A stretch of DNA of 64,000 nucleotides from Myxococcales bacterium (GTDB lineage: Bacteria > Myxococcota_A > UBA9160 > UBA4427). The notes beneath the pieces were generated by a model. The model made no database searches. It worked only from the letters and a program-made list of their open reading frames with translations, and was not told the origin of the DNA. A program made the position numbers and the translations under genes. The stretch is from the NCBI GenBank assembly GCA_012959805.1, contig DUCN01000086.1, positions 4,002 through 68,001 on the forward strand. The letters run 5' to 3'. Positions 1 to 64,000 of the stretch are shown in pieces. How positions within the stretch are numbered: position 1 is the first letter of the stretch; the number at the start of each line of letters is the position of its first letter.

Positions 1-478
1 GGTATCGCTGGGAATCCATTCAGACGAGGTTGAGCGCCTTCGCGATCTCTGGGAGAGCCATGAGCTGGCTCGCGTGACGATCACCGACACCGCTTTGCGT
101 GAGGGCTGGTTCTTCCAACAGCCCCACCGCGCGGAACTCGCCCGACTCGAAGGGGAGCTCCGGGAAAATCTGTCGGACGAGGACTACGACAACTACCTGT
201 ACGCACGCGGGGAACCTAATCAGATCAAAGTGGCCGAAGTACTCAGGGGCTCGTCGGCGATGAGGGCCGGAATGCGCACGGGCGACGTCATCTTGCGATA
301 CGACGACGTGAGAATATTCGAACCGGGCGCGCTACTCAGAACCTCGTCCGGCGGCAGACTCGGGGAACAGGTTCCCGTCGCGATCGATCGGGACGGGGTT
401 CGCATGGTCCTATATGTCGAACGTGGAGCTCTTGGCGCGATGACGCAGCACAGACGAGGGCGACCTGGGCTCGACTGA
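1..478 (+). CDS. PDZ domain-containing protein, C-terminal part (5' end lies outside the window)
   Basis: The frame of ORF 74..478 is open from window position 2, with no upstream stop. The C-terminal sequence KVAEVLRGSSAMRAGMRTGDVILRYDDVRI...QVPVAIDRDG looks like a PDZ domain. The stop is TGA at 476-478. Confidence 0.6.
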   Translation, partial: VSLGIHSDEVERLRDLWESHELARVTITDTALREGWFFQQPHRAELARLEGELRENLSDEDYDNYLYARGEPNQIKVAEVLRGSSAMRAGMRTGDVILRYDDVRIFEPGALLRTSSGGRLGEQVPVAIDRDGVRMVLYVERGALGAMTQHRRGRPGLD

Positions 479-528
479 GGCTCGTTTTGGAATGCCGTGC
501 CGAAGAGGTTGAGTATGCTCACGCCCGA

Positions 529-2631
529 ATGACGACACGCGACGGCTCGCAGTTGGATTTTCCTGTAGCGACACTCGTGTGGGGGGTGGCCGGCGTAATC
601 ACCTGCGCTTCGATGATTCCGCTCGAGCCCAATATGCTCGAGGAGGGACTGATCCTTGAGATTGCCCAACGCCTGATTCGCGGTGATCGCCTGTATCAGG
701 ACGTCGTCGCCTTTACCGGCCCCCTGCCCTTCGAAGCGCTCGCCTTGCTGTTCCGCGTGTTCGGAGAAGAGATCCTCGTCGCACGCACCGCAGTCGCGCT
801 CCTTCACGGAGCCGCAACGGCCGCCGTGTTTGCGCTCGCTCGCAGTGCGCGGGCGGATGGACTCGCTCATGCGATCGGGGCGATCGCCGCTTGTACGCCG
901 ATCCTGCTCTTCCCGCTCTTTTCCACCTATTTCTATACGACGCTGGCCGTCTCGATCGGCATCATGGCGAGCTGGGCTGCACTCGCCGGCCTGCATAATC
1001 CGCGTTGGGCGATAGCTTCGGGCGTGCTCGTCGCATGCTCGGCCCTCTGCAAGCAGACGATTGGCGCCGTGCTCGCAATTGCGCTGTTAGTTGTCCTCGT
1101 GGCATGCGCGCCGTCCAAAGCACGTTTGCGCGCGGCTTCCGGATTTATCACGGGCGGTCTACTCGTCGCGGGGATGACGCTGGCAACGTACGCGGCGACC
1201 GGCGGCCTGGACGCGCTGATCTATTCGTTGGTCGAGCTGCCTCTCTCTTTCGAGCCCAGCTACAAATCGCCTTTCATGAACTTCTGGCCGCCGGGTGAAT
1301 TCAGCCAAGACATCAGGAACAGCCAGGCATTCTACCTGCCCTATTTCTATACCCTGCTCTATGGCGGATGGGGTCTCCAGCCGGGCTGGTTCATGACCTT
1401 CATCACCCAACTCCTCTTTGCACTTCCATTCATCGCAATCGCAGCCACATTCGCACGGCGGCGCAGTGGACCTCTGCCGACTGCGACCTGGATCCATCTG
1501 GCCGCGCTGCTTGCGATGACGAGTAACCTGTTCCCACGATCGGACTGGGGCCATCTCGTCTCGGTCCTGCCCAGTGCGGCTATCCAACTTGTCCTCGTCG
1601 CTCCAGTCAGGATCGGCTTGCCGCGCGCATTTTCGCGAACCGCCGCAACAGGGGTCGGACTGCTGGCGTTCCTATCGGCTCTGGTGGCTGGATCGCTCTA
1701 CTGGATTTCGGGCCCACCAAGCTTCGGACCCCGGGTTCCCTTGCGTGTGATCAGCCCGGGCTTCCGAGAAGACGCCGTTCCCCATGTGATCCGCTACCTG
1801 CGTGAGCATACGAACCCAGGCGATGCACTATTCGTCGCCCGAGCCGAACCCCTGATCTATTTCGCGACCGATACGCATAACCCGACACCCTATGGCGGTG
1901 TGATCCCAGGCATGCCCGAGCAACAACAACGCATCATCACGAGGGCGCTCGAAACGACACGCTACGTCGTGATGACCGATATCGATCAACCCGTGTTCAC
2001 GTACTACCGGGACGAACTACCTGACGTGCAGCACGCACTGGAACGATATTTCCATATTCCCGAAGATTTTCTCCAATCGGGTTTGAATTGGATATTGGTT
2101 CTCGAGCGAGGTCGCGATCGCGGAGCCACCCACACCGACCTGATCGAACACGCTTCGAGTGGCCGGCCCTGGATTCGTGCGGGCGGGAAGCTGAAAGCGG
2201 CACGCGTTTTTTCTGACACCATTGGGACCGTCCAGAACCGCCGGTTCCTACCTATGGTTCTCGGAATTCGAGGCGGCGGTATCGATTTTGACCTCGAAAT
2301 TCCACCGGATGGAATTTTTCAAGCGGACATCGGGTATCCGGCGATCGGAACCAGTGAGCAACGGGTGTATCAGCATCCACCGGATAGTCGGATGCGGCTC
2401 TCGATCAAGGCCGAGGGCGTTTTCCAGAAACTCGCCGAAGAGCACGTGTTGATTGAAGATGATGCGATCGCGCGATGGAAGCCCTTCGAGGTCGATCTCT
2501 CGGAATACTCGGGCCAGGCCGTGACCCTACGCCTGCAATTAATCTCCAACCGTCCCATACAGCCCGGCGAACTCGGATGGTGGGGCAGTCCGCGAATCAC
2601 GCTTCGCCCGAACGGGGATGATTCCCAATAA
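529..2631 (+). CDS. GT-C fold (ArnT/PMT-like, GT39/83-type) integral membrane glycosyltransferase with a soluble C-terminal domain
   Basis: The ORF spans 487..2631 and its first ATG is at 529. About 12 hydrophobic helices cover the first ~470 aa. The acidic first loop EPNMLEEGLILEIAQRLIRGDRLYQD is typical of polyprenyl-phosphate-sugar-dependent GT-C enzymes. The last ~240 aa are non-membrane. The start codon is uncertain. Confidence 0.6.
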   Translation: MTTRDGSQLDFPVATLVWGVAGVITCASMIPLEPNMLEEGLILEIAQRLIRGDRLYQDVVAFTGPLPFEALALLFRVFGEEILVARTAVALLHGAATAAVFALARSARADGLAHAIGAIAACTPILLFPLFSTYFYTTLAVSIGIMASWAALAGLHNPRWAIASGVLVACSALCKQTIGAVLAIALLVVLVACAPSKARLRAASGFITGGLLVAGMTLATYAATGGLDALIYSLVELPLSFEPSYKSPFMNFWPPGEFSQDIRNSQAFYLPYFYTLLYGGWGLQPGWFMTFITQLLFALPFIAIAATFARRRSGPLPTATWIHLAALLAMTSNLFPRSDWGHLVSVLPSAAIQLVLVAPVRIGLPRAFSRTAATGVGLLAFLSALVAGSLYWISGPPSFGPRVPLRVISPGFREDAVPHVIRYLREHTNPGDALFVARAEPLIYFATDTHNPTPYGGVIPGMPEQQQRIITRALETTRYVVMTDIDQPVFTYYRDELPDVQHALERYFHIPEDFLQSGLNWILVLERGRDRGATHTDLIEHASSGRPWIRAGGKLKAARVFSDTIGTVQNRRFLPMVLGIRGGGIDFDLEIPPDGIFQADIGYPAIGTSEQRVYQHPPDSRMRLSIKAEGVFQKLAEEHVLIEDDAIARWKPFEVDLSEYSGQAVTLRLQLISNRPIQPGELGWWGSPRITLRPNGDDSQ

Positions 2632-2863
2632 CAACGCAAGCCAGTGGATGGCAACGAATCGTGTTCGCTGCCCGCGGCGCCTCACACGGACCACTCCACC
2701 ATCGGTGAGTCTGAAGCGAGTGCGGGATGCAATCACGGACCGCGGCAGCCGGATCATGAAGAGGGGATCTTCGGGCTTAGAGCAGTCTTACAACGCGCAG
2801 ATCGCGCGAGCGCGCTTTCTGTTCACCGATTCTTGTGTTCCAAGCCGTCCAGAAATTCACGAT

Positions 2864-3676
2864 TCAACAGCGATTCGAGGTTTGCCGCGCAGACTCCGAG
2901 CGCGGCTTTCGGCAGACTGCGAGCAGATCGATACTTTTTCCATCTGCGGGACCAATCGGAAAATCATCGACGCTGAGATCGGGGAGCCCCTGCCCTTTCT
3001 GGATTCCCCGACGCACGACGATGGAGAATTGCGCGAAAAGCCAATCGATCAGCTTTCGAGGAAGTCGGTTGCGAAGCCCAAAGGGGTCGAGACGCATGAT
3101 TCGACGGATGCGCGCCAGTCGGTCCTCCTGGTAGCGCGCCGCGTCCGCGCTCATGCCGACACCTAACATCTCGACCTCTTCGAAATGCTGTTCCAAAAGC
3201 TGACAGAGCTCAGCGGATTCGTATTCATGGATATGAAACGGGTTTACGCCGTCCGACATCAAGATGTTGGGCGTCGTCACGAGCGCCGTCCCGTCTGACC
3301 GAACGGCATTGGCGATGGCCTGCATGTAAACGGTGGGATCCTCGAGATGCTCGATGACCTGAAAGCTCACGACGAGATCAAAACTTCGAGGCACGAGCGG
3401 AACACCCGCCAAATCTGCACGCACATAATGAAGGCTATCACGCCGATGTTGGGCATCTGGCGTGATCCGATCCAGCGCCACCACATGGCCCACCGCATCG
3501 GCGATTTCGGCGCTCCCGTATCCGTTGCCACATCCGAGATCGAGGGTTCGACCGTTCTCACGCTGCCCGGCGACTTCGATGGCTCTCAAGTAGGCGGCTC
3601 GATGTCGGGCGAGATCGGGCCCGAATAGGGCATGGTCATCGTCGAGGCGCTCTCCGGTCAGGGTTACTTGGCTCAA
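2864..3676 (-). CDS. Class I SAM-dependent methyltransferase
   Basis: It carries motif I LDLGCGNGYGS followed by VVALD. It overlaps the upstream gene by 4 nt (3673-3676). Plus-strand ORFs across this stretch look like shadow ORFs. Confidence 0.8.
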   Translation of the reverse strand: MSQVTLTGERLDDDHALFGPDLARHRAAYLRAIEVAGQRENGRTLDLGCGNGYGSAEIADAVGHVVALDRITPDAQHRRDSLHYVRADLAGVPLVPRSFDLVVSFQVIEHLEDPTVYMQAIANAVRSDGTALVTTPNILMSDGVNPFHIHEYESAELCQLLEQHFEEVEMLGVGMSADAARYQEDRLARIRRIMRLDPFGLRNRLPRKLIDWLFAQFSIVVRRGIQKGQGLPDLSVDDFPIGPADGKSIDLLAVCRKPRSESARQTSNRC

Positions 3677-4647
3677 TCTCTCGTCTCCCGCGCTGCCGCC
3701 AGCGCCTCACGCGTAAATTCGCCGGCAAAAAGAAGCCCGACACCGGCCCGCATCACAATCAAACCAGCACTGAGCGCCAGATTGCTTGCCAATAGAATTT
3801 CGGGTGATCCCCAATGACGGAACATGAATACGAAGGCGACCTGCCCTGTCCCTAGACCGGCCACCGCGATCGGAAGCGAAGCGACCAGCGAAACGGCGGC
3901 GACGCCGATCACGAGGTCACCCAGCGGGACATGAATATCGAATACCAGAAGTGCGGTTCCACATAACATGATGAACGAGATGACAAATCCCAATCGAAGC
4001 ACGGCCAGAATCGCGAGTCGCGAAATCTCGGTCTCGCGGGCTGCCCGAAAGAGCTCGAGATCCCGCAGACGATCGAGTGGTCCCAGGGAAAAGTTCGCAC
4101 GAAGCAGAGCAAACCCAACCAAGATGGCGGCGACCGCAAGAGCGATGGCAGACGCCTGCAAAGCAATCGTCTGCGTCGAGAGAAGAACGGCGCCAAACGC
4201 CGACAAGAGAAGCAGGAATCCGAGATCGAAGAGTGCGATCAAAATGACGATCCCAGCCGCATTCGAAATCCCGAGATTTCCACGGCGACGTAGCAGATAC
4301 GTGAGTCCCCCAGCACCCAGGGCGTAATTAAGCAGTCCGAGGGGATAACTTGCGGCCTTTATCTTGGCGCACGTCCACTTGTCGAGAGACTGCGAGCTCG
4401 GCGAGGCCAATAGATTCAGCGTCTGCGCTTCGATCCACAAACTCACAGCACCGTAGAGCAGTACTGCCGGAATCATCACTGCCCCGACCCGACCGTCCGC
4501 ATGACTGAGAACTTCCCCGAAGTCGATGCGACTGAGCAGTAGAGCGAAAGCCGCCGCGCTGACGACCACGGGAACGAGCCACTTCGCGAGCTGGCGTGCT
4601 CGACCGCTCCCGCCTGCTTCTCCGGTCTGCGGTTCTAAGGCTGCCAC
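3673..4647 (-). CDS. UPF0104 / lysylphosphatidylglycerol-synthase-TM-region family membrane protein (flippase-like)
   Basis: The 324-aa product is polytopic (about 8 TM helices), with a basic N-terminus followed by WLVPVVVSAAAFALLL. It sits in the position typical of this family, next to GT2 and GT-C genes, and overlaps both neighbours. Confidence 0.6.
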   Translation of the reverse strand: MAALEPQTGEAGGSGRARQLAKWLVPVVVSAAAFALLLSRIDFGEVLSHADGRVGAVMIPAVLLYGAVSLWIEAQTLNLLASPSSQSLDKWTCAKIKAASYPLGLLNYALGAGGLTYLLRRRGNLGISNAAGIVILIALFDLGFLLLLSAFGAVLLSTQTIALQASAIALAVAAILVGFALLRANFSLGPLDRLRDLELFRAARETEISRLAILAVLRLGFVISFIMLCGTALLVFDIHVPLGDLVIGVAAVSLVASLPIAVAGLGTGQVAFVFMFRHWGSPEILLASNLALSAGLIVMRAGVGLLFAGEFTREALAAARETRD

Positions 4648-6023
4648 GAGGTCTCCACTGGGGTCCAGGGAATACCGGGCAATTCATGCTTTTCCAGAAC
4701 GACCCCATAGCTAAAGGTCACGATCACAAGAATCGTGAGTAGGCCAACACAGGTGAATACGCCTTTTGATCGCCAATCGCTGCCTCGAGTCCAATCCGCC
4801 AGAACTTCACTCGCATAGAAGGAGAAGGGGACACACAACCCGAGAAGAAAGCTGCCCTTCAGAACGACGAACCATGGATTGCGCCAAGAGAAAACAAGAT
4901 AGCCTCCAAACGTGGCGATCACGAGTAAGAGCAGGAGAACATCAGGTCCTGGAATCGAATGCAAGACGCGACGAATGCCGCGAAGCAGCCCGACACCGAA
5001 TGCAATGGTCGGCAAGAGACCCAGCACCAGAATTGCAGTCGCTAGCCGCGCAATCGACACACCATCAAGGGGAACGAAATGTCGATGTGCATCGAACCAA
5101 ATCGTCGCATAGGTACTTCCCCAAACCGAATGGATCAGATTCGGGGATAAGAGGTTCGGATCGATGAAGAGCTGCCACGGGAATGACAAGTAGTCGATGA
5201 GGCTACGAGAGCCCGGCGGCATGCGAAACATGACCGAGTGTACTTCGAGGGCATGCGGGTAGAGGTATCCGTACTGCAACCAGTTCCAGGCAAAGAACCA
5301 TCCGCCAACGAGCACTGCTGCTGCCCCAAAAACACCTGGCCTAACAAGTGATGACGCCCAAGATCCGGCGTCACGGGCCGCTCGGAGATCCACCAACAGA
5401 TAGGCGGCTCCCCCAGCGGCGATGACCAGCAGCCCGGTCAACTTCGTCAGCAGAGCCAGTCCTGCAATGCCGCCGAAGAGGCCAGCGCGCATCAACGCCT
5501 TGGGTGTCCTCTCTGGTTCAGCGGTGAGATCGAGACCCACGCCGACCACCACGATGGAGATCAAGGTCGTGACGAGAATCTCCTCCGTCAACATCGCGCT
5601 CATGTAGAGGTGAACGGGCAGGAAGAGCAGCAGCCCTCCAGCGAAAACGGCACGCCGTGAATTCCCCGGGTCCGCGCGCTGAACGAATACGACGGCGGCG
5701 ACAATCCCGAGAAGTCCGAAGCACATACTCGCGAATCGAATCGCGTGGATGGCGGACGCTTTCCCAAGCTCTCCGACCCCACCGAAGATGCGACCGATGG
5801 CCCCTGCCACGTAGTAGAACAATGGGGGATGTGCGGTCGACCACCCGGAATCCGGCGAGGGCAGCGCCCAGGACCGAAGCAGCCCGGAGACATAAGACCA
5901 ATTCCCCTGAGCATCGAACCCCATATCGATCGGATATTGGAAGACGTTGCTCACGCGCATCGCGATGCCGACGAAAATCGTCAAGCCGATCACGATGATC
6001 CATCGCTGCGATAGGGGGGACAT
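4635..6023 (-). CDS. GT-C/PMT_2-like (GT39-type) membrane glycosyltransferase
   Basis: The ORF spans 4635..6083. The likely start is MSPLSQRW at 6023, which overlaps the GT4 stop as TGATG. The first-loop motif is YPIDMGFDAQGNWSYV, followed by HPPLFYY and about 11 TM helices. Confidence 0.6.
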   Translation of the reverse strand: MSPLSQRWIIVIGLTIFVGIAMRVSNVFQYPIDMGFDAQGNWSYVSGLLRSWALPSPDSGWSTAHPPLFYYVAGAIGRIFGGVGELGKASAIHAIRFASMCFGLLGIVAAVVFVQRADPGNSRRAVFAGGLLLFLPVHLYMSAMLTEEILVTTLISIVVVGVGLDLTAEPERTPKALMRAGLFGGIAGLALLTKLTGLLVIAAGGAAYLLVDLRAARDAGSWASSLVRPGVFGAAAVLVGGWFFAWNWLQYGYLYPHALEVHSVMFRMPPGSRSLIDYLSFPWQLFIDPNLLSPNLIHSVWGSTYATIWFDAHRHFVPLDGVSIARLATAILVLGLLPTIAFGVGLLRGIRRVLHSIPGPDVLLLLLVIATFGGYLVFSWRNPWFVVLKGSFLLGLCVPFSFYASEVLADWTRGSDWRSKGVFTCVGLLTILVIVTFSYGVVLEKHELPGIPWTPVETSWQP

Positions 6024-7141
6024 CACTGAAGATTTCGGGCGCGATCGATCGCTTCGCCCATCTCCGTCGCCGCTTGTTCCCAATCGAATTGCCGAGACCA
6101 GGCAAGGGCCTCTCTGGACATACGAAGCGCCAGCGCATCGTCCTCGAGCAAGCGTCCGATCTGCTCAGCAAAAGCATCGACGTCGCCGTAGGGAGCGAGC
6201 AACCCGGTCTGACCGTCACGTACGGAATCCCGGAGCCCCGGCGCGTCACTGGCGACAACAGGCGTTCCCAGTCGATTGGCCTCGATCACGGTCAGCCCCC
6301 AGCCTTCCTTCTCTGAGGCACAAACGCAGACGCGACTTTCGGCAAGCAGCGAATCCCGCTCGTGATCGCTGACGAATCCGGTGAACCGCGTGCGTTCGGC
6401 AAGGCCGAGCTCCTCGGCCAACCTTTCAAGTTCCGGTGTCGCAGAACCGCGGCCAATGATCAGTAGTTCCGCTTCGGGGAAACGTTCGCTGAGTTTCGCC
6501 ATGGCTCGAAGAACGAGATCGACGCGCTTGTAGGGTTCGATCCGACCCACATAGGCGACCCGCGTTGGTCTCAACTGATCGACGTCCACCACCACATCCG
6601 TCGGATCCACGCCGCAGTGGCTCACTTTGATCGAGGCTTCCGGTATCCCGCGCGCCGCTAGATCGTCTCGCGAGCTTTCAGAAATCGTAATGAAGGGCAG
6701 TCTCCGATAAAGGAGCGGGATGAAGCGTTCGAGCAGCCAGACCACCGCCGCGATCGGCCAGGCGACCTGTCGAAAGGCCACCTCTCCGAAGAGATGGTGA
6801 CAAAGCGCCAGAACAGGCACCCCCGAATAGACGGGAGAAAAGAAGGGAACCTTGTTCAGACATTCGACGACGACATCGAATTCATCGCGACGCGTTCGCG
6901 TCGCGCAATACCAGGCCACGCGTGGGTAATAAGAGAGCAGGCTCCCGAGACGACGAACCCGAAGGCCTTCTACGACCTCTTCCGAAGCACCGCCCGAGAA
7001 TCCGGAAACCGCCAATGTCACGTCGTATCCGCGTTCACTGAGACGCCGAAAGACCTCGGCAACATGAAATTCGGCGCCCCCCGTCTTGGGGTGCTTTGGA
7101 TCGCGCTCGTTCAGCACCAGGACGCGGCAGCTCTTGCTCAT
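6023..7141 (-). CDS. Glycosyltransferase family 4 (GT-B, group 1)
   Basis: The N-terminus reads VLVLNERDPKHPKTGGAEFHV. The C-terminal EX7E motif is ASEKEGWGLTVIEANRLGTPVVAS. Confidence 0.85.
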   Translation of the reverse strand: MSKSCRVLVLNERDPKHPKTGGAEFHVAEVFRRLSERGYDVTLAVSGFSGGASEEVVEGLRVRRLGSLLSYYPRVAWYCATRTRRDEFDVVVECLNKVPFFSPVYSGVPVLALCHHLFGEVAFRQVAWPIAAVVWLLERFIPLLYRRLPFITISESSRDDLAARGIPEASIKVSHCGVDPTDVVVDVDQLRPTRVAYVGRIEPYKRVDLVLRAMAKLSERFPEAELLIIGRGSATPELERLAEELGLAERTRFTGFVSDHERDSLLAESRVCVCASEKEGWGLTVIEANRLGTPVVASDAPGLRDSVRDGQTGLLAPYGDVDAFAEQIGRLLEDDALALRMSREALAWSRQFDWEQAATEMGEAIDRARNLQ

Positions 7142-7198
7142 GAATTAAGACTTTGCCCCGCGCTCGACCGCAACGGGCCGGCTGCAGAATCCTCGAGT

Positions 7199-7918
7199 TT
7201 ATAGACGACCAAATGCATCGGCGATGCGCAGCCACCAGACGATCCAGAGCGCTTCCAAACCGATGCTCAGGGTCAACTTCGACGTTCCACGCGTGCGGTC
7301 GAGGAAGAAGAACGGGACCTCCTTGATCCGCGCCTTGCACCTCACGAAGCGGTAATTCATTTCGATCTGAAAGGCATAACCGTTCGCCTTGATGCGTTCG
7401 AAACCCATCTTCTCGAGCAGCTCACGTCGGACACAGCGCAGCCCGCCCGTCGAATCCGCAATCGGAAGGCCGGTCACCTTTCGCGCATACCAATTCCCGA
7501 AATAGCTGATCAGGATTCGTTCGATCGGCCAATTGACAACGGTGATGCCATTCAAATAACGAGACCCGAGCACAACATCATGCGTTTCGAGTTCAACGAT
7601 GAGTTCTTTCAGAATGGCGGGCGGATGGGAGAAATCCGCGTCCATCTGGATCACGAAGTCGGCGCCCAGATCGAGCGCCTTTCGAAGGCCCGCGCGGTAC
7701 GCGGGACCCAGGCCTTCTTTCACTGGACGGTGCAAGACGTGAACGCGGCCCGTCGACTCGGCCAGGTCGTCCGCGATCTTGCCGGTGCCATCGGGCGAAT
7801 CATCATCGACGACAAGAATCTCGAGCCTTTCGTCCTGGGCAAGAACCTCGGGAACGATCAGCGGAAGATTCTCAGCCTCGTTGTATGTAGGGATGACGAC
7901 GATCCCGCGCTTCATCAA
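7199..7918 (-). CDS. Polyprenol monophosphomannose synthase (Dpm1/Ppm1-like GT2)
   Basis: The sequence VVIPTYNEAENLPLIV...LVVDDDSPDGTG...GLGPAYRAGL...IQMDADFSHPP is the canonical soluble Ppm1/DPM synthase signature. Confidence 0.85.
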   Translation of the reverse strand: MMKRGIVVIPTYNEAENLPLIVPEVLAQDERLEILVVDDDSPDGTGKIADDLAESTGRVHVLHRPVKEGLGPAYRAGLRKALDLGADFVIQMDADFSHPPAILKELIVELETHDVVLGSRYLNGITVVNWPIERILISYFGNWYARKVTGLPIADSTGGLRCVRRELLEKMGFERIKANGYAFQIEMNYRFVRCKARIKEVPFFFLDRTRGTSKLTLSIGLEALWIVWWLRIADAFGRL

Positions 7919-8072
7919 GATTCCTCGGACCGGCGGTTCGCGAACGCAAAGAGCGATTCGTCGGCTGAATGTGGCCCAGATCCATGAATCGGGATCTCTA
8001 GGCGATCACCTTAGAGTCAATTCTGTGAATGTACAACGAAAACAGGCCCCTCTGGGCGATTCGGGGAGCCTT

Positions 8073-8822
8073 CTATGCCCGTCTGGCCAGAACGATCCAA
8101 TGCCGGAGTCCACCCCGGCCGGGCCGCTGGGTTTCGATGGAGAATCCCTGCGCACGCAGCCGCGCCTCGAAATGCTCTTCCCTCGCCTCGGCCCAGACCC
8201 CGAGAACCCCACCCGGTGCAAGCGCCTGCCAGGATCGGCGGATGGCCTCGCTGCCGTAGAGGGGATCACGCTTCGGGTCCGTGCGCGCGTGAGGCCCCTC
8301 GAATAGATCGAGGACGATGGCATCGTAGACACCCCCCGCTCCTCCGCCTTGGGAACCACCGGACTTTGCGCACTCGCGGATTCGATCCGCAACGTCTCCG
8401 ACACCAAGCGTCACTCTTGGATCCGCGAGAACGTTCTTCGAGAGCGTCGCAAGCGGCCCACGACACCACTCGGCCACAACGCCATGCAGCTCCGCCACAT
8501 CGATCCGGCATGTCTCATCCACGGTGTCGAGCACCGCACGCAGCGTCAGCCCCATCCCAAGACCGCCAACCAGAATCCGCGCACCGGCCGGAAGCCCACG
8601 ACAGGTGCGAATCCCGAGTTCCTTCTCCGACCGGCTGGCGCGGCTATTCATCAAGACTCGACCATCGATGCAGATCAGAAAGTCGTCGGTATCGCGCTGT
8701 CGAAGCTCGAAGACGCCGTCCGGAGTTTCTCTTTGGTCGAGGGTCTGCCAGGGACGGCTCAAGTCATCATCTCGCGGTCGCGTTTGAAGGCGACTTGAAG
8801 GGTGGAGTTGCGGGATCGCCAA
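8073..8822 (-). CDS. Spermidine-synthase-like SAM-dependent methyltransferase-fold protein
   Basis: It has ILVGGLGMGLTLRAVLD (a glycine-rich SAM/dcSAM loop), then DVAELH and YDAIVLDLFEGP, the usual SpeE-like arrangement. It is the first gene of the minus-strand glycosylation operon. Confidence 0.65.
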   Translation of the reverse strand: MAIPQLHPSSRLQTRPRDDDLSRPWQTLDQRETPDGVFELRQRDTDDFLICIDGRVLMNSRASRSEKELGIRTCRGLPAGARILVGGLGMGLTLRAVLDTVDETCRIDVAELHGVVAEWCRGPLATLSKNVLADPRVTLGVGDVADRIRECAKSGGSQGGGAGGVYDAIVLDLFEGPHARTDPKRDPLYGSEAIRRSWQALAPGGVLGVWAEAREEHFEARLRAQGFSIETQRPGRGGLRHWIVLARRA

Positions 8823-8916
8823 TACCTAAGTCACAATTTTGTTACATATAATTCTTCGCATGTGCAAGCACAACATAAGCGCCCCCATCGATCAATGACA
8901 ACGGTGGAGAGAGTTC

Positions 8917-9366
8917 ATGGGCTTGACCATCGGTTCCCTATACGTACGTCGAAGCATCCTCTGTGACACGTCCTCGGCGCGTGTGTGGCAGGAGTTCGAG
9001 CCCTTCGAGAGAATGGCCGCATGACTGGATCTCGGCCACGAACTGCATACCTTCGTATGTCGCGTGGATGGCAGCGTCAGGATGACCATTGAGGTGAACG
9101 GAGAGCGGCGGCACTACGGTAGACGTGTCCTTGTCGTCGAGCCGGAACGGGAAGGATCCTTCGAGAGCCAGTGGGACGCGCCCTACTCCTGGCCCGTCCC
9201 GACGTTCTGGACGATTCGACTAACACCCCATCATGATGCCACGATAGTCCAAATCGATCATCATGGATTTGAACGATTGAGTGCGATGGTGGCGGACAAT
9301 CTGCAAGGCCATGAGGATGGGTGGAACATCAAGCATCTCGAAGTGCTTCGTGGCCTTGTCGAATAA
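8917..9366 (+). pseudogene. SRPBCC (AHSA1/START-like) family protein interrupted by an in-frame TGA at 9022-9024
   Basis: The ATG at 8917 and the tracked ORF 9064..9366 are in the same frame. Reading through gives MGLTIGSLYVRRSILCDTSSARVWQEFEPFERMAA[TGA]LDLGHELHTF...GHEDGWNIKHLEVLRGLVE. The TGA falls where this family normally has Trp (TGG). This could be a nonsense mutation, a sequencing error, or reinitiation at GTG 9064. Confidence 0.55.
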
Positions 9367-9697
9367 TCGAGACGCGTACGCCGCGATTGCGGATTCGACA
9401 CGAAGAGAGATTCTCGACTTGCTTCGCGAGGAAGGGCCACCGCTCGCCGGCGACATCGCCGCCCGATTCAAGGATGCCTCGCGACCGGGAATCTCTCGCC
9501 ACCTTCGGGTCCTGAAAGAATGCGGCGTTGTCTCCTCGAGAAAGGAAGGCAAGAAACAGCATTATTCCTTGTGTCCGAAACCACTCCTCGTTTTGCGCAA
9601 GGGTTGGCTCGCGCGCTTCTCGGAAGGACAGACCAAGAGTCTCGCGCGGCTGCGCAAACGAGTGGAGTCGAGTCCTCCAAAACCCAGGTCGTCTTGA
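9350..9697 (+). CDS. ArsR/SmtB family transcriptional regulator
   Basis: The sequence YAAIADSTRREILDLLREEGPPLAGDIAARFKDASRPGISRHLRVLKECGVVSSRKEGKKQHYSL is a winged HTH of ArsR type. The ORF runs from 9281. Plausible starts are GTG 9350 or ATG 9311/9317, so the start is uncertain. ArsR genes are classically paired with an SRPBCC gene. Confidence 0.8.
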   Translation: MALSNNRDAYAAIADSTRREILDLLREEGPPLAGDIAARFKDASRPGISRHLRVLKECGVVSSRKEGKKQHYSLCPKPLLVLRKGWLARFSEGQTKSLARLRKRVESSPPKPRSS

Positions 9698-9857
9698 TCG
9701 CGAGGTTTCGTTTGAGAAATCGTTTGTTGCGAGAATCCGTCAAGCTGCGGATTTGATTCGAGTATTTCCCCATTACGATTCTAATTGACATTAGAGCTCT
9801 TCGACCCCAATGTAATAGGGACGACCTAATCACGTTTTCTGGTGGGGGAATACGCGC

Positions 9858-12314
9858 ATGATCGAGCGTTCAACGGGCCTCGTCTCGACCGTCACAACCG
9901 ACAAGTTTGCTTCACGACGTCCGGGGAGGCGCACGGCGTCGCCGTTTCGTCTACTCATCATCCAGTCGCTCATCGTCCTGCTTCTCAGCCTATCCCCGGC
10001 ATATTCTCAAGTTGCGAATGTTGCGGACGAAGCAGAGAGTATTGAAGCGGACGAAGAAGCATTCCAAGGCGTCGAAGAAATGATGGTCGAAGCTCGACGG
10101 CGGAGTGAGGATATTCAGAAGATCGGTGAATCGGTCAGCTCGTTCTCGGCAAACGACATCCTTGACCAAGGCCTAACGAACTTCAACGACCTGCAATACA
10201 ACGTCCCGAATCTTTTCTCCGGCGGCGGACTGACCAAGATCACGCTTCGGGGTGTCGGTAGCGAGGTCGTTGGACCCGGCGTCGATCCGGGCTTTGCCGT
10301 TCATGTCAATGGCGTGTTTTCTGCGCGTGAGACAACCGGCCTCATCAACTATTTCGATATCGAACGAGTCGATGTCCTGCGCGGCCCACAGGGAACGCTG
10401 TGGGGTCGCAACTCGACGGGCGGCGCGCTGAACATTGTCACCAAGAAAGCCGAATACTCTTTCGATGCGAACGGGGATATTGAATATAACTTTTTTGATG
10501 GCGGAAATGATGGCGCACTCATTCGCGCCATGATGAACATGCCCCTCGTCGACGACACGTTGGCCCTACGCGTGGCGCTGCTCACGACGATGAATGACGG
10601 ACAGCTAGAGAATCAAACTGAGACGAGTAGCCAGAGAGTCAATGACGCCGCAGCCACGACGCTTCGCGCTAGCCTTCGATGGGATCCCCATGATGACGTC
10701 CGGGTTGATCTCATCGGTGGCTGGCTCCGCTCCAATGGCGCGGGCCCGAGCGCGAAATTCGAAGGAGAATTCTTCACGCCGGTCAGCCCCGACCCGACAG
10801 TCCCTCTCACCCTCGGCGCAGGTCCCGGAAATGACTATACCGGCGCGCTACCGAATCCGAATGACCCGTACAAGGGGACCGCGAATGAACCAAACCGATC
10901 GGATTCCACCGTCTGGACGGCCACGATGCTCGTCGCGTGGGAAGCTGAGCTGTTCAAGCTCGATTCGATCACCGGGTACCAAAGCACTGACTTCTTCGTC
11001 CACCAGGATTTTGACTACTCAAGTCTTCCGATTTCGGTTCTCGAGCTGACGGACGAATCCCGCCAGATCTCCCAAGAGTTCGTCGTGAACTCTACATGGG
11101 ACGAACCATTTCAGTACACGGTCGGCACGATCTATCAATATGATTGGACACCCCAGACGCTCGTCCGAATCGACGAACCCGTGGCGACAAACGACGTAGT
11201 TCCATATCGACTCCTGGCACTCCCAGCGTTCGTCGACGGCCCCCTAGTCGAAAAGGACGCAGGCGATCCCTTTGAAGTCTTCACGAATGCCCTCACTGAA
11301 GCAAAAAATCATGTCTTCGGTCTCTATACCAATCTAAGCTTCGAGATCCTCGAAGGCTTGAAATTGACGGCCGGCGCACGTTACAGCTACACCCATCGAA
11401 CCTGGAACGACGACACCCTCGCCCAGACCTTCGTCGGCGTAAACTCAGCGACCATCCCGCCCCTTGGAGCCCTGGTGGTCCAAATCGGTGAACATCAACG
11501 CGACAGCTGGGATGCCGGAACCTGGAAGGTCGGCGTCGAATGGGAGGCCACGGAAGATAACTTGCTCTGGGTCAGCGTCGGGACTGGCTCTCGCGCTGGT
11601 GGCTTCAACTTCGCGGAAGAAAGCTCCTTCAAGCAGGAGGAGATCCTGGCCGTTGAGGCGGGTATCAAGAACAGCTTCTTCGACAACCGGCTCACTGTGA
11701 ACATCGCCGGATTCTGGTATGACTGGACCGATTCGCAGATCGGTGCCACCGAGGGTGGGCTGCCGACCACGAAGAACGCTCCATCCGCCAAATCGTATGG
11801 CGTCGAGCTCGATTTTCGCGCAATGCTGCTGAGGCGGAATCTCATTCTCAACGGAAGCTTCGGCTGGCTCGAGGCTGAGTACAACAAGGACTTCTCAGAC
11901 TTTGACGGCACGATTCAAGACTTCAGCCTTTTGCTCCCTCCCCGTTCGCCCGACGTCAACATCAATGGCAATCGCATGCCCCGCAGCCCGCGTTTCACCG
12001 CCTCCTTCGGCGCCATGTATGTGATCGATCGCGGTCGCATGGGCACCTTCACTCCTCGCGTAGATTTCTACTATCGCGACAAAGTCCAATTCCGCCAGTA
12101 CGGAAACCCGGACGACGTCGCAGATCGCTACACGCGAACCGATGCCCGAATTGTCTGGCGATCGGAATCCGAACAGTTCTGGGGAGAAATATTCGGACGC
12201 AACCTCGAGAACGAGGCTGTCAAGACCAACCAATCGATCATCGCCTCCATCTACCGCGCGCACAATTACGATGCACCTCGAAGTTTCGGATTCCGAGTCG
12301 GATACAACTATTAA
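9858..12314 (+). CDS. TonB-dependent outer-membrane receptor
   Basis: The signal peptide is LLIIQSLIVLLLSLSPAYSQ. The plug region reads EEMMVEARRRSEDIQKIGESVSSFS...ITLRGVG...VDVLRGPQGTLWGRNSTGG. A long beta-barrel follows and ends in the aromatic terminus FGFRVGYNY. Confidence 0.9.
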   Translation: MIERSTGLVSTVTTDKFASRRPGRRTASPFRLLIIQSLIVLLLSLSPAYSQVANVADEAESIEADEEAFQGVEEMMVEARRRSEDIQKIGESVSSFSANDILDQGLTNFNDLQYNVPNLFSGGGLTKITLRGVGSEVVGPGVDPGFAVHVNGVFSARETTGLINYFDIERVDVLRGPQGTLWGRNSTGGALNIVTKKAEYSFDANGDIEYNFFDGGNDGALIRAMMNMPLVDDTLALRVALLTTMNDGQLENQTETSSQRVNDAAATTLRASLRWDPHDDVRVDLIGGWLRSNGAGPSAKFEGEFFTPVSPDPTVPLTLGAGPGNDYTGALPNPNDPYKGTANEPNRSDSTVWTATMLVAWEAELFKLDSITGYQSTDFFVHQDFDYSSLPISVLELTDESRQISQEFVVNSTWDEPFQYTVGTIYQYDWTPQTLVRIDEPVATNDVVPYRLLALPAFVDGPLVEKDAGDPFEVFTNALTEAKNHVFGLYTNLSFEILEGLKLTAGARYSYTHRTWNDDTLAQTFVGVNSATIPPLGALVVQIGEHQRDSWDAGTWKVGVEWEATEDNLLWVSVGTGSRAGGFNFAEESSFKQEEILAVEAGIKNSFFDNRLTVNIAGFWYDWTDSQIGATEGGLPTTKNAPSAKSYGVELDFRAMLLRRNLILNGSFGWLEAEYNKDFSDFDGTIQDFSLLLPPRSPDVNINGNRMPRSPRFTASFGAMYVIDRGRMGTFTPRVDFYYRDKVQFRQYGNPDDVADRYTRTDARIVWRSESEQFWGEIFGRNLENEAVKTNQSIIASIYRAHNYDAPRSFGFRVGYNY

Positions 12315-12370
12315 CCCCACTACACACGTGGAGTGGAACGTCGCGCAGCGTTGAGCGTCCCGGAGCCATC

Positions 12371-12844
12371 ATGACCGACCGGGGTCCCAAGAAATCGGGC
12401 ACGAAGAAAGTGCGCCGCGCAAAAACGGCCAAAACAGAAGGCGGTTCGGGTTCAGCGAAGCGCAAGCGATCCGTTGCACGCGCCGGCGCGAGTGGGGGGC
12501 CAGCATTACGAGCCGGGAAAGCCGAGAACAGGGCCCGGTCAGGGGCACGCGGTGAACAACACCGCCTGAAACGCGAAGCGATCTTGCGCATCGCCTCGCG
12601 CCTCATCAACCGAAAAGGCTACGCCGGAATGTCGCTGGCGGACATCGCCGACAAGCTTCATATCCGAGATGCCTCGCTTGACTACTATTTCAAGAGCACG
12701 GAAGAACTCGTCTTCGCCAGCTTCGAACGTGCGCATTCGCTCCGTGCCCGGTCACTATCTGGGCGTTCCAGAAGCAGAGTGGCCCAACCTCGCCAAAGAG
12801 GTCGTCATGAATGTCCGGCGCTTTCTGGCGGCCTAGCAATCTGA
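12371..12844 (+). pseudogene. TetR/AcrR-family HTH protein with a K/R-rich leader and an apparently truncated or chimeric C-terminus
   Basis: The HTH is REAILRIASRLINRKGYAGMSLADIADKLHIRDASLDYYFKSTEELVFASFERAH. After it the frame degenerates into an R/S-rich tail. A different frame (12747..12836) reads PGHYLGVPEAEWPNLAKEVVMNVRRFLAA*, which looks like the C-terminus of an unrelated enzyme. There is no room for a TetR ligand-binding domain before the next gene at 12941. Confidence 0.5.
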
Positions 12845-12940
12845 GAAAGGGCTCCGAAGGTTCGTCGCGGACATCGACTTCTGAGATACCATCGGGCTTC
12901 GGATCGGCTGCGCGATCCGAAAACGTCGAGTTTCCTTGCC

Positions 12941-15900
12941 ATGTCCAGTCCGTCGCCGAAGACCGCCCGTTCCAATTCCGATGACGATGCGGATAAAAAG
13001 TCGAAGAGCCATTCCCAGGCTCCGCAGGGCGGACTGGCGCGCTTCGCCGCCGCGATGCGAAATGGCTTGGAAATTGCGCGCTTCGGCGGCATCTCCGAAC
13101 GCGAGCCCTCGCCATTCGAAATCATTGTCGAAGGCGACCACCACCGACTGAGACGATATTTTGCGGACGGGCCTCTCGGAAATGGCGCCGAAGCCGAATC
13201 GAGCGCGCCCGACACCCACGCCGACCCACCGGACACGAGCGAATCTCGACCGCCGGTCCTGCTCGTTCCACCCCTCATGATGACGGCCGAGGTCTGGGAC
13301 GTCGCGCCGAATGCAAGCGCGGTGTCTTCTCTTTACGAAGGTGGCGCTGATCCCTGGGTCGTCGATTTCGGATCCCCGGAGCAGGAAGAAGGCGGACTCG
13401 ACCGTACCCTGACCGATCATGTCCTGGCCGTGTCTGAATCCATCGACACCGTGCAGCAAGTCACCGGGCGACGCGTGCATGTCATGGGTTATTCCCAGGG
13501 CGGAATGTTCGCCTATCAGGCCGCCGCCTATCGAAAATCCAACGGCATCGCCTCGCTCGTGACCTTCGGCAGCGGCGTCGACCTGCATCAGGGAATCCCG
13601 CTCGGAATTCCAGTCGAACTCGTCGTCGATTCGATCGAACGTTTCGGAAAGATCCAGGAAGCACTGATGCCTGCGGGTATTCCATCCTGGGCGACTCGCA
13701 TCGGTTTCCAGCTCATGGATCCGATCAAGACCGTGCAACAGCGCGTCGACTTTGCTCGGCGTCTTTATGATCGCGAGGCGCTCCAAAAGCGCGAAGGGAT
13801 GCGTCGCTTCATGGGCGGTGAAGGTTGGACAGCATTTCCGGGACCCGCGCTCGCGGATCTCATGAAACAGCTGGTCGCACAGAATCGTCTGCTCCGCGGC
13901 GGCCTCGTCATCAACGAAGAGACGGTCACACTCGCCGATATCACCTGCCCGATCCTGGCCTATGTCGGTCTCTCAGACTCCGTCGCACCGCCGCGGACTG
14001 TGCGTGCGATCCATCAGGCGGCGCCCGAAGCAGACTGTTACCAGATCAAGGTTCCGGCCGGACACTTCGGACTCGTTGTCGGGTCGCGGGCCAATCAGGT
14101 CACCTGGCCCTCCACCCTCGAATGGCTCGCTTGGGCCGAGGATCGTGGCGAATTGCCAAGTTCCGCTTCACATCTCATCGAGCGTCCGAACGTGCCCCAA
14201 CGGAACGCGGCCGTGGACGATCTTCGCGCGGCGGCATCCCTCTTCTGGGATCTCAGCATAGGCGCCCTCGGAACCTCGGTTCAGGGAATTACCGAACGCG
14301 TCGGCATTCTAGGAAGACTCGCGCAAAACGTGGTCCCCCAGCTTCCGCGCCTGAACCGTCTGGCCGATATCCGTAGTGGAACGCGTGTGAGTCCCGGACT
14401 CTCGCTTCGCGAGCGTGCCAAGGAAGCGCCCGATGACACCTTTTTTCTCTTCGAGGGTCGCGCGCATAGCTATCAGGCCGCGGATATTCGAATCGACAAT
14501 ATCGTTCGCGGTCTGATCTCCTGCGGAGTCCGTCACGGGCAACATGTCGGCCTCTTGATGGAAACCCGGCCTAGCGCCGTGGCCGCCGCCGTCGCGCTGT
14601 CGAGACTCGGTGCTGTGACGGTCTTCCTTCGGCCCGACATATCACTTGAAATGCAACTCGAGGTCGCGCCGGTCGAGCATCTACTCTTCGATCCGGAGCG
14701 GGCAGAGAAGGTTTCGGCTCCGCCGGGATTTTCGGTGCTCGTACTCGGTGGCGGAGGCGATCCCAGAGCACTCGGACCCGGCTTGATCGACATGGAAGCC
14801 ATTGATCCCGAGGCGGTGGAGCTACCCGAATGGTATTCGCCCGATCCGGGCCTGGCCGGCGAACTCGCCATCGTGCTCATCACCGGAGACGGCGACCATC
14901 TCGGAACGAGCCGCGTCAGTAACCGGCGGTGGGCGACCTCCGCCTTCGGTACCGCGTCGGGCTGTGCACTCACACCGCGCGACACCATTTACTGTCGCTC
15001 CGCCGTTCATCACGCAACCGGGTACCTGGTCTGTGTGGGCGGCGCGTTGGTGAGTGGTGCTCGCCTGGCGATGGCCTCCGAGTTTACTTCGATTATCGAT
15101 CCGGACCTGTTCTGGAAAGACGTGCGCCGCTACGGAGTAAACGTCGTCTTCTACACCGGCTCGTTATGCACGGTTTTGGTTAATCGCTCCGAAACTCGAC
15201 AAGAACGCTATCACTCGATTCGACTCTTCGCGGGCAGCGGCATGCCCAGGGGACTCTGGCGGCGGCTGATGCAACGCTTCGCGCCAGCAACCGTCGTCGA
15301 GTTCTTTGCTTCAACCGAAGGCAACGCGGTCCTGGTCAACTTGACGGGTGAGAAGATCGGCTCCCTCGGTCGCCCGCTTCCGGGGGGCGGTGAGTTAGGC
15401 GTTGCGGCCTGGGATCTCGCCCATGGCAGACTGGTCGAAAACCCGAGTGGATTCGCTGGACCGTGCGCGGTCGGAGACATCGGCCTGCTCGTCGAACGGG
15501 TCGACCGCGAGCGAGGCGAACTCGAAGGGAGGCCGCTTCGGGGCGTATTCGAGTCCGCCGATGCCTGGTTGAGCACTCGAGATCTCGTTCGAATCGACGG
15601 TGACGGCGACTATTGGCTCGTGGATCATGTCGATGATGTCGTTCATACCGCTAGAGGCGCAGTCACGACAATTCAGATCGAAGCCGTGCTCACCTCCGAG
15701 GTCGAGTCGATCGACCTGGCGGCCGCCTATGGCCTGGCCATCCCGGGACTCAAACATGAAGTTCCCGCCGCCGCCATTACGCTCCGCCCGAATGCAAAGC
15801 TCGACCTCCTCGCGCTGCGCCTCGCCGTTCGAAGACGCCTTCGCGACATCGATCGTCCCGTCGTCATTCGACTGATCGAAGAAATGCCACTGACGGCTGG

Positions 15901-16066
15901 ACATCGAACTCGCAAGCGATCACTTCGTCAAGACGGACTCGGCTTCGAGGGCTGTGGGGAAATCTATTGGCTGGCACCCGGCGAAGAAGGGTATGTGCCA
16001 CTCTCGCCCGACAATCTCGACCAACTGATCACGTTCCTGACCGACATCGAAACGACATTTCACTAA
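12941..16066 (+). CDS. Bifunctional alpha/beta-hydrolase (PHA-synthase/lipase-like) plus AMP-forming acyl-CoA synthetase fusion (Rv1683-like)
   Basis: The product is 1041 aa. The N-terminal half carries the nucleophile elbow HVMGYSQGG in a PhaC-like alpha/beta fold. The C-terminal half resembles an adenylate-forming FATP/FadD-type enzyme (LAIVLITGDGDHLGTSRVSN, YCRSAVHHATG, VVFYTGSL, EFFASTEGN, WLSTRDLVRIDGDGDYWLVDHVDD). Confidence 0.75.
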   Translation: MSSPSPKTARSNSDDDADKKSKSHSQAPQGGLARFAAAMRNGLEIARFGGISEREPSPFEIIVEGDHHRLRRYFADGPLGNGAEAESSAPDTHADPPDTSESRPPVLLVPPLMMTAEVWDVAPNASAVSSLYEGGADPWVVDFGSPEQEEGGLDRTLTDHVLAVSESIDTVQQVTGRRVHVMGYSQGGMFAYQAAAYRKSNGIASLVTFGSGVDLHQGIPLGIPVELVVDSIERFGKIQEALMPAGIPSWATRIGFQLMDPIKTVQQRVDFARRLYDREALQKREGMRRFMGGEGWTAFPGPALADLMKQLVAQNRLLRGGLVINEETVTLADITCPILAYVGLSDSVAPPRTVRAIHQAAPEADCYQIKVPAGHFGLVVGSRANQVTWPSTLEWLAWAEDRGELPSSASHLIERPNVPQRNAAVDDLRAAASLFWDLSIGALGTSVQGITERVGILGRLAQNVVPQLPRLNRLADIRSGTRVSPGLSLRERAKEAPDDTFFLFEGRAHSYQAADIRIDNIVRGLISCGVRHGQHVGLLMETRPSAVAAAVALSRLGAVTVFLRPDISLEMQLEVAPVEHLLFDPERAEKVSAPPGFSVLVLGGGGDPRALGPGLIDMEAIDPEAVELPEWYSPDPGLAGELAIVLITGDGDHLGTSRVSNRRWATSAFGTASGCALTPRDTIYCRSAVHHATGYLVCVGGALVSGARLAMASEFTSIIDPDLFWKDVRRYGVNVVFYTGSLCTVLVNRSETRQERYHSIRLFAGSGMPRGLWRRLMQRFAPATVVEFFASTEGNAVLVNLTGEKIGSLGRPLPGGGELGVAAWDLAHGRLVENPSGFAGPCAVGDIGLLVERVDRERGELEGRPLRGVFESADAWLSTRDLVRIDGDGDYWLVDHVDDVVHTARGAVTTIQIEAVLTSEVESIDLAAAYGLAIPGLKHEVPAAAITLRPNAKLDLLALRLAVRRRLRDIDRPVVIRLIEEMPLTAGHRTRKRSLRQDGLGFEGCGEIYWLAPGEEGYVPLSPDNLDQLITFLTDIETTFH

Positions 16067-16126
16067 CACCCACAAACCACACTCCCAGTCGAACAAGAAT
16101 CGTTCGCGGGACAAGGAGTATTTCAC

Positions 16127-16525
16127 ATGGCACTTCGCGCAATCGCGGGCTTGATCGGTGCACTCTTTCTTGTGCAGACCGCTGGCTGGATCCTGGACCC
16201 GGCCACCGCTGCGGAAGGCCTGGGGATGCCCCTGCTCGATGGGCTGGCCCGAAGTACGCAGATCGGCGACTTCACGAGTTTCTTCCTCGCGCTCGGCTCC
16301 ATGGCCATGCTCGGAGCGATCCGTTCGAACGGAACCTGGCTGCGGGCCAGCGCGATTCTCCTCGGCGGAGCAGCCATCATGCGTACGTTGGCCTGGGCGA
16401 TTCACGATGCCGAACTGGCCACGGAACTCATCGTCATCGAGGCAGCCTTGGCCATCGTGCTACTCGCCATCGCGTCCCGATTCGACGCTGCGGCAACGGA
16501 TCCGGCGACCGCCGAAGTCAATTGA
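16127..16525 (+). CDS. Small 4-TM membrane protein (DUF4345-like)
   Basis: A good RBS (AAGGAG) lies 8 nt upstream of the ATG. The 132-aa product has four hydrophobic segments. The family assignment is from memory only. Confidence 0.5.
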   Translation: MALRAIAGLIGALFLVQTAGWILDPATAAEGLGMPLLDGLARSTQIGDFTSFFLALGSMAMLGAIRSNGTWLRASAILLGGAAIMRTLAWAIHDAELATELIVIEAALAIVLLAIASRFDAAATDPATAEVN

Positions 16526-16591
16526 TTCAGCACATCAAGCGTTGACCGCGCCGCCTATTCCGGCCACTCCGAATAGACCCATGGAGAGATC

Positions 16592-17332
16592 GTGACCGAA
16601 ACCGAATACCCGAAAATCACGCCCCATTGGGACGCGACCAAGCTCAGTCAGACCGAGATGTGGACCCAGAAGCGACGGCTGGCAAGCGCCATGCGCCTCG
16701 TCATCGAGCGCCTGGTTCCCAGCAACGCTCCGGTCGACGAACTTCGCCGCGCCGCAGTCGCCCTCGAGGGCTACGCCAAGGCGCTCAAGAATCATCCGCG
16801 CTTGCGGGATGCGCGTCTCTTTGGCGAATCTGCAAATGCGGGAGATGTCGGCGCTTTTTTTGATCAAAGCCCGCTCATCGGCCTCGCCAATCCCCTTGCG
16901 CCGCCCATCACAATTGGCCGTAAAGACGATCGCCATGCGCATGCGACAGCGGTCTTTGGATCCGCCTATGAGGGCCCACCGGGTTCCGTGCATGGCGGCT
17001 TCATCGCAGCCGCTTTCGACGAGGTCCTTGGATTTGTGCAGTCCCTCTCCGGCAATCCGGGCATGACGGGAACATTGACGGTCAAGTACCGAAGCCCAAC
17101 GCCGCTGCATTCCCCGTTGCTCTTCGAAGCAAGTCTGGACCGCGTGGAAGGTCGCAAGATATTTACGAGTGCCACCCTCGAAGCGAACGGAAAACTCTGC
17201 GCGGAAGCCGAGGGCATCTTTATTTCATTCCACAAAGAACAAATGGAAGAACTGACGCAGGCCCGCGCCAATCGTGAAGCGCTGCGTGAAGATGAAGAGG
17301 CCGCGACCGACGATGCCGACTCGCGCTCTTAG
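16592..17332 (+). CDS. PaaI/hotdog-fold acyl-CoA thioesterase with an N-terminal extension
   Basis: The core PGSVHGGFIAAAFDEVLGFV...GMTGTLTVKYRSPTPL...GRKIFTSATLEANGKLCAEAEGIFI is a typical PaaI-type hotdog sequence. Confidence 0.75.
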   Translation: MTETEYPKITPHWDATKLSQTEMWTQKRRLASAMRLVIERLVPSNAPVDELRRAAVALEGYAKALKNHPRLRDARLFGESANAGDVGAFFDQSPLIGLANPLAPPITIGRKDDRHAHATAVFGSAYEGPPGSVHGGFIAAAFDEVLGFVQSLSGNPGMTGTLTVKYRSPTPLHSPLLFEASLDRVEGRKIFTSATLEANGKLCAEAEGIFISFHKEQMEELTQARANREALREDEEAATDDADSRS

Positions 17333-17766
17333 GCGCCGCCCAACTTTCGGTAGTCGACTGTGCGCCATCGATCCGGCTGCATGACGAAGACCAGCCCGTC
17401 CTCGTTCGCGCTGTTCGCAACATACGCGTCGCCCATTTCGTCACCGAAATAGCGGCGTGCCATTGGGCGAAGATCGCCCTCGAGGTCTGCATCACGGGTT
17501 TCGACGATTGGGCCCTCGACGCTCACGTACTGGTAGATCGGGGGTTCCTCGATCTGGGCGACGAGACTGAACCGGCCGGCCTTCTGCATTGCCTTACCCT
17601 TGACCGAGCCCGCATCCGTAATGACCCACAACCCGGTCTCTGGCTTGTATCCGTACCAGATTGGCACCGTCAGCGGCGGCCGATCCTCCTGCTCGATCGA
17701 AATCACACCGACATGGAGATCGGCGAGAAAAACTTCGCGTTCTTCTCGAGTCATGGCCATCGACAT
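17329..17766 (-). CDS. Pyridoxamine 5'-phosphate oxidase family (PPOX-class, possibly F420/FMN-binding) protein
   Basis: The product is 145 aa and contains MTREEREVFLADLHVGVISIEQEDRPPLTVPIWYGY...GLWVITDAGSVKGKAM, the split-barrel PPOX pattern. Confidence 0.7.
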   Translation of the reverse strand: MSMAMTREEREVFLADLHVGVISIEQEDRPPLTVPIWYGYKPETGLWVITDAGSVKGKAMQKAGRFSLVAQIEEPPIYQYVSVEGPIVETRDADLEGDLRPMARRYFGDEMGDAYVANSANEDGLVFVMQPDRWRTVDYRKLGGA

Positions 17767-17830
17767 TGCATGTTCCTTTTCAGAGGTGTTGGCTAAGGGC
17801 GCGTCGAAGGTCCGATCGATTTCAAATGGA

Positions 17831-19126
17831 CTACCAGGGATGTACCTGAACGGGCAATTCGATAAAGCCCTTCACAAAGTTGGATCGAACCCGGATCGGC
17901 TCTCCCACGACTTCAACCAACCGAAAGCGCTTCATGGCTTCTTCCCAGGCGATCCGTAGCTGCATTTCGGCCAACCGGCTGCCCAAACAAAAGTGGACGC
18001 CCCAGCCAAAGGACAAGTGTTGTTTGGAATTGGCTCGGTCGATAAGAAATTCATTTGCCCTATCGATGACCGTTTCGTCTCGATTGGCCGACACATACCA
18101 CATGACGACCTTCTCACCCTTCTTGATCGACTTGCCCGCCAATTCGGTGTCACGGGTCGCGGTTCTCCGCATGTGAGCGAGCGGCGTCTGCCAACGAATG
18201 ATCTCGTTAACCATATTGGGGATGAGGTCCGGGTTGTCACGCAGCTTCTGATATTCCTTCGGGTTTTCGTTCAGAGCCAAAACCCCGCCGGTCAGAGAAT
18301 TGCGCGTCGTATCGTTTCCGCCCACGATCAACAGGATGAGCGTCCCCAGATATTCCAGCGGCTCGAGATCTTTCGTCACATCGCTATTGGCGAGGGCCGT
18401 GATCAAATCGAGGCGCTCCCCCTGCGGCTTGTTCTCACGCTGCTTCCAGAGTTCCTGAAACTCAGCGAGGCATTCCATGAGCACCTTTTGCCGTGCTCCT
18501 TCCGTGACATCGGTCGCGCCGGTCTGCATCGGACTCGCCGTCGCCATATCGGACCAGTGGGTGAGCTTTCGTCGTTGCTCATAGGGAAAATCAAAGAGCG
18601 TCGCGAGCATTCCCGTCGTGAGTTCGATCGAGACCTTGTCGACCCAGTCGAAGGTCTCACCAATCGGGAGCCCGTCCATGATTTCGATCACTCGCTCGCG
18701 AATGATCGGCTCGAGTTTCTTGAGGTTGCGTGGACCCGCGACCGGCTGAGCAACCTTGCGGTGTGCAGTATGCCGGGGGCCATCCATCGTGATGAAGCCC
18801 GCCTCGATCGGAAAGTCCGGATCGGGATCGCCCACAACGATGCTATGCACGGAGGAATAGGTCTCAGGATCCTTCTCGACGGTCATGATGTCATCGAATT
18901 TCGTCACCGACCAATAAGCACCGAACTCGCTTTCCGCACAATAATGGACGGGATCTTCCTTGCGAAGACGTTCGAAGTATCCCCACAGCGTATCGGTCTC
19001 GAAAAGCTCCGAATCCGCGACGTCGATTTTTTCGATCGGTATGGAATAAGGATCAGCGCCTGCTTGACCAAGAGATGGAATGGGCGTGGTTTTAGTGGCT
19101 TCGCTCATGGGGGGTCTCCTCACCAA
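17831..19126 (-). CDS. Cytochrome P450, CYP153-like (terminal alkane/alkyl hydroxylase type)
   Basis: The Cys-ligand loop is HLSFGWGVHFCLGSRLAEMQL and the EXXR motif is EIIRW. The I-helix LILLIVGGNDTTRNSLTGG carries the GGNDTTRN signature I associate with CYP153. Confidence 0.8.
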   Translation of the reverse strand: MVRRPPMSEATKTTPIPSLGQAGADPYSIPIEKIDVADSELFETDTLWGYFERLRKEDPVHYCAESEFGAYWSVTKFDDIMTVEKDPETYSSVHSIVVGDPDPDFPIEAGFITMDGPRHTAHRKVAQPVAGPRNLKKLEPIIRERVIEIMDGLPIGETFDWVDKVSIELTTGMLATLFDFPYEQRRKLTHWSDMATASPMQTGATDVTEGARQKVLMECLAEFQELWKQRENKPQGERLDLITALANSDVTKDLEPLEYLGTLILLIVGGNDTTRNSLTGGVLALNENPKEYQKLRDNPDLIPNMVNEIIRWQTPLAHMRRTATRDTELAGKSIKKGEKVVMWYVSANRDETVIDRANEFLIDRANSKQHLSFGWGVHFCLGSRLAEMQLRIAWEEAMKRFRLVEVVGEPIRVRSNFVKGFIELPVQVHPW

Positions 19127-19227
19127 AGGTGGTCGATGCGTTCCACTACAGTAACACGAATCATGGGTCCGAATTCGCCGCGTTGAGGGGACCGACGCCT
19201 TCGCCGATTCGAGTTACAGTGGGAACG

Positions 19228-20307
19228 ATGAAACTCCCGCGCTTCCTGCCTACCTTCCTCCTCGCGCTCGTCACCGCGCTCACCCTGTTCTCAACCGTGG
19301 CCCCCGGCTTCGAAACCGAGAACAGGGCAATCGAGTCTCTGGGCCCCGCACCCCGCGACGCAGACGGCCGATTCACGAACTGGACGGGGACCTCTTCACA
19401 CGGCGGCCTTGGAGTTCGCTTCCCCTTCTTCCTTCGCCGCATTGGCGGCATATTTCGAAGCCGCCCCGGGTTCCCAACCCGCGTTGAAAACGACGGCGCC
19501 TTCCTCCGCGAGAATTCGCTGCACAGCACACCCACCGTCACCTGGGTCGGCCACGCGACACTGCTCATCCAGATGGATCATGTCACGTTCCTGACCGATC
19601 CGATCTGGTCTGATTCCCCAAGCCCGATTTCATTTGCCGGTCCCCGACGTTATGTCGAGCCGGGTATCGCCATCGAGGATCTTCCCAAAATTGACTTCGT
19701 CGTCATCTCACACAATCATTACGATCATCTGGATCTCCCGACATTGAGAACCCTGGCAGAACGCAATCCCGAGACGCGTTTCCTCGTTCCGCTTGGCAAT
19801 GCAGACTTACTCAAGAAGAACAAGATCGATCGCGTCGAGGAGTTTGACTGGGGCGAGTCGACGACATTGGGAGACATCACCATCCACTGTCTACCCAGCA
19901 GGCATTGGAGTAAGCGCAGTCTCCGAGATGACCGGAAGGCACTCTGGTCTTCATGGGCCGTCCAGAGTCCGAAGCGGAAATTCTATTTCAGCGGGGATAC
20001 CGGCTATTTCAAAGGCTTCTCTCGAATAGGAGAAGCCATGGGACCCTTCGATCTCGTCGCAGTCCCGATCGGTGCCTACGAACCCACCGAAATGATGAAG
20101 GAATCCCACATGAATCCGGAAGAGGCCGTACGAGCGGCCATCGACCTCGGCGCCAAACGCGCGATTGCGATTCATTTCGGGACTTTTGATCTATCCGATG
20201 AACCCGTCGCTGAACCGCCTGCCCGGTTTCTCGCGGCAGCAGAAGACTCCGGACTCACCCTGGACGCATCCTGGGTATTTCAGATTGGCGAGACCCGGCC
20301 CTTCTAG
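19228..20307 (+). CDS. MBL-fold metallo-hydrolase (NAPE-PLD-like), secreted or lipid-anchored
   Basis: The ORF starts at 19129. The likely start is MKLPRFLPTFLLALVTALTLF (a signal peptide) at 19228. The metal motif is VVISHNHYDHLD, followed by FSGDTGY. Confidence 0.75.
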   Translation: MKLPRFLPTFLLALVTALTLFSTVAPGFETENRAIESLGPAPRDADGRFTNWTGTSSHGGLGVRFPFFLRRIGGIFRSRPGFPTRVENDGAFLRENSLHSTPTVTWVGHATLLIQMDHVTFLTDPIWSDSPSPISFAGPRRYVEPGIAIEDLPKIDFVVISHNHYDHLDLPTLRTLAERNPETRFLVPLGNADLLKKNKIDRVEEFDWGESTTLGDITIHCLPSRHWSKRSLRDDRKALWSSWAVQSPKRKFYFSGDTGYFKGFSRIGEAMGPFDLVAVPIGAYEPTEMMKESHMNPEEAVRAAIDLGAKRAIAIHFGTFDLSDEPVAEPPARFLAAAEDSGLTLDASWVFQIGETRPF

Positions 20308-20351
20308 GTCGCGGACCCGCGACCGCATACGACTGTATTGGATGCGAAAAG

Positions 20352-21170
20352 CTATTCCAGCAGGAAGCTCACGATTTTCTTGTACGCCGACCGATCCTGC
20401 ATCAAGAAGAGATGCCCGCCGTCGAAAAATTCCAATGTCGCGTTAGGCAGAGCCGCCGCCAGGGCATGTTGATTCGAAGCGGGCGCAATTCCATCACTTC
20501 GCCCGGCACATAGATAGACGCGATTGGACACGTTCCCGAGCCTATCCGAAGTGTCGTGATGCGATCTCGCTTCGAGCTGAAGTTTTCGCCCCCGATCAGC
20601 TTCAGGGTCGTGGTCATCGTCGACCGCGCGCCCACGCATCGAGGCCACCTTGATGAACGCCTCCGCCGTATCCGGATTCGCCACGCGCCAAGCCTCGTCG
20701 CATCGAGTGTCGGAGATTTCGATCATCCGAATCGCACGATCTCGATCAGACAGGCTCGCCAACTCGTGAAGTGGGTAGGACGCCCCTGCCCTACCCCCAG
20801 CAGACGTACAAGCCATGACCACGCGATGCGCGATGTCGGAAATGTCGGGCACTCGACAGAGCAGTTCCTGCGCCACCATGCCGCCGAATGAAACACCCAT
20901 GAGTAGCCTTGGGTTGAAATCGAGCGCTCGGAGTAACGCCGCCGCGTCCTCTGCATAGTCCGCCATGCTATACGGACCCGGCGGCACGTCTGTACGACCG
21001 AGCCCTCGCTGATCGTAGGAAAGAACTTCAAAATGCTTCGTGAGCGGCCCATCAAAGATATTGGGCTTCTCGCGAAGGTCCCCTCCGCTACCCCCGATGA
21101 AAAAGAGGCGGGGTCCCGAACCGTGGATTTCATAGTAGATGTCGATGTCGCGAACGCGGCAATGGGGCAT
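20352..21170 (-). CDS. Alpha/beta hydrolase
   Basis: It has IYYEIHGSGPRLFFIGGSGG, the nucleophile elbow MGVSFGGMVAQE, and a C-terminal FFDGGHLFLMQD containing the catalytic His. Confidence 0.8.
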   Translation of the reverse strand: MPHCRVRDIDIYYEIHGSGPRLFFIGGSGGDLREKPNIFDGPLTKHFEVLSYDQRGLGRTDVPPGPYSMADYAEDAAALLRALDFNPRLLMGVSFGGMVAQELLCRVPDISDIAHRVVMACTSAGGRAGASYPLHELASLSDRDRAIRMIEISDTRCDEAWRVANPDTAEAFIKVASMRGRAVDDDHDPEADRGRKLQLEARSHHDTSDRLGNVSNRVYLCAGRSDGIAPASNQHALAAALPNATLEFFDGGHLFLMQDRSAYKKIVSFLLE

Positions 21171-21258
21171 GGCGGATAACTCCCGAGGTAGATGGGAAGA
21201 GACTGTTCAACCGTATCACTGCAACGATGCGCTCGCCTTCCGCTCTCGGTCTAGCGCC

Positions 21259-21856
21259 TCAATCCGATTGGACGATACGACGGAGGGGCGCGACGGAGGG
21301 GCGTAAAGCCAATACCCTCGGCAGGCTCTCATCGGCGGGTCGAACGGCGATCGAAGGAGCGACTCGATGGAAGCCAAAAAATGACTTGGATGCGATTCGC
21401 ATTGAATCCCGATGGTTGATGACTTTGTCCGTCTTGAACTGCCCCAGAAAGTCATAGGGAAAGCCAAGTTCGATGGGGCTGGCCTCATCCAGCGCTGTTT
21501 TGTCGGCTGGGTCGAGTTCGAATTCGAGGCAGCCCAGATTGTCTTCAAGCTGTTCTCGAGTCATCGCTCCGACAAACGGAATCACGACAGCCTGTCCTTG
21601 ACGAACCCAGGCCAGTGCAACCTGCGCCGGTGTTCGGCCAATCTTGTCAGCGACCTTGATCACTTCCGCCGCAACCGCCAGCTCACGCTCACCCACCCGA
21701 CCGCGCAATGCCGCTCTCTCCTTGGTCGAAGCTTCCCGGTTGTATTTCCCCGTCAGGATTCCCGAGCCAAGCGTTTGAGACTCGCATGAAGGACATCGCG
21801 CCCAGCGCGAGTTCTGAAACGCGCAATCCACTATTTGCCAAAAGTCGGTACTTCAA
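21259..21856 (-). pseudogene. Aldo/keto reductase with a large internal deletion and frame change
   Basis: A TTG start at 21856, preceded by a GGAGA RBS, gives the AKR N-terminus MKYRLLANSGLRVSELALGAMSF. After about 23 codons it joins, in another frame, directly onto the AKR C-terminal third (ORF 21259..21831: ...GSGILTGKYNRE...IGRTPAQVALAWVRQGQAVVIPFVGAMTREQLEDNLG...). About 150 central residues are missing. Confidence 0.6.
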
Positions 21857-22061
21857 AACATTTCTCCTCGATTCCCCGCAGATGAGTCTCGACGGCTCTT
21901 ACGCGCAAAATCTCCCGCGTTCGCGAAGCTCCGCCCGTCTGTCGAGCATCCCCTGCCCACTCGGGGCGTCCCAGACGTCATGATTTTCCACCTGCCCTGC
22001 GATGACCAAACAGTGAAGCCTATCGATCGGCCAATTTACCTTCCGTCCAGGACCTGCGAAG

Positions 22062-24281
22062 ATGACGTTCATGCCGAACTCGAGAATCCTCGCCCTAATC
22101 GCCGTTCTTGGAGCCCTCTTTCTCTCCGGTACCGCGAGCATCGTCAACCAAGTGGTCTGGCAGCGAGGCTTGAAAATTCAGCTCGGGGGCAGCGAAAGCA
22201 TCAGCTCCATGATCGTCGTCCTCGTCTTCATGCTAGGCCTCGGCCTCGGAGCCGCGCTCATGGGCAGCTGGGCACGACGAGTCGATCGCCCACTCCGCAT
22301 CTTTGCATCCATCGAGCTCGCGCTGTGCCTCGTAAATCTCTTGATCGCCGGGCTCTTCGCACTCGACCTCAGTGAATCGATTTACGCAGTGCAGAGGCTC
22401 GCCCTTTCAACCGGACTGCCACTGCGGCTGATCTATGCCCTCGCCGCACTCCTGGTCTTGCTGGTACCCACGGTCCTCATGGGGGCGACGCTCCCCATCG
22501 CATCCGAAACCTGCCAGCGCCAGCTCGGAGCCAGGGAATCGAGCTTGATCACGATCCTCTTCTTTCTCAATACGCTCGGTGCCGTTCTCGGCGCGTTCGG
22601 AAGCAGCTTCGTGCTGCTTCCACTTTTCGGACAGCGTTTCTCTCTCATCATGGCCGCCGCGCTCAATCTCGTGGCAGCAGCGATTCTATTCGGGCTCCAT
22701 CTCTCTTTTCAAAGCCCGAAACCGAACGAATCGACGCCAAGAGCGGCCGCGGCCCAGCGCGGCTGGAGACCAAACCGGGAAGAAATGCTTGGCTTCGGGC
22801 TCGGCTGCGTTTCGCTTGCCTACGAGATGTACCTCTTTCGGCTGATGGCGCTGGCTCATGAACCGCTTCCCGTTACCTTCGCCATCACGCTCTGCTTCTA
22901 CCTTCTATTCTGGTCTGTGGGTGTCTTTTTCTCGTCGAGATTTCCGAAACGCCTAACAGTAATATTTTCACTGACTGCCCTGATGGTGGCGACAACGCCC
23001 TACGTCTACGAGTTGGATCGGTTCTCCGCCCACTTCTCAATGGCCTTTGGCGGGCTGCTCTATTTCATTCCCTGCATCGGCTTCGGCCTGCTCTATGGCG
23101 TGCTCGTTTCTCGATCGAATCGCGACTGGGGAAGCGATGTGGGTCGGTACTATGCCTACAACACCCTCGGTTCCTGCCTCGGCATCCTCGCGATGACGCT
23201 GGTCGGATACGAATTGCCACTGCATTACGGCGCGTTCGTTATCACGGTTGGGATTCTCGTTTCGCTCTTCTATTGGCTCGCCTCATCGCAAGTGCGAGAA
23301 CCGGCTTCCCGCATCCGATGGCGAGTCGCCATGCTCACATCCTGCGTCGCCCTCGTTGGCCTCATCATGTCCGGGATGTCCATTCCCTATTCGCTTTCTT
23401 CAACCCACGGAATCCGAACCTATTGGGGTCGTGATGGAGTCGTCGAGGTCTTCGAGGACGGCGACGTCTATATTGATGGGCTCTGGCATACCCACCTCTC
23501 GCCCGGCGGCCAACACATCGGCAAGTCCTATACATGGATGATGGCGGTTTCCGCCCTGCTGGCTCGAGACGACGAACCGGCCCAGGATATTCTTGTGATC
23601 GGGAATGGCGTCGGCCTCACCGCTTCAACCTTTGCGGGGCAACCAGAGGCTCGGATCGATGCCTATGAAATCAATCGCACTCTCGAAGAAGTGCTTCGCG
23701 ACTACGAGGCTGAAACTCTCGGTGCCGGGCGAAATCCGCAGATCAAGATTGCTTGGATGGATGCCCGCAGCGGCCTCGCCCTCAACACGAAGCAATACGA
23801 CATCATCGTCTCGGCCCCGCTCTACTTACGCCAAGCCGGCAGTAGCACGCTTCTCTCGAAAGAATATTTCGAGCTTCTCGGACGGCGGCTGAAGCCAAAG
23901 GGCGTCGTCGCCGTGTATGCACACGAGGGCACACCCGCCCAGTCTACGCTTGTCCGACGCACGATCGCATCGGTCTTCGACTATCAACAGACTTTCGACA
24001 AACATGTCGTCCTGATCGCCTCGAATGATCCAATTCGAATCGACCGCGAGGCCCTGGCGAAGCTTGAGAATCGACCTGGCGTACTCGCAGCCCAACTCCG
24101 AAACTACGGTGCTACACGGGCGGGTGGCCGGCGTGCTGATCTGTTGGCCCGACTCGACCGACCCAGCGCTCCCGTCCGCTTGGGGAAATTCCTGATCACG
24201 GACGATCATCCATTAGTTGAGTACATATGGGCGGCGCGCCGATTGGTGGACATCGAGTCTGAGAACGAGCCGAGCGACTAA
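22062..24281 (+). CDS. Fused MFS-like membrane domain / spermidine synthase-like protein
   Basis: The product is 739 aa. The N-terminal ~450 aa are polytopic (about 12 TM helices, beginning ILALIAVLGALFLSGTASIVNQVVWQR). The C-terminal part resembles an aminopropyltransferase (DILVIGNGVGLTAS, YDIIVSAPLY, LKPKGVVAVYA). Confidence 0.75.
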   Translation: MTFMPNSRILALIAVLGALFLSGTASIVNQVVWQRGLKIQLGGSESISSMIVVLVFMLGLGLGAALMGSWARRVDRPLRIFASIELALCLVNLLIAGLFALDLSESIYAVQRLALSTGLPLRLIYALAALLVLLVPTVLMGATLPIASETCQRQLGARESSLITILFFLNTLGAVLGAFGSSFVLLPLFGQRFSLIMAAALNLVAAAILFGLHLSFQSPKPNESTPRAAAAQRGWRPNREEMLGFGLGCVSLAYEMYLFRLMALAHEPLPVTFAITLCFYLLFWSVGVFFSSRFPKRLTVIFSLTALMVATTPYVYELDRFSAHFSMAFGGLLYFIPCIGFGLLYGVLVSRSNRDWGSDVGRYYAYNTLGSCLGILAMTLVGYELPLHYGAFVITVGILVSLFYWLASSQVREPASRIRWRVAMLTSCVALVGLIMSGMSIPYSLSSTHGIRTYWGRDGVVEVFEDGDVYIDGLWHTHLSPGGQHIGKSYTWMMAVSALLARDDEPAQDILVIGNGVGLTASTFAGQPEARIDAYEINRTLEEVLRDYEAETLGAGRNPQIKIAWMDARSGLALNTKQYDIIVSAPLYLRQAGSSTLLSKEYFELLGRRLKPKGVVAVYAHEGTPAQSTLVRRTIASVFDYQQTFDKHVVLIASNDPIRIDREALAKLENRPGVLAAQLRNYGATRAGGRRADLLARLDRPSAPVRLGKFLITDDHPLVEYIWAARRLVDIESENEPSD

Positions 24282-25114
24282 CGGTACAAGCGCCAATCAA
24301 TTCGAAACTCTCCGATCAGAGGCTGCCCGGGTGCGACGAGACGCGGCGCGATATTCAAGGCATCCGGAGGGCCGCTGAGCGGCTCAACACAGATCGCGTG
24401 ATCGGGCTCATCGAAGATCACCCAATGATCGAAGCTCGACGAGAGCGTCAACTCGATCGCCCCCACCCAGCGCAAGATCGGATCGCCACGAAGATCTGTA
24501 AAGCAGTCATCGAAGGGTCCGGACCCGGGCGAATGCTTCTCACCGGTTGGAATTCCAGCGCCGTCCGTCACGTAGATCGAATCGGCCTGCCATGCGACAG
24601 CCAGTTCATCGCCGAGCCCGAGCCGTCTTCGAAACCACGGATGCCAACCCACCGATGCCGGAAACGCCACATCCTCGGAGTGCACTTCGAGTCGCATTCT
24701 CAAGCTGGTCTCGGCGAGTTCGAAGCTTTGTCTTGCGAATCCGCGCCAGGGCCAGTCCGCGCCGAGATCGATCTGCAGAGAATCATCCGAGCGACGATTC
24801 CAGGCCCGATCGAGGACGGTTCCATGAATCGCATGAGGCGGCATCCTAAGTGGCAGAACGTAGTCTGTCTCGACAAATCGGAAGCGCCCGTTCCGGACGC
24901 GCCCCGCCCAGGGCGCCATCGGATAGCACCCCCACGCCAGGGGATTGCGCTCTCGCGCGACGAGTATTTCGAGGCCATCGATGCGTAAAGAACTCAGCCG
25001 ACCACCCAGCTTTTCGTCGACCTCGACGCGGGCAGTTTCGGATTGCAGAATCACTCGATGGGTCTCTTTCGGTTTAATCAAGGAAGTGGCATGCACAATA
25101 GCGTCCAGCGTCAT
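24278..25114 (-). CDS. Aldose 1-epimerase (galactose mutarotase-like) family protein
   Basis: The product is 278 aa and rich in beta-sandwich-type sequence. It contains GGRLSSLRIDGLEILV...HGTVLDRAWN...VGWHPWF, as in aldose epimerase family proteins. Confidence 0.6.
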   Translation of the reverse strand: MTLDAIVHATSLIKPKETHRVILQSETARVEVDEKLGGRLSSLRIDGLEILVARERNPLAWGCYPMAPWAGRVRNGRFRFVETDYVLPLRMPPHAIHGTVLDRAWNRRSDDSLQIDLGADWPWRGFARQSFELAETSLRMRLEVHSEDVAFPASVGWHPWFRRRLGLGDELAVAWQADSIYVTDGAGIPTGEKHSPGSGPFDDCFTDLRGDPILRWVGAIELTLSSSFDHWVIFDEPDHAICVEPLSGPPDALNIAPRLVAPGQPLIGEFRIDWRLYR

Positions 25115-25180
25115 GCCCGACCGGGTTCTCGGCTAGTCGCGCTGGTACCCGGGCCCCCTCGGATCCTCTAATATTGCCTC

Positions 25181-26128
25181 ATGCGTGCCGTTCGCTGCCA
25201 TCATGGATCCGTTGTCGTACTCGATGTTCCGACACCAGAGGGTGAGGGCATCCTTGTCAAGGTTGCTTCGGCTGGAATCTGCGGCTCTGACCTCCATCTG
25301 ATCGGAAGTAATCTACTCGGCGACGTCACGCTTGGCCATGAAATCGCCGGACTAACGTCAGACGGAACGCCGGTTGCCATTGAGCCCGTCACGGTATGCG
25401 GAGTCTGTCCGGCCTGCATCGTCGGCGACACCAACCTATGCGTTCGTGGCGCTACAATCCTACATGGCACAGCGCGCGACGGTGGCATGGCCGACGAGAT
25501 CCTGATTCCGGAAGCCGGGCTCGTGCGACTTCCCGCTGGCCTCGAACCGCGAAACGCCTGCCTCACTGAACCCATCGGCGTGGTCGTACACGGGCTCCGA
25601 ATCGTTCGTTTTCCACGCGAGACGGGAAGACGGGTCGCCATCATTGGAGCCGGACCGATTGGTCTCTGCGCCGTCCCGGCGATCATGGCCGCCGGAATCC
25701 AACCCATCCTTTTTGCTCGCCACGAGGCCCAGAAAGCGGCCGGGGCAGAACTCGGCGCTAAAATCGGAGAGAACGAAGACGGTTTCGACCTCGTCGTTGA
25801 ATGCGCGGGAACGGAGAGTGCTCTCGAGGAAGCCATTACACGCTGTCGACCGGGCGGAACCGTGTTGATGCTAGGCATCTATTGGGACGGCATGGCGGTC
25901 CCCGGAATGTTGTTGGGCCTGAAAGAGGTACGCCTCGTCCCCTCCTATCTATATGGCCGTGAGGGCACAGTTCGCGACATGGACACGGCCGCTGCTCTGC
26001 TCGCTTCGCGACCCGATCTACCCGACATATTGATCACCCACCGCTTTCCGCTCGATGCGGCCCGGGAAGCCTTCGAGGTCGCCTCTGATCGCAAATCCGG
26101 AGCGATCAAGGTCGTTCTCGAGCCCTAG
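25181..26128 (+). CDS. Zinc-binding medium-chain alcohol dehydrogenase family oxidoreductase
   Basis: It has GICGSDLH, the GHE motif and a structural-Zn Cys cluster (CGVCPACIVGDTNLC). The Rossmann motif is VAIIGAGPIGL. Confidence 0.85.
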   Translation: MRAVRCHHGSVVVLDVPTPEGEGILVKVASAGICGSDLHLIGSNLLGDVTLGHEIAGLTSDGTPVAIEPVTVCGVCPACIVGDTNLCVRGATILHGTARDGGMADEILIPEAGLVRLPAGLEPRNACLTEPIGVVVHGLRIVRFPRETGRRVAIIGAGPIGLCAVPAIMAAGIQPILFARHEAQKAAGAELGAKIGENEDGFDLVVECAGTESALEEAITRCRPGGTVLMLGIYWDGMAVPGMLLGLKEVRLVPSYLYGREGTVRDMDTAAALLASRPDLPDILITHRFPLDAAREAFEVASDRKSGAIKVVLEP

Positions 26129-26582
26129 GGACCGACCTGGTCCTTCGATTAATCCTCCAATCAACTTTTGAGTGTCTTGTTCGGCTCACATTCAAGACCG
26201 ATTGCGAAGTATGACGCGATCGATAATCGACGCCGCCGCGAAAAGACGAAGCCCGAGCGAGAGCCGAGGATCGCTGAGATTGAATTGACTCTCGATCGGA
26301 AACGCGATCGTCTCGTCGATGATGTTGAGCATCAAGAACTGCCGGCCAATGTCGCTCTTCATGAATCCGCGGAATCAATCACGGGCTTCCGCCGGCACGC
26401 CCCGCTCCTCGAACATTTCGAGATAGTTCGTGATTTTAACCGGACTGAGTGGGCCGCCAAAATCAGTGCACCAGAAGACAAAGACCGCGCAGAAAGGCGC
26501 CGGCATCCTCGGACAAGAATTGACATACGACTCATGTCGTTATTCCATCCCTATCCGGTCTTGAAAGCCGCTGATCTTTGTA

Positions 26583-26612
26583 TTGACATCGGTAGTGCCA
26601 AAACACTAACAT
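26583..26612 (+). promoter_or_regulatory. Putative sigma70-type promoter for the selenoprotein gene
   Basis: TTGACA (26583-26588), an 18-nt spacer, then TAACAT (26607-26612). This lies about 50 nt upstream of ATG 26662, which has a GGGAG RBS. A second ATTGACAT box sits at 26519-26526. The call rests on the sequence pattern only. Confidence 0.3.
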
Positions 26613-26661
26613 CCTTTGCACAAGTCCAACAAGATGAACGCTCGAAGGTTGGGAGTCGCGC

Positions 26662-27888
26662 ATGACGATTGAACGGGATCACCACGGATTCGACGCACCC
26701 GCGCCGCTAGGCCATCCGGGACGAGCGGGCCTTCCGCCAGGCCATTCGACTGGCCCCGAAATTGGAGAGCGACTCCCGGATTTCCGACTTCCGGATACGC
26801 ATGGCGAGCTTGTCGACTTCCATGAGAGTCGCGGCCGAGCGAAAGCCGTCGTGGTCTTCTATCGATCGGCGGTCTGGTGACCCCCTTGCTGGACGCAGCT
26901 CGGTGAGCTGCGCGACGCCTTTGATAAGTTTCAAGCTGCGGGAATCGAACTTTACGCGATCTCATATGATGATCAGCACGTCCTCTCGGAGTTCAGCAAG
27001 AAGCAGAACATTCCCTACCGACTGCTCTCCGACATCGATTCCGAGGTCATCCGCAATTACGGAATCTTGAATGATCAGGTCGGAGCCGGTGACGCCTTTC
27101 TCGAAGGCATCCCCTACCCAGGCGTGTATGTGACGGACGAAGAGGGAATCGTCGTCGCCAAGTTCTTTCATGACACCTATAAGGTTCGCGACAGTCCTGA
27201 AATGTTGATCGATGCAGCGCTCGGGCGACTCGAAATCTCAGACCAGGAGCCGAGCTTTCGGGGCGGCGATGAAGAAGTTCGGATTTCTGTCTTCGTACAC
27301 GGCGGCCGAGGCAGCATTCGTCAGGGAATTCGTCGACAACTCATCGTTCGCTTCGATCTTGGCCCGGGAATGCATCTCTATGGAGAGCCAGTTCCGGACG
27401 GAATGGTTCCGACGAAGATCGAGATCGAGGCCCCGCCTGGTCTCGTCCTCGAAGCTCCGATCTATCCGCCGACAGAAACGCTTCGACTCACGAACATGGA
27501 TGTCGACCTCCACGTCTGGACGGGGGCCGTCGATATTGTCGTGCCCTTCTATGCGACAGGTATTCTTGTCAGCGAAACACGTCCTCTGGACGAGACCACA
27601 ATCGAACTCGAGGTCAACATTCGGTATCAAGCCTGTGACGACGATACGTGTCTATTGCCCAAAACCGAGAAAGTCGTCCTGAGCATCGATCTCGATGTCA
27701 TTGATGTACCCGCGCTCGGGCCGCATCTAGGACACGGTCAGCGAGAAGCGAACTTCCGTGGCGCCCCTCATATGACGCGCTTGATTCAGCGGAAACTCCG
27801 CAAACATCCGCTTGGCCTCGCACGTTATCTCTTGAAGTCCATCAGACTTGAACTGGCGGCCAAGTGGCGAAGCGTAACGGGGAAATAG
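26662..27888 (+). CDS. Candidate selenoprotein: peroxiredoxin-like (AhpC/TSA-redoxin, UxxC) domain fused to a DsbD N-terminal-like domain, with in-frame TGA (Sec) at 26878-26880
   Basis: Tracked ORFs 26662..26880 and 27067..27888 share one frame. The 186 nt between them hold no stop and simply no start codon. Read-through gives ...LPDFRLPDTHGELVDFHESRGRAKAVVVFYRSAVW[U]PPCWTQLGELRDAFDKFQAAGIELYAISYDD..., in which the TGA sits at the first Cys of the WCPxC motif. The C-terminal half carries the DsbD-N motif IRYQACDDDTCLLP. Confidence 0.7.
26894..26912 (+). promoter_or_regulatory. Putative bacterial SECIS-like hairpin
   Basis: A perfect 8-bp stem, CGCAGCTC-GGT-GAGCTGCG, starts 13 nt after the TGA. 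The G/U-containing apical loop lies about 22-24 nt downstream of the UGA. Confidence 0.5.
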
Positions 27889-27920
27889 GGCCATCCTCGG
27901 ACCACGCCTACTTTTCGCCC

Positions 27921-27951
27921 TTGACTTGAAGTTTACTTGAACCTGTATGTT
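27921..27951 (+). promoter_or_regulatory. Putative promoter with a long (19-nt) spacer upstream of ORF 27982
   Basis: TTGACT (27921-27926), a 19-nt spacer, then TATGTT (27946-27951). The direct repeat ACTTGAAG/ACTTGAAC lies inside the spacer. A strong RBS (AGGAGGA) sits 7 nt before ATG 27982. The call rests on the sequence pattern only. Confidence 0.25.
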
Positions 27952-27981
27952 GTCCTTCATCTGAAATAGGAGGACACCCCG

Positions 27982-28368
27982 ATGGACAAGACCGCAGGGA
28001 TAGATCACGAAACCGGAGCTCGGCCAATCGAAGAATGGGTGGATTTCGAGCGCGTCTGCTGCAGCGACCTGAACTGGGACCTCAATCGATCACAAGCGAA
28101 CGAGCTGAGCCTCACCGTGTCTGGTATTTCGCCGAATAGCCTCGTCTTCGCAGATAACGAAGGCGACAGCATCAACCCTCAACCCAGCTTCGGTATCGCG
28201 AAAAAACTGGCTCAATCAATTGATCTGGGCACAACTGCGGCGGCCATTCTCTGCTGCGTGGCACCGATGGCCCTCGCCGCTGTGGCGGGCGTAGCGGTCG
28301 CCGCGCCTCTCGCCCGCCTCGACAATCCGCTCACGATCGCAGCCGCATCGCTGCGTGGCTCTGGCTGA
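27982..28368 (+). CDS. Hypothetical small protein with two vicinal Cys pairs and a C-terminal MerT/MerC-like CCxxP transmembrane helix
   Basis: It has a strong Shine-Dalgarno sequence. The 128-aa product has ERVCCSD (C26-C27) in the soluble N-terminal part and TTAAAILCCVAPMALAAVAGVAVAAP (C91-C92) in a hydrophobic helix. I recognise no family with confidence. Confidence 0.5.
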   Translation: MDKTAGIDHETGARPIEEWVDFERVCCSDLNWDLNRSQANELSLTVSGISPNSLVFADNEGDSINPQPSFGIAKKLAQSIDLGTTAAAILCCVAPMALAAVAGVAVAAPLARLDNPLTIAAASLRGSG

Positions 28369-28622
28369 AGCGACGTGACGCGCGCTCATCATCATGCGGA
28401 TGCTAGGCCCGTGATGATCCGAGAATGACTGGGACTTAGTTGTAGCGATGCCAGAGCAGATCTCTCTGGGGCTTGAGCTTTTCCGCAGCGATGACAATCC
28501 GGAGATTCGGATGGAATGTGACCAAACTACGAATCCCAATCCGGGTCTCCATCCGCGACTAGATCAGGGAACGCCCAAGCTTCGCCCTGAAGCGAAGAGG
28601 CCCCTTCATGGGCAAGTCGGGA

Positions 28623-29321
28623 CTAGAATCTCGCGCTGGAACGAAAATCCAGTGCGAGGCCGGTGCGCGGATGCTGAAACCCAAGCTCCTCAGCATGAAG
28701 TTTGAGCTGACCTGGTCCAGTGCCACGACCATATAGCGGGTCACCTACGATCGGTATACCGAGACCCAACTCATGAGCCGCATGCACGCGGAGCTGATGT
28801 GTTCGACCGGTCATGGGTATGAAGAGAATTCGAGTGTGACCTGCCTCGACGGACAGTTTCTCCCAATGCGTGATGCCGATCTTTCCATGGACCGGGTCGT
28901 GAATCTGATAGGGACGATTATCGACATCAAGACGAAAGGGGAGTTCGATCTTTCCGCTCTCGGCCTCAAGGACTCCATCGAGAAGAGCGATATAGCGCTT
29001 ACGAATCTCGCGCCTCTGGAATTGAATCGAAAGGTTACGATGTGACTCGGTATTTCGCGCGACGATAAGAAGTCCCGAAGTATCCATGTCAAGCCGATGT
29101 ACCGCCGGCTGCTCGGGACACCCTGGGTACATCTCACGCACGCGTTCGGCAACGCAATCCCGCTTTTCCGGACCACGTCCCGGAACGGAAAGCATGCCGC
29201 TCACCTTGTCGACGATGACGAAGTCCGGATCCTCATGCACGATTTCGAGCAGTGGTGGAGCCTTCAGCATATCAGGAGCCTTCAGCTTACTAAAGGTCAT
29301 CGGCTGGCCAGGCTCCATCAT
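28623..29321 (-). CDS. RluA-family pseudouridine synthase (catalytic domain)
   Basis: It contains DFVIVDKVSGMLSVPG, the catalytic-Asp motif HRLDMDTSGLLIVA, and TGRTHQLRVHAA. Confidence 0.9.
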   Translation of the reverse strand: MMEPGQPMTFSKLKAPDMLKAPPLLEIVHEDPDFVIVDKVSGMLSVPGRGPEKRDCVAERVREMYPGCPEQPAVHRLDMDTSGLLIVARNTESHRNLSIQFQRREIRKRYIALLDGVLEAESGKIELPFRLDVDNRPYQIHDPVHGKIGITHWEKLSVEAGHTRILFIPMTGRTHQLRVHAAHELGLGIPIVGDPLYGRGTGPGQLKLHAEELGFQHPRTGLALDFRSSARF

Positions 29322-30114
29322 TCAGTAGATCCTCTAGTCCGCATAACATGAATCCCAGAATGGGGCGGCACCGAGCCTCGCAGCTCGCATAGAACTCACC
29401 CGGCACCCGCTGACCCCCCTCGCTATCACTGCCCCAATAGAACTCGGCCATTCCGAGTGGGCGAAGGCCGTGACGCGCGGCGTGATTGAGCAGCTTCGGG
29501 GCACAACACTCACCCATCCCCCCGGTGATCGGCGTCCCGGGCAGCACAGTTCCAGCAAGCGATCGTTCTTCACCTCGAAAATTGCGAAACCGATAGGACG
29601 CACACATTTTCTTCCAGAGCACCTGGGAAATGTTCTTTCGCCGAGCGAGAATTTCCGCATGCGCAGCGGACTCGACATCCAGGACGTTCGCCTCTTTGGT
29701 CATTGCCTTGATCTCTTGCTGCGCCGGAAGAATCATCTCGTCATAGACCTCCGCGCTGAGGACGGGCTGGACCCATCCCTCTATTTGCCTGATCCCATCC
29801 CATAGCGAAGAGAAAGCACGAAGAATGACCGTCTGTCCGTCGCGATCTTCGCATTCCAGCACGCCGAACATATTGCCGCGACCCTCGCCGAAAAGGTTCG
29901 CAAAGCAAAGCCGTGGGTCCACGTCGAGATCGGATGCGAGATAGTCGAGGCGTGAGATCGCCTCGAACTCGCGCATCATTTCGAGCGCGTGCGCACGCGC
30001 ATTCCCATCCGGCAAGCTGTGGCGTCGCTGGCAGGCCCAGCAGTCGCCAAACGTTCCGGCAGAAGATCGCGCCAAGTCGGTCTGTAGATCAATACTCATA
30101 GGATGACCGGCCAT
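29290..30114 (-). CDS. Cys-rich conserved protein resembling the N-terminal domain found fused to long RluA-family synthases
   Basis: The product is 274 aa and contains GDCWACQRRH, GRGNMFGVLECEDRDGQTVILRAFSS, GGMGECCAPKLLNHAA and YASCEARCRPILGFMLCGL. It overlaps the RluA ORF by 32 nt in a different frame. Confidence 0.55.
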   Translation of the reverse strand: MAGHPMSIDLQTDLARSSAGTFGDCWACQRRHSLPDGNARAHALEMMREFEAISRLDYLASDLDVDPRLCFANLFGEGRGNMFGVLECEDRDGQTVILRAFSSLWDGIRQIEGWVQPVLSAEVYDEMILPAQQEIKAMTKEANVLDVESAAHAEILARRKNISQVLWKKMCASYRFRNFRGEERSLAGTVLPGTPITGGMGECCAPKLLNHAARHGLRPLGMAEFYWGSDSEGGQRVPGEFYASCEARCRPILGFMLCGLEDLLNDGAWPADDL

Positions 30115-30254
30115 GCTTTAGCATCTTCGAGATGTCGGGGCAGCCAGTCCACTGAACCTCGGACTCAGCACTCTGGTTTCCCACCAAACGAAAGAACCGG
30201 CCACCTCTCCTGCACGACCTGCGTCCGTCGGCTTTGGGGGTCGATCCAATCGGA

Positions 30255-30704
30255 ATGGCTCCCTATGCTCGCCAACAATTCCAATGGAATCGAAAGGAGA
30301 GCACATTGTCCGAAGACGATCGCTACGAACGCGGCGCGAAGATGCTCGAGAAAGTCTACGCCGGAGATGTCCAGGCGCCACCTAAGGGCACCATGGCCTT
30401 CTCCGACCTGATGGTCGAGAACCTGTTCGCCGAGGTGTGGACCCGAGACGTGCTTTCGATCCGGGACCGGAGATTGATTCTGTTAGGCGTGATCGGAGCG
30501 CTCGGCGAGAAAGACATTTTCGCCATTCAGGCCAAAGCCACCCTCAAGAATGAAGAACTCACGCCTGAACAGCTCCGTGAAGTGGTCATCGTTCTGGCGA
30601 ACTATGCGGGCTATCCCCGCGCCGCCGGCGTCCTCGGCGTGGTCGAACAGAAGATTGCCGAGTTCACACGAGAACAGAGAACCGAGACCGACTCGCCTTC
30701 ATGA
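30255..30704 (+). CDS. Carboxymuconolactone decarboxylase (CMD/AhpD-like) family protein
   Basis: The pattern DRYERGAKMLEKVYAG...EVWTRDVLSIRDRRLILLGVIGALG...LREVVIVLANYAGYPRA is the CMD family pattern. The start is uncertain: TTG 30234, ATG 30255, or TTG 30306 with an AAGGAGA RBS. Confidence 0.75.
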   Translation: MAPYARQQFQWNRKESTLSEDDRYERGAKMLEKVYAGDVQAPPKGTMAFSDLMVENLFAEVWTRDVLSIRDRRLILLGVIGALGEKDIFAIQAKATLKNEELTPEQLREVVIVLANYAGYPRAAGVLGVVEQKIAEFTREQRTETDSPS

Positions 30705-32180
30705 TCCAGGCGGAACGGCCATTATCTTGGTCTCTAGATATTCTTCGAATCCCTGCACGCCGTTTTCACGTCCGACACCGCTCTGCTTGTACCCGCCGAA
30801 GGGCGTGTCGACATGGAACCACTGCGCTCCGGCGACCGAGATGGTGCCCGTTCGGATCCGTCTTGCAATCGCGAGCCCCCGCCCGACGTCTTTGGTCTGG
30901 ATTGCCCCCGATAAACCATATTGAGAATGATTCGCGATTCGAATGGCATCGTCGTCGTCCTCGTATGGGATCACGCATAATACCGGTCCAAAAATCTCTT
31001 CCTGAGCGATGGTCGAATCGGGGTCGACATCCACAAAAAGAGTCGGCTCTACATAACATCCCTGCTCACCTAATTTCCCGTTCGGCCGCCCGCCTCCCAC
31101 CAGGCATCGAGCGCCCTCCTGCTTTCCCTTCTCCATGTATGCCAGCACTCGCTCCTGCTGAAGTGGACTGATCTGCGGCCCCTGCAGATTGGCGGGATTG
31201 GTTGGATCACCATAATTCCATTTCTCGAAGGCGGTCTTCAGAATTCCCAGGGCTTCGTCGTAACGCGACCTCGGAATCAGCAAGCGGGTCGTGATCGCAC
31301 AGCCCTGCCCCGCATGCACGCAAGTCATCGCTGCCATCGGTAGCACCGCCTCGAAGTCCGCATCATCGAGCAAGATATTCGCCGACTTACCGCCCAGTTC
31401 GAGAAAGACCTTCTTCAAGGTTGGCGCCGCGGACGCCATGATGCGCCTGCCCGTCGCCGTCGAGCCGGTAAAGGTCACGACATCGATGCGCGGATCGGAA
31501 GAAAGAATCTCGCCCAACAGATGGTCGGAGGATGCAACGACATTCAGAACGCCGGCGGGAATATCCGTCCGCTCCTTCGCGATCCGACCGACATGGGTCG
31601 CCGACCACGGAGTGTCCGGGGCGGGCTTCAGCACCATCGTGCAACCCGATGCCAACGCTGGACCGATCTTCGCGATATTGAGATAGAGGGGAACATTCCA
31701 TGGCGTGATCGCTCCGACGACGCCCGCCGCTTCCCGGCGCAGGATTCGACCATGTTGTCGTCCCAGAAACGGGATGTCCTCGAGCCGCCTCTCATAGGGA
31801 TAGCTCGCAGCCAGGTCTGCCCAATAGGTCATCATCTCGATTGGACCGTCGACATGCATGAAGGCGCCGAGCGAAATCGGTGCGCCTGCCTCGTGGACAA
31901 CGATGGCCCGCAGCTGTTCTTTCTCCTCGAGCATTCCCTCGTAGAGCTGCCGGATACATTTTCCGCGAAACGCGTGGTCCCGACTCCAGTCACTCTCATC
32001 GAAAGCGCGGCGTGCAGACGAGACAGCACGCAGCATGTCGTCTCGACTCCCGTCCGCGCACGTTCCCAACACCTTTCCATTCGCGGGATTCAGATTATCG
32101 AACGTCTTGTCGCTTTCGGCTGCAGAAAGCTCTCCGTCAATCAGATTGCGTGTCTCAGGCGCGAGCTGAGGTAAAGACAA
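30699..32180 (-). CDS. NAD(P)+-dependent aldehyde dehydrogenase
   Basis: It contains VVTFTGSTATGRRI and FLELGGKSANILL (catalytic Glu). VHAGQGCAITTRL holds the catalytic Cys, and EEIFGPVL is also present. Confidence 0.9.
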   Translation of the reverse strand: MSLPQLAPETRNLIDGELSAAESDKTFDNLNPANGKVLGTCADGSRDDMLRAVSSARRAFDESDWSRDHAFRGKCIRQLYEGMLEEKEQLRAIVVHEAGAPISLGAFMHVDGPIEMMTYWADLAASYPYERRLEDIPFLGRQHGRILRREAAGVVGAITPWNVPLYLNIAKIGPALASGCTMVLKPAPDTPWSATHVGRIAKERTDIPAGVLNVVASSDHLLGEILSSDPRIDVVTFTGSTATGRRIMASAAPTLKKVFLELGGKSANILLDDADFEAVLPMAAMTCVHAGQGCAITTRLLIPRSRYDEALGILKTAFEKWNYGDPTNPANLQGPQISPLQQERVLAYMEKGKQEGARCLVGGGRPNGKLGEQGCYVEPTLFVDVDPDSTIAQEEIFGPVLCVIPYEDDDDAIRIANHSQYGLSGAIQTKDVGRGLAIARRIRTGTISVAGAQWFHVDTPFGGYKQSGVGRENGVQGFEEYLETKIMAVPPGS

Positions 32181-32232
32181 ATGAAAGATCCTTTCTGGCC
32201 GGAAACATCGTCAACGCGCCACCCACCCCGCC

Positions 32233-32988
32233 TCAGGGTCGACGGATCTGGCCACCATCGACATTCAAGACCTGACCCGTAATCCAGCGAGCCGCATCAG
32301 AAAGCAAGAATAAACACGCATCAGCCATGTCGTCGGGTGTTCCCAAACGAGGCAGTGGCAGGCCCGCGACGATCTGTTCGGCATAGGACCCGGCGGTCTT
32401 CCTCAAGGCATCGGTGTCCGTGGGTCCCGGTGCGATCGCGTTGACTCGAATTTTCTGTGGGCCTAGCTCCGTCGCGAGGCATCCCGTCAACCCGTTCATT
32501 CCGAGCTTGGAGAGTCCATAAAAGCTGACGCCCATCCAGGCGGCAGTCGAGGATTGCATCACGATCGCGCCTCCACCCCTGTCACGCATCGATGGCGCAC
32601 AAGCGCGAACACATAACAGCGCTCCATCCATATTCACGTTCATGAAATTCTTGTAGTAGTCCCAATCGACCGTCATCAATCCAGCCAATTTCATACCACC
32701 AAAGATGGCTGCGTTATTGACGAGAAAGTCGATACCACCGAATTCGGCGACCACGGCATCCGCCAGCTCGAGCGTTGACTCCTCGGAGCCCACGTCGACC
32801 TGGATACAGGTCGCCTCCCCGCCTCGCTCTCGAATTTCTTTCGCCACCGCTTCGCCAGAATCTTTTTCAATTTCGGCGACGATGACCTTCGCACCCTGGG
32901 CGGACAAAGCCAGTGCATACGCCCGCCCAATCCCTCCGCCCGCGCCCGTTACGATCGCGACCTTGTCCTTGATTCCGTCGTATTGCAT
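32233..32988 (-). CDS. SDR-family oxidoreductase
   Basis: It has the cofactor-binding motif TGAGGGIGRAYA, the NNAA motif (LVNNAAI), and the catalytic region YGLSK. Confidence 0.9.
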   Translation of the reverse strand: MQYDGIKDKVAIVTGAGGGIGRAYALALSAQGAKVIVAEIEKDSGEAVAKEIRERGGEATCIQVDVGSEESTLELADAVVAEFGGIDFLVNNAAIFGGMKLAGLMTVDWDYYKNFMNVNMDGALLCVRACAPSMRDRGGGAIVMQSSTAAWMGVSFYGLSKLGMNGLTGCLATELGPQKIRVNAIAPGPTDTDALRKTAGSYAEQIVAGLPLPRLGTPDDMADACLFLLSDAARWITGQVLNVDGGQIRRP

Positions 32989-33007
32989 CGCCCCGCTCTC
33001 CTTGCTC

Positions 33008-34180
33008 TCAAACCGTCACTGGAAGCGACGCGAACCCACGCACGTTGACCGAATGAACGCGCACAACCGATTCCGCCCGAACCTCGTAGTCCGGAAAACG
33101 CTTCCACCATTCCTCGAAGGCGACTCTCGCTTCGAGCCTAGCCAGCGCTGCCCCCATGCAGAAATGCGTTCCACGTCCAAAGGAGAGCATCTCCGTCGTA
33201 TCGCGACCGATCGTGAAGTCGTCGGGCCGCGCAAAAACGTCTGGATCGCGATTGGCCGAACCCACCAGCAAGAGAACGTGATCGCCGGCTGGAATCGTCG
33301 ACCCAGCGATCTCGACATCTTCGAGCATGACCCGCATCAGGGCTTGCGTGGAATTGTCGTACCGAAGCGTCTCCTCGATCGAAGCTGGAATCTGCGTCAG
33401 ATCAGCTTGCAGCAGAGCGCGCTGTTCCGGGTTTCTCCACAGCCAATAGAGCGCGTTCCCCAGTAGCTTCGTCGTGGTTTCGTTGCCAGCAACAACCATC
33501 AAATTGCAGAATGAGTACAGATCATCGTCCGAGAGACCCTGGCCTGACTCCCCCATTGCCACAAGGCTCGACAAGAGATCATCGCCGGGCTCGCGTCGAA
33601 GCCTGGCGATGAGCTCGACGAAATAACTTCGCATCTTTCCGAAAGAGACAATGGCCTCTGGCGGGACATCGAAGACACCTTCCTCACGATGCACCAGCTG
33701 ATCCGCCCAGCCACGCAGCGCATCTCGATCCGCCGCGGGCACACCTAGCATCTCGCTAATCACGTCCATCGGAAGTTTGCCCGAAAAGTCCTTGATGGCA
33801 TCGAAACCACCCGACCCGACCAATTCGTCAAGGCGGGCCGCGGTCAGCTCGCGAATTCGCGGCTCGAGGGCGGCCACTCGGCGCGGGGTAAAGCTTCGCG
33901 CGACGATGCTTCTGAAGCGCGTGTGCTCGGGCGGATCCATCGCCAGAAAGGAGGTGCCGGCGCGAGCCCGCGGGCCACGGGCCAAAGGATCGATCGAAAC
34001 ACCGTGCGAGTTCGAAAACCGCTTGGGATCCTTGAATGCCGCCATCACGTCGGCATGACGTGAGATCGCCCAAAAATCCAATTTATCATTGTGATAGACG
34101 GGAGCCTCTTCGCGGAGCCGGCGATAGGTCGGATAGGGGTCTTCGTGGAACTCATACGCGTAGGGGGAGAACTCGAACAT
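33008..34180 (-). CDS. Cytochrome P450
   Basis: The I-helix is LMVVAGNETTTKL, the EXXR motif is ETLRY, and the heme loop is FGRGTHFCMGAALARLE. Confidence 0.9.
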   Translation of the reverse strand: MFEFSPYAYEFHEDPYPTYRRLREEAPVYHNDKLDFWAISRHADVMAAFKDPKRFSNSHGVSIDPLARGPRARAGTSFLAMDPPEHTRFRSIVARSFTPRRVAALEPRIRELTAARLDELVGSGGFDAIKDFSGKLPMDVISEMLGVPAADRDALRGWADQLVHREEGVFDVPPEAIVSFGKMRSYFVELIARLRREPGDDLLSSLVAMGESGQGLSDDDLYSFCNLMVVAGNETTTKLLGNALYWLWRNPEQRALLQADLTQIPASIEETLRYDNSTQALMRVMLEDVEIAGSTIPAGDHVLLLVGSANRDPDVFARPDDFTIGRDTTEMLSFGRGTHFCMGAALARLEARVAFEEWWKRFPDYEVRAESVVRVHSVNVRGFASLPVTV

Positions 34181-34199
34181 CGCCGAAGATCGTATATCT

Positions 34200-34223
34200 T
34201 TTACAATGCAGTCACAATGTAAA
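34200..34223. promoter_or_regulatory. Inverted repeat in an AT-rich divergent promoter region (candidate TetR operator)
   Basis: TTTACA-N12-TGTAAA sits in the 124-bp gap between the divergent P450 (start 34180) and dehydrogenase (34305) genes. It also contains the direct repeat ACAATG x2. Confidence 0.3.
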
Positions 34224-34304
34224 TTACGATAGAGTTCTCCCAGTCATCGCAGATCACTGCTTCGCCTTACACCCGTCGCTCGTCGCCTCGTAGAAAGGAA
34301 CCCG

Positions 34305-35171
34305 ATGTCGATTCGCACCGGATTCATTGGACTCGGCAACCAGGGAAAACCCATTGCCAGCCATCTGGCCCCCGCCGGATTCGAAACCACGGTCTACGAC
34401 ATTGCGTCCGCGCCGGTGGAAGAACTCGTGGCCGGCGGTGCAAAAGCCGCGTCGACACCCCGCGAATTGGGCGCTGAAGCGGACGTCGTGGGGATCTGCG
34501 TTCCCGAAGATTCGCACGTCCTGGCCGTTACGTTAGGCGAGAACGGATTGCTATCCGGAATGAAATCCGGCGGCGTCATCTTGATTCACAGCACGGTTCT
34601 TCCAGAAACCATTGTCGAAGTCGCCGCAGCCGCTGCAGCACGTGAGCTCGACGTGCTGGACGCTTGCGTCACGGGCGGAGCGGGCCGCGCGATCAACAAA
34701 GAGATCACCTATCTGGTCGGCGGGCCTGAACGCGCTGTTGAAAAGGCGCGCCCCTATTTCGACGCGACCTCCGAAATCGCAATCGTCTATGCGGGCGAGC
34801 TCGGCAACGGAGCCAAGCTCAAGCTCTGCCTCAATCTGATGACATATATCCAGTGGGCCGCCGCCTACGAGCCCATGGCGCTGGCCCGAGCCATCGGCTT
34901 GCCCCTCGACGTGCTCGAGAGCGCCGGACGTTCCAACGGTCAACTGACCGACCTGATGACGAGTTTCCTAGCGGCGCACAAGCTCCCGGACGATGCGCGC
35001 AAGAGCGATGGTTTTCAAGACCTGATGCGCGGGCACATGCAGATCGCGGAGAAGGATCTCGCCTGGGCGCTCAAGCTGGCACGCCAAGCCGGTGTCGCCC
35101 TTCCTGTGGGCTCGTTAGTCTCGCAATCCATGGCACGCCTCTATGGCGTCGACGATGAAGGTCGACGATGA
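34305..35171 (+). CDS. NAD(P)-dependent oxidoreductase, 3-hydroxyisobutyrate/6-phosphogluconate dehydrogenase-like
   Basis: The N-terminal Rossmann motif is GFIGLGNQGKPIASHL. The size (288 aa) and a C-terminal all-helical domain fit the HIBADH family. Confidence 0.8.
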   Translation: MSIRTGFIGLGNQGKPIASHLAPAGFETTVYDIASAPVEELVAGGAKAASTPRELGAEADVVGICVPEDSHVLAVTLGENGLLSGMKSGGVILIHSTVLPETIVEVAAAAAARELDVLDACVTGGAGRAINKEITYLVGGPERAVEKARPYFDATSEIAIVYAGELGNGAKLKLCLNLMTYIQWAAAYEPMALARAIGLPLDVLESAGRSNGQLTDLMTSFLAAHKLPDDARKSDGFQDLMRGHMQIAEKDLAWALKLARQAGVALPVGSLVSQSMARLYGVDDEGRR

Positions 35172-35824
35172 ATCAATCGGCAGGTGTGCGGCCGCAGACC
35201 GATGCCCACGAGCGCGCGAGCGCGCGTCGATCTCACGCCACCCGAACCGCAGAAATGCGCGCGCGGGTCGTGGAGGCCGTCATCGAAAGCATCTCGAAGA
35301 TCGGGTACCAGAGAACGACGGCAGCGGAAATCGCGCGCTGCGCCGGCGTCACGTGGGGCGCTGTTCAACATCACTTCGGCGACAAAGACGGCATCCTGTT
35401 CGCGGTTCTAGAAGAGTCCTTCGATCATTTCGCGCAGTGTCTGGCTGATTTTCCGGACACCGACGTCCTCCTGGAAGATCGCGTCGAGCGATTCGTCGAT
35501 CGCAGCTGGGAACACTTCTCGAGTTCCCTCTACCGCTCGACGTTCCAGATCCTGCTAAACCTGCCTGCGGACATCGAGTCCTCCTGGCAGCAAACGATGT
35601 TAGGCGAATGGACCCGCGTCTGGTCACAATACTTCGACGTAGACGGGACCCACGGTCGAAGAGAGCGGGAACTCATGCAGTACACGATCGCCGTGCTCTC
35701 CGGACTGGCCGCGATCCGAATGCTGGAAGCAAAAAGGGGCCTCCGCAGGAATTCGCAATTGGATTATCTGAAGGGCACCCTTCGGCGTGAGCTCCGTGAG
35801 GCCGCGAAAGACTCTAAGCGCTAG
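35168..35824 (+). CDS. TetR/AcrR family transcriptional regulator
   Basis: The HTH is RARVVEAVIESISKIGYQRTTAAEIARCAGVTWGAVQHHFGDKDGIL. It overlaps the upstream gene by 4 nt (ATGA). Confidence 0.9.
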   Translation: MNQSAGVRPQTDAHERASARRSHATRTAEMRARVVEAVIESISKIGYQRTTAAEIARCAGVTWGAVQHHFGDKDGILFAVLEESFDHFAQCLADFPDTDVLLEDRVERFVDRSWEHFSSSLYRSTFQILLNLPADIESSWQQTMLGEWTRVWSQYFDVDGTHGRRERELMQYTIAVLSGLAAIRMLEAKRGLRRNSQLDYLKGTLRRELREAAKDSKR

Positions 35825-35836
35825 CGGGATGCCTAG

Positions 35837-36240
35837 AGGGCCCGTGAACTGGCACGCGATCCCGAAAGTTTCGAGCGAATCATTTCGAATCTGCGCTCTC
35901 CGGTCCTGGCCGACGCGCTGAAACATGCGGAGCCCATCACACCGGTCTTTACGCGACGGGGCCTGCAGAATTCCCGGCGATACTATCAATGCTGGTCCGT
36001 CGAGTTACCGGGATTCCTCTCGATCGGTGATGCAACCTGCGGATTCATTCCCGTCTGCGGGCAGGGCATGACGAGTGCTGCCCGTTGCGCGCTCGTCCTC
36101 GAAAAATGCTTGAAGCAAGACGATCCGACGACGGCACGCTTCGCACAGCTCTTCTTCCGCGATCAGGCGAAGTTCCTGAAGACGCCATGGACGATGACGC
36201 GATGGCCGACCAGCCACCGGCCCCAGCAAGCGGTTAGGCG
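35837..36240 (+). pseudogene. C-terminal remnant of an FAD-dependent oxidoreductase/monooxygenase
   Basis: The frame is open with no plausible start. It reads ...PVFTRRGLQNSRRYYQCWSVELPGFLSIGDATCGFIPVCGQGMTSAARCALVLEKCL..., where GDAxxxxxPxxGQGM is the second FAD-binding motif. Only about 130 aa are present, and the frame runs into the convergent xsc gene. Confidence 0.55.
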
Positions 36241-36241
36241 C

Positions 36242-38014
36242 CTATCCGCGCTGTGGCATCATATCAGCGGCATCGATCCCAGCCACGACCGTGGGCTTCT
36301 TCATCGCGTCGCGTCGGAAGGGCTCACCCAATTCCTGATTGAGCAGAACCTCGATGAAGGTCGTCACTCCATTCACCTGCCCTTTACAGGCAATCCTGAG
36401 CGCCTCGGTCATCTCGGCCTGGGTCTGGACCGCAACCCCTGTTAGGCCACAACCTTCGGCAACTCGTGCGTAGCTCACCTGGGGATCTAATTCCGTACCG
36501 ACGAAATTATCATCGTACCAGAGCGTCGTGTTGCGCTTCTCGGCGCCCCATTGGTAGTTACGGAAAATGATCATTGTGATGGCCGGCCAGTTCTCCCGGC
36601 CTACCGAACTCATCTCGCTCATCGAGATCCCAAAGGCCCCATCGCCGGCAAAGCCCACGACGGGAACATCCGGACATCCAATCTTCGCACCGATGATCGC
36701 TGGGAATCCGTAACCACAGGGTCCGAAAAGCCCGGGCGCCAGATATTTTCGCCCCGACTCGAATGCGGGATAGGCGTTGCCGATCGCGCAGTTGTTTCCG
36801 ATGTCCGAGGAAATGATCGCATCCTTGGGAAGGGCCTCCATAATGGCTCTCCAGGCTTGTCTGGGCGACATCCGGGCCGAGTCGCGACCCCGTGCCCGCT
36901 CATTCCATGTCGTGCCCGGATCGTCATCCTCGTGATCCATCTTGGCGAGCGTGGCCTGCCAATTCGACTTCGTCTCCTGGATGGTTGCTTCGCGCTCGCC
37001 GCGACCCGCATCCCCTGCGTTGGCGGTGAGCTGTTCGAGTATTTGCTCGGCGACTAGTCGCGCGTCGCCCTCTATTCCGACCGCAACATCCTTCGTCAGC
37101 CCGATTCGATCGGCGTTGATGTCGACCTGGATGATCTTCGCCTCGCTCGGCCAATAGTCGATGCCGTATCCGGGCAGCGTCGAGAATGGATTCAATCGAG
37201 TACCTAAGGCGAGTACGACATCCGCTTTGGCGATCAATTCCATTGCCGCCTTTGAGCCGTTGTATCCGAGCGGCCCACAAGCCAGCGGGTGACTTCCTGG
37301 AAACGCATCATTGTGTTGATAGTTACAGCAAACCGGCGCGCTCAGCCGTTCGGCGAGCGCTTGAGAAGCCGGAATACCGTTGCCAAGAATCACGCCGGCA
37401 CCGTTTAGAATCAGGGGGAAGCGGGCTTCGGAGAGCAGTTGCGCGGCGACGGTGATCGCCTGCTTGCCTCCGGCCGACCGCTCGAAGCGAACCATCTGGG
37501 GCATTTCGATGTCGATCACCTGAGTCCAGAAGTCTCGGGGCACATTGATCTGCGCGGGAGCGGAGCCGCGCCAGGCCTTGAGGATCACCCTGTTGAGCAC
37601 TTCTGCGATGCGCGATGGATCGCGGACCTCTTCCTGGTAACAGACCATGTCCCGGAACATCGCCATCTGTTCGACTTCCTGAAAGCCACCCTGCCCAATC
37701 GTCTTGTTGGCCGCCTGGGGTGTCACGAGCAGCATCGGCGTGTGATTCCAGTAGGCGGTCTTCATTGCCGTCACGAAGCCTGTAACACCGGGGCCATTCT
37801 GCGCGATGGCCATCCCCATCTTGCCGCTCGCGCGCGTGTAACCGTCGCAGATGTATCCGCCATTCGTTTCGTGAGCGACATCCCAGAAAGTGATGCCGGC
37901 CTTCGGGAACAGATCGGAGATCGGCATGAAGGCGGAGCCAATGATGCCGAAGGAATGCGCGATCCCATGCATCTGCAGGACCTTTACGAAGGCCTCTTCG
38001 GTGGTCATCTTCAT
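36242..38014 (-). CDS. xsc: Sulfoacetaldehyde acetyltransferase (ThDP-dependent)
   Basis: The product is 590 aa. The N-terminus MKMTTEEAFVKVLQMHGIAHSFGIIGSAFMPISDLFPKAGITFWDVAHE...TPQAANKTIGQGGFQEVEQMAMFRDMVCYQEEVRDP matches my recollection of Xsc proteins closely. The ThDP motif GDGAFGISMSE...N is also present. Confidence 0.85.
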   Translation of the reverse strand: MKMTTEEAFVKVLQMHGIAHSFGIIGSAFMPISDLFPKAGITFWDVAHETNGGYICDGYTRASGKMGMAIAQNGPGVTGFVTAMKTAYWNHTPMLLVTPQAANKTIGQGGFQEVEQMAMFRDMVCYQEEVRDPSRIAEVLNRVILKAWRGSAPAQINVPRDFWTQVIDIEMPQMVRFERSAGGKQAITVAAQLLSEARFPLILNGAGVILGNGIPASQALAERLSAPVCCNYQHNDAFPGSHPLACGPLGYNGSKAAMELIAKADVVLALGTRLNPFSTLPGYGIDYWPSEAKIIQVDINADRIGLTKDVAVGIEGDARLVAEQILEQLTANAGDAGRGEREATIQETKSNWQATLAKMDHEDDDPGTTWNERARGRDSARMSPRQAWRAIMEALPKDAIISSDIGNNCAIGNAYPAFESGRKYLAPGLFGPCGYGFPAIIGAKIGCPDVPVVGFAGDGAFGISMSEMSSVGRENWPAITMIIFRNYQWGAEKRNTTLWYDDNFVGTELDPQVSYARVAEGCGLTGVAVQTQAEMTEALRIACKGQVNGVTTFIEVLLNQELGEPFRRDAMKKPTVVAGIDAADMMPQRG

Positions 38015-38783
38015 TGCGCGTTCTCCTGAGAAAATGGGCGTGAGTTTGCTCGACGAGGCGCAGCGAATTGTTCCGAGTCATTGCGTGAGTTGCACGCCTC
38101 TACTCAATCGCCCAGCAAGCGTGAAGTCTATCGGGGCGGAGCACAATCGGCACGTGGCCGCGGGCCGTGCTCATTCCGTCAGCTCTCGCTCTCCGGCCCC
38201 ATTCGTCGTATTCCACCGCCCCGGGGACAGGTCGCGTCCGAGGTCGAGAGCGACCCGACAAAGATGTGTTCGGCGACGGATCTTCCGGGATCGTCCAGAT
38301 CTTTCCGTTCGAATGAAATCGTGGCGCGGGCGTATTGCAGGTCGGACAAAACATCGTTGGCCACTCACTCGGCCGCTCAAACGTGCGAATTGAATCCTCA
38401 CCCCAACCCAATGAAGACTCTTCGCCGCCGTCGCGAGCAGGCACGCGATCACAAAATCGGCAAGAACCGGCGCAGCCCCCCAGTTCTTGAAGAGGGGCCC
38501 GAGGATGCCGAAATAGCCAACCTCCATGAGCGCAAGTCGGGTCAGGACCGTGAATGAGGCGAAGACACCGATGAGAACGAGCAGTCGACTCTACATGAGG
38601 ACTTCCTTGGTTGATCGGGGTGACAGAATGAAGCCGAGTACGATGCCCCGCAATCACCCCCGAAGTCATTCAATGGGCTCACGAAGTATCGGACAATCTG
38701 CTGTGATCAGTCCCTGCGACTCAGTGTACTCAGGATGTAGAAAGCAATCGGTAGATTCCAATCTGGGGCAGTCGAACCGGGCC

Positions 38784-39047
38784 ATGCCGGGCGAGCGCGA
38801 AGAAAAAGCGTTAGGCGGATTAGAAAACAAACAGGTCTTGAACGAGCACTGGGCAACCGAGGATGCGGCGTGGGTTTCGGTCCCGCCTCTCGAAATCAAG
38901 AAAGACGGCGTAAGCATCTCGGTCTTCACGGTGACCTCGACCTTCCGAACGGCACAAGATGGCTCTGCCGACGAACTTCGAATCGAGAGCATGTTCCCGG
39001 CTGATGAATCAACCGAGCGGCTCTTTCGCGATGCCGTAGGTCACTGA
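38784..39047 (+). CDS. Hypothetical protein (weak call)
   Basis: This is the 87-codon part of ORF 38526..39047 from an internal ATG. Third-position GC is moderate and the stretch NEHWATEDAAWVSVPPLEIKKDGVSISVFTVTSTFRTAQDGSADELRIESMF looks protein-like. I recognise no family. Confidence 0.3.
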   Translation: MPGEREEKALGGLENKQVLNEHWATEDAAWVSVPPLEIKKDGVSISVFTVTSTFRTAQDGSADELRIESMFPADESTERLFRDAVGH

Positions 39048-39248
39048 GGGCTCCGAATCCAGCCGAGATCCAGACCTGTCGGAACGCGAGCGAGCGAAGG
39101 CCCCAACAGCACTCAATCCGGCGCAAGATCCCCAATCATGGACGGTGGAGCGGGACCGGCGAGTTGACTAGAGTTCAGCCTCCCGCAGCGACGAACCGAT
39201 GCGCGGCCGCGACTATACGATCGCAAGACGATCGAGAGGAGAATCCAC

Positions 39249-40550
39249 ATGAGTGAAGAAAAGGGACAAGGACTGGGAACACTGGCGGTGCATGCGGGCC
39301 AGGTGCCGGACCCGACGACGAACGCAAGAGCGGTCCCCATCTACGCGACGACCTCCTATGTCTTCAACGACACGGAGCACGCCGCGAACCTCTTCGCCCT
39401 CGCGGAACTCGGCAACATCTATACGCGGATCATGAACCCGACCAATGATGTTCTCGAGAAGCGGCTGGCCGCGATGGACGGCGGCGCGATGGGCCTCGCC
39501 TTCGCTTCCGGACAGGCAGCGATCAATGCCGCGATCCTCACGATCTGTCACTCCGGACAGAACTTCGTCGCGTCGACGAGTCTCTACGGCGGGACCTGGA
39601 CGCTCTTCACCAACACCTTCAAGAACATGGGCGTCGAGGTCCGCTTCTTCGATCCGAACAAACCGGAAGAGATCCATGATCTCGTTGATGAAAACACGCG
39701 CTGCGTCTATTTCGAGAGCATCGGCAACCCGAAGAACGACGTCCCGGATTTCCGAGCGATCTCCGACATTGCGCACGGACACGGGCTTCCGGTTCTCTGC
39801 GACAACACGGTGATGACGCCCATACTACTTCGCCCTATCGACCACGGCGTCGACATCGTGATCTACTCGACGACGAAATTCATCGGCGGACACGGCGTGC
39901 ATATTGGCGGCGTGATCGTCGACAGCGCGAATTTCCCCTGGGCCGAGAACCCCGATCGTTGGCCCGAACTCTGCGGTCCATCACCTTCCTATCATGGTGC
40001 CGTGCTTGAAGAAGCGCTGCGGCCGATGGGTAACATCTCCTACATCATGCATATCCGAACGCATTGGCTTCGGGATACCGGCGCGTGCATGAGTCCCTTC
40101 GCGGCGTTCCTTACTTTGCAAGGACTCGAGACGCTGCACCTTCGAATGCCACGCCACTGCGAAAACGCCTTGGCAGTCGCGAAATTCCTCGATGCCCACG
40201 ACGCAGTCGAATGGGTCAACTACCCGGGACTTCCCAGTCATGGTCATCACGAGGCGGCCAACCGTTATTTGCCGGACGGCGCCGGCGCGATCGTCGGCTT
40301 CGGAATCAAGGGAGGCCAAGCGGCCGGGAAGAAGTTCATCGAAAGCGTAGAACTGGCGAGTCACCTCGCCAATATTGGAGACGCCAAGACCCTCGTCATC
40401 CACCCGGCCTCGACGACCCATTCGCAACTCACGCAGGAAGAGCAGCACTCGACGGGCGTGACACCGGAATATGTTCGCATCTCCGTCGGAATCGAAGATG
40501 CCGCGGACATCATCGCGGACCTCGATCAGGCCCTCGCAGCAAGCCGTTAG
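39249..40550 (+). CDS. metY: O-acetylhomoserine sulfhydrylase / aminocarboxypropyltransferase (PLP-dependent)
   Basis: It contains GTLAVHAGQVPDPTTNARAVPIYATTSYVF...NPTNDVLEKRLAAMDGG. The PLP-Lys motif is YSTTKFIGGHG, followed by IGDAKTLVIHPASTTHSQL. The RBS is GAGAGGAG. Confidence 0.9.
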   Translation: MSEEKGQGLGTLAVHAGQVPDPTTNARAVPIYATTSYVFNDTEHAANLFALAELGNIYTRIMNPTNDVLEKRLAAMDGGAMGLAFASGQAAINAAILTICHSGQNFVASTSLYGGTWTLFTNTFKNMGVEVRFFDPNKPEEIHDLVDENTRCVYFESIGNPKNDVPDFRAISDIAHGHGLPVLCDNTVMTPILLRPIDHGVDIVIYSTTKFIGGHGVHIGGVIVDSANFPWAENPDRWPELCGPSPSYHGAVLEEALRPMGNISYIMHIRTHWLRDTGACMSPFAAFLTLQGLETLHLRMPRHCENALAVAKFLDAHDAVEWVNYPGLPSHGHHEAANRYLPDGAGAIVGFGIKGGQAAGKKFIESVELASHLANIGDAKTLVIHPASTTHSQLTQEEQHSTGVTPEYVRISVGIEDAADIIADLDQALAASR

Positions 40551-40590
40551 TTGCCTGCCGATCAGCTGGGCGTAAGCCTGGCCGGTCGGC

Positions 40591-42402
40591 GTGGAGCCAA
40601 TCGCCGTGAGTGATTCCCCAACAACCGATGCGTTGCGTAGCGCTTCGCCCCTGCGGCACGCGCGCACCTGGATTTCGAAGGAAACCCTCGAACTCGAAAA
40701 TGGCAGTCAGCTTTCCGATGTCAACGTCTGCTTCGAAACCTGGGGAAACCTCGACAAGGACGCTTCGAATGCGGTCTTGATTCCGCACGCCTTGAGCGGT
40801 GACTCGCATGTGACACGACATGAGGAAGACGACGAACCCGGCTGGTGGGAACTCCTCGTCGGACCGGGCAAACCGATCGACACCGACCGCTATTTCGTCA
40901 TCTGCTCAAATGTGTTAGGCGGGTGCCGGGGAACGACGGGACCCAACTTTGAAAATCCCGAAACCGGAACCGCCTACGGTGCCGAGTTTCCAGTCGTCAC
41001 GGTCCGCGACATGGTTGAGGTCCAGAAACGACTCGTCGACGAACTTGGAATCAAGCAACTGCGCGCAGTCGTGGGTGGATCGCTCGGCGGACTTCAGGCG
41101 CTCACCTGGGCCATCGAACATCCGGAGCGTGTCGGCGCCTGTATCGTTCTGGCGGCAGCTCCACGACTCAGCAGCCAGGGCATTGCCTTTGATGTGGTCG
41201 GACGAAACGCGATCCGCCACGACCCGTGTTTTGCGGGCGGACAATATTACGGAGGCCCCTCACCCGAGGCCGGCCTAGCGCTGGCACGCATGCTCGCGCA
41301 CATCACCTATCTCTCCGACGAATCCATGCGTACAAAATTCGATCCGACCAGGCTCCAGCCGCGATCGGTCGAGGGCGGATTCGAAAACATCTTTTCCGTC
41401 GGCTCCTACCTCGCACACCAGGGCGGGCGCTTCGTTGAACGCTTCGACGCGAATAGCTATATCACGCTGTCGACGGCCATGGATCTCTTTGATCTCGGAG
41501 AGCCTGGCGCCAAGCTCGAAGCGTCCCTCAGTCCGGCGACTTGTCGCTGGCTCTTCCTCAGCTTCTCGAGTGATTGGCTCTATCCACCCGAGGCCTCTCG
41601 CCAACTCGTCGACGCACTCGTCGCCCGTTCGCAACCCGTCAGCAGCTGCAACATCGAAAGCAGCGTCGGACACGACTCCTTTCTACTCGAAGAACCCATG
41701 CGACTCGGCGGAAGAATGGTCGCCTCGATGCTCGCCAACGAATCAGACACATCGGGCCCGATCCGTGTTCCCGAAGAACCCCGCATCGAGGATGCGACGA
41801 GCATCTTCTACGCACAGAGACTCGACTACGAGATGATCCTGCGCCTCATGCCCCGTGGAGCCAGCATCATCGACCTCGGATGTGGAAACGGAGAACTTCT
41901 CTCGATCCTTCGCGACCGCGACCACCACCCTCTTCGCGGCATCGAGCGAGACAGCCACGCCGTCGCCGACTGCGTCGACCGAGGTCTCGACGTCATCCAC
42001 GCAGACCTCGAAGAGGGGCTACCCGCGATTCCTGACCAGAGCTTCGAAGTCGCCCTACTTTCCCAGACCCTGCAATCGATCATCGATGTCGTCGGCGTAC
42101 TCGATGAAGTGGTTCGGATCGGCCGGCGCGGAATCGTGAGCTTCCCGAATTTCGCCTATCTCCCAATGCGCGAAATGTTCCTGCGAGACGGCCGCCTACC
42201 GAAAGCCGAAGGCCTATACGCCTACGATTGGCACGATACGCCGAATCGGCGTTTCCCATCGATCCTCGATTTCCAGGAACTCTGCGCGCAGCGTGGAATC
42301 CGTATCCTCGAAGCGATCTTCGTCGACTCCATGTCGAGTCAAGAAATCCATGACGACCCGAATCGGAATGCGGATATTGCGGTCATGGTGCTGGCCCGAT
42401 GA
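40591..42402 (+). CDS. metX: Homoserine O-acetyltransferase MetX fused to the methionine biosynthesis protein MetW
   Basis: A single 603-aa ORF. The MetX part has LIPHALSGDSH, NVLGGCRGTTGP, the nucleophile elbow VVGGSLGGLQAL, and GHDSFLLE. A ~40-aa linker follows. The MetW part is LDYEMILRLMPRGASIIDLGCGNGELLSIL...VSFPNFAYLPMR. Confidence 0.85.
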   Translation: MEPIAVSDSPTTDALRSASPLRHARTWISKETLELENGSQLSDVNVCFETWGNLDKDASNAVLIPHALSGDSHVTRHEEDDEPGWWELLVGPGKPIDTDRYFVICSNVLGGCRGTTGPNFENPETGTAYGAEFPVVTVRDMVEVQKRLVDELGIKQLRAVVGGSLGGLQALTWAIEHPERVGACIVLAAAPRLSSQGIAFDVVGRNAIRHDPCFAGGQYYGGPSPEAGLALARMLAHITYLSDESMRTKFDPTRLQPRSVEGGFENIFSVGSYLAHQGGRFVERFDANSYITLSTAMDLFDLGEPGAKLEASLSPATCRWLFLSFSSDWLYPPEASRQLVDALVARSQPVSSCNIESSVGHDSFLLEEPMRLGGRMVASMLANESDTSGPIRVPEEPRIEDATSIFYAQRLDYEMILRLMPRGASIIDLGCGNGELLSILRDRDHHPLRGIERDSHAVADCVDRGLDVIHADLEEGLPAIPDQSFEVALLSQTLQSIIDVVGVLDEVVRIGRRGIVSFPNFAYLPMREMFLRDGRLPKAEGLYAYDWHDTPNRRFPSILDFQELCAQRGIRILEAIFVDSMSSQEIHDDPNRNADIAVMVLAR

Positions 42403-42459
42403 ATGGGGCGGCACGCCAAGCCGCTCCCACACGACTTCCATGGGCAAGTCAACGTACTC

Positions 42460-42729
42460 CTATTCTTGTGCCGCGGCCAACCTCGCGCGCTGTGGCTGAG
42501 CAAGGCCACCCCCCAAGGCTCGCACGACCATTGTCATCGCACGCATGGCATAAGGTGCGAACTCTGGTCCGGACTTCAGGAGATCCATGCGTGCCTGCTG
42601 GACGAGGGCAATCTCTCGACTGCGCGAACACGATGGTGAGTGGAGACCCATCTCAAGCCACGCTTCGAATTCATGAAGAAAGCGGGTCTGGCCGGGGCTG
42701 CGAACATCGATGATTCCACCATCCCCCAT
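42460..42729 (-). CDS. Hypothetical protein (weak call)
   Basis: An 89-aa ORF with acceptable third-position GC. I recognise no motif. It could be a remnant. Confidence 0.25.
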   Translation of the reverse strand: MGDGGIIDVRSPGQTRFLHEFEAWLEMGLHSPSCSRSREIALVQQARMDLLKSGPEFAPYAMRAMTMVVRALGGGLAQPQRARLAAAQE

Positions 42730-42813
42730 GCCTTTTTCGCGCTGAGCGGCGAGGGGCCCCCGACGTGGAAAATCTTCCTCCCTATTTTGCGCTAGGCACC
42801 GTACAATTCCTGT

Positions 42814-45267
42814 GTGCTGAAACCCTATCGCGTGATCGACCTCTCCAACGAACGGGGGCTGCTATGTGGTCAGATTCTGGCCGACCTCGGAGCCGATGTC
42901 ATTCAAGTCGAAGCGCTCGCAGGCAGTAGCGCAAGACAATGCGGACCCTGGTACAAGGGCGAGCCCGGCCCCGAGAATTCACTCTTTTTTTGGGCCTACG
43001 CACGCAACAAGCGAAGCCTCTGCCTTGATCTCGAATCTTCGGAAGGCATCGCAGAGATCAAAAAACTCGTGGCGGGCGCGGACTTCCTGATCGAGTCGGG
43101 CATTCCAGGGGAGATGGACCTCCTGGGACTTGGCTACGACGAGCTGTCGCGCGAGAATCCCGGATTGATCTACGTATCGATCTCGGGTTTCGGACAAAAG
43201 GGACCAAAGGCAAAATGGCATAACACCGATCTGACCCAAATGGCCTCGAGCGGCGTCGCCTACTTGTCGGGCGACGCCGACCGGCCACCGGTTCGGATTT
43301 GCGTTCCACAGGCGCATGCCCATGCGGGAGGCGACGCCGCGGTCGGGGCGCTGATTGCGCACTTCGAAAGAAAGCAGAGCGGTCTCGGACAACACGTCGA
43401 CATCTCGGTCCAACAGTCCACAACTCTCGCCACCATGTTCCGCTCTCTGGACGTACCGCTGGAACAAGCCCCGGCAGAACGCCTTTCCGGCGGCGTGCAT
43501 ATCGTTGGGCAGTTTCTTCCGACTCGGTTCCTCTTGCGAGATGGCTATGTCGTCCTGGGACCAGCCTATCTTCCCAGTACGGGACATTTCATGAATCGCC
43601 TGCTCCAATATGCCGCGGAAGAGGGATTCGCCGATCCCTCGCTCATGGATGAGGAATGGGGCGCTTTTGCCATTCGCATGACGACGGGGGAACGCCCGCC
43701 TAACGCTTACGAGCCGGTGGCCGCCTTGCTGACCGAATTTTTCGCGACCAAGACCAAGTCCGAATTGATGGCGGCTGCGCTCAAGCGAAAACTCCTACTG
43801 GCCCCCATGCTCGGCATTGAATCCATCATCGACAGCGAACACCTCGCGGAACGCGAGTTCGAGTTCACCCATGCGCATAGAGACCATGGCACCCCCACGC
43901 GATTCCCCGGCCCCTTCGCCAAGTTTTCGAACACCCCCATCCAATCGCGTCGACCGCCACCGACCCTCGGCCAGCACAACGCCGAGATCGCAGACGAAGC
44001 CCCACGCTCACCGGCAACGACCACGGGAGCCAGCGTTGAAATAACCGGATCAATCGATCCGCAGCACACTGATCGCCCTCTCGAAGGCGTCAAGATTCTC
44101 GATCTCTTCTGGGTTCTCGCTGGCCCGGGGGCGACCCGAATGCTGGCGGACTACGGCGCGACTGTTGTTCGCGTCGAATCACAGGGCCATCTGGATACAT
44201 TGCGTGTCATCCCGCCCTACCAGTTCAGCCACCCCCATCTCGAAGGGGCCGGCGGATTTCAATCGGCCAATGCGAACAAACTTGGCATCACCCTTGAGAT
44301 CTCAACGGACGGCGGTAAAGAAATCCTGCGTGACCTGGTCGAGTGGGCCGATGTCGTGACGGAATCCTTCGCACCGGGCGTAATCGAAGGGCTTGGCCTT
44401 GGATATGAAGCGCTCCGAGAGATCAAGCCCGACATCGTCATGATTTCCAGCTGCCTGATGGGGCAGACCGGTTCGTGGCGCACTTTCACGGGCTTCGGAA
44501 ATCTCGCGGCCAGCGTCACCGGCTTTTCGAGCCTCGCCAGTTGGCCCGGCCGCCCTCCCTCCGGACCCTACGGCGCATACACCGACTTCATCGGCGTTCG
44601 CTACAACGCTGTGTCGATCCTGGCTGCTCTTGACCATCGCGATCGCACGGGCGAAGGCCAGTACATTGATATGTCCCAGGCCGAAGCCGCCCTTCAGTTC
44701 CTGGCTCCCGCGTACCTGGACTACACGGTCAACGGCGAATTACGCGAGGCCGTCGGGAACGAGGATCTCGAGCATTCGCCCCACGGATTCTACCCCTGCG
44801 CCGGAGACGATCGTTGGGTGGCCATCGTCGTAACCAGCGAACTGCAATTCCAGGCGCTCTGCTCCCTGATGGAACGACCCGATTTGTTAGGCCACAGGGA
44901 CGACCGTGATCGAGTCGACGCGGCCATTTCAGAGTGGACGGCCAACCAGGACGGCCCCAATCTCGAGGAATCTCTTCAGGCTGCCGGGATCGCTGCTCAT
45001 CGAGCCCTCGACACACCCGAGCTACACGCAGACGAACAACTTCAGGCTCGCGAACACTACTACGAGGTCACGCACGAGATCTATCAGACACACACTCTCG
45101 AAAGCTCGCGCCTGCGACTGTCCCGCAGTCCTGAGAAGCGAGCCGAATCCGCACTCTGCTTCGGCCGCGACGCCCGCTTCGTTCTCGAATCGATCCTCGG
45201 CTATTCGGACGATCGGATCGACGCGCTACGCAACGATGGAGTGTTCGGACCCCCAAGTTCCGACTAG
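42814..45267 (+). CDS. Tandem-duplicated family III (CaiB/BaiF) CoA-transferase
   Basis: The 817-aa product carries two complete CoA-transferase III modules. Each begins with the Rossmann-like signature: RVIDLSNERGLLCGQILADLGADVIQVE, and VKILDLFWVLAGPGATRMLADYGATVVRVE at about residue 430. Confidence 0.85.
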   Translation: MLKPYRVIDLSNERGLLCGQILADLGADVIQVEALAGSSARQCGPWYKGEPGPENSLFFWAYARNKRSLCLDLESSEGIAEIKKLVAGADFLIESGIPGEMDLLGLGYDELSRENPGLIYVSISGFGQKGPKAKWHNTDLTQMASSGVAYLSGDADRPPVRICVPQAHAHAGGDAAVGALIAHFERKQSGLGQHVDISVQQSTTLATMFRSLDVPLEQAPAERLSGGVHIVGQFLPTRFLLRDGYVVLGPAYLPSTGHFMNRLLQYAAEEGFADPSLMDEEWGAFAIRMTTGERPPNAYEPVAALLTEFFATKTKSELMAAALKRKLLLAPMLGIESIIDSEHLAEREFEFTHAHRDHGTPTRFPGPFAKFSNTPIQSRRPPPTLGQHNAEIADEAPRSPATTTGASVEITGSIDPQHTDRPLEGVKILDLFWVLAGPGATRMLADYGATVVRVESQGHLDTLRVIPPYQFSHPHLEGAGGFQSANANKLGITLEISTDGGKEILRDLVEWADVVTESFAPGVIEGLGLGYEALREIKPDIVMISSCLMGQTGSWRTFTGFGNLAASVTGFSSLASWPGRPPSGPYGAYTDFIGVRYNAVSILAALDHRDRTGEGQYIDMSQAEAALQFLAPAYLDYTVNGELREAVGNEDLEHSPHGFYPCAGDDRWVAIVVTSELQFQALCSLMERPDLLGHRDDRDRVDAAISEWTANQDGPNLEESLQAAGIAAHRALDTPELHADEQLQAREHYYEVTHEIYQTHTLESSRLRLSRSPEKRAESALCFGRDARFVLESILGYSDDRIDALRNDGVFGPPSSD

Positions 45268-45715
45268 CAGGCCGAGAACAGCGCGCCGAGTTATCCTCGG
45301 ATCGAGCGCCGCAGGCGACCGATCACCTCGGGCTGCGCAACAAGGGCATCCACACGGACCACATCGATAGAATGCATGACGCAAGAGGTGTGCCTATGCT
45401 CGAATCCGACCGTTGATTGACACTGCGTGCTTCGGCACAGTCCAAGGTTCGATCAATACGTGACGCCCCATCATGATGTCTCACTGAAAACGAGAGAACC
45501 GGCGCAGGCCGCACGGCCGTCGTATTGCTTGCGAGCGACGATCTGATGAAACGCACCAGGACGATCCGACGGGTCGAGGATCGCGCCGAAGAATTCGATG
45601 TTCTTGACGAATCCGGCAAGCGACCAACCGAACGCTATGCACGGCGACTCGAAGATCTAAGACCCGATATCCGACTACGAGGACGGCAGCGCAACCGATC
45701 GTAGAGGAACCAAGA

Positions 45716-46867
45716 CTAGAGGCTTGCGTACACGGCATCCACCAACCGGCGAGCCCGGGGATCGACTAGCCAAGCGCCGGTGTGCATGTTGTTCATGACA
45801 TAGCCAAGACCAATTCCCGCTTCTGGATCGCAGTAGCCAAGTGAGCCCCCAGCACCCGCGTGATTGAAGGCCTTGGGATTGGGACCGCAGGCTTCGCTAT
45901 CGGGCGAAAGCATGAACCCGCAGGCGATCTTGGTCGTCATCGCCAGGATGGCATCCATGCCCTCCGCCTGACAGCTGCGCGCATCTTCCAGAACATCGGC
46001 GGACAAGAGCCTTCCCCGCGCCAGTTCGCCGTAGATCGTCGCGATCCCTGCTGCCGAGGCGTGTCCGTTTGCCGCAGGAATTTCTGCGGCACGCCATGGC
46101 CGACTGTTGTGAATTTCAGTGCCGAGTAGCTGTGGATTATTGAAGGCACGAGCCGTCATGCCTTCCGGATTCGCAAGGACTTCCCCAAACAGACTGTCCG
46201 CGCCGGCTTCGATCTGGACGGGGCCAGCAATCAGCGGCGCGACGCGTTCGTCGAACTCCGGGCCAAAACCAATCATGAAGTCGGCACCGAGGGGCTCAGC
46301 GAATTCCGTCGCGAAGTAGCTTCCCAGACTCCGGCCGGTGATCCGGCGAACGATCTCTCCGACCAGCCATCCAAACGTCACGGCGTGATATCCGTGTTTC
46401 GTTCCCGGCGTCCACCAGGGCTTCTCCTCGGCCAGCGCTTCAACCATTAGATCCCAGTCGAAGAACGCCTCTTGCGGGAGCGCTTTTCGCACCGCGGGCA
46501 GCCCTGCCTGATGGCTGATGAGTTGCCGCACAGTGATCTGCCCCTTGTCTTTTTGGGCGAACTCTGGCCAGTAGTGCGCGACGGTCTCGTCGAGGTCGAG
46601 GCGCCCCTCGTCCACCAGCCGATGGGCACACAGCGCCGTCATCCCCTTCGTCGTCGAAAAGACGTTGGCCAAGGTGTCGCTCTGCCAATCGCGACTGTGT
46701 TCGGCATCCATGGATCCGCCCCAGAGGTCTACGACCCGCTCACCATCTTGCACGACGCAAACGCCAGCACCAATCTCGGCACCGCTCACGAAGGCGGCTT
46801 CGAAAATTTCGCGAACGGCATGGAAGCGATCGTCGCAGTGGCCAAGTGCTTGGAAATCAGTCGGCAT
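45716..46867 (-). CDS. Serine hydrolase, beta-lactamase/esterase (class C, EstB-like) family
   Basis: The SxxK motif is FSTTKGMTALCA, and YHAVTFGW is also present. The size is 383 aa. Confidence 0.8.
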   Translation of the reverse strand: MPTDFQALGHCDDRFHAVREIFEAAFVSGAEIGAGVCVVQDGERVVDLWGGSMDAEHSRDWQSDTLANVFSTTKGMTALCAHRLVDEGRLDLDETVAHYWPEFAQKDKGQITVRQLISHQAGLPAVRKALPQEAFFDWDLMVEALAEEKPWWTPGTKHGYHAVTFGWLVGEIVRRITGRSLGSYFATEFAEPLGADFMIGFGPEFDERVAPLIAGPVQIEAGADSLFGEVLANPEGMTARAFNNPQLLGTEIHNSRPWRAAEIPAANGHASAAGIATIYGELARGRLLSADVLEDARSCQAEGMDAILAMTTKIACGFMLSPDSEACGPNPKAFNHAGAGGSLGYCDPEAGIGLGYVMNNMHTGAWLVDPRARRLVDAVYASL

Positions 46868-47099
46868 CGCAGTTCCCCCGTGAATGAGATAAGGGTCACT
46901 AGCATATCAGGATTGTTAGAAATTGATCCTCGCCGCGACCATTCGAGAGTCGCGACAGACGAGGTCGCACGTTCGGCAGCCAGACCTGTATAGTTGTCCT
47001 TGTCGGAAATATCGGAGAGTTCGGCGATGGCTCTGTCGGCAGTCAGTGCACTGTTCACGAGCGAAGCCCTTACGAATTGGTTCCAAGGAGAATATTGAG

Positions 47100-48146
47100 A
47101 TGAAGATCAGCACACAGCTCGGCTACTCAGGCGGTTTCTTCGAGACCGTGGCGGAAGTTCAGGAACTCGAAAAGGCTGGTCTTGACCTAGTCTGGGTCGC
47201 GGAGGCCTACGGCTTCGATGGCGTATCCCTCATGGGGTATCTCGCTGCGAAGACAGAGACGGTTCGGATCGCGTCGGGCATCCTGCCAATCTATACGCGC
47301 ACGCCCACGCTATTGGCGATGACGGCGGCCGGAGTCGACGCGCTTTCCAATGGTCGTGCGGTCCTCGGTCTCGGCGCTTCGGGCCCGCAGGTCATCGAAG
47401 GATTTCATGGCGTGGTCTACGACGCCCCAGTGACGCGGACCCGGGAGATCATCGAGATTTGTCGAAAAGTCTGGAAGCGCGAACGCCTCGAGTTCACCGG
47501 CAAGAAATACAAGATGCCTCTCGGACCCGATGAGGGAACGGGCCTGGGGAAGCCGCTCAAGCTCATCACTCATCCGGTGCGTGAAGAGGTGCCGATCACG
47601 GTTGCTGCGCTCCGACCGAAAAGCGTCGAGATGACGGCGGAACTCGCGGATGGATGGCTTCCCATCTTCTACCACGCGGAGAAGGCCAACCAACAGTGGG
47701 GTGAAGCGCTGGCTGCGGGTCGTGCCAAGCGCGATCCAAGCCGCGCGCCGCTCGAAGTGTTTGCAGGCGGCGCCGTCGGGATCGGCGAAGGACTCGAAGA
47801 CATGCGCGGTCTCGGCCGACACATGACCGCGCTCTATGTCGGCGGGATGGGAGCGCGAGGCAAGAATTTCTACAACGAGATCTTCGCTGGCTATGGCTAC
47901 GAGAAGGAAGCCAAGCTGATTCAGGACCTGTATCTGGACGGCAAGAAGCAAGAGGCAGCCGCAGCAATTCCGGATTCCTTCATCGAGGCGACTACACTGA
48001 TCGGGCCAGAGGGTTTCGTGAAGGAACGACTTGCTGCCTTGAAGGAGTCCGGCGTAACAACCCTGAACGTCATGCTGACCGGAAATACAACAGAAGAACG
48101 CGTACAGACCCTCGACAAGCTTCGCAATCTGGTCGCAATGCTCTAA
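47100..48146 (+). CDS. LLM-class (luciferase-like) flavin/F420-dependent oxidoreductase
   Basis: The ORF starts at 46923, but ATG 47100 has an AAGGAGA RBS and gives MKISTQLGYSGGF...LDLVWVAEAYGFDGVSLMGYLAAKTETVRIASGILPIYTRTP, a typical LLM TIM-barrel N-terminus. Confidence 0.85.
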   Translation: MKISTQLGYSGGFFETVAEVQELEKAGLDLVWVAEAYGFDGVSLMGYLAAKTETVRIASGILPIYTRTPTLLAMTAAGVDALSNGRAVLGLGASGPQVIEGFHGVVYDAPVTRTREIIEICRKVWKRERLEFTGKKYKMPLGPDEGTGLGKPLKLITHPVREEVPITVAALRPKSVEMTAELADGWLPIFYHAEKANQQWGEALAAGRAKRDPSRAPLEVFAGGAVGIGEGLEDMRGLGRHMTALYVGGMGARGKNFYNEIFAGYGYEKEAKLIQDLYLDGKKQEAAAAIPDSFIEATTLIGPEGFVKERLAALKESGVTTLNVMLTGNTTEERVQTLDKLRNLVAML

Positions 48147-48194
48147 GGGCGTGCTTGTCCACCTCTAACGCCTAACGGGAAGAAGGGAATATGT

Positions 48195-48632
48195 ATGTCA
48201 CTTCCGAACTCCGCCCATTGGCTGAGCGCTCTTGAAGTCGGTACTGGGATCGCTCGCAGGGAGTTCTCGTCGCTCGAGATGACGACGGCCATGCACCAGC
48301 GAATCGAAGACCTCGACTCTCGCTATAGAGCCTACACGGCGGTCATGGCCGATCGGACGCTGACGCAAGCGAAGGCCCTCGAAAACCTCTCACCACAAAG
48401 CCGAGTGCGGCCATCGGCCAGCAGGGCTTCGATTTCGCGAGCCCTCGCCGAGATTCGCCACGTGACCGGTGAAGGTATCCTCGGAGATCTCCCCGTTTCT
48501 GAATCGGCGATAGAAGTCGCTTCGACTTGTGGGTCAGGCTCGGCCGAAACGATGCAGCGCGGCTTCCAGCAGTCACTCGGCGTATCATCATCGGAGTACC
48601 GTACACGGTTCACGCGCCCCACCGCGGCTTAG
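48195..48632 (+). pseudogene. Chimeric ORF: amidase-signature N-terminal fragment fused in-frame to an AraC-family C-terminal HTH fragment
   Basis: Residues 1 to ~62 (WLSALEVGTGIARREFSSLEMTTAMHQRIEDLDSRYRAYTAVMADRTLTQAKALE) match the conserved amidase N-terminus. The last ~45 residues (SAIEVASTCGSGSAETMQRGFQQSLGVSSSEYRTRF) match the second HTH of AraC/XylS regulators. Neither catalytic nor sensor domain is present. Confidence 0.55.
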
Positions 48633-48709
48633 GAGTTATCGAGCCAAGTCGAATCCATTCTAAAATTTCAGAGCGGTCCCGCGACTGCCTAATCCAGGAG
48701 AGTCCGATC

Positions 48710-49783
48710 ATGCAACTTGGCGTCTGCGTGGCCTCACATATAGGAGACATCAACTACGTCGTACGCGCTGAGGCGCTCGGCTTCAGTCACGCCTGGCTGG
48801 CCGATAGCCAGATGATCTGGTCCGACTGTTATGCCACCCTGGCGCTGGCCGCGCAGGCGACCACGACGATTCAACTCGGAACCGGCGTCGCCGTTTCGGG
48901 AACGCGTCCGCCCTCGGTCAACGCCGCCGGGATTGCGACGATCAATGCGTTGGCGCCCGGCCGAACCTTCATGGGCGTCGGCGCGGGCAACACCGCCATG
49001 CGCATCATGGGTGAGCGCCCGCAGCGGATCGCCGACTTCGATCGCTATCTCGAAAGCCTGCGGCCCTTGTTAAAAGGGCAGGAGGCACGCGTACGGATCG
49101 GTGACGAAGACCGCCCTATCGTTCATGCCATGCCCGATCGCGGCTTCGTGAATTTCGAAGATCCGATTCCCCTGTATGTGTCCGGGTTCGGCCCGCGATC
49201 CCTGGGGCTGGCCGGTCGTCATGGAGACGGCGCAGTGCTGCCCTTCCCGCCTCATCCAAACGTGATGCAACATTTCTGGAAGCTCATCGATGCGGGTGCC
49301 GCCGACGCCGATCGGACGATCGACCGTGCGACGTTCCTGACCACTGCGCTCACGACGATGTCGGTCCTTGACGACGGAGAAACCACGGACTCACCCCGCA
49401 TTCGCGATGAATGTGGGGCCTTCGCGATGGCCACCGTGCACTTCGCCTATGACCAGTGGCGACAATTCGGTCACGCACCGCCCGCCTTCCTTGGCGAGAT
49501 CTGGGACGACTACTGCGCCATGCTGAAGGACGTCCCCGACGATCGACTGCATCAGCGGATCCATTCGGGCCACAATTGCTGGGTGATTCCCGAAGAGGAG
49601 CACTTCGTCACGTCGGAGATCATCGAATCGACGTGCCTGGTGGGAACGGCCGACGAGATCGTTGGACGGCTACAGGCGCTCTCCGCCTCAGGTCTTGATC
49701 AGGTGATGATCCTGCCAGCCTTCGAACCGCGATACCGGGTTCTGGAGCGGATCGGTGCCGAGGTTCTCCAGCGGGTCGCGTGA
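48710..49783 (+). CDS. LLM-class flavin/F420-dependent oxidoreductase
   Basis: ATG 48710, preceded by an AGGAGAG RBS, gives MQLGVCVASHIGDINYVVRAEALGFSHAWLADSQMIWSD. The C-terminal stretch CLVGTADEIVGRLQALSASGLDQVMI is typical of LLM proteins. Confidence 0.85.
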   Translation: MQLGVCVASHIGDINYVVRAEALGFSHAWLADSQMIWSDCYATLALAAQATTTIQLGTGVAVSGTRPPSVNAAGIATINALAPGRTFMGVGAGNTAMRIMGERPQRIADFDRYLESLRPLLKGQEARVRIGDEDRPIVHAMPDRGFVNFEDPIPLYVSGFGPRSLGLAGRHGDGAVLPFPPHPNVMQHFWKLIDAGAADADRTIDRATFLTTALTTMSVLDDGETTDSPRIRDECGAFAMATVHFAYDQWRQFGHAPPAFLGEIWDDYCAMLKDVPDDRLHQRIHSGHNCWVIPEEEHFVTSEIIESTCLVGTADEIVGRLQALSASGLDQVMILPAFEPRYRVLERIGAEVLQRVA

Positions 49784-49811
49784 TGCCGGCTTCACTGGCT
49801 GGCACAGCGGC

Positions 49812-50108
49812 TCAAGCCCAGTGCTTTGCAATCAGCTTTGCGACATCACGACCGCTGGCACAGGCAGCCGCTGTGTGCGCACCGGCCACGTATTCTCCCG
49901 CAAAATACAACCCATTTCGCTGCTTGCGTTGCTCTTGCAGCACCTCGAATATCCGAGTCACATAGCCGATCGCCATGTAACACAAATCGTCGCAGGAGTA
50001 GTCGGCGATGAAGCGCATGTGCGCGAGCGGATTCGAATGCGCCGCGATGCGGGCATCAACGAATTCATGCTGCACCCAATCATTCTCGGAAAATGGGGCT
50101 TCTTTCTC
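49812..50108 (-). pseudogene. C-terminal remnant of an FAD-dependent (amine oxidase/desaturase-type) oxidoreductase
   Basis: Only about 98 codons are open after a TAG. They end in ...NGLYFAGEYVAGAHTAAACASGRDVAKLIAKHWA*, the C-terminal FAD-binding motif. No N-terminal Rossmann part is present. Confidence 0.55.
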
Positions 50109-50275
50109 CTACACTCTCGGTCATTTCGCATTTCGGGCCGCAACGCTCGACGACTTTCGGAGCATCCACCCAAACTTGATCGCTCGGATGGGAAGTAAAA
50201 GCGGGGTTTCGGCGATGGTCGATAACTAGGAGCTATGTCAAATCGAACGAGATTACCGATCCGGGGAAGGCCTAG

Positions 50276-50489
50276 CAGGCCGTCAAGCAGTTCCATCGCC
50301 CAATGCTGACGATCTATAGCGACCAGGACCAGGTGGCGAAGGGCGGCGAGCAACGCTTCATCGCGGAAGTGCCGGGCTGCAAGGGACAGCCGCACGGGAT
50401 GCCGCGAAGGCGGCAGGCACTTCTTGCAAGAGGACATCCCGGACGCATGGCGCGCGCAATTCATGCCCTGGCTCAAGGCGACGCGATGA
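50276..50489 (+). pseudogene. Frameshifted C-terminal remnant of a haloalkane-dehalogenase-like alpha/beta hydrolase
   Basis: ...FHRPMLTIYSDQDQVAKGGEQRFIAEVPGCKGQPH is followed, after a +1 shift near 50395, by GGRHFLQEDIPDAWRAQFMPWLKATR*. This contains the catalytic-His region GHFxQED. It opens directly after a TAG, and no N-terminal part is present. Confidence 0.5.
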
Positions 50490-50514
50490 ACACTTCGAAG
50501 GATGAACGGCGAGA

Positions 50515-51630
50515 TTGATGCACGATGACGCGACAGAACTGATCGTCTACGGCTCGGCGATCTCTTACTACACGGGAAAGTTCGAGGGATACCTCCGCTA
50601 CAAAGAGATCCCGTATCGCTTCGTCCCGTTCTCGCCGAAGGTTTCGCGCCGCCTCGAACAGGAAACCGGCACAGCCCAGATGCCCGCGGTCGAACTCCCC
50701 GACGGTCGGTTCATGACCGACACCACTCCGATGATCGACTGGTTCGAGACACGCCATCCGGAATCCGCGGTGATCCCCCGCGACCCGCTTCAAGCCTTCG
50801 TCAGCCGTCTGGTCGAGGACTATGCGGAGGAATGGCTTTGGCGACCTGCGATGCATTTCCGCTGGAGCTATCAGCCGGACGCCCTCCTCCTCAGCCGGAA
50901 GATCGCGGACGAAATTCTCCGCGGGATTTCAGTGCCCGGCTTCGCGAAACGCTTCGTAATGCGACAAAGGCAGGGCAGCTTCTATGTCCGCCGCGACGGC
51001 GTGACGCACAAAACCTGGGACCATGTCGAATCCATCTACTTCGACACCCTGGATCGCCTTTCGGACATCTTCGCCACGCGGCCCTTCTTATTAGGCGAGG
51101 TTCCTACCTTGGCCGACTTCGGTTTCTTCGCATCGATGTTCCGACACTTCTCGCAAGACCCGACCCCGGCCGAGATCATGCGGACGCGCGCGCCCGCAGT
51201 CTTTGAATGGCAGGCTCGCCTTTGGAATGCGCGAGCGAGCAAGACGAGGGGCGGACTCGTCTCGGGTGTTCCGAAGGACTGGACACCGTTTCTCGACGAC
51301 ATAGGACAGGCGTACCTCCCCTATCTCTGTGCCAACGCGGAAGGCTTCGCGTCAGGTCGGAGCCGACACGACGCGACGATCCAAGGTGTCCGATATCGCA
51401 ACCTACCCGTCTCGCAGTATCGGGTCTGGTGCCTCGAGCGGCTGCGGGCCCACTTCGAGGCGCTGCCCGATGAGACTCGCGCGCAGGCTCGGGCGCTCCT
51501 CGTGCGACACGCATGCTGGGAACCGCTCTGGCAAACCCCTAACCTTGAATCGCGCCACGACCCGGACGGCCAGGTTCCCTTCCAAGGTCGCAAGGTGCAC
51601 TACGACCCGCGACAAAAGAAGGAGTACTGA
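50515..51630 (+). CDS. Glutathione S-transferase-like protein (thioredoxin-like N-domain, long C-terminal domain)
   Basis: LIVYGSAISYYTGKFEGYLRYKEIPYRFV...QMPAVELPDGRFMTDTTPMIDWFE is a GST N-terminal fold. The C-terminal domain carries FLLGEVPTLADFGFFASMF. Confidence 0.65.
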   Translation: MMHDDATELIVYGSAISYYTGKFEGYLRYKEIPYRFVPFSPKVSRRLEQETGTAQMPAVELPDGRFMTDTTPMIDWFETRHPESAVIPRDPLQAFVSRLVEDYAEEWLWRPAMHFRWSYQPDALLLSRKIADEILRGISVPGFAKRFVMRQRQGSFYVRRDGVTHKTWDHVESIYFDTLDRLSDIFATRPFLLGEVPTLADFGFFASMFRHFSQDPTPAEIMRTRAPAVFEWQARLWNARASKTRGGLVSGVPKDWTPFLDDIGQAYLPYLCANAEGFASGRSRHDATIQGVRYRNLPVSQYRVWCLERLRAHFEALPDETRAQARALLVRHACWEPLWQTPNLESRHDPDGQVPFQGRKVHYDPRQKKEY

Positions 51631-51633
51631 ATC

Positions 51634-52332
51634 ATGAGTGCGTCCGTGACTCAATGGCTGCTCCGAATCCTTCTATCCGTGGTGGTCCTGTTCCTGGCCG
51701 CATTCTGGCAGCTGTTCTTTTCCGCCCGGCCGCCGCTCACAACCGACCCGGCCACCCTTGCCGGTGACGGCAGCTTGATCGACTACTGCGATCGGCCTGT
51801 GCTGGACGGCAGTGGGAAAATGGCGGCGGACATTCCGAAAGGGAATACGCCCGGTTGCGGCTACGACCACTTCCCTCTACCGATCCTGGCCGAGTGCACC
51901 GAGCCTCTCACCTCTGGCACTGCGGATATTCGCGGTCTCTGGATCGGAGTCGAAGGCGGACACGTCGGCCATGTGGAACGCCTAGAACAATGCGGCCGTC
52001 GCACGGTCGTGACCTCCTCAGGACTCATTCATGATTCCGGCCCTAACAGCACGCTCGGTGAAACCTCCAACGACACGGAAGGCGCCGTATTGTTCACCAT
52101 CGGGGACAAGGAATACTGCCCACGGACCTCAGCCAGCATGATCTGGAACAACGGCGTGCTCGACTTCCACGTGTTCGGATGGGGCCCCGTCGTCGTCCAA
52201 CGTTACCTCGACGGCAAGCAGCTCGTCTGGGAGTACGCCGACGGCAGCACGACGCGGATGGATCGAATCTGCACCCTTCCCGAAGATCAGAAGCTTCCCA
52301 AACAGAGGGGCTCGCGTTACTCATTCTTCTAG
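51634..52332 (+). CDS. Hypothetical membrane-anchored protein
   Basis: It starts 4 nt after the upstream stop. A single N-terminal TM helix (WLLRILLSVVVLFLAAFWQLFF) precedes a ~190-aa Cys-containing soluble domain. I recognise no family. Confidence 0.5.
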   Translation: MSASVTQWLLRILLSVVVLFLAAFWQLFFSARPPLTTDPATLAGDGSLIDYCDRPVLDGSGKMAADIPKGNTPGCGYDHFPLPILAECTEPLTSGTADIRGLWIGVEGGHVGHVERLEQCGRRTVVTSSGLIHDSGPNSTLGETSNDTEGAVLFTIGDKEYCPRTSASMIWNNGVLDFHVFGWGPVVVQRYLDGKQLVWEYADGSTTRMDRICTLPEDQKLPKQRGSRYSFF

Positions 52333-52532
52333 CCTCTCGCGAGCGCGACGCGGAGTCAGCGAAGTGCCCGGGGGAGTGAAACGGCCGGCGCGAGCTCATG
52401 CGGCACGTGCGCGCTCGAACTCCAGAACGTACCTTTCGTCTGGCCTGCTGCGGCCAAAAGAGGGGTCGTTCGTCGGACCGCGCTTCGGCTAGAGCGTGAC
52501 CGGCGAATCGCGCTCCAGGAGAGTCAGCCATC

Positions 52533-53774
52533 ATGAGTTCGATCCCGGTCGAGTTTGATCCAAAGTCCATCGAGTCCAAGTCGGCGCCCGAGGCGCGCAT
52601 GTACCACACCGAGGTGACGTCGAACGAGCCTATGACGTCGATGCTCGCGAACAACCCGGAGATTTACTTCGTGCCTCCCAAGCGCAGCAGTGAGTGGGGC
52701 CACTGGGAGTTCAAGAAGGGGTCTTACTACGACACGACGACTGGCTCCAAGCACGCGTACTGGAAAGACAAGGACCTCCCGCAGCCCACCAAGAACATCG
52801 AGCAGCTCCGCCGCGACATGGTGACGTGGGGCTACTGCAAGGTCGAGGACGCGATGTCGGCTACGCAGGTGCAAGTAGTCCGCGACCGCGTCCTCGAACA
52901 GGCTGAGGGCGAGCGGCTCGCCGGCATCGCCCAGAGGACGCAAAGCGGCCAGAACATCAATTGCTGTGTGAACAAGGGGCTCTGCTTCGAGGCCTTCATC
53001 GAACAGCATCCCGACATCGTTCAGGGTGGACCCCTTCTCGAGCAGCTCATCACGGAGTGTCTGGGCCCTGGTTGGATTTGCGCCTCGCTGATCGCCGCAA
53101 TCTCTATCGAGGGGGGCGTGCCGCAGGCGCTGCACCAGGACCAAGGCATGGTCGCGCCTGACTCGCGCCATCCGATGTCGATCAACGTGCTGACGCCTGT
53201 GACCGATGTCGATGAGATCAACGGTGGCACGCTCATCATTCCCGGCAGTCACGTTGCGCTCTCCGAGGCTGTCCGGTCAGGCAAGCCGGTCGGCAAGCTT
53301 CCCCCGGCGATCAACCTGGATGCCAGGGCAGGCACCGCGGTGATCACCGACGGCCGATTGCTTCATGGCACCGGCATCAATCAAACCGGCACTCCGCGAA
53401 TCGTCATGCTCAACGGCATGCACAAGCCGTGGATGCGACAGCAAGAAAATTGGATGCTGTCGGTGCGTCCTGAAGTACTCGCGCGGGCGAGTTCGAAGTT
53501 GCTGCAGCGTATGGGCTTCCAGGCCTTCACCGGCGGGCAGACCAACGAAGGCCACGGGTTTGGCGCCTCGGGGCGCGCCGGAGAGGCCGCAGGCGCCACT
53601 GTGGGATTCCGATTGGCGGCCGACGGCGGAACGTATGAGCGCGTGGGCGAGCTTGGTCCGAACTCGACGGAAGAAGATCTGCGTGCTCCCTTTACCCTGC
53701 GCGAGGTGGTCGCCTGGGCAAGGGCCGGGGGCAAGAGCGCTCCCCTGGGCATCGGCGAGGCGGCTCGAAAGTAG
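52533..53774 (+). CDS. Phytanoyl-CoA dioxygenase (PhyH) family Fe(II)/2-oxoglutarate oxygenase
   Basis: It has ALHQDQG (the HxD facial triad), GGTLIIPGSH, and GRLLHGTGIN (distal His). The 413-aa product has N- and C-terminal extensions. Confidence 0.7.
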   Translation: MSSIPVEFDPKSIESKSAPEARMYHTEVTSNEPMTSMLANNPEIYFVPPKRSSEWGHWEFKKGSYYDTTTGSKHAYWKDKDLPQPTKNIEQLRRDMVTWGYCKVEDAMSATQVQVVRDRVLEQAEGERLAGIAQRTQSGQNINCCVNKGLCFEAFIEQHPDIVQGGPLLEQLITECLGPGWICASLIAAISIEGGVPQALHQDQGMVAPDSRHPMSINVLTPVTDVDEINGGTLIIPGSHVALSEAVRSGKPVGKLPPAINLDARAGTAVITDGRLLHGTGINQTGTPRIVMLNGMHKPWMRQQENWMLSVRPEVLARASSKLLQRMGFQAFTGGQTNEGHGFGASGRAGEAAGATVGFRLAADGGTYERVGELGPNSTEEDLRAPFTLREVVAWARAGGKSAPLGIGEAARK

Positions 53775-53927
53775 ACGGGTTCTACGGAGTCTATGTCCCT
53801 GTAACGCTTGTCCCTCATCTCACTACGAAGAAACGATCCAGAGCGGCGACGATTATCGAGGCTGACCGACACTCACCGGATCTGCTGGACTCGCCTTCGA
53901 TTCGGAGTGGACAAGTCGACGCTGCTC

Positions 53928-55067
53928 CTAGACCTGGAATGACTGGACAACGTCGATGATGTCGGCCTGCTCCTCGGACGTTAGGTCAGAAAACAACGGC
54001 AAGCGCACAAGGCAGTCGCTGACGCGTTCCGTGACCGGGCATTGGCCGGCTCGACCACCAAATTGCTGTCCCATCGTCGAGAGATGCAGCGGCTGATAAT
54101 GAAAGACTGCGAGAATTCCACTTCGCCCGAGGTGCTCGATCAGACGGGTTCGTGCGTCAAGTGACGGCAGAATCAAATAGAAGAGATGGCAGGCATGCTC
54201 CACATGCTCGGGAACCGTTGGAAGCTCAACTCCGTTACGCGCGGCCCAACCGGACAACTCTCTCTGGTAGTTTCCCCAGATCTCAAAGCGTCGAGCCTGC
54301 AGCGTTTCTCGCGCTTGAAACTGCCCGTAGAGAAAGGCCGCGAGAATTTCGGACGGCAGATAACTCGACCCGAGATCGACCCAGGTGTATTTGTCGACTT
54401 GGCCGCGCAAGAAGCGACTACGATCCGTCCCCTTTTCGCGAATGATCTCGGCGCGCTCGATCCAGTCCACGTCGTTCAAGAGAAGTGCACCGCCTTCGCC
54501 ACAGCTAAAATTCTTCGTCTCGTGGAAACTCTGCGTCGCCACTCGGCCAAAGCTGCCCAGAGGCTTCCCCTTGTAGCTCGCGAGTAGACCGTGCGCGTTG
54601 TCCTCGATGAGCGTGGCTCCGGCCTCGCTCGAGATCGCTTGTAATTCATCCATCTCACAAGAGATCCCACCGTAGTGAAGTGCCACGATGGCCTTCGTAC
54701 GACTCGTCACGCTTTCACGCAAGGTGCGCTCATCCAGGTTGAGGGTGTCGGGGTGAATGTCGGCGAAGATTGGCTTTGCACCGTGAAGCGCGAATGCACC
54801 CGCCGTCGTGACAAAGGCAAACGAAGGTACAATCACCTCGTCACCGGGTTCGAGCCGGAGTAGCAGCGCACACATTTCCAGCGCATGGGTACATGAAGTT
54901 GTCAGCAATGCACGCTCGGTGCCCGTCCAGGACTCGAGCATCTCACAACATCGCCGCGTAAACGGGCCGTCACCGGCCGTGTGCCCGCCCTCAATCGCCT
55001 CGCGAACATTCTCGAGTTCGGCACCAGCGATGGAGGGCCTATTGAATTGAATCCGATACTCACTCAC
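53928..55067 (-). CDS. wecE: dTDP-4-amino-4,6-dideoxy-sugar transaminase (DegT/DnrJ/EryC1 family, WecE-like)
   Basis: From memory it is collinear with E. coli WecE. Matching segments are FNRPSIAGAELENVREAI, DGPFTRRC, SFHETKN (PLP Lys), AEIIREKGTDRSRFLRGQVDKYTWVDLGSSYL, FHYQPLH and LRLPLF. Confidence 0.85.
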   Translation of the reverse strand: MSEYRIQFNRPSIAGAELENVREAIEGGHTAGDGPFTRRCCEMLESWTGTERALLTTSCTHALEMCALLLRLEPGDEVIVPSFAFVTTAGAFALHGAKPIFADIHPDTLNLDERTLRESVTSRTKAIVALHYGGISCEMDELQAISSEAGATLIEDNAHGLLASYKGKPLGSFGRVATQSFHETKNFSCGEGGALLLNDVDWIERAEIIREKGTDRSRFLRGQVDKYTWVDLGSSYLPSEILAAFLYGQFQARETLQARRFEIWGNYQRELSGWAARNGVELPTVPEHVEHACHLFYLILPSLDARTRLIEHLGRSGILAVFHYQPLHLSTMGQQFGGRAGQCPVTERVSDCLVRLPLFSDLTSEEQADIIDVVQSFQV

Positions 55068-55801
55068 GTGCTAGGCCCCGCTTCCTGCCAGAAGTGATAC
55101 CACCGCTCCGTCCCGGTCGTCACGAACCCGAGACGCTCGTAGAGCCTGGCGGACTCGGCATTACGGGCCTGGCTGACGACGCGCACCCGTTCGTGGCCAC
55201 GCGTGGCAAGCCTGACGAGCGAACTCCTCACGAGCAGCTCGCCGAACCCGCGCCCCCTACAATTCTCCGCGACCGCGATAAGGCCAATCTTTCCCATTTC
55301 GGCAGATTCGCTTAGGCACGTTACGTAGCCCACTGCGTCGCCAGAATCGCGAACGACTAGCACATCAGATTCGACTGAAATGCATGCGTTGGTGATCCAT
55401 CGCTCGTAAAGGGCATCGCACATTTCGCGGGGAAAACCCGGGTCGTGATAGAAGCGAGTCGCCCCATGGCTCGACCGGGCGATGGCCTGCAGCGCATGTA
55501 AATCCTCTTCGCGATACGGCTGGGCACCGACCACGTCTTCTAATGATCGATGCTCCAGAGATCGTTCGCGCGTGACCCGCACATCCATGCATCTAAATCC
55601 GGCGTCCTCTGCAATCTCAATACTTTCGAGATCGCCATCGTCGACGAGGTAGTAGATGCAATCGATCGACTCGGCGCGCACGAAGTCCTGCACGCTGCAG
55701 ATCTTGGCGCGGTCGAGCCGTTTCCCTCGGATGCTCGCGATACGCCGACCAAAGAAAGTCGAATCCCATTCGAGACGCCGACAAACCGCGTCCGACATCA
55801 T
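55064..55801 (-). CDS. wecD: dTDP-4-amino-4,6-dideoxy-sugar N-acetyltransferase (GNAT, WecD-like)
   Basis: The N-terminus reads LEWDSTFFGRRIA, matching the WecD hallmark WxxxFFG. The C-terminal GNAT core is IGLIAVAENCRGRGFGELL...ARLYERLGF. It has 4-nt overlaps with both neighbours. Confidence 0.75.
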   Translation of the reverse strand: MMSDAVCRRLEWDSTFFGRRIASIRGKRLDRAKICSVQDFVRAESIDCIYYLVDDGDLESIEIAEDAGFRCMDVRVTRERSLEHRSLEDVVGAQPYREEDLHALQAIARSSHGATRFYHDPGFPREMCDALYERWITNACISVESDVLVVRDSGDAVGYVTCLSESAEMGKIGLIAVAENCRGRGFGELLVRSSLVRLATRGHERVRVVSQARNAESARLYERLGFVTTGTERWYHFWQEAGPST

Positions 55802-56772
55802 GGCAGATCAGAATCCCGGGCGGTCGTAGAACGAATGGCATAGGCCGGGCGCTCCATACTTCGCATGTGGATCCGCGCAATGTATTCACCAATGATGCCG
55901 AGCGCGAAAAGTTGGGCACCCGAAAAGATCGCGATCATCGAAGCCAGGAATGGAAAACCGGGCACACTCGTACCCTCGATGAGATAGCGACCCACCACAT
56001 ATGTGAGGGCGACAACGCCGACGAACGTGAAACTGAAGCCGATCAGACTCGCGATCTGAAGAGGAACCGTGCTGAAGCCGGTCATCATGTTGAGCGCATG
56101 GGTAATCAGTTTCCGAACCGTATAGTGAGACGCTCCGTCGACTCTTGCATCATGACGCACAGTCACCGCATCGAAACGTGTCGTTCCCCAGGTCAACAAC
56201 ACGTCAAGCGACACGAAGGGCCCCGGATACGCCGAGAAAGCGTTCCGCACTTCTGCACGAAAGACGCGAAACGCACTGACCTTCATGGCCGTCTTCGCCC
56301 CCATCGCATGACTGAGTGCGATCTTCGTCATTTGCGAAGCGATATTGCGCCATAGGCCGTGCTTTTCGGCGGCGGGTGTCCCGTAGACAACGTCGAAACC
56401 GTGGTCGAGGCGTTCGAGTAGCTTTGGAATTTCCTCGGGCGGATGCTGTAAGTCATCGTCGATCGTGAGGATGAGGTCGTGTCGCGCTAGGCGCGCACCG
56501 CAGAGCAACGCGTTGTGTTGGCCGAAGTTACGCATCAATCGAACGCCGCGAATCCATTCGTGGGCTCCGGCAAGCTCTTCGATGACACGCCAGACATCGG
56601 ATGGACTGCCGTCATCGACCAGAATGGCTTCAAAATTGTCGCAGACCTCACTGAGCACCGGCTTCAACCGGGCGATCAATTTGGGAAGAGCGACATCGCT
56701 GTTGTACACGGGAATCACGACGCTAATCGTTCTTGAAGTCGGCGGCGAACTCATCGGAGGCGTTAAAGTCAT
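55798..56772 (-). CDS. Polyprenyl-phosphate glycosyltransferase (GT2, ArnC/GtrB/DPM1-like, two C-terminal TM helices)
   Basis: The ORF extends to 56877, with the likely start MTLTPPMSS at 56772. It contains ISVVIPVYNS, LVDDGSPSD, RNFGQHNALLCG and DDDLQHPPEEI. The C-terminal helices end in GIIGEYIARIH. Confidence 0.85.
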   Translation of the reverse strand: MTLTPPMSSPPTSRTISVVIPVYNSDVALPKLIARLKPVLSEVCDNFEAILVDDGSPSDVWRVIEELAGAHEWIRGVRLMRNFGQHNALLCGARLARHDLILTIDDDLQHPPEEIPKLLERLDHGFDVVYGTPAAEKHGLWRNIASQMTKIALSHAMGAKTAMKVSAFRVFRAEVRNAFSAYPGPFVSLDVLLTWGTTRFDAVTVRHDARVDGASHYTVRKLITHALNMMTGFSTVPLQIASLIGFSFTFVGVVALTYVVGRYLIEGTSVPGFPFLASMIAIFSGAQLFALGIIGEYIARIHMRSMERPAYAIRSTTARDSDLP

Positions 56773-56812
56773 GATGAACGCGAAGGCTACCACAGGACGA
56801 AAGCGGTGGACC

Positions 56813-58525
56813 TCAACTCGGACCGGGGCACGTCTCGCAGAAAAGCAGGTCAAAGATCGGCAGCTCTTCGACGACACGATATCTCGATCGCAGTCCGTCG
56901 CGGAGAACGGTCCAGGTGTCGAATATCAACGAGCCATCAAGCGGAACGCGACGGATCAGGGCGTACCGTGGACCCGTTTCGAGGAAGCGATCAACCAGCG
57001 CGGCAGAGGCGGCCCGTGTCCATGTATTCATAAAAAGGGCTGCGTCACCGGTCCAGGGCCTGGCCCCCGCTTCCAGATAGATGAATGTCTTGAAGGGGTC
57101 GAGCACAGCGACGCGTTCGCCCTGGCTCTCAAGCGCTCTCACCTTATGGATCGCCGCCTGCAGCGGACCAACGAGCTGAAGGTCTCTGCTCTTGTCCAGA
57201 AAGATCTCGCGTCGGTCCGGAATCAAATACTCCCCCCGCGAGACTTCCTGGGTCCTATCCAGATTCCATCGGTTCGGATACGCGACGTAGGTGGGACTTG
57301 AAAAGAGGAGCGCGACAGTCGTGATCAGGATCAACACAGGTGCCGCGCGAGCGATCGGTGCAGATCCGGAATGCCGGCGAGAAGCTTCTCCGCGGGAGTC
57401 GAGATAGCGCTTGAGTTCGAGCGTGAGAATAATTGCGATCGACAGACCGACGAGTCGAATACGAATGGCCTGGGAATTCCAAACGAAGAGTAAGAGACGA
57501 CCCGCTCCATAAAACCCGACACATCCCAGGAGCAGAGAAGTCGGATCGAGGCGCCTGTGCAACGCTTTCATGGCGGTCTCGCTTACAGCATAAAGGCAAA
57601 TCGCAAAGGACCCGAGTGCGAAGAACAGATGGTCGGATTGCTGAGCCACGAATCGCGAAAAGAGGAGAGAGGATACGCTCACCGCGTTCAACAGGCCGCC
57701 GAGCCAGCTCGCGAGAACTGCCGCAGGCTCGTAGAAAAAGCGCCCGTGCGTGGAGATGACCAATCCGATTGCCAGAACGAGAACGAAAGCGATCGCGCTC
57801 TGCCAGAGCGTGGCGACCGGTCGCAGAGGCAGTGCGAGGGAGCGTGCGGTGGATGACCATTCGTCACGGGTCCGACTCCCGAAGAGAAGTGCGCACACCC
57901 AGTAGACGATGTAGGTCCCGATGAGCATCAATCCCGTTTCGGTTTCGAAATAGAGTCCCAGACCCGCGAGTCCGGCTGCCGCGACGGAAAATACCGGTCG
58001 ACCGCTGCGTCCGTGCATCAGCAATGCCAGAAAGAACAGCGCATCGAATGGGGCACGCAGACTTAGCATCGATGGCCATTGCCAATTGCTCAGCCCCGTT
58101 CCCAATTCATCGAAGAGTGGCGAGAAGAATCCGAGCCAGAGCGAAAATACGGTGCCGGCCAGCGCAAGGCTGCGCGACGACACCGCCACACGCATCAAGG
58201 CATAGACGGAGACGGCATAGATCCCGCAGAAAAACGCAGCGAACTCAATCGCGCCCTGGTGAGACAACGGCCACACACCCGAGATCGAACTCAAGAGCGT
58301 CGGCCAACCCAATCCGTAGGGCGCGTAGACGTCGAGAGACAGCGCCATACCATGCTGGTGGGCGAGTGCCTGTGCGATCATAAAATGATCCCAGTGATAG
58401 AAGCGATCCCATGCGAAAACCCAACCGGCGACGATCGACGGAACCGGCAAGTAGATCAGCGAGATGAGCGCGGCGCCAATCAGCCCGTCCAGCGCGTAGC
58501 CGTAACCATTATTCGACGACCTCAA
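56813..58525 (-). CDS. Large polytopic membrane protein with a soluble C-terminal domain, GT-C-like candidate glycosyltransferase
   Basis: The product is 570 aa with about 12 hydrophobic helices over ~400 aa. The acidic/aromatic first loop is WVFAWDRFYHWDHF. The soluble tail is ~170 aa. Its operon position matches that of ArnT or serotype-specific Gtr enzymes. I recognise no family with confidence. Confidence 0.45.
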   Translation of the reverse strand: MRSSNNGYGYALDGLIGAALISLIYLPVPSIVAGWVFAWDRFYHWDHFMIAQALAHQHGMALSLDVYAPYGLGWPTLLSSISGVWPLSHQGAIEFAAFFCGIYAVSVYALMRVAVSSRSLALAGTVFSLWLGFFSPLFDELGTGLSNWQWPSMLSLRAPFDALFFLALLMHGRSGRPVFSVAAAGLAGLGLYFETETGLMLIGTYIVYWVCALLFGSRTRDEWSSTARSLALPLRPVATLWQSAIAFVLVLAIGLVISTHGRFFYEPAAVLASWLGGLLNAVSVSSLLFSRFVAQQSDHLFFALGSFAICLYAVSETAMKALHRRLDPTSLLLGCVGFYGAGRLLLFVWNSQAIRIRLVGLSIAIILTLELKRYLDSRGEASRRHSGSAPIARAAPVLILITTVALLFSSPTYVAYPNRWNLDRTQEVSRGEYLIPDRREIFLDKSRDLQLVGPLQAAIHKVRALESQGERVAVLDPFKTFIYLEAGARPWTGDAALFMNTWTRAASAALVDRFLETGPRYALIRRVPLDGSLIFDTWTVLRDGLRSRYRVVEELPIFDLLFCETCPGPS

Positions 58526-59148
58526 GCGGACTCACCCCCTGTGTCCGCGGAAACGAACCAACCCGCGAAGATCGCGAAGACGAAGGCCAGGATTGTCGGG
58601 ATCGCCAGCAGCTGAAGATCTGAGGCCGCCACGATCCGCGTATCCGCGAAGCCCGGCCCGACCCAGGCGAGGGCGGCTCCGAAGCCCAAGGAGCTAGCCG
58701 CTGCGATCGCGAGCATGGCACGCGATCCTTGGCCGGCGATAGTCTCACGCTGATCGGAATCCGCCCGACGCAGAATCCGGTTCCAAGCCCAGATCCCGCC
58801 GCAGGAAAGCAACACCGTCGCCAGACACCCCACAGCATAGACCTCAGGATCAAATTCAACAGTCAGCATGCTGCGCCCGACGCGGGTCAGTGTTCGCGGG
58901 TCATAGGGCGACTCGGCCAACGGACCGATCGCAATCATTCCGAGCGCCGTCGATTGCACACCGAGGCTTGTCACGAGAAGGAGCACGGCGCGGCACGACG
59001 CCCAATAGCGGTGCGCGCTGACGGAATCTGGAATCGAAAGGCTGGGGATCATGCAGTCATCGGGCCCACTCCCGTTCGACTTCGTTCGATCGATAGCTTG
59101 TCCTGGTATCGAGACTGGATGACATTCACTAGGAATGTATGTCGACAA
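58522..59148 (-). CDS. Hypothetical integral membrane protein (4-5 TM helices)
   Basis: It overlaps the downstream gene by 4 nt and is the first gene of the operon. Hydrophobic segments include AVLLLVTSLGV, AVGCLATVLLSCGGIWAW, AMLAIAAASSLGFGAALAWV and LLAIPTILAFVFAIFAGWFV. The start is uncertain. Confidence 0.45.
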   Translation of the reverse strand: MSTYIPSECHPVSIPGQAIDRTKSNGSGPDDCMIPSLSIPDSVSAHRYWASCRAVLLLVTSLGVQSTALGMIAIGPLAESPYDPRTLTRVGRSMLTVEFDPEVYAVGCLATVLLSCGGIWAWNRILRRADSDQRETIAGQGSRAMLAIAAASSLGFGAALAWVGPGFADTRIVAASDLQLLAIPTILAFVFAIFAGWFVSADTGGESA

Positions 59149-59317
59149 AACATCCTGGACAAGGCCGACTCTTCCCTAAGAGACAGCTTTGGCTTCTGGC
59201 TGGGTCGCGTTCTGGGCCAGCTACTTCTCTTTTCTTCGTTCCGTCGTTCTTCTCCTGATCTTCGATCGTTCGGTTAGCGCCGCCTACTGTCTTCCGAAGT
59301 CGACAGCAACCGCCCCG

Positions 59318-60019
59318 CTACAGCTTCGTGCTCGCACCGAAGCTGCCCGTCATGTGTTCGCTCCACGCACTCAGCAACGGCACCGCATCGGGGAGGCCAA
59401 GCGAGCGCAGTTCTTCAGCGATGGGATGATCGCCCAGCTCGAGAACCACTCCCGCACCGCCGGGGATCGTCTGCTCACCACGCCCACCACGTGTGAAGAC
59501 GTTGCTATGTGGGATGCCGTCAATCAGCGTGTACCCGACCGCCGATTCGTCGGGCGTCTCGCCATCGCCGCCCCGCGGCACCGTAAGCGTAAGCACGTGT
59601 CGCCCGTCCATTATAAGCCTGCACGTGGCGCGATCGTCCGCATACGCGAAGTCGATGTCCTCGACACTTTTCGGGAAGCCCCAGATCCGGCAGCCCGCCT
59701 CGCACGTGAAGCTCTGATTGACGGGGAGCTTGTAGATGTAGGTGCCTACATCGGCGTCCGGTCGACCGGCCGGCCTAACGAAGAACACGATTCCGACCTC
59801 GTCGTAGTCTCCGAGATCGTTATCGCGATAGTCGACGATGACGAGCGTGAGCTGGGTCTGGCCGGGCGCAGCCTCGACGGCCTCGAATGCGTCCGGAATC
59901 AGCTCCTGAGTCCCGACGCGATCGACCATATACATCACGCTGCCCGTCGACGCGTCGCGGACGACTGCCGGCAGGTCGACGGCGCGCCCCTGGATCTCGT
60001 ACTGCTCGCTCTTGGCCAT
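59318..60019 (-). CDS. Acetoacetate decarboxylase (ADC) family protein
   Basis: The ORF extends to 60277, but ATG 60019 follows a GGGGAGG RBS. It gives MAKSEQYEIQGRAVDLPAVVRDASTGSVMYMV...LVIVDYRDNDLGDYDEVGIVFFV...GCRIWGFPK, an ADC-family beta-cone pattern. The opposite-strand ORF 59189..60310 is judged a shadow ORF. Confidence 0.7.
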   Translation of the reverse strand: MAKSEQYEIQGRAVDLPAVVRDASTGSVMYMVDRVGTQELIPDAFEAVEAAPGQTQLTLVIVDYRDNDLGDYDEVGIVFFVRPAGRPDADVGTYIYKLPVNQSFTCEAGCRIWGFPKSVEDIDFAYADDRATCRLIMDGRHVLTLTVPRGGDGETPDESAVGYTLIDGIPHSNVFTRGGRGEQTIPGGAGVVLELGDHPIAEELRSLGLPDAVPLLSAWSEHMTGSFGASTKL

Positions 60020-60406
60020 CACATTACCTCCCCTTGGTCTCGTTGGAGTCAGCGGGACTTTAACCCGTCGCCAAACGGCGCAAGCGCCCGCCAAGAAAGA
60101 AGCCTTCCGACTGAAGACTTGTCCCACGCTTCCCAACCCCGCCTGCAAGCGGGCTGCGATTCGACGCGCAGAGCCGCCCCGCGTTCGGATCAACCGTCGA
60201 CGATCGACTGCGCCTCGGATGCGATCGGTCAAGGTCGCGGACCGGGACGTCATTTCGGTGCGGGGCAGCGTCTCCACTCATTTCGCGCTTGTCGACAGCT
60301 ATGGGTCTAACCGGATATTGCGAAAACGGAGCTCGAAGCGCCTATCCCCCATCCGTTTCAACACGGTCGCAAACTCCATCCCATCTGGCTTCGATCGACA
60401 AAGGGG

Positions 60407-62116
60407 TCAGTGCGCCGCTTGTGCGGCGTTGTTCCGCAGCACCTGGCCGGCTCGCTCGCCGGTCAGCTCACCCTCGGACACGATCACACTCCCATTGCAG
60501 ATCGTCGCACGATAGCCCTGCGCCTTCTGAATCAAGCGCGGCACGCCACCCGGGAAGTCGTTCACCAACGTGGGTTGTCCCTCCACGACGCGGTCGATGT
60601 CGATCACGTTGACATCAGCTCGCATGCCGATCGCCAGCGTACCTCGATCGCCAAAGCCCAGGATGCGGGCCTGAGCGCTCGTCAGCAGGCGAATCGTCTC
60701 GGCCAGGCTGAAGGTGCCCTTCTCGCGATGCCAATGCGAAAGCATGAAGGTCGGCCAGCCGGCGTCGATGATCTGGGTGAGATGCGCGCCCGCATCGCCG
60801 AGGCTCGGCAATACCCAATCGTTCTGGAGGAACTTTTCCACGGCTGCATAGTCGTGATTGAAGAAGCGGACATGAAAGAGTGCCTCGCCATCACTTTCAA
60901 GCATATATCGCAGCCAGGTTTCAACCGGATGCTCCCCCGCGGCCTTGGCGAGTTCGGGAAGGCTTTCGCTTTGGTCCTTGTCGTAAATCGGCGCTTCCCC
61001 ATCGCCTAACGAGAAGAAGTTGGGCGCGAACATATCGACGAACTTGGACTGTTTGGCATCTTCGACCAGCTTTGCACGAGTTCCCTCGTCTCGTATGGCC
61101 GCGAGACGATCTGGGAAGTCGAGCTTGAGGAGTTCGAGCCATGCGGGCGTCATGGACCCGGGAACGAATGTGTCGGGCGGCATGACAAAGATGTTGGTCT
61201 TGAGACCCGACAAGAATCCGCCCGCTCGCGGCAAGGTCAAGGCCGTGACATCGAGTCCTTCGGCTCGCATCCCCTCCACGTGAGCCGTATAGGCGGCCTT
61301 GCCATCTGGGCCGGGAATATAGGGCGCGGTGAAGATGGCTCGAGTCTGGGCCGCCAGCGCTTGTTCGCGCAGGATCTCCATTTCGGATTCGAACCTCGAA
61401 TATTCAAGAACGTTCTGTACAAGGCCGTTGTTCTCACCGACCGCTTTGGCAATGGCGACCATTTCGTCGGTCTTGGCGAAGGTGCCGGGGATGCTTCGGC
61501 CGTCGGGCATGCGGTGGGCCAGCAGTCGGCTACTCGAGAATCCAATCGCACCTTCGGCGACAGATTTCCCGGCCAACACGGCCATCTGCTCGATCTCGTC
61601 GGGCGTCGGTTCCTCGTCGACGCCGCGATCGCCCATCACGTACGTCCGGATCGCACAATGGCCCACCATGCCGACCACGTTGATGGCCGGAGCGAGCTTT
61701 TCGACCGAGTCAAGATACTCGCCATAGGTTTCCCAATCCCAGGGCAAGCCATGCAGGATGGTGTCGCTCGGAATGTCCTCGACGGATTCCATCATGCCCG
61801 CGAGCACCTCGCGATCTTCTGGCTTGCAGGGCGCAAAGGTCACACCGCAATTGCCGAGCAGCGCCGTCGTCACTCCGTGCCAGACAACAGGCGTCAGTGC
61901 CGGATCCCATCCCACCTGCGCGTCGAGATGCGTGTGAAGGTCGACGAAACCCGGCGTAACCGCATGGCCGTCGGCATCGATCTCGCGCGCGCCCTCGCCG
62001 TCGACGACCCCCATCGCCACGATCGTGTCACCGTCGATCGCGACGTCTCCAATGAAGGGCTCGGCGCCCGTTCCGTCTACTATGAGGCCTCGGCGAATGA
62101 TGAGATCGAAAGTCAT
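60407..62116 (-). CDS. N-acyl-D-amino-acid deacylase (D-aminoacylase) family amidohydrolase
   Basis: ATG 62116, preceded by an AGGAGC RBS, gives MTFDLIIRRGLIVDGTGAEPFIGDVAIDGDTIVAMG...GFVDLHTHLD (metal-binding HxH). The C-terminal stretch GTLAIGMRADVNVIDIDRV is also present. Confidence 0.85.
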   Translation of the reverse strand: MTFDLIIRRGLIVDGTGAEPFIGDVAIDGDTIVAMGVVDGEGAREIDADGHAVTPGFVDLHTHLDAQVGWDPALTPVVWHGVTTALLGNCGVTFAPCKPEDREVLAGMMESVEDIPSDTILHGLPWDWETYGEYLDSVEKLAPAINVVGMVGHCAIRTYVMGDRGVDEEPTPDEIEQMAVLAGKSVAEGAIGFSSSRLLAHRMPDGRSIPGTFAKTDEMVAIAKAVGENNGLVQNVLEYSRFESEMEILREQALAAQTRAIFTAPYIPGPDGKAAYTAHVEGMRAEGLDVTALTLPRAGGFLSGLKTNIFVMPPDTFVPGSMTPAWLELLKLDFPDRLAAIRDEGTRAKLVEDAKQSKFVDMFAPNFFSLGDGEAPIYDKDQSESLPELAKAAGEHPVETWLRYMLESDGEALFHVRFFNHDYAAVEKFLQNDWVLPSLGDAGAHLTQIIDAGWPTFMLSHWHREKGTFSLAETIRLLTSAQARILGFGDRGTLAIGMRADVNVIDIDRVVEGQPTLVNDFPGGVPRLIQKAQGYRATICNGSVIVSEGELTGERAGQVLRNNAAQAAH

Positions 62117-62463
62117 GATGCTGCTCCTAGGGCGATGCGAGACCAGACAATTCCGGACGACGATCGCGGAGGATCGCAAATGGAAGGGGGGGATGTCAAA
62201 GGCGGTTTTGGGCCGCGCGGCAGTGCTTCTGTTGCGTCCGGACTGCGTACTCGGGCGTAGGCCTAGATCTATCGGAAACTGAACTCGGCGTGGACGCGCT
62301 CGGGCACGCGCTCTATCTCATCACAACGCTCAGCCGACGGCCGCCATCACTCGCTGCGACGCCGGTCCATACGCACCATCGCTTTGTCCGGGCACCGTAA
62401 TGGTGGAGGCGGCGGGAATCAAATCCGCGTCAGTAGTGTGATCCGCAGGGAAGGATGCCGGTG

Positions 62464-63000
62464 TCACGCTCGCAGATCGCGAATCGCGCGTAGCAATTCG
62501 CGACGTGCGCGCTTCGTCTTCCTTGCTGCCGGATCCTGTTGCGCGCTTCGCGTCAACATCCGGAGGCGCTGCCGATCAGCGTGGGGGTAGTCTGTGATCA
62601 GTCCCTCGACCGCAACATCGCCCTCTTCCACGAGACGAGTGAGCCAGTTTTCTGTGACTTGCTCGTGGCGGACTCCATCGCGCTGATCTCTATTCAACAA
62701 CTCGAGGCGTTGCTGGATCGCTTCGTGATCCTCCGCGCGCAAGATCTGACCGATCAATCGATTCTGGCGACCGCGGGACTTGGGCTTCAGGTTCTGACTC
62801 ACGTCGATCTCTTCTCGAAGCCGCTCCGGAAGTTCGAGACGATCCAAGTCACGCAGAGAGAGCCGAGTGAGCCGCAAGCCCAGTTTGTTAACGGCATTGG
62901 CGGCGCGCGTCTGCTCTGTCCGCGACGGACGCGAATCTGCGAGCCTCGGCGACTGCTCGGCCGGCGCTTCGTCTTCCGGAATGTCGCCGGGCGAAATCAT
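62464..63000 (-). CDS. yjgA: Ribosome-associated protein YjgA (DUF615 / DarP family)
   Basis: The product is 178 aa and contains PSRTEQTRAANAVNKLGLRLTRLSLRDLDRLELPERLREEIDVSQNLKPKSRGRQNRLIGQILR...AIQQRLE, which matches the YjgA pattern. Its ATG overlaps the upstream stop as ATGA. Confidence 0.8.
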   Translation of the reverse strand: MISPGDIPEDEAPAEQSPRLADSRPSRTEQTRAANAVNKLGLRLTRLSLRDLDRLELPERLREEIDVSQNLKPKSRGRQNRLIGQILRAEDHEAIQQRLELLNRDQRDGVRHEQVTENWLTRLVEEGDVAVEGLITDYPHADRQRLRMLTRSAQQDPAARKTKRARRELLRAIRDLRA

Positions 63001-64000
63001 CGAGGCGAATTGGCCTTGCGAGGGCGCCTGCGTTTCCGGCGCGACGGACGACCGCTTCCAGCCCCCTCACCAGCAGCCGGAGTGCTGTCTGAACGAGACC
63101 GAGGCTTTGCGGCGGATCGCTTTGCCTCGCCCCGCTGGCCTGCCTGTCCCGGCTTCCCTCCGACTCCGCTTTCGCGTGCGCGCTCACCATCCTCAGCGCG
63201 GGAATCGGAACCGCTCTCCGCCCGCTTGGGTTTCGCCTGGGCGCTGGCCCCGCTGCGCGAGCGGCCACGTCGATTCCGCTTCCGGCTCTTCGGGGCGGCC
63301 GGCCGTTGCGCATCGGTGGTCGTCGCCTCGCTCGGCGAAGCTGACTCCGGCACATTCCGGGCCCCCTCCCGTGCGCTCCCGGCACCACGGCGCCGGCGGC
63401 GGCGTTTCGCGGCGGCATCGCTCTTCGCGACGGAATCGGCCGCGGGGCCCGACGGCGCAACGCGCTCGGCTGCAGTCGTCCCGCGGCGACGCACCGGACG
63501 CGCGCCCCGCTTCTTTGCTTCGGGCTTTCTTGCCGATGGCCGAGGCTTCAACTCGCCAGCAAAATCGACGACTCTGCGAAGCGGATCCGGCGCCCGAGCG
63601 GCGACCATCGGCGACCCATCCAGGTCCTCGAAATCGTCTTCGTCTCCCTCGCCTCGGCGCATCTGATTGTCACGGCTGGCATCCTCGATGAGCGCCATCA
63701 CCTCTTCGGTATCGGCCTTGGCGTTCGGCGCCTCATACCGACCGGTCAATTCGGTGTCAGGTGCGAGACGATTCGCCTGGAATAACGACCAGATTTCTTC
63801 GCCATAGGGCAGCACGGGCTCGTCAGGGGCGAAGCGCGCGAGGAAACTGTGAAGGTTCTCCACATCCCGGAGTAGGAGCTTCTGGCTGTTCGGGTTGTGA
63901 GTGGGCTCCACCGACTGCGGGAAGTCGATCACGACAGGTCCCTGATCGCTCATCAACACGTTGAAAACCGAGAGGTCGCCATGAATGACGCCCGCACAGA
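62997..64000 (-). CDS. RIO-type serine protein kinase with a long Arg/Lys-rich C-terminal tail (N-terminus outside the window)
   Basis: The frame is open to the window end. The catalytic loop and metal-binding motifs read ...AGVIHGDLSVFNVLMSDQGPVVIDFPQSVEPTHNP...LLLRDVENLHSFL. A ~215-aa highly basic, low-complexity tail follows (KRRRRRRG, SRKRNRRGRSRSG, RRKRRRPRK). Confidence 0.8.
   Translation of the reverse strand, partial: CAGVIHGDLSVFNVLMSDQGPVVIDFPQSVEPTHNPNSQKLLLRDVENLHSFLARFAPDEPVLPYGEEIWSLFQANRLAPDTELTGRYEAPNAKADTEEVMALIEDASRDNQMRRGEGDEDDFEDLDGSPMVAARAPDPLRRVVDFAGELKPRPSARKPEAKKRGARPVRRRGTTAAERVAPSGPAADSVAKSDAAAKRRRRRRGAGSAREGARNVPESASPSEATTTDAQRPAAPKSRKRNRRGRSRSGASAQAKPKRAESGSDSRAEDGERARESGVGGKPGQAGQRGEAKRSAAKPRSRSDSTPAAGEGAGSGRPSRRKRRRPRKANSPR

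What the first reader, a model, noticed from the sequence alone, without database searches (positions are those of the whole stretch)
26662..27888. Candidate selenoprotein: peroxiredoxin-like/DsbD-N fusion with UGA at the CxxC nucleophile and a SECIS-like hairpin
The ORF track reports two pieces, 26662..26880 and 27067..27888. Both start coordinates are 1 mod 3, so they share a frame. The 186 nt between them contain no stop, only no start codon. The single interruption is TGA 26878-26880.

The read-through reads ...GERLPDFRLPDTHGELVDFHESRGRAKAVVVFYRSAVW-[TGA]-PPCWTQLGELRDAFDKFQAAGIELYAISYDDQHV.... In AhpC/TSA-redoxin thioredoxin-fold proteins this position is the WCPxC active site. The TGA therefore replaces the attacking Cys, giving UxxC, which is the classic Sec/Cys exchange position.

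Thirteen nt downstream lies a perfect 8-bp GC-rich hairpin, CGCAGCTC-GGT-GAGCTGCG (26894-26912). Its G/U apical loop is about 22-24 nt from the UGA, inside the spacing described for bacterial SECIS elements.

The downstream half is a DsbD N-terminal-like domain (IRYQACDDDTCLLP). Without recoding it would have no start codon or RBS of its own except a TTG at 27067. No sel genes or tRNA-Sec are visible in this window.
Basis: partly seen in the sequence, partly recalled or inferred. Interest (0 to 1): 0.8.

Follow-up and report, generated by a model that had tools for sequence, protein, structure and literature searches.

The report
Selenoprotein gene: Prx-like/nDsbD-like fusion
The apparent stop codon at 26878 is almost certainly a selenocysteine codon inside one 408-codon redox-enzyme gene; the family was predicted to be a selenoprotein in 2008 ocean metagenome work, yet public databases still annotate it as truncated fragments.

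Summary
Window 26662-27888 is one gene with a single in-frame TGA at codon 73. The TGA sits at the first position of a W-U-P-P-C redox motif in a thioredoxin-fold (AhpC/TSA) domain, which is fused to an nDsbD-like domain.

In 80 species-level genomes from at least eight phyla, the aligned codon is TGA in 79 and TGC in 1. Both flanks evolve as coding sequence in the same frame.

The hairpin 13 nt downstream is conserved. Two base pairs covary strongly, synonymous sites in the stem are suppressed, and the first loop base is an invariant G. This fits a bacterial SECIS.

In three Luminiphilus genomes, tRNA-Sec lies 2-3 kb upstream of the orthologue; in the complete one it is directly preceded by the 3' end of selB.

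The family is not new. Near-identical reads are in the "Prx-like 1" set of Zhang & Gladyshev's 2008 GOS selenoproteome. Three things were not described in the papers I could read:
- the nDsbD-like fusion;
- the near-fixation of Sec, with no Cys form in the window's clade;
- the split into a cytoplasmic and an exported clade.

Public databases and NCBIfam still miss the gene. Sec machinery in the window's own organism could not be checked. Verdict: real, well supported, new member of a known kind, moderate interest.

The parts
26583..26612 (+). Promoter-like site (TTGACA-18 nt-TAACAT) about 50 nt upstream of the start codon
   Evidence: 10 of 12 consensus matches. This is a consensus match only, not proof of function.
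26651..26655 (+). Shine-Dalgarno-like GGGAG, 6 nt before ATG 26662
   Evidence: read directly from the sequence. No comparable site precedes TTG 27067.
26662..27888 (+). Single recoded coding sequence: 408 codons (Sec at codon 73) plus TAG stop at 27886-27888
   Evidence: tblastn matches residues 1 to ~404 in one frame in orthologous loci, with codon periodicity on both sides of the TGA.
26761..27159 (+). Thioredoxin-fold AhpC/TSA (Prx-like, TlpA/ResA/BCP-like) domain, residues 34-166
   Evidence: PF00578, E 2.4e-31; BCP 2cx3, E 1e-14; ResA about 1e-7; Bcp/ResA structural matches.
26878..26880 (+). UGA = selenocysteine codon 73, first position of the W-U-P-P-C motif
   Evidence: TGA in 79 of 80 species-level loci, TGC in L057. 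TGA is otherwise an ordinary stop in this window.
26887..26889 (+). TGC, Cys76, the resolving Cys of the UxxC motif
   Evidence: columns 10-11 (T, G) are invariant and column 12 is C or T in all 77 sequences, so the codon is always Cys.
26894..26912 (+). SECIS-like hairpin: stem 26894-26901 / 26905-26912, loop GGU 26902-26904. It overlaps codons T-Q-L-G-E-L-R.
   Evidence: 89.9% of cells are paired against 28-42% in slid controls. Covarying pairs: GC 53 / CG 20, and GC 56 / AU 12 / GU 6. The first loop G is invariant. Stem third-position diversity is 0.25 against 0.61 in the flanks.
27328..27678 (+). nDsbD-like (DsbD alpha, immunoglobulin-like) domain, residues 223-339
   Evidence: PF11412 in 108 of 108 family members; Foldseek top hits 3pfu, 1jpe, 1l6p, 1vrs, 6dps, 6c29; hhalign to E. 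coli nDsbD.
27634..27651 (+). Invariant Cys325-x4-Cys330 pair (TGT 27634-27636, TGT 27649-27651) in the motif RYQACDDDTCLLP
   Evidence: invariant columns. One search aligns the pair with catalytic Cys103/Cys109 of E. coli nDsbD.
27724..27885 (+). Conserved basic C-terminal tail (GHGQRE...PHMxRL..RK.R.NPLGL...LE.AA), predicted helical hairpin, present only in the window's clade
   Evidence: helices at model residues 295-308 and 310-333, which are protein residues 368-381 and 383-406.

Best explanation
Window 26662-27888 is one gene for a 408-residue selenoprotein.

How it is decoded. The ribosome reads UGA 26878-26880 as selenocysteine. The hairpin 13 nt downstream (26894-26912) acts as a bacterial SECIS that recruits SelB carrying Sec-tRNA(Sec).

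What it encodes. An N-terminal thioredoxin-fold domain has the redox centre W-U73-P-P-C76, of the TlpA/ResA/BCP type. It is fused to an nDsbD-like immunoglobulin-fold domain that carries a second redox pair, C325/C330. A basic helical tail follows.

Inferred chemistry. The U73 selenolate attacks an oxidised substrate (a disulfide, a sulfenic acid or possibly a peroxide). C76 resolves the adduct into an intramolecular selenylsulfide. The tethered C325/C330 dithiol exchanges reducing equivalents with that centre. This mirrors the DsbD alpha to gamma/CcmG relay, but within one polypeptide.

Location. The window's clade lacks a signal peptide, so it probably acts in the cytoplasm, perhaps at the membrane through the tail.

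Shown: gene continuity, conservation of the TGA, the Sec/Cys pair, hairpin covariation, both domain identities, the Cys-pair alignment, and selB/selC linkage in relatives. Inferred: actual Sec insertion, direction of electron flow, substrate and location.
For: - **Gene continuity.** The AhpC/TSA match spans the TGA. All 120 best database homologues start at query residue 77 or later, as expected if gene callers stop at the same codon. A second search with the N-terminal half gave the same picture.
- **Conserved TGA.** It is TGA in 79 of 80 species-level genomes, including Myxococcota, Gamma- and Alphaproteobacteria, Spirochaetaceae, Actinomycetota, Chloroflexi, Acidobacteriota and Armatimonadetes. 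It is TGC in L057. WCPxC forms occur among distant relatives.
- **Not an assembly error.** Five independent assemblies carry the TGA.
- **Coding on both sides.** Third-position diversity is 2-2.5 times that of positions 1 and 2 on both sides, in the same frame, with no other stop.
- **Hairpin.** 89.9% of cells are paired against 28-42% in slid controls. The covariation score is 0.203 against 0.06 or less, and 0 of 500 shuffles reach it. Pair 18-34 is GC 53 / CG 20. Pair 21-31 is GC 56 / AU 12 / GU 6 / UA 1. The Glu codon is GAG in 77 of 77, stem synonymous diversity is 0.25 against 0.61 in the flanks, and the loop is always G-[G/U]-N. The stem is broken in the Cys form.
- **Sec machinery in relatives.** tRNA-Sec lies 2-3 kb upstream in L035, L038 and L040, and the SelB C-terminus is adjacent in L035.
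- **Standard code.** TGA is an ordinary stop for 26 of 57 window ORFs.
- **C-terminal domain.** Pfam DsbD_N matches 108 of 108 members. Foldseek's top hits are nDsbD structures. C325/C330 align with C103/C109.
- **Prior prediction.** The same family appears as predicted selenoproteins in GOS Dataset S1 under 'Prx-like 1' (PMC2398784).
Against: - No selA, selB, selC or selD was found in the 64-kb window. Only about 20 larger ORFs plus the +/-10 kb around the gene were scanned. The rest of the source organism's genome could not be searched.
- No Rfam model recognises the hairpin.
- On this single sequence the fold is not exceptional (z -1.34).
- The hairpin overlaps the conserved peptide Q-L-x-E-L, so part of its conservation is protein-level. 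The synonymous-site and covariation tests address this but do not remove phylogenetic non-independence.
- There is no protein-level evidence of Sec.
- The structure model lacks residues 1-73, so the geometry between the two redox centres was not measured.
- No conserved gene neighbour points to a substrate.
Confidence: 0.93

Rival explanations
1. Pseudogene or sequencing/assembly error: a formerly Cys-encoding gene (TGC/TGT) inactivated by a point change to TGA.
For: A single-base change from TGC or TGT gives TGA. Disrupted copies of this gene do exist elsewhere: an IS insertion in L041, a frameshift in L043, and a deletion variant, P0144.
Against: TGA sits at the same codon in 79 of 80 species-level genomes and in five independent assemblies of this locus. 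Both flanks are under purifying selection in frame, with no other stop. Hairpin covariation would not be maintained in a pseudogene.
Confidence: 0.01
2. Two genuine genes: a 72-aa peptide ending at TGA, and a separate 273-aa protein initiated at TTG 27067. This is how databases annotate it (P0001).
For: Gene callers in NCBI, JGI, ENA and Logan all produce this split.
Against: The split cuts the thioredoxin fold in half and removes its active site. The 186 nt between the pieces are conserved as coding sequence. No Shine-Dalgarno precedes TTG 27067. The called start positions differ arbitrarily between orthologues: residues 77, 83, 95, 107, 129 and 136.
Confidence: 0.02
3. UGA is decoded, but not as Sec: either genome-wide reassignment to Trp/Gly, or near-cognate read-through inserting Trp or Cys.
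For: Two database entries show W at this position (WWPFC: P0269, P0333), which shows that some pipelines read it as Trp.
Against: TGA terminates 26 of 57 ORFs in this window, including 12 of the 33 that are at least 250 aa. The hosts span many phyla with the standard code. The position is the nucleophile of a CxxC-type motif and pairs with Cys in homologues, not Trp. A conserved structured element with an invariant loop G at SECIS spacing accompanies the TGA and is lost in the Cys form. selB and selC are adjacent in Luminiphilus.
Confidence: 0.03
4. It is a selenoprotein, but it works as a true peroxidase (Sec-peroxiredoxin) rather than a thiol-disulfide oxidoreductase. The nDsbD-like domain would be its dedicated reductant.
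For: The best sequence matches are BCP/PrxQ-type peroxidases (NF006960; 2cx3). An nDsbD-like to TlpA to peroxiredoxin electron path exists in the Caulobacter envelope (PMC3322552, abstract seen). Selenolates react fast with peroxides (general knowledge).
Against: The Prx signature PxxxT/SxxC is replaced by W-U-P-x-C. U occupies the Thr/Ser position, not the peroxidatic position. All NCBIfam peroxidase models score far below their cut-offs, for example 67 against 140 bits. The literature classes this type as thioredoxin-like UxxC (PMC1088965).
Confidence: 0.25

Closest known systems
'Prx-like 1' / 'Prx-like thiol:disulfide oxidoreductase' predicted selenoproteins (Kryukov & Gladyshev 2004; Zhang et al. 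2005, PMC1088965; Zhang & Gladyshev 2008, PMC2398784; 2026 review, PMC13188914)
   Same: - pfam00578 domain with a UxxC motif and a bacterial SECIS-like hairpin.
- Marine abundance.
- Near-identical sequences are in GOS Dataset S1 under '#Prx-like 1', for example JCVI_READ_1095899084694 and JCVI_READ_1947008.
   Different: - That category is broad (225 Sec sequences against 2,740 Cys homologues) and was described as a single domain.
- The subfamily here has a fused nDsbD-like domain and, in its marine clade, a basic helical tail.
- It is almost always Sec: 79 to 1 in species representatives.
- The paper's fusion section does not list this fusion.
E. coli DsbD relay: nDsbD (alpha) with cDsbD (gamma) or CcmG (PDB 1VRS, 1Z5Y, 1L6P)
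   Same: - An immunoglobulin-fold domain with a YQ[AG]C...C..P Cys pair aligned to C103/C109, plus an F-Y cap-loop motif.
- It is partnered with a thioredoxin-fold CxxC-type domain of the TlpA/CcmG/ResA kind.
   Different: - The two partners are fused in one soluble polypeptide.
- There is no transmembrane beta domain.
- The nucleophile is Sec.
- The window's clade has no signal peptide, so it is probably cytoplasmic rather than periplasmic.
- The spacing is Cx4C rather than Cx5C.
ScsB to TlpA to PprX envelope peroxide-reduction pathway (Cho et al. 2012, PMC3322552)
   Same: An nDsbD-like domain supplies electrons to a TlpA-like thioredoxin-fold protein. The ScsB N-terminal domain (6c29) is among the structural matches.
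   Different: Those are separate Cys proteins in the periplasm. Here there is a single Sec-containing fusion. Only the distant clade B carries export signals.
PrxU, the Sec-containing peroxiredoxin of Eubacterium acidaminophilum (NF040737)
   Same: An AhpC/TSA-fold selenoprotein.
   Different: PrxU has TxxU, with Sec at the peroxidatic position. Here the motif is UxxC. The NF040737 score is 27 bits against a cut-off of 270.

Membership tests
Bacterial selenoprotein gene (UGA-Sec recoding) | In-frame UGA conserved at the same codon in orthologues, with coding conservation on both sides | tested here: met
   79 of 80 species-level loci have TGA; codon periodicity on both sides, no other stops.
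Bacterial selenoprotein gene (UGA-Sec recoding) | Cys-containing homologues align Cys with the UGA | tested here: met
   L057, TGC, DWCPYC; P0208, P0215, P0281, P0294, P0301, P0303, P0307 and P0319 carry WCPxC.
Bacterial selenoprotein gene (UGA-Sec recoding) | [quoted passage not shown] | tested here: met
   The stem is 6-8 bp and the loop 3-5 nt. The first loop base is G in 77 of 77, at 22 nt after the UGA. Two pairs show compensatory changes. bSECISearch itself was not available, and no Rfam model matches.
Bacterial selenoprotein gene (UGA-Sec recoding) | Host encodes selA, selB, selC and selD | tested here: inconclusive
In orthologue-bearing Luminiphilus genomes, tRNA-Sec is adjacent in L035, L038 and L040; the SelB C-terminus was checked, and found adjacent, only in L035. 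selA and selD were not examined.
Bacterial selenoprotein gene (UGA-Sec recoding) | Selenium actually incorporated at the position | not testable with these tools
   Needs 75Se labelling or mass spectrometry.
'Prx-like 1' selenoprotein family (Zhang & Gladyshev 2008) | pfam00578 domain with a UxxC motif, and sequence membership in the published set | tested here: met
   (PF00578, E 2.4e-31); 13 'RSAVWU' sequences under '#Prx-like 1', including one whose N-terminus is nearly identical to the window protein's.
Peroxiredoxin proper (AhpC/BCP/PrxQ) | PxxxT/SxxC active-site signature with a peroxidatic Cys, and a score above the curated family cut-offs | tested here: not met
   U73 aligns with the Ser of BCP's F-S-P-V-C and C76 with the peroxidatic Cys; there is no Thr/Ser; all peroxidase models fall far below cut-off (66.9 against 140; 42.9 against 260; 27.4 against 270).
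nDsbD / Pfam DsbD_N (PF11412) | Profile match above the gathering threshold, and an immunoglobulin-like fold | tested here: met
   33.9 bits against 25; 108 of 108 members; pLDDT 86; top Foldseek hits are nDsbD; TM-score normalised to the target 0.6-0.65.
nDsbD / Pfam DsbD_N (PF11412) | Catalytic Cys pair equivalent to C103/C109, and a cap-loop aromatic motif | tested here: met
   hhalign aligns C325/C330 with C103/C109 and PFY with EFYG (E 2e-4, probability 45%). The cysteines are invariant in 108 sequences. The spacing is one residue shorter.
DsbD/ScsB/CcdA electron-transport system | Transmembrane beta domain and periplasmic location | tested here: not met
   the window clade has no hydrophobic segment or signal peptide (maximum 15-residue hydropathy below 1). 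No TM domain appears in the 408-aa protein. No conserved neighbouring gene was found.

The most novel reading that the evidence does not exclude
The marine, window-type clade is a self-contained, obligately selenium-dependent redox relay. A Sec-bearing thioredoxin-fold domain and a tethered nDsbD-like domain would pass electrons intramolecularly in the cytoplasm or at the inner face of the membrane, anchored by the basic helical tail. This would be a cytoplasmic, single-chain reinvention of the periplasmic DsbD alpha/gamma relay. Sec cannot be replaced in it, since no Cys form was found in this clade among 5.8 billion proteins. This would be a functional architecture not described for either parent family.
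Probability: 0.3. Interest if true: 0.55.

Novelty: new member of a known kind. Interest (0 to 1): 0.35.

Why it matters
**Annotation.** The gene is mis-annotated across public resources, and the 273-aa product P0001 is one example. Every close homologue returned by the two word-indexed searches of a 5.8-billion-protein collection is a truncated fragment. Only a few distant uninterrupted (Cys-type) relatives turned up in the exhaustive representative search. No NCBIfam model exists that would let PGAP call the Sec. A dedicated model plus the conserved SECIS would repair many entries (651 hits at E <= 0.001).

**Biology.** This subfamily is unusual among thiol-oxidoreductase selenoproteins because Sec is nearly fixed (79 to 1 in species representatives). 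It is also fused to an nDsbD-like domain, which suggests a built-in electron partner.

**Testability.** The gene occurs in cultured strains (Luminiphilus sp. nBUS_07 and HTCC2080), next to tRNA-Sec in both and to selB in nBUS_07. That makes it an accessible system for asking why some redox enzymes cannot give up selenium.

Tried and rejected
- **Rfam.** Searches at gathering threshold on the whole window and at E <= 10 on 26850-26960 found no SECIS or tRNA-Sec model, only two chance-level matches.
- **Full-length structure prediction.** Only residues 74-408 were modelled. Model coordinates are not exposed, so the distance between the two redox centres was not measured.
[quoted passage not shown] It has no CxxC/CxxU motif and no in-frame TGA, so I rejected it.
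- **Other selenoprotein genes in the window.** A scan for in-frame TGA with redox-like context gave only noise in this 59.5% GC sequence.
- **Conserved gene neighbourhood.** Across 80 loci nothing beyond the gene itself recurs; the second-largest cluster is antisense ORF artefacts.
- **Sequence searches against PDB.** phmmer with the C-terminal domain found nothing, and the family profile hit only BCP/ResA. nDsbD was reached only through Pfam, Foldseek and hhalign.
- **P0144.** It looked like a full-length form but is an internal deletion lacking the active site.
- **Literature.** A search for HTCC2080 plus selenoproteome gave nothing.
Full report
**1.

The window has an ATG ORF at 26662..26880 and a TTG ORF at 27067..27888 in the same frame. 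The only stop between 26662 and 27888 is TGA 26878-26880. Read through, it gives a 408-residue protein with the motif ...VVVFYRSAVW-[UGA]-PPCWTQLGEL....

Pfam AhpC-TSA matches residues 34-166 (E 2.4e-31). The TGA at codon 73 therefore lies inside one domain, not between two genes. Pfam DsbD_N matches residues 223-339 (E 3.7e-8, above the gathering score).

The hairpin CGCAGCTC-GGT-GAGCTGCG is at 26894-26912, 13 nt after the TGA. On this single sequence the local fold is not statistically unusual (z = -1.34), so its meaning had to come from comparison.

A GGGAG Shine-Dalgarno lies 6 nt before ATG 26662, and a promoter-like site sits at 26583-26612. Nothing similar precedes TTG 27067.

**2. The stop is conserved across the family**

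A search of about 5.8 billion proteins returned 651 hits. All of the best 120 begin at query residue 77 or later, at scattered positions (77, 83, 95, 107, 129, 136). That is the pattern expected when gene callers stop at the same in-frame codon and pick whatever start follows. A second search with the N-terminal half gave the same picture. The one apparent full-length hit, P0144, is an internal deletion lacking the active site.

The window's own locus occurs in five independent assemblies, all with the TGA.

Scanning one genome per species retrieved 80 loci. They come from:
- Myxococcota;
- Gammaproteobacteria, including the cultured Luminiphilus sp. nBUS_07 and HTCC2080;
- Alphaproteobacteria;
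- Spirochaetaceae;
- Actinomycetota;
- Chloroflexi;
- Acidobacteriota;
- Armatimonadetes.

The codon aligned with the window's TGA is TGA in 79 loci and TGC in one (L057, motif DWCPYC).

The 38 codons upstream and the 38 downstream show the same periodicity in the same frame, with no other in-frame stop in 64 loci:

| Clade | Side | Diversity at codon positions 1 / 2 / 3 |
|---|---|---|
| A | upstream | 0.26 / 0.23 / 0.60 |
| A | downstream | 0.20 / 0.17 / 0.48 |

This excludes a pseudogene, a sequencing error and a two-gene arrangement. TGA is an ordinary terminator for 26 of 57 ORFs in the window, which excludes a reassigned genetic code.

**3. The hairpin behaves like a SECIS**

In a gapless alignment of 77 distinct Sec loci (A2), the named stem forms standard pairs in 89.9% of cells, against 28-42% when the 3' partner is slid by 1-3 columns. 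The covariation score is 0.203 against 0.06 or less for the slid versions, and 0 of 500 shuffles reach it.

Two pairs switch by compensatory change:
- columns 18-34: GC 53, CG 20, UG 1, unpaired 3;
- columns 21-31: GC 56, AU 12, GU 6, UA 1, unpaired 1.

The hairpin overlaps the conserved peptide Q-L-x-E-L, so I checked synonymous sites. Third positions in the stem have mean diversity 0.25, against 0.61 for flanking third positions. The Glu codon is GAG in 77 of 77. Every sequence forms at least 6 of the 8 pairs. The loop is always G-[G/U]-N.

[quoted passage not shown] That description is met, with the G 22 nt after the UGA. In the Cys form (L057) the sequence is CAATTGATAGAGATG and the stem is broken.

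No Rfam model matches. bSECISearch was not available.

**4. Sec machinery**

None was found in the 64-kb window. Only the larger ORFs and the +/-10 kb around the gene were scanned, so this says nothing either way. The rest of the source genome could not be searched.

In three Luminiphilus genomes, ARAGORN finds tRNA-Sec (anticodon TCA) 2-3 kb upstream of the orthologue: L035, L038 and L040. In the complete genome (L035) the ORF directly before it is the SelB C-terminus (SelB-wing_3, E 6.5e-11). A second UxxC Prx-like candidate selenoprotein (FFRAHW*PYC) lies just downstream on the other strand.

**5. What the protein is**

*N-terminal domain.* It is a thioredoxin-fold domain closest to BCP/PrxQ and ResA/TlpA. 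In the alignment to BCP, U73 replaces the Ser/Thr of the Prx T/SxxC signature and C76 aligns with the peroxidatic Cys. The centre is therefore a thioredoxin-like UxxC, as the literature describes for 'Prx-like' selenoproteins.

*C-terminal domain.* It is a genuine nDsbD-like domain, on four lines of evidence:
- all 108 family members match PF11412;
- an AlphaFold2 model of residues 74-408 is confident (pLDDT 86, pTM 0.80);
- its best structural matches are E. coli and Neisseria nDsbD and the ScsB N-terminal domain;
- hhalign against the K-12 DsbD sequence aligns the invariant C325/C330 with catalytic C103/C109, and P-F-Y with the E-F-Y-G cap loop.

*Two clades*. The window belongs to a marine clade with these features:
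- no signal peptide;
- a conserved N-terminal extension (ERDxxGFDAPAPLGHPGRAGLP);
- a basic C-terminal tail, modelled as a helical hairpin.

A distant clade, mostly Acidobacteriota, has signal peptides and no tail. The Cys forms are found only in that distant clade.

No gene neighbour is conserved across the 80 loci.

**6. Likely mechanism**

*Shown:* one coding sequence with a conserved UGA, a covarying hairpin at SECIS spacing, a Sec/Cys pair, two redox centres in two identified folds, and selB/selC linkage in relatives.

*Inferred:*
- SelB with Sec-tRNA(Sec) binds the hairpin and inserts Sec at codon 73.
- The U73 selenolate attacks an oxidised substrate, and C76 resolves it to a selenylsulfide.
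- The tethered C325/C330 pair exchanges electrons with that centre, like nDsbD with cDsbD or CcmG (PDB 1VRS, 1Z5Y).

The direction of flow, the substrate and the upstream reductant are unknown. A peroxidase role remains possible (about 0.25). ScsB, TlpA and PprX offer a precedent for an nDsbD-like to Trx-fold to peroxiredoxin path (PMC3322552).

**7. Comparison with what is known, and novelty**

UxxC 'Prx-like' selenoproteins have been known from computational work since 2004-2005.

GOS Dataset S1 (Zhang & Gladyshev 2008) lists this very family under '#Prx-like 1'. One example is JCVI_READ_1095899084694, MVVERDHHGFDAPAPLGHPGRASLPEGHSTGPEIGERLPDF...FFRSAVWUPPCWTQLGELRDA. Another is JCVI_READ_1947008, which runs into the C-terminal domain. 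So the central claim is not new.

Not described in the papers I could read:
- the nDsbD-like fusion, which is absent from that paper's fusion section;
- the near-fixation of Sec in this subfamily;
- the two clades;
- the selB-selC linkage.

No NCBIfam model reaches its cut-off, and databases still hold only truncated ORFs.

**8. Verdict**

This is a real, very well supported selenoprotein gene and a new member of a known kind. It has practical annotation value and a moderately interesting, untested two-centre architecture. Confidence in Sec recoding is about 0.93. Interest is 0.35.

Noticed in passing
L035 153-798 (also L038 939-1032, L040 46-139): In Luminiphilus genomes the 3' end of selB (SelB-wing_3, checked in L035 only) and tRNA-Sec lie 2-3 kb upstream of the orthologue. 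This forms a small Sec-related neighbourhood.
   Followed up: partly
L035 4285-5088, minus strand (6 loci in all, about 1.4 kb downstream of the orthologue): A second candidate selenoprotein: a Prx-like protein with hydrophobic N-terminal segments and an in-frame TGA in ...KFFRAHW*PYCVGELRRLEEL.... It is convergent with the orthologue.
   Followed up: partly
L041 1825-3000: In a Halioglobus MAG the gene is split by a 374-aa transposase-like ORF on the opposite strand. The insertion lies inside the SECIS region, at a CTAG created by the Halieaceae hairpin variant (CAGCTAGGTGAGTTG). This is probably an IS-inactivated copy.
   Followed up: partly
L043 around 3217-3270; protein P0144: L043 has an insertion of about 13 nt and a frameshift inside the hairpin. 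P0144 (925-bp contig) is an internal deletion removing residues ~43-82. Both are occasional broken or misassembled copies.
   Followed up: no
L055-L085 and L057; proteins P0208-P0319: A distant clade, mostly Acidobacteriota/Bryobacterales, carries N-terminal signal-peptide-like segments and lacks the basic tail. That implies exported Sec-containing versions. All uninterrupted WCPxC (Cys) forms belong to this clade.
   Followed up: partly
Proteins P0269, P0333, P0310: Database entries show W (WWPFC) or S (WSPYC) at the Sec position. The W forms are probably TGA translated as Trp by gene calling with genetic code 4.
   Followed up: no
window 26683-26725 (residues 8-22): The conserved N-terminal extension HGFDAPAPLGHPGR resembles the first residues of mature E. 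coli nDsbD (GLFDAPGRSQ). It could be coincidence, or a piece of the nDsbD-like domain supplied from the N-terminus. Not tested.
   Followed up: no
window 30306-30704: A CMD/AhpD-family gene lies 2.4 kb downstream. [quoted passage not shown] This one has no CxxC/CxxU motif and no in-frame TGA.
   Followed up: yes
window 22062-24281, 27982-28368, 4635-6083, 56813-58525, 59189-60310, 62539-63666: Several sizeable ORFs (128-739 aa) have no Pfam match at E <= 0.001. The 128-aa ORF directly downstream of the selenoprotein gene is not conserved next to it in other genomes.
   Followed up: no

Follow-up and report, generated by a model that had tools for sequence, protein, structure and literature searches.

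A five-gene operon on the minus strand of the window, by which we mean the whole 64-kb stretch of DNA analysed here, probably encodes a self-contained extracytoplasmic "three-component" glycosylation system following the logic of the Arn and Gtr pathways, in which an acetylated amino sugar would be passed via a lipid carrier to the cell envelope. An Arn/Gtr-like reading had been put forward in the original prediction, and it is supported by the identities of the genes, by the GT-C fold predicted for the largest product, whose first loop keeps its acidic residues, and by synteny in other genomes, with an aminotransferase that groups with WecE. The host is, on the evidence of its proteins, an uncultured marine Myxococcota-like diderm bacterium: its housekeeping proteins share clusters (at 90% or more) with proteins of Myxococcota MAGs, and a TonB-dependent receptor at 9858-12314 was counted in favour of a diderm host.

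The five coupled minus-strand genes were recovered in the ORF list at the coordinates first given for them (Table 1), and their limits entail overlaps of 4 nt at 58522-58525, 55798-55801 and 55064-55067; at the first of them GCT-TGA overlaps TTG-AGG, i.e., TTGA, the start of the 570-aa protein lying over the upstream stop. The 40-nt gap at 56773-56812 holds when the glycosyltransferase gene begins at ATG 56772 (MTLTPP...), which we adopt as a corrected start; public gene calls give this 324-aa product in three of the six sampled assemblies carrying the operon, and a longer product of 351 aa from an upstream start in the other three. The first gene does encode a membrane protein, as had been claimed, but one most likely shorter than the 208 aa given: ATG 59052 is favoured as its start by the 176-aa product of public gene calls and by the way its homologue begins in a related locus, L001 (MIDRFRLQVPDSV.., compared with MIPSLSIPDSV.. 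here). The operon is 99.6-100% identical at the protein level in at least six public assemblies, and a scan of it for regulatory signals found no promoter-like site and terminator-like sites at chance level only. The gene arrangement is not due to chance, because order and overlaps recur in two further loci (L001 and L003) at 43-75% protein identity.

Table 1. Genes of the operon and alternative limits of its first and third members.
Feature	Coordinates	Strand	Length and start
First gene, maximal ORF	58522-59148	minus	208 aa from TTG 59148
Small four-helix membrane protein	58522..59052	minus	176 aa from ATG 59052
Polytopic membrane protein, GT-C-fold core (predicted) with C-terminal alpha/beta domain	56813..58525	minus	570 aa, TTG start
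ArnC/GtrB-type GT2 with two C-terminal membrane helices	55798..56772	minus	324 aa; maximal ORF 55798-56877
WecD-like two-domain GNAT N-acyltransferase	55064..55801	minus	245 aa
WecE-family dTDP-4-keto-6-deoxyhexose 4-aminotransferase	53928..55067	minus	379 aa

By family assignment the aminotransferase is a true WecE-family enzyme, in line with its original identification: it passes the curated NCBIfam cut-offs for WecE over its full length (NF008687, 520.6 bits, cut-off 375; TIGR02379, 477.9 bits, cut-off 434.85; residues 5-377 of 379 aligned), whereas the ArnB family model gives only 184 bits against a cut-off of 631. The same grouping is seen in the PDB, where WecE 6blg (394 bits, 49% identity) and 4piw (388 bits) contrast with ArnB (at most 156 bits) and perosamine synthase (125 bits), and the SFHETKN motif, which aligns with the PLP-lysine motif of WecE, is conserved. 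The substrate of such an enzyme would be dTDP-4-keto-6-deoxy-D-glucose; Fuc4N or viosamine stereochemistry at C4 can only be presumed, since the NCBIfam name of TIGR02379 cites the gluco product. The acyltransferase, which has GNAT matches in Pfam, was rightly called WecD-like, as it displays the WecD two-domain layout (N-terminal domain and GNAT), aligns with WecD throughout (residues 4-235 of 245 against profile positions 4-229 of 232 in NF008212) and finds E. coli WecD 2fs5 as its top PDB match (about 26% identity, query 8-235, chain 19-233), although its scores against the WecD models NF008212 (90.6 bits, cut-off 219) and TIGR02382 (52.2 bits, cut-off 195.1) stay under the family cut-offs, so that the nature of the acyl group is uncertain.

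The glycosyltransferase (Pfam Glycos_transf_2, 2.2e-27) bears out its assignment to the ArnC/GtrB type, combining a GT-A GT2 domain with DxD motifs, two C-terminal membrane helices (hydrophobic segments at 233-251 and 272-290) and a full-length alignment with ArnC and GtrB. ArnC is its closest solved relative (9hwj, 151 bits over 14-316; GtrB 5ekp, 137 bits over 15-314), and the PDB alignment shows the motifs VDDGS and DDDLQHPPEEIP. The ArnC model NF007986 is matched over its full length at 174.4 bits, the cut-off of 529 not being reached, and among the NCBIfam models PgfS is also matched full length and PpgS weakly; the protein, which has thousands of close homologues, is by these scores a relative of ArnC, not an ArnC orthologue.

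That the 570-aa protein belongs to no nameable family was borne out by Pfam, NCBIfam and single-sequence PDB searches, all of which gave no match, by the lack of any Pfam match at E<=1 among 52 of its relatives, and by a profile of the 52-sequence family, which found no sequence match in the PDB. For this protein, comparison of folds was the one approach that gave an answer. The AF2 model of the 570-aa protein alone reached a pLDDT of 71.7, and that of the 176-aa and 570-aa proteins concatenated as an artificial fusion reached a pLDDT of 90.1 and a pTM of 0.91. With the latter, all 16 Foldseek matches at E<=1e-3 and the next two (E 1.2e-3) are GT-C enzymes, and the significant matches of an earlier, shallow model of the 570-aa protein were likewise GT-C enzymes only. 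The matches comprise STT3, DPY19, AglB, PglB, ArnT, AftA, EmbB and Pmt4, with TM-scores of about 0.3-0.5 (ArnT 0.49, normalised to target length; Pmt4 0.52), ArnT matching no better than STT3 and DPY19; transporters turn up at E>=5e-3 and not before, their TM-scores being about 0.1. The predicted architecture, shared with the GT-C-A enzymes (STT3/PglB/AglB, DPY19, ArnT, PMT, AftA/Emb), consists of a first membrane helix, a long external loop with two helices and conserved acidic residues, 11-12 membrane helices and a C-terminal soluble domain. In contrast to those enzymes, the transferase shows no detectable sequence similarity to them and has an extra four-helix N-terminal module encoded by a separate gene. 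The models thus indicate that the 570-aa protein has a GT-C fold, as had been foreseen, with no sequence-level link to described GT-C families.

The expected acidic conservation of the first loop is equally apparent in an alignment of 71 family sequences, position 40 being D/E in 69 and position 65 in 63 of them, with D in 51 and N in 17 at position 46. In later loops R157 is invariant (71/71), D161 nearly so (69/71), and position 196 is D/E in 71/71; Y70 is also invariant or nearly so. All these conserved acidic and basic residues fall within loops predicted to be periplasmic, and a disordered basic loop (216-233) lies on the opposite side of the model. D40, H44/W45, D65, Y70, R157, D161 and E196 are candidates for active-site and phosphate-binding-site residues, and, by fold and conservation, the protein is a candidate periplasmic glycosyltransferase.

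The small protein was originally treated as an independent protein of no recognisable family, a view that does not hold: with its four hydrophobic segments, it aligns to residues 10-105 of one fused relative (P0015, E 4e-15) and 47-137 of another (P0017), and L001 and L002 each have a homologue of it immediately upstream of the large gene. Most relatives of the 570-aa protein are 700-780 aa long and are matched by its profile only from about residue 190 on. From these alignments, the small protein is the detached N-terminal four-helix module of the GT-C-like family, normally one fused polypeptide and here split into two translationally coupled genes. A role as a GtrA- or ArnE/F-type flippase was considered for it and rejected, given its homology to the N-termini of fused relatives and the absence of a family match; at E<=1 neither it nor the N-terminal modules of the fused relatives (the majority of the 52) matched GtrA, EamA or SMR in Pfam. 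The family spans about 460 clusters at 50% identity, most of them fused, in at least six phyla, monoderm and diderm, with members in Myxococcota/Deltaproteobacteria, Verrucomicrobiota, Planctomycetota, Actinomycetota, Armatimonadota and Lentisphaerales as well as in Bifidobacteriaceae MAGs. The extra protein of about 525 aa in L001 and L003 and the product of window positions 487-2631 were also considered as paralogues; hhalign gave them probabilities of just 16% and 7%, over the C-terminal domain only, which leaves paralogy unproven.

Synteny extends well beyond the window. The five-gene arrangement that had been predicted recurs with the same order and overlaps, including the GT-C partner, in L001 and L003 (identity to the window 73-75% for GT2, 72-74% for WecE, 47-53% for WecD and 53-54% for the GT-C protein), and five further contexts (L035/36, L038, L039, L040 and L041; WecE 60-71%, GT2 66-70%) keep the trio GT2-WecD-WecE in order. 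The wiring of these three genes is thus not special to the window but represents a widespread cassette present in seven further sequence-distinct loci, five of which carry other polytopic membrane partners, the recognisable ones being PMT_2 GT-Cs. The partners in L035, L038 and L040 were considered as members of the same family and discarded, having neither a family-HMM nor a Pfam match. Because the trio stays constant while its membrane partner changes, the GT2 appears tied to the sugar and not to the transferase. In one locus, L039, the trio is accompanied by two PMT_2 GT-Cs and by genes resembling those for RmlA and RmlC. A GtrB-like GT2 adjoins the family member in the window, L001 and L003, a full-length one lies within 8 kb of distant family members in 7 of 25 genome loci, and L012 holds GT2-MT-MT-GT-C in one operon. 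It is from these gene neighbourhoods that the GT-C-like proteins are presumed to use a donor linked to polyprenyl phosphate.

A pathway can be proposed from these assignments. RmlA and RmlB, which would be encoded outside the window (no rmlA/rmlB was found by ORF scans within it, as had been stated), would make dTDP-4-keto-6-deoxy-D-glucose, which WecE would aminate at C4, and the WecD-like GNAT would N-acylate the amine to give dTDP-Fuc4NAc or a close 4-acylamido-4,6-dideoxyhexose. The ArnC/GtrB-type GT2 would then load the sugar onto polyprenyl (undecaprenyl) phosphate at the cytoplasmic face; its enzyme class is clear from the alignments, and its sugar specificity is deduced from the invariance and translational coupling of the GT2-WecD-WecE cassette. 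The lipid-linked sugar would be flipped across the membrane by a putative flippase; as also stated before, ORF scans of the window found no GtrA-, ArnE/F- or Wzx-like candidate, the four-helix gene of the operon being its only small polytopic ORF. Finally, on the periplasmic side, the two-polypeptide GT-C-fold transferase (176-aa module plus 570-aa core) would hand the sugar to an envelope acceptor, for which glycans, LPS and proteins are candidates. At the biochemical level, Und-P-Fuc4NAc as the donor, transfer in the periplasm and LPS as the acceptor stay a prediction.

Comparison with known systems places the operon among several of them. Like the Arn pathway (Und-P-Ara4N to lipid A), it groups genes for a sugar aminotransferase, for N-acylation, for an ArnC-type GT2 working on undecaprenyl phosphate and for a GT-C-fold periplasmic transferase, but the aminotransferase is WecE and not ArnB, the ArnA dehydrogenase/decarboxylase, ArnD deformylase and ArnE/F are missing from the window, the sugar is predicted to be a dTDP-derived 6-deoxyhexose instead of a UDP-derived pentose, and the transferase lies outside the ArnT/PMT_2 family and consists of two polypeptides. 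In E. coli, WecE and WecD make dTDP-Fuc4NAc for the cytoplasmic Leloir transferase WecF, and the window shares with this enterobacterial common antigen pathway a WecE family member and the two-domain layout of WecD; however, Pfam found no WecF (GT56), WecA/WecG or WzxE/WzyE among the window ORFs of at least 200 aa, and the sugar is predicted to be placed by the GT2 on a monophosphoryl carrier, not by a Leloir transferase on lipid II. Francisella FlmF2/NaxD/FlmK, Bordetella LgmA/LgmC/LgmB and mycobacterial PpgS/Rv3779 also employ an N-acetylated amino sugar, an ArnC-like GT2, polyprenyl phosphate and a GT-C acting outside the cytoplasm; their starting compound is UDP-GlcNAc or UDP-GalNAc, a deacetylase is among their enzymes and their GT-Cs are ArnT-like, whereas the window has no deacetylase, a predicted 4-acetamido-4,6-dideoxyhexose and a new GT-C family. 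The Gtr three-component seroconversion systems, in which the flippase GtrA, GtrB and the GT-C GtrX carry out periplasmic glycosylation after assembly (PMC11127046), resemble the operon in pairing a GtrB-like polyprenyl-phosphate GT2 with a polytopic GT-C-fold transferase; they differ in that the window lacks GtrA, dedicates two in-operon enzymes to tailoring the donor and uses a GT-C of a different, unannotated family.

Other explanations of the same genes have to be weighed. The GT2 and the GT-C-like protein could use a common sugar taken from a UDP or GDP donor (Glc, GlcNAc or Man), with WecE and WecD merely co-located and feeding a Leloir transferase elsewhere. To our knowledge, ArnC/GtrB/DPMS-type GT2 enzymes use UDP- or GDP-sugars and not dTDP-sugars, so that loading of a dTDP-sugar would be unprecedented, and the parts can occur separately, L002 having the transferase pair with no WecE, WecD or GT2 gene nearby and L037 the GT2 alone. 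We consider mere co-location unlikely, as trio order and junctions (4-nt overlaps or short gaps) are kept in eight sequence-distinct loci amid changing surroundings, GT2 (66-75%) and WecE (60-74%) are the most conserved members, and the trio has no Leloir glycosyltransferase beside it in the window, L001, L003, L035, L038, L040 or L041. Transient protection by the N-acetyl group, such as N-formyl provides in the Arn pathway and N-acetyl in the pathways of Francisella (NaxD) and Bordetella (LgmC), is another option, a deacetylated, cationic 4-amino-4,6-dideoxyhexose then being placed on lipid A phosphate, lowering surface charge and conferring resistance to cationic peptides. The gene logic does parallel arnB/arnA-formyltransferase/arnC/arnT, ArnT is among the structural matches and the host is a diderm; nevertheless, this appears quite improbable, since no deacetylase (ArnD, NaxD, LgmC or YdjC-type) is found in the operon or in the eight related loci examined, the family occurs in Actinomycetota and Bifidobacteriaceae, which have no lipid A, and ArnT at best equals STT3 and DPY19 as a match.

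The acceptor and the membrane pair raise questions of their own. Transfer to a secreted or anchored protein (O- or N-linked), for instance a PEP-CTERM protein, in place of LPS or a polysaccharide would fit with the protein glycosyltransferases STT3, AglB, PglB, DPY19 and PMT being the top structural matches, with the presence of the family in both monoderm and diderm phyla, and with a gene for a small PEP-CTERM protein divergently adjoining the cluster in L001 and L003. We give this a minor but real chance, given that GT-C fold similarity does not report the acceptor class, that neither a WWDYG-like nor any other known acceptor motif is evident in the 570-aa protein, and that PEP-CTERM proteins as general neighbours were rejected, being absent from the window and the other 39 loci. 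A function of the 570-aa and 176-aa proteins as a transporter, polymerase or structural membrane component, with a likeness to GT-C in topology only, is very unlikely: the modest TM-scores and the absence of a sequence-level relation to any GT-C family would allow it, but two independent models matched GT-C enzymes exclusively at E<=1e-3, with transporters trailing, the Asp and Arg residues of the predicted periplasmic loops are invariant or nearly so, and GtrB-like GT2 genes are enriched beside family members.

LPS, teichoic acids, cell-wall glycans and surface proteins owe part of their make-up to periplasmic "three-component" glycosylation, which underlies serotype variation and resistance to cationic peptides. 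The three-component donors that we know of have UDP- or GDP-sugars, or else phosphoribosyl pyrophosphate, as their source, and a full-text literature search found no paper in which ArnC/GtrB-type enzymes or GT-C transferases are connected with WecE, Fuc4NAc or viosamine. As a speculation to which we give little credence, the trio could represent an unrecognised, widespread class of polyprenyl-phosphate 4-acetamido-4,6-dideoxyhexose donors, the first dTDP-fed three-component systems, and the 176-aa and 570-aa pair a new GT-C family whose own four-helix module at the N-terminus, specific to the family, stands in for the absent flippase or delivers the donor. More broadly, many uncultured lineages hold a portable, conserved three-gene cassette that should yield a lipid-linked 4-acetamido-4,6-dideoxyhexose. 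To this is added a widespread polytopic family that no database model covers and whose fold is confidently predicted to be GT-C-like. If confirmed, cassette and family would extend the catalogue of glycosyltransferase families and of lipid-linked sugar donors.

The best-supported reading of the five minus-strand genes is an Arn/Gtr-type extracytoplasmic glycosylation system, as the original prediction had proposed, and gene identities, operon structure, synteny, predicted fold and residue conservation all support it, with amendments concerning the small protein and two start sites. All five predicted open reading frames were recovered (see table) and the three 4-nt overlaps follow directly from their coordinates, the small/large gene junction reading ...GCT TGA, with the TTG start of the large gene overlapping as TTGA. 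The proposed 40-nt gap holds if the glycosyltransferase (GT2) gene begins at ATG 56772 (MTLTPPMSS...), and depends on that start, which is used in the public gene calls of three of six sampled operon-carrying assemblies (324 aa); in the other three GT2 is called as 351 aa from further upstream. For the first gene, the frame stands but not the length of 208 aa: a 176-aa product from ATG 59052 is more likely, since public gene calls use this start and the homologue in L001, one of the two closest syntenic loci, starts at the corresponding point. The operon occurs at 99.6-100% protein identity in at least six public assemblies.

Features of the proposed glycosylation operon, of a second candidate glycan cluster in the window, and conserved residues of the 570-aa protein family (counted over 71 sequences)
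Feature	Position	Strand	Basis or conservation
WecE-family aminotransferase, 379 aa	53928-55067	-	ORF
WecD-like acyltransferase, 245 aa	55064-55801	-	ORF
GT2, maximal ORF	55798-56877	-	ORF
570-aa polytopic protein	56813-58525	-	ORF
Small membrane protein, 208-aa ORF	58522-59148	-	ORF
714-aa polytopic protein, sub-threshold PMT_2 (GT-C) match	487-2631	+	
Methyltransferase	2864-3676	-	
LPG_synthase_TM/UPF0104 membrane protein	3673-4647	-	
482-aa protein, no family	4635-6083	-	
GT4	6023-7141	-	
Short GT2	7199-7918	-	
Acidic residue	position 40		D/E 69/71
Histidine	H44		68/71
Acidic or amide residue	position 46		D 51, N 17
Acidic residue	position 65		D/E 63/71
Tyrosine	Y70		71/71
Arginine	R157		71/71
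Aspartate	D161		69/71
Acidic residue	position 196		D/E 71/71

The three enzymes that are soluble or monotopic bear out their proposed names to different degrees. The aminotransferase exceeds the cut-offs of both curated WecE models (NF008687, 520.6 bits against 375; TIGR02379, 477.9 against 434.85) and reaches only 184 bits with the ArnB model (cut-off 631); among solved structures it is closest to WecE (6blg, 394 bits and 49% identity; 4piw, 388 bits), with ArnB structures at 156 bits or less, and the SFHETKN lysine motif is retained. The 245-aa protein is a GNAT aligning end to end with WecD (NF008212 positions 4-229 of 232), whose E. coli structure (2fs5) is its top PDB match, but at about 26% identity and below the curated cut-off (90.6 versus 219 bits), so that "WecD-like" is the right label and the acyl group is a candidate only. 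The ArnC/GtrB-type assignment of GT2 is upheld by full-length alignments, including the two C-terminal membrane helices, to ArnC (151 bits) and GtrB (137 bits) structures; far under the ArnC equivalog cut-off, it belongs to the polyprenyl-phosphate GT2 class without being orthologous to ArnC.

The 570-aa protein had been described as belonging to no nameable family, and sequence searches of Pfam, NCBIfam and PDB indeed returned nothing. A word-indexed search turned up no more than ten close relatives, all metagenomic, and an exhaustive search with an HMM built from their alignment matched 460 representative clusters (E≤1e-30 for 160); 52 aligned family members gave no Pfam match even at E≤1, and the family profile none among PDB sequences. 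Two AlphaFold2 models were computed, one of the 570-aa protein alone (10 sequences; pLDDT 71.7, pTM 0.75) and one of the small and large proteins concatenated, using 70 naturally fused relatives (pLDDT 90.1, pTM 0.91). For both, all Foldseek matches in the PDB at E≤1e-3 were GT-C glycosyltransferases (STT3, DPY19, AglB, PglB, ArnT with a target-length-normalised TM-score of 0.49, AftA, EmbB, and Pmt4 with 0.52); transporters appeared only at E≥5e-3, with TM-scores of about 0.1. The concatenated model has the standard GT-C layout: the first membrane helix leads into a long first loop that contains two helices, and about 11 more membrane helices and a C-terminal alpha/beta domain come after it. 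The conserved residues listed in the table would all lie in periplasmic loops, according to helix counting from a cytoplasmic N-terminus in the model together with the positive-inside rule; the poorly conserved basic loop 216-233 would fall on the cytoplasmic side by the same counting. A GT-C identity of this protein, a candidate in the original prediction, is thus supported at the level of predicted fold and by the conserved acidic residues of the first loop.

Most family members are 700-780 aa long, and the 570-aa profile matches them only from about residue 190. The small protein aligns to the N-terminal part of two fused relatives (P0015, residues 10-105, E 4e-15, 35% identity; P0017, residues 47-137), and it represents that family's N-terminal four-helix module in detached form. 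A sequencing frameshift as the origin of the split was ruled out: in L001 and in L002, another homologous locus, a separate small gene precedes the large one, each with a different junction, so that the split is genuine. A packing of the module against the GT-C-like core is suggested by the high pTM of the concatenated model. Since the small protein matches none of the GtrA, EamA and SMR families, and the window has no other small polytopic ORF, no recognisable flippase is present there, in line with the prediction; an aid in donor delivery or flipping is a candidate role for the module.

Conservation in other genomes was confirmed in the two closest syntenic loci, L001 and L003, which retain the large gene, GT2, WecD-like and WecE genes in this order with the same overlaps (identities to the window of 53-54% for GT-C, 73-75% for GT2, 47-53% for WecD and 72-74% for WecE); the exception is L002, where the small-plus-large pair is followed by an unrelated gene. 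GT2 homologues are numerous (E≤1e-60 for at least 7,998 proteins, with identities of 63% or more throughout the best 120), and in five of six sampled contexts (L035/L036 from a Myxococcota MAG, L038, L039, L040 and L041) they stand in the order GT2-GNAT-DegT, with identities of 66-70% for GT2, 42-49% for WecD and 60-71% for WecE. The polytopic neighbours of this trio vary: two PMT_2 GT-Cs lie directly upstream in L039, along with methyltransferase, RmlA-like and RmlC-like genes, L041 has a weak PMT_2-like protein, and the partners in L035, L038 and L040 are polytopic proteins that carry no annotation and give no match to the window's GT-C-like family. Conversely, distant members of that family have a full-length GtrB-like GT2 gene no more than 8 kb away in 7 of 25 genome loci, e.g., in a GT2-methyltransferase-methyltransferase-GT-C operon of a Verrucomicrobiae MAG, and in a Planctomycetaceae MAG whose neighbouring GT2 is grouped with a different deoxysugar gene set. 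The operon joins two modules, a donor cassette that is conserved and a GT-C partner that is exchangeable, and the main argument that GT2 uses the WecE/WecD product is that it travels with WecE/WecD and not with the transferase.

Several loci show further arrangements. A solitary GT2 homologue (67% identical) without WecD/WecE lies between transposase and integrase genes on a 4.9-Mb contig (L037, 8001-8951), 3.4 kb from a Wzy_C gene. The L001 cluster is larger than that of the window: a PMT_2+TPR protein (839 aa) is encoded upstream, a GT87-like GT-C (444 aa) and a polytopic TPR protein (621 aa) downstream (6105-8624 and 16354-19750), so that one donor cassette is surrounded by up to four proteins of GT-C type. 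An extra polytopic protein of about 525 aa follows WecE in L001 (14774-16357) and L003 (6136-7707), with 60% mutual identity and no Pfam match; the window lacks it, and L002 has a copy at 34% identity close to its transferase pair (9000-10589, minus strand). The C-terminal part of this extra protein bears a weak resemblance to that of the 570-aa family (hhalign probability 16%). In five Actinomycetota and Chthonomonadaceae MAG loci (L022, L024, L025, L028, L029), the GT-C-like family is represented by two or three tandem paralogues side by side. In a Planctomycetaceae MAG (L020, 5558-14869), a fused member directly follows a PMT_2 GT-C, and an opposite-strand operon encodes an FAD/NAD reductase, a 438-aa DegT-type enzyme, a GtrB-like GT2, an epimerase/dehydratase and a HAD hydrolase, which suggests that the same transferase family is served there by a different deoxysugar donor.

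The window's housekeeping proteins fall into clusters (≥90% identity) with Myxococcota, Myxococcales and 'Deltaproteobacteria' MAG proteins which, together with a TonB-dependent receptor gene, indicates an uncultured diderm host. A sulfoacetaldehyde acetyltransferase-like TPP enzyme, an O-acetylhomoserine sulfhydrylase and a MetX-MetW fusion (36242-38014 and 39249-42402) point to the likely host lineage, their 90% clusters being named after Myxococcota or Myxococcales MAGs. Unrelated metabolic genes (PhyH, GST-like, ADC-like, amidohydrolase) lie on either side of the operon, which is not part of an O-antigen or EPS cluster, and the window ORFs scanned include no WecF, deacetylase or flippase nor, as originally noted, rmlA/rmlB. 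A second candidate lipid-linked glycan cluster occupies 487-7918, where five coupled minus-strand genes (2864-7918) follow the 714-aa gene.

In the proposed pathway, WecE would aminate dTDP-4-keto-6-deoxyglucose, the WecD-like enzyme would acylate the product, and GT2 would move the acylated sugar onto polyprenyl phosphate; the lipid-linked sugar would then be flipped and passed to an acceptor by the two-part GT-C-fold enzyme. What each step acts on, the topology and the acceptor are inferred, and so is dTDP-sugar use by an enzyme of ArnC/GtrB type, which to our knowledge would be unprecedented. Lipid A is disfavoured as a family-wide acceptor, because the GT-C-like family also occurs in Actinomycetota and Bifidobacteriaceae MAGs, although it may serve in the window's clade. 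A protein acceptor is hinted at by a divergent gene for a small PEP-CTERM protein (Pfam PF07589, at about threshold) immediately upstream of the cluster in L001 (8621-8986, minus strand) and L003 (612-1019, minus strand); the window and all other fetched loci have none.

The operon shares its logic with the Arn, Gtr, Lgm/Flm and PpgS systems, but differs from them in sugar, GT-C family and split architecture, and is without deacetylase and flippase; a full-text literature search found no description of such a system. The three-component principle is well established and unannotated glycosyltransferase families are common in metagenomes; the system described here is solid and testable by experiment.
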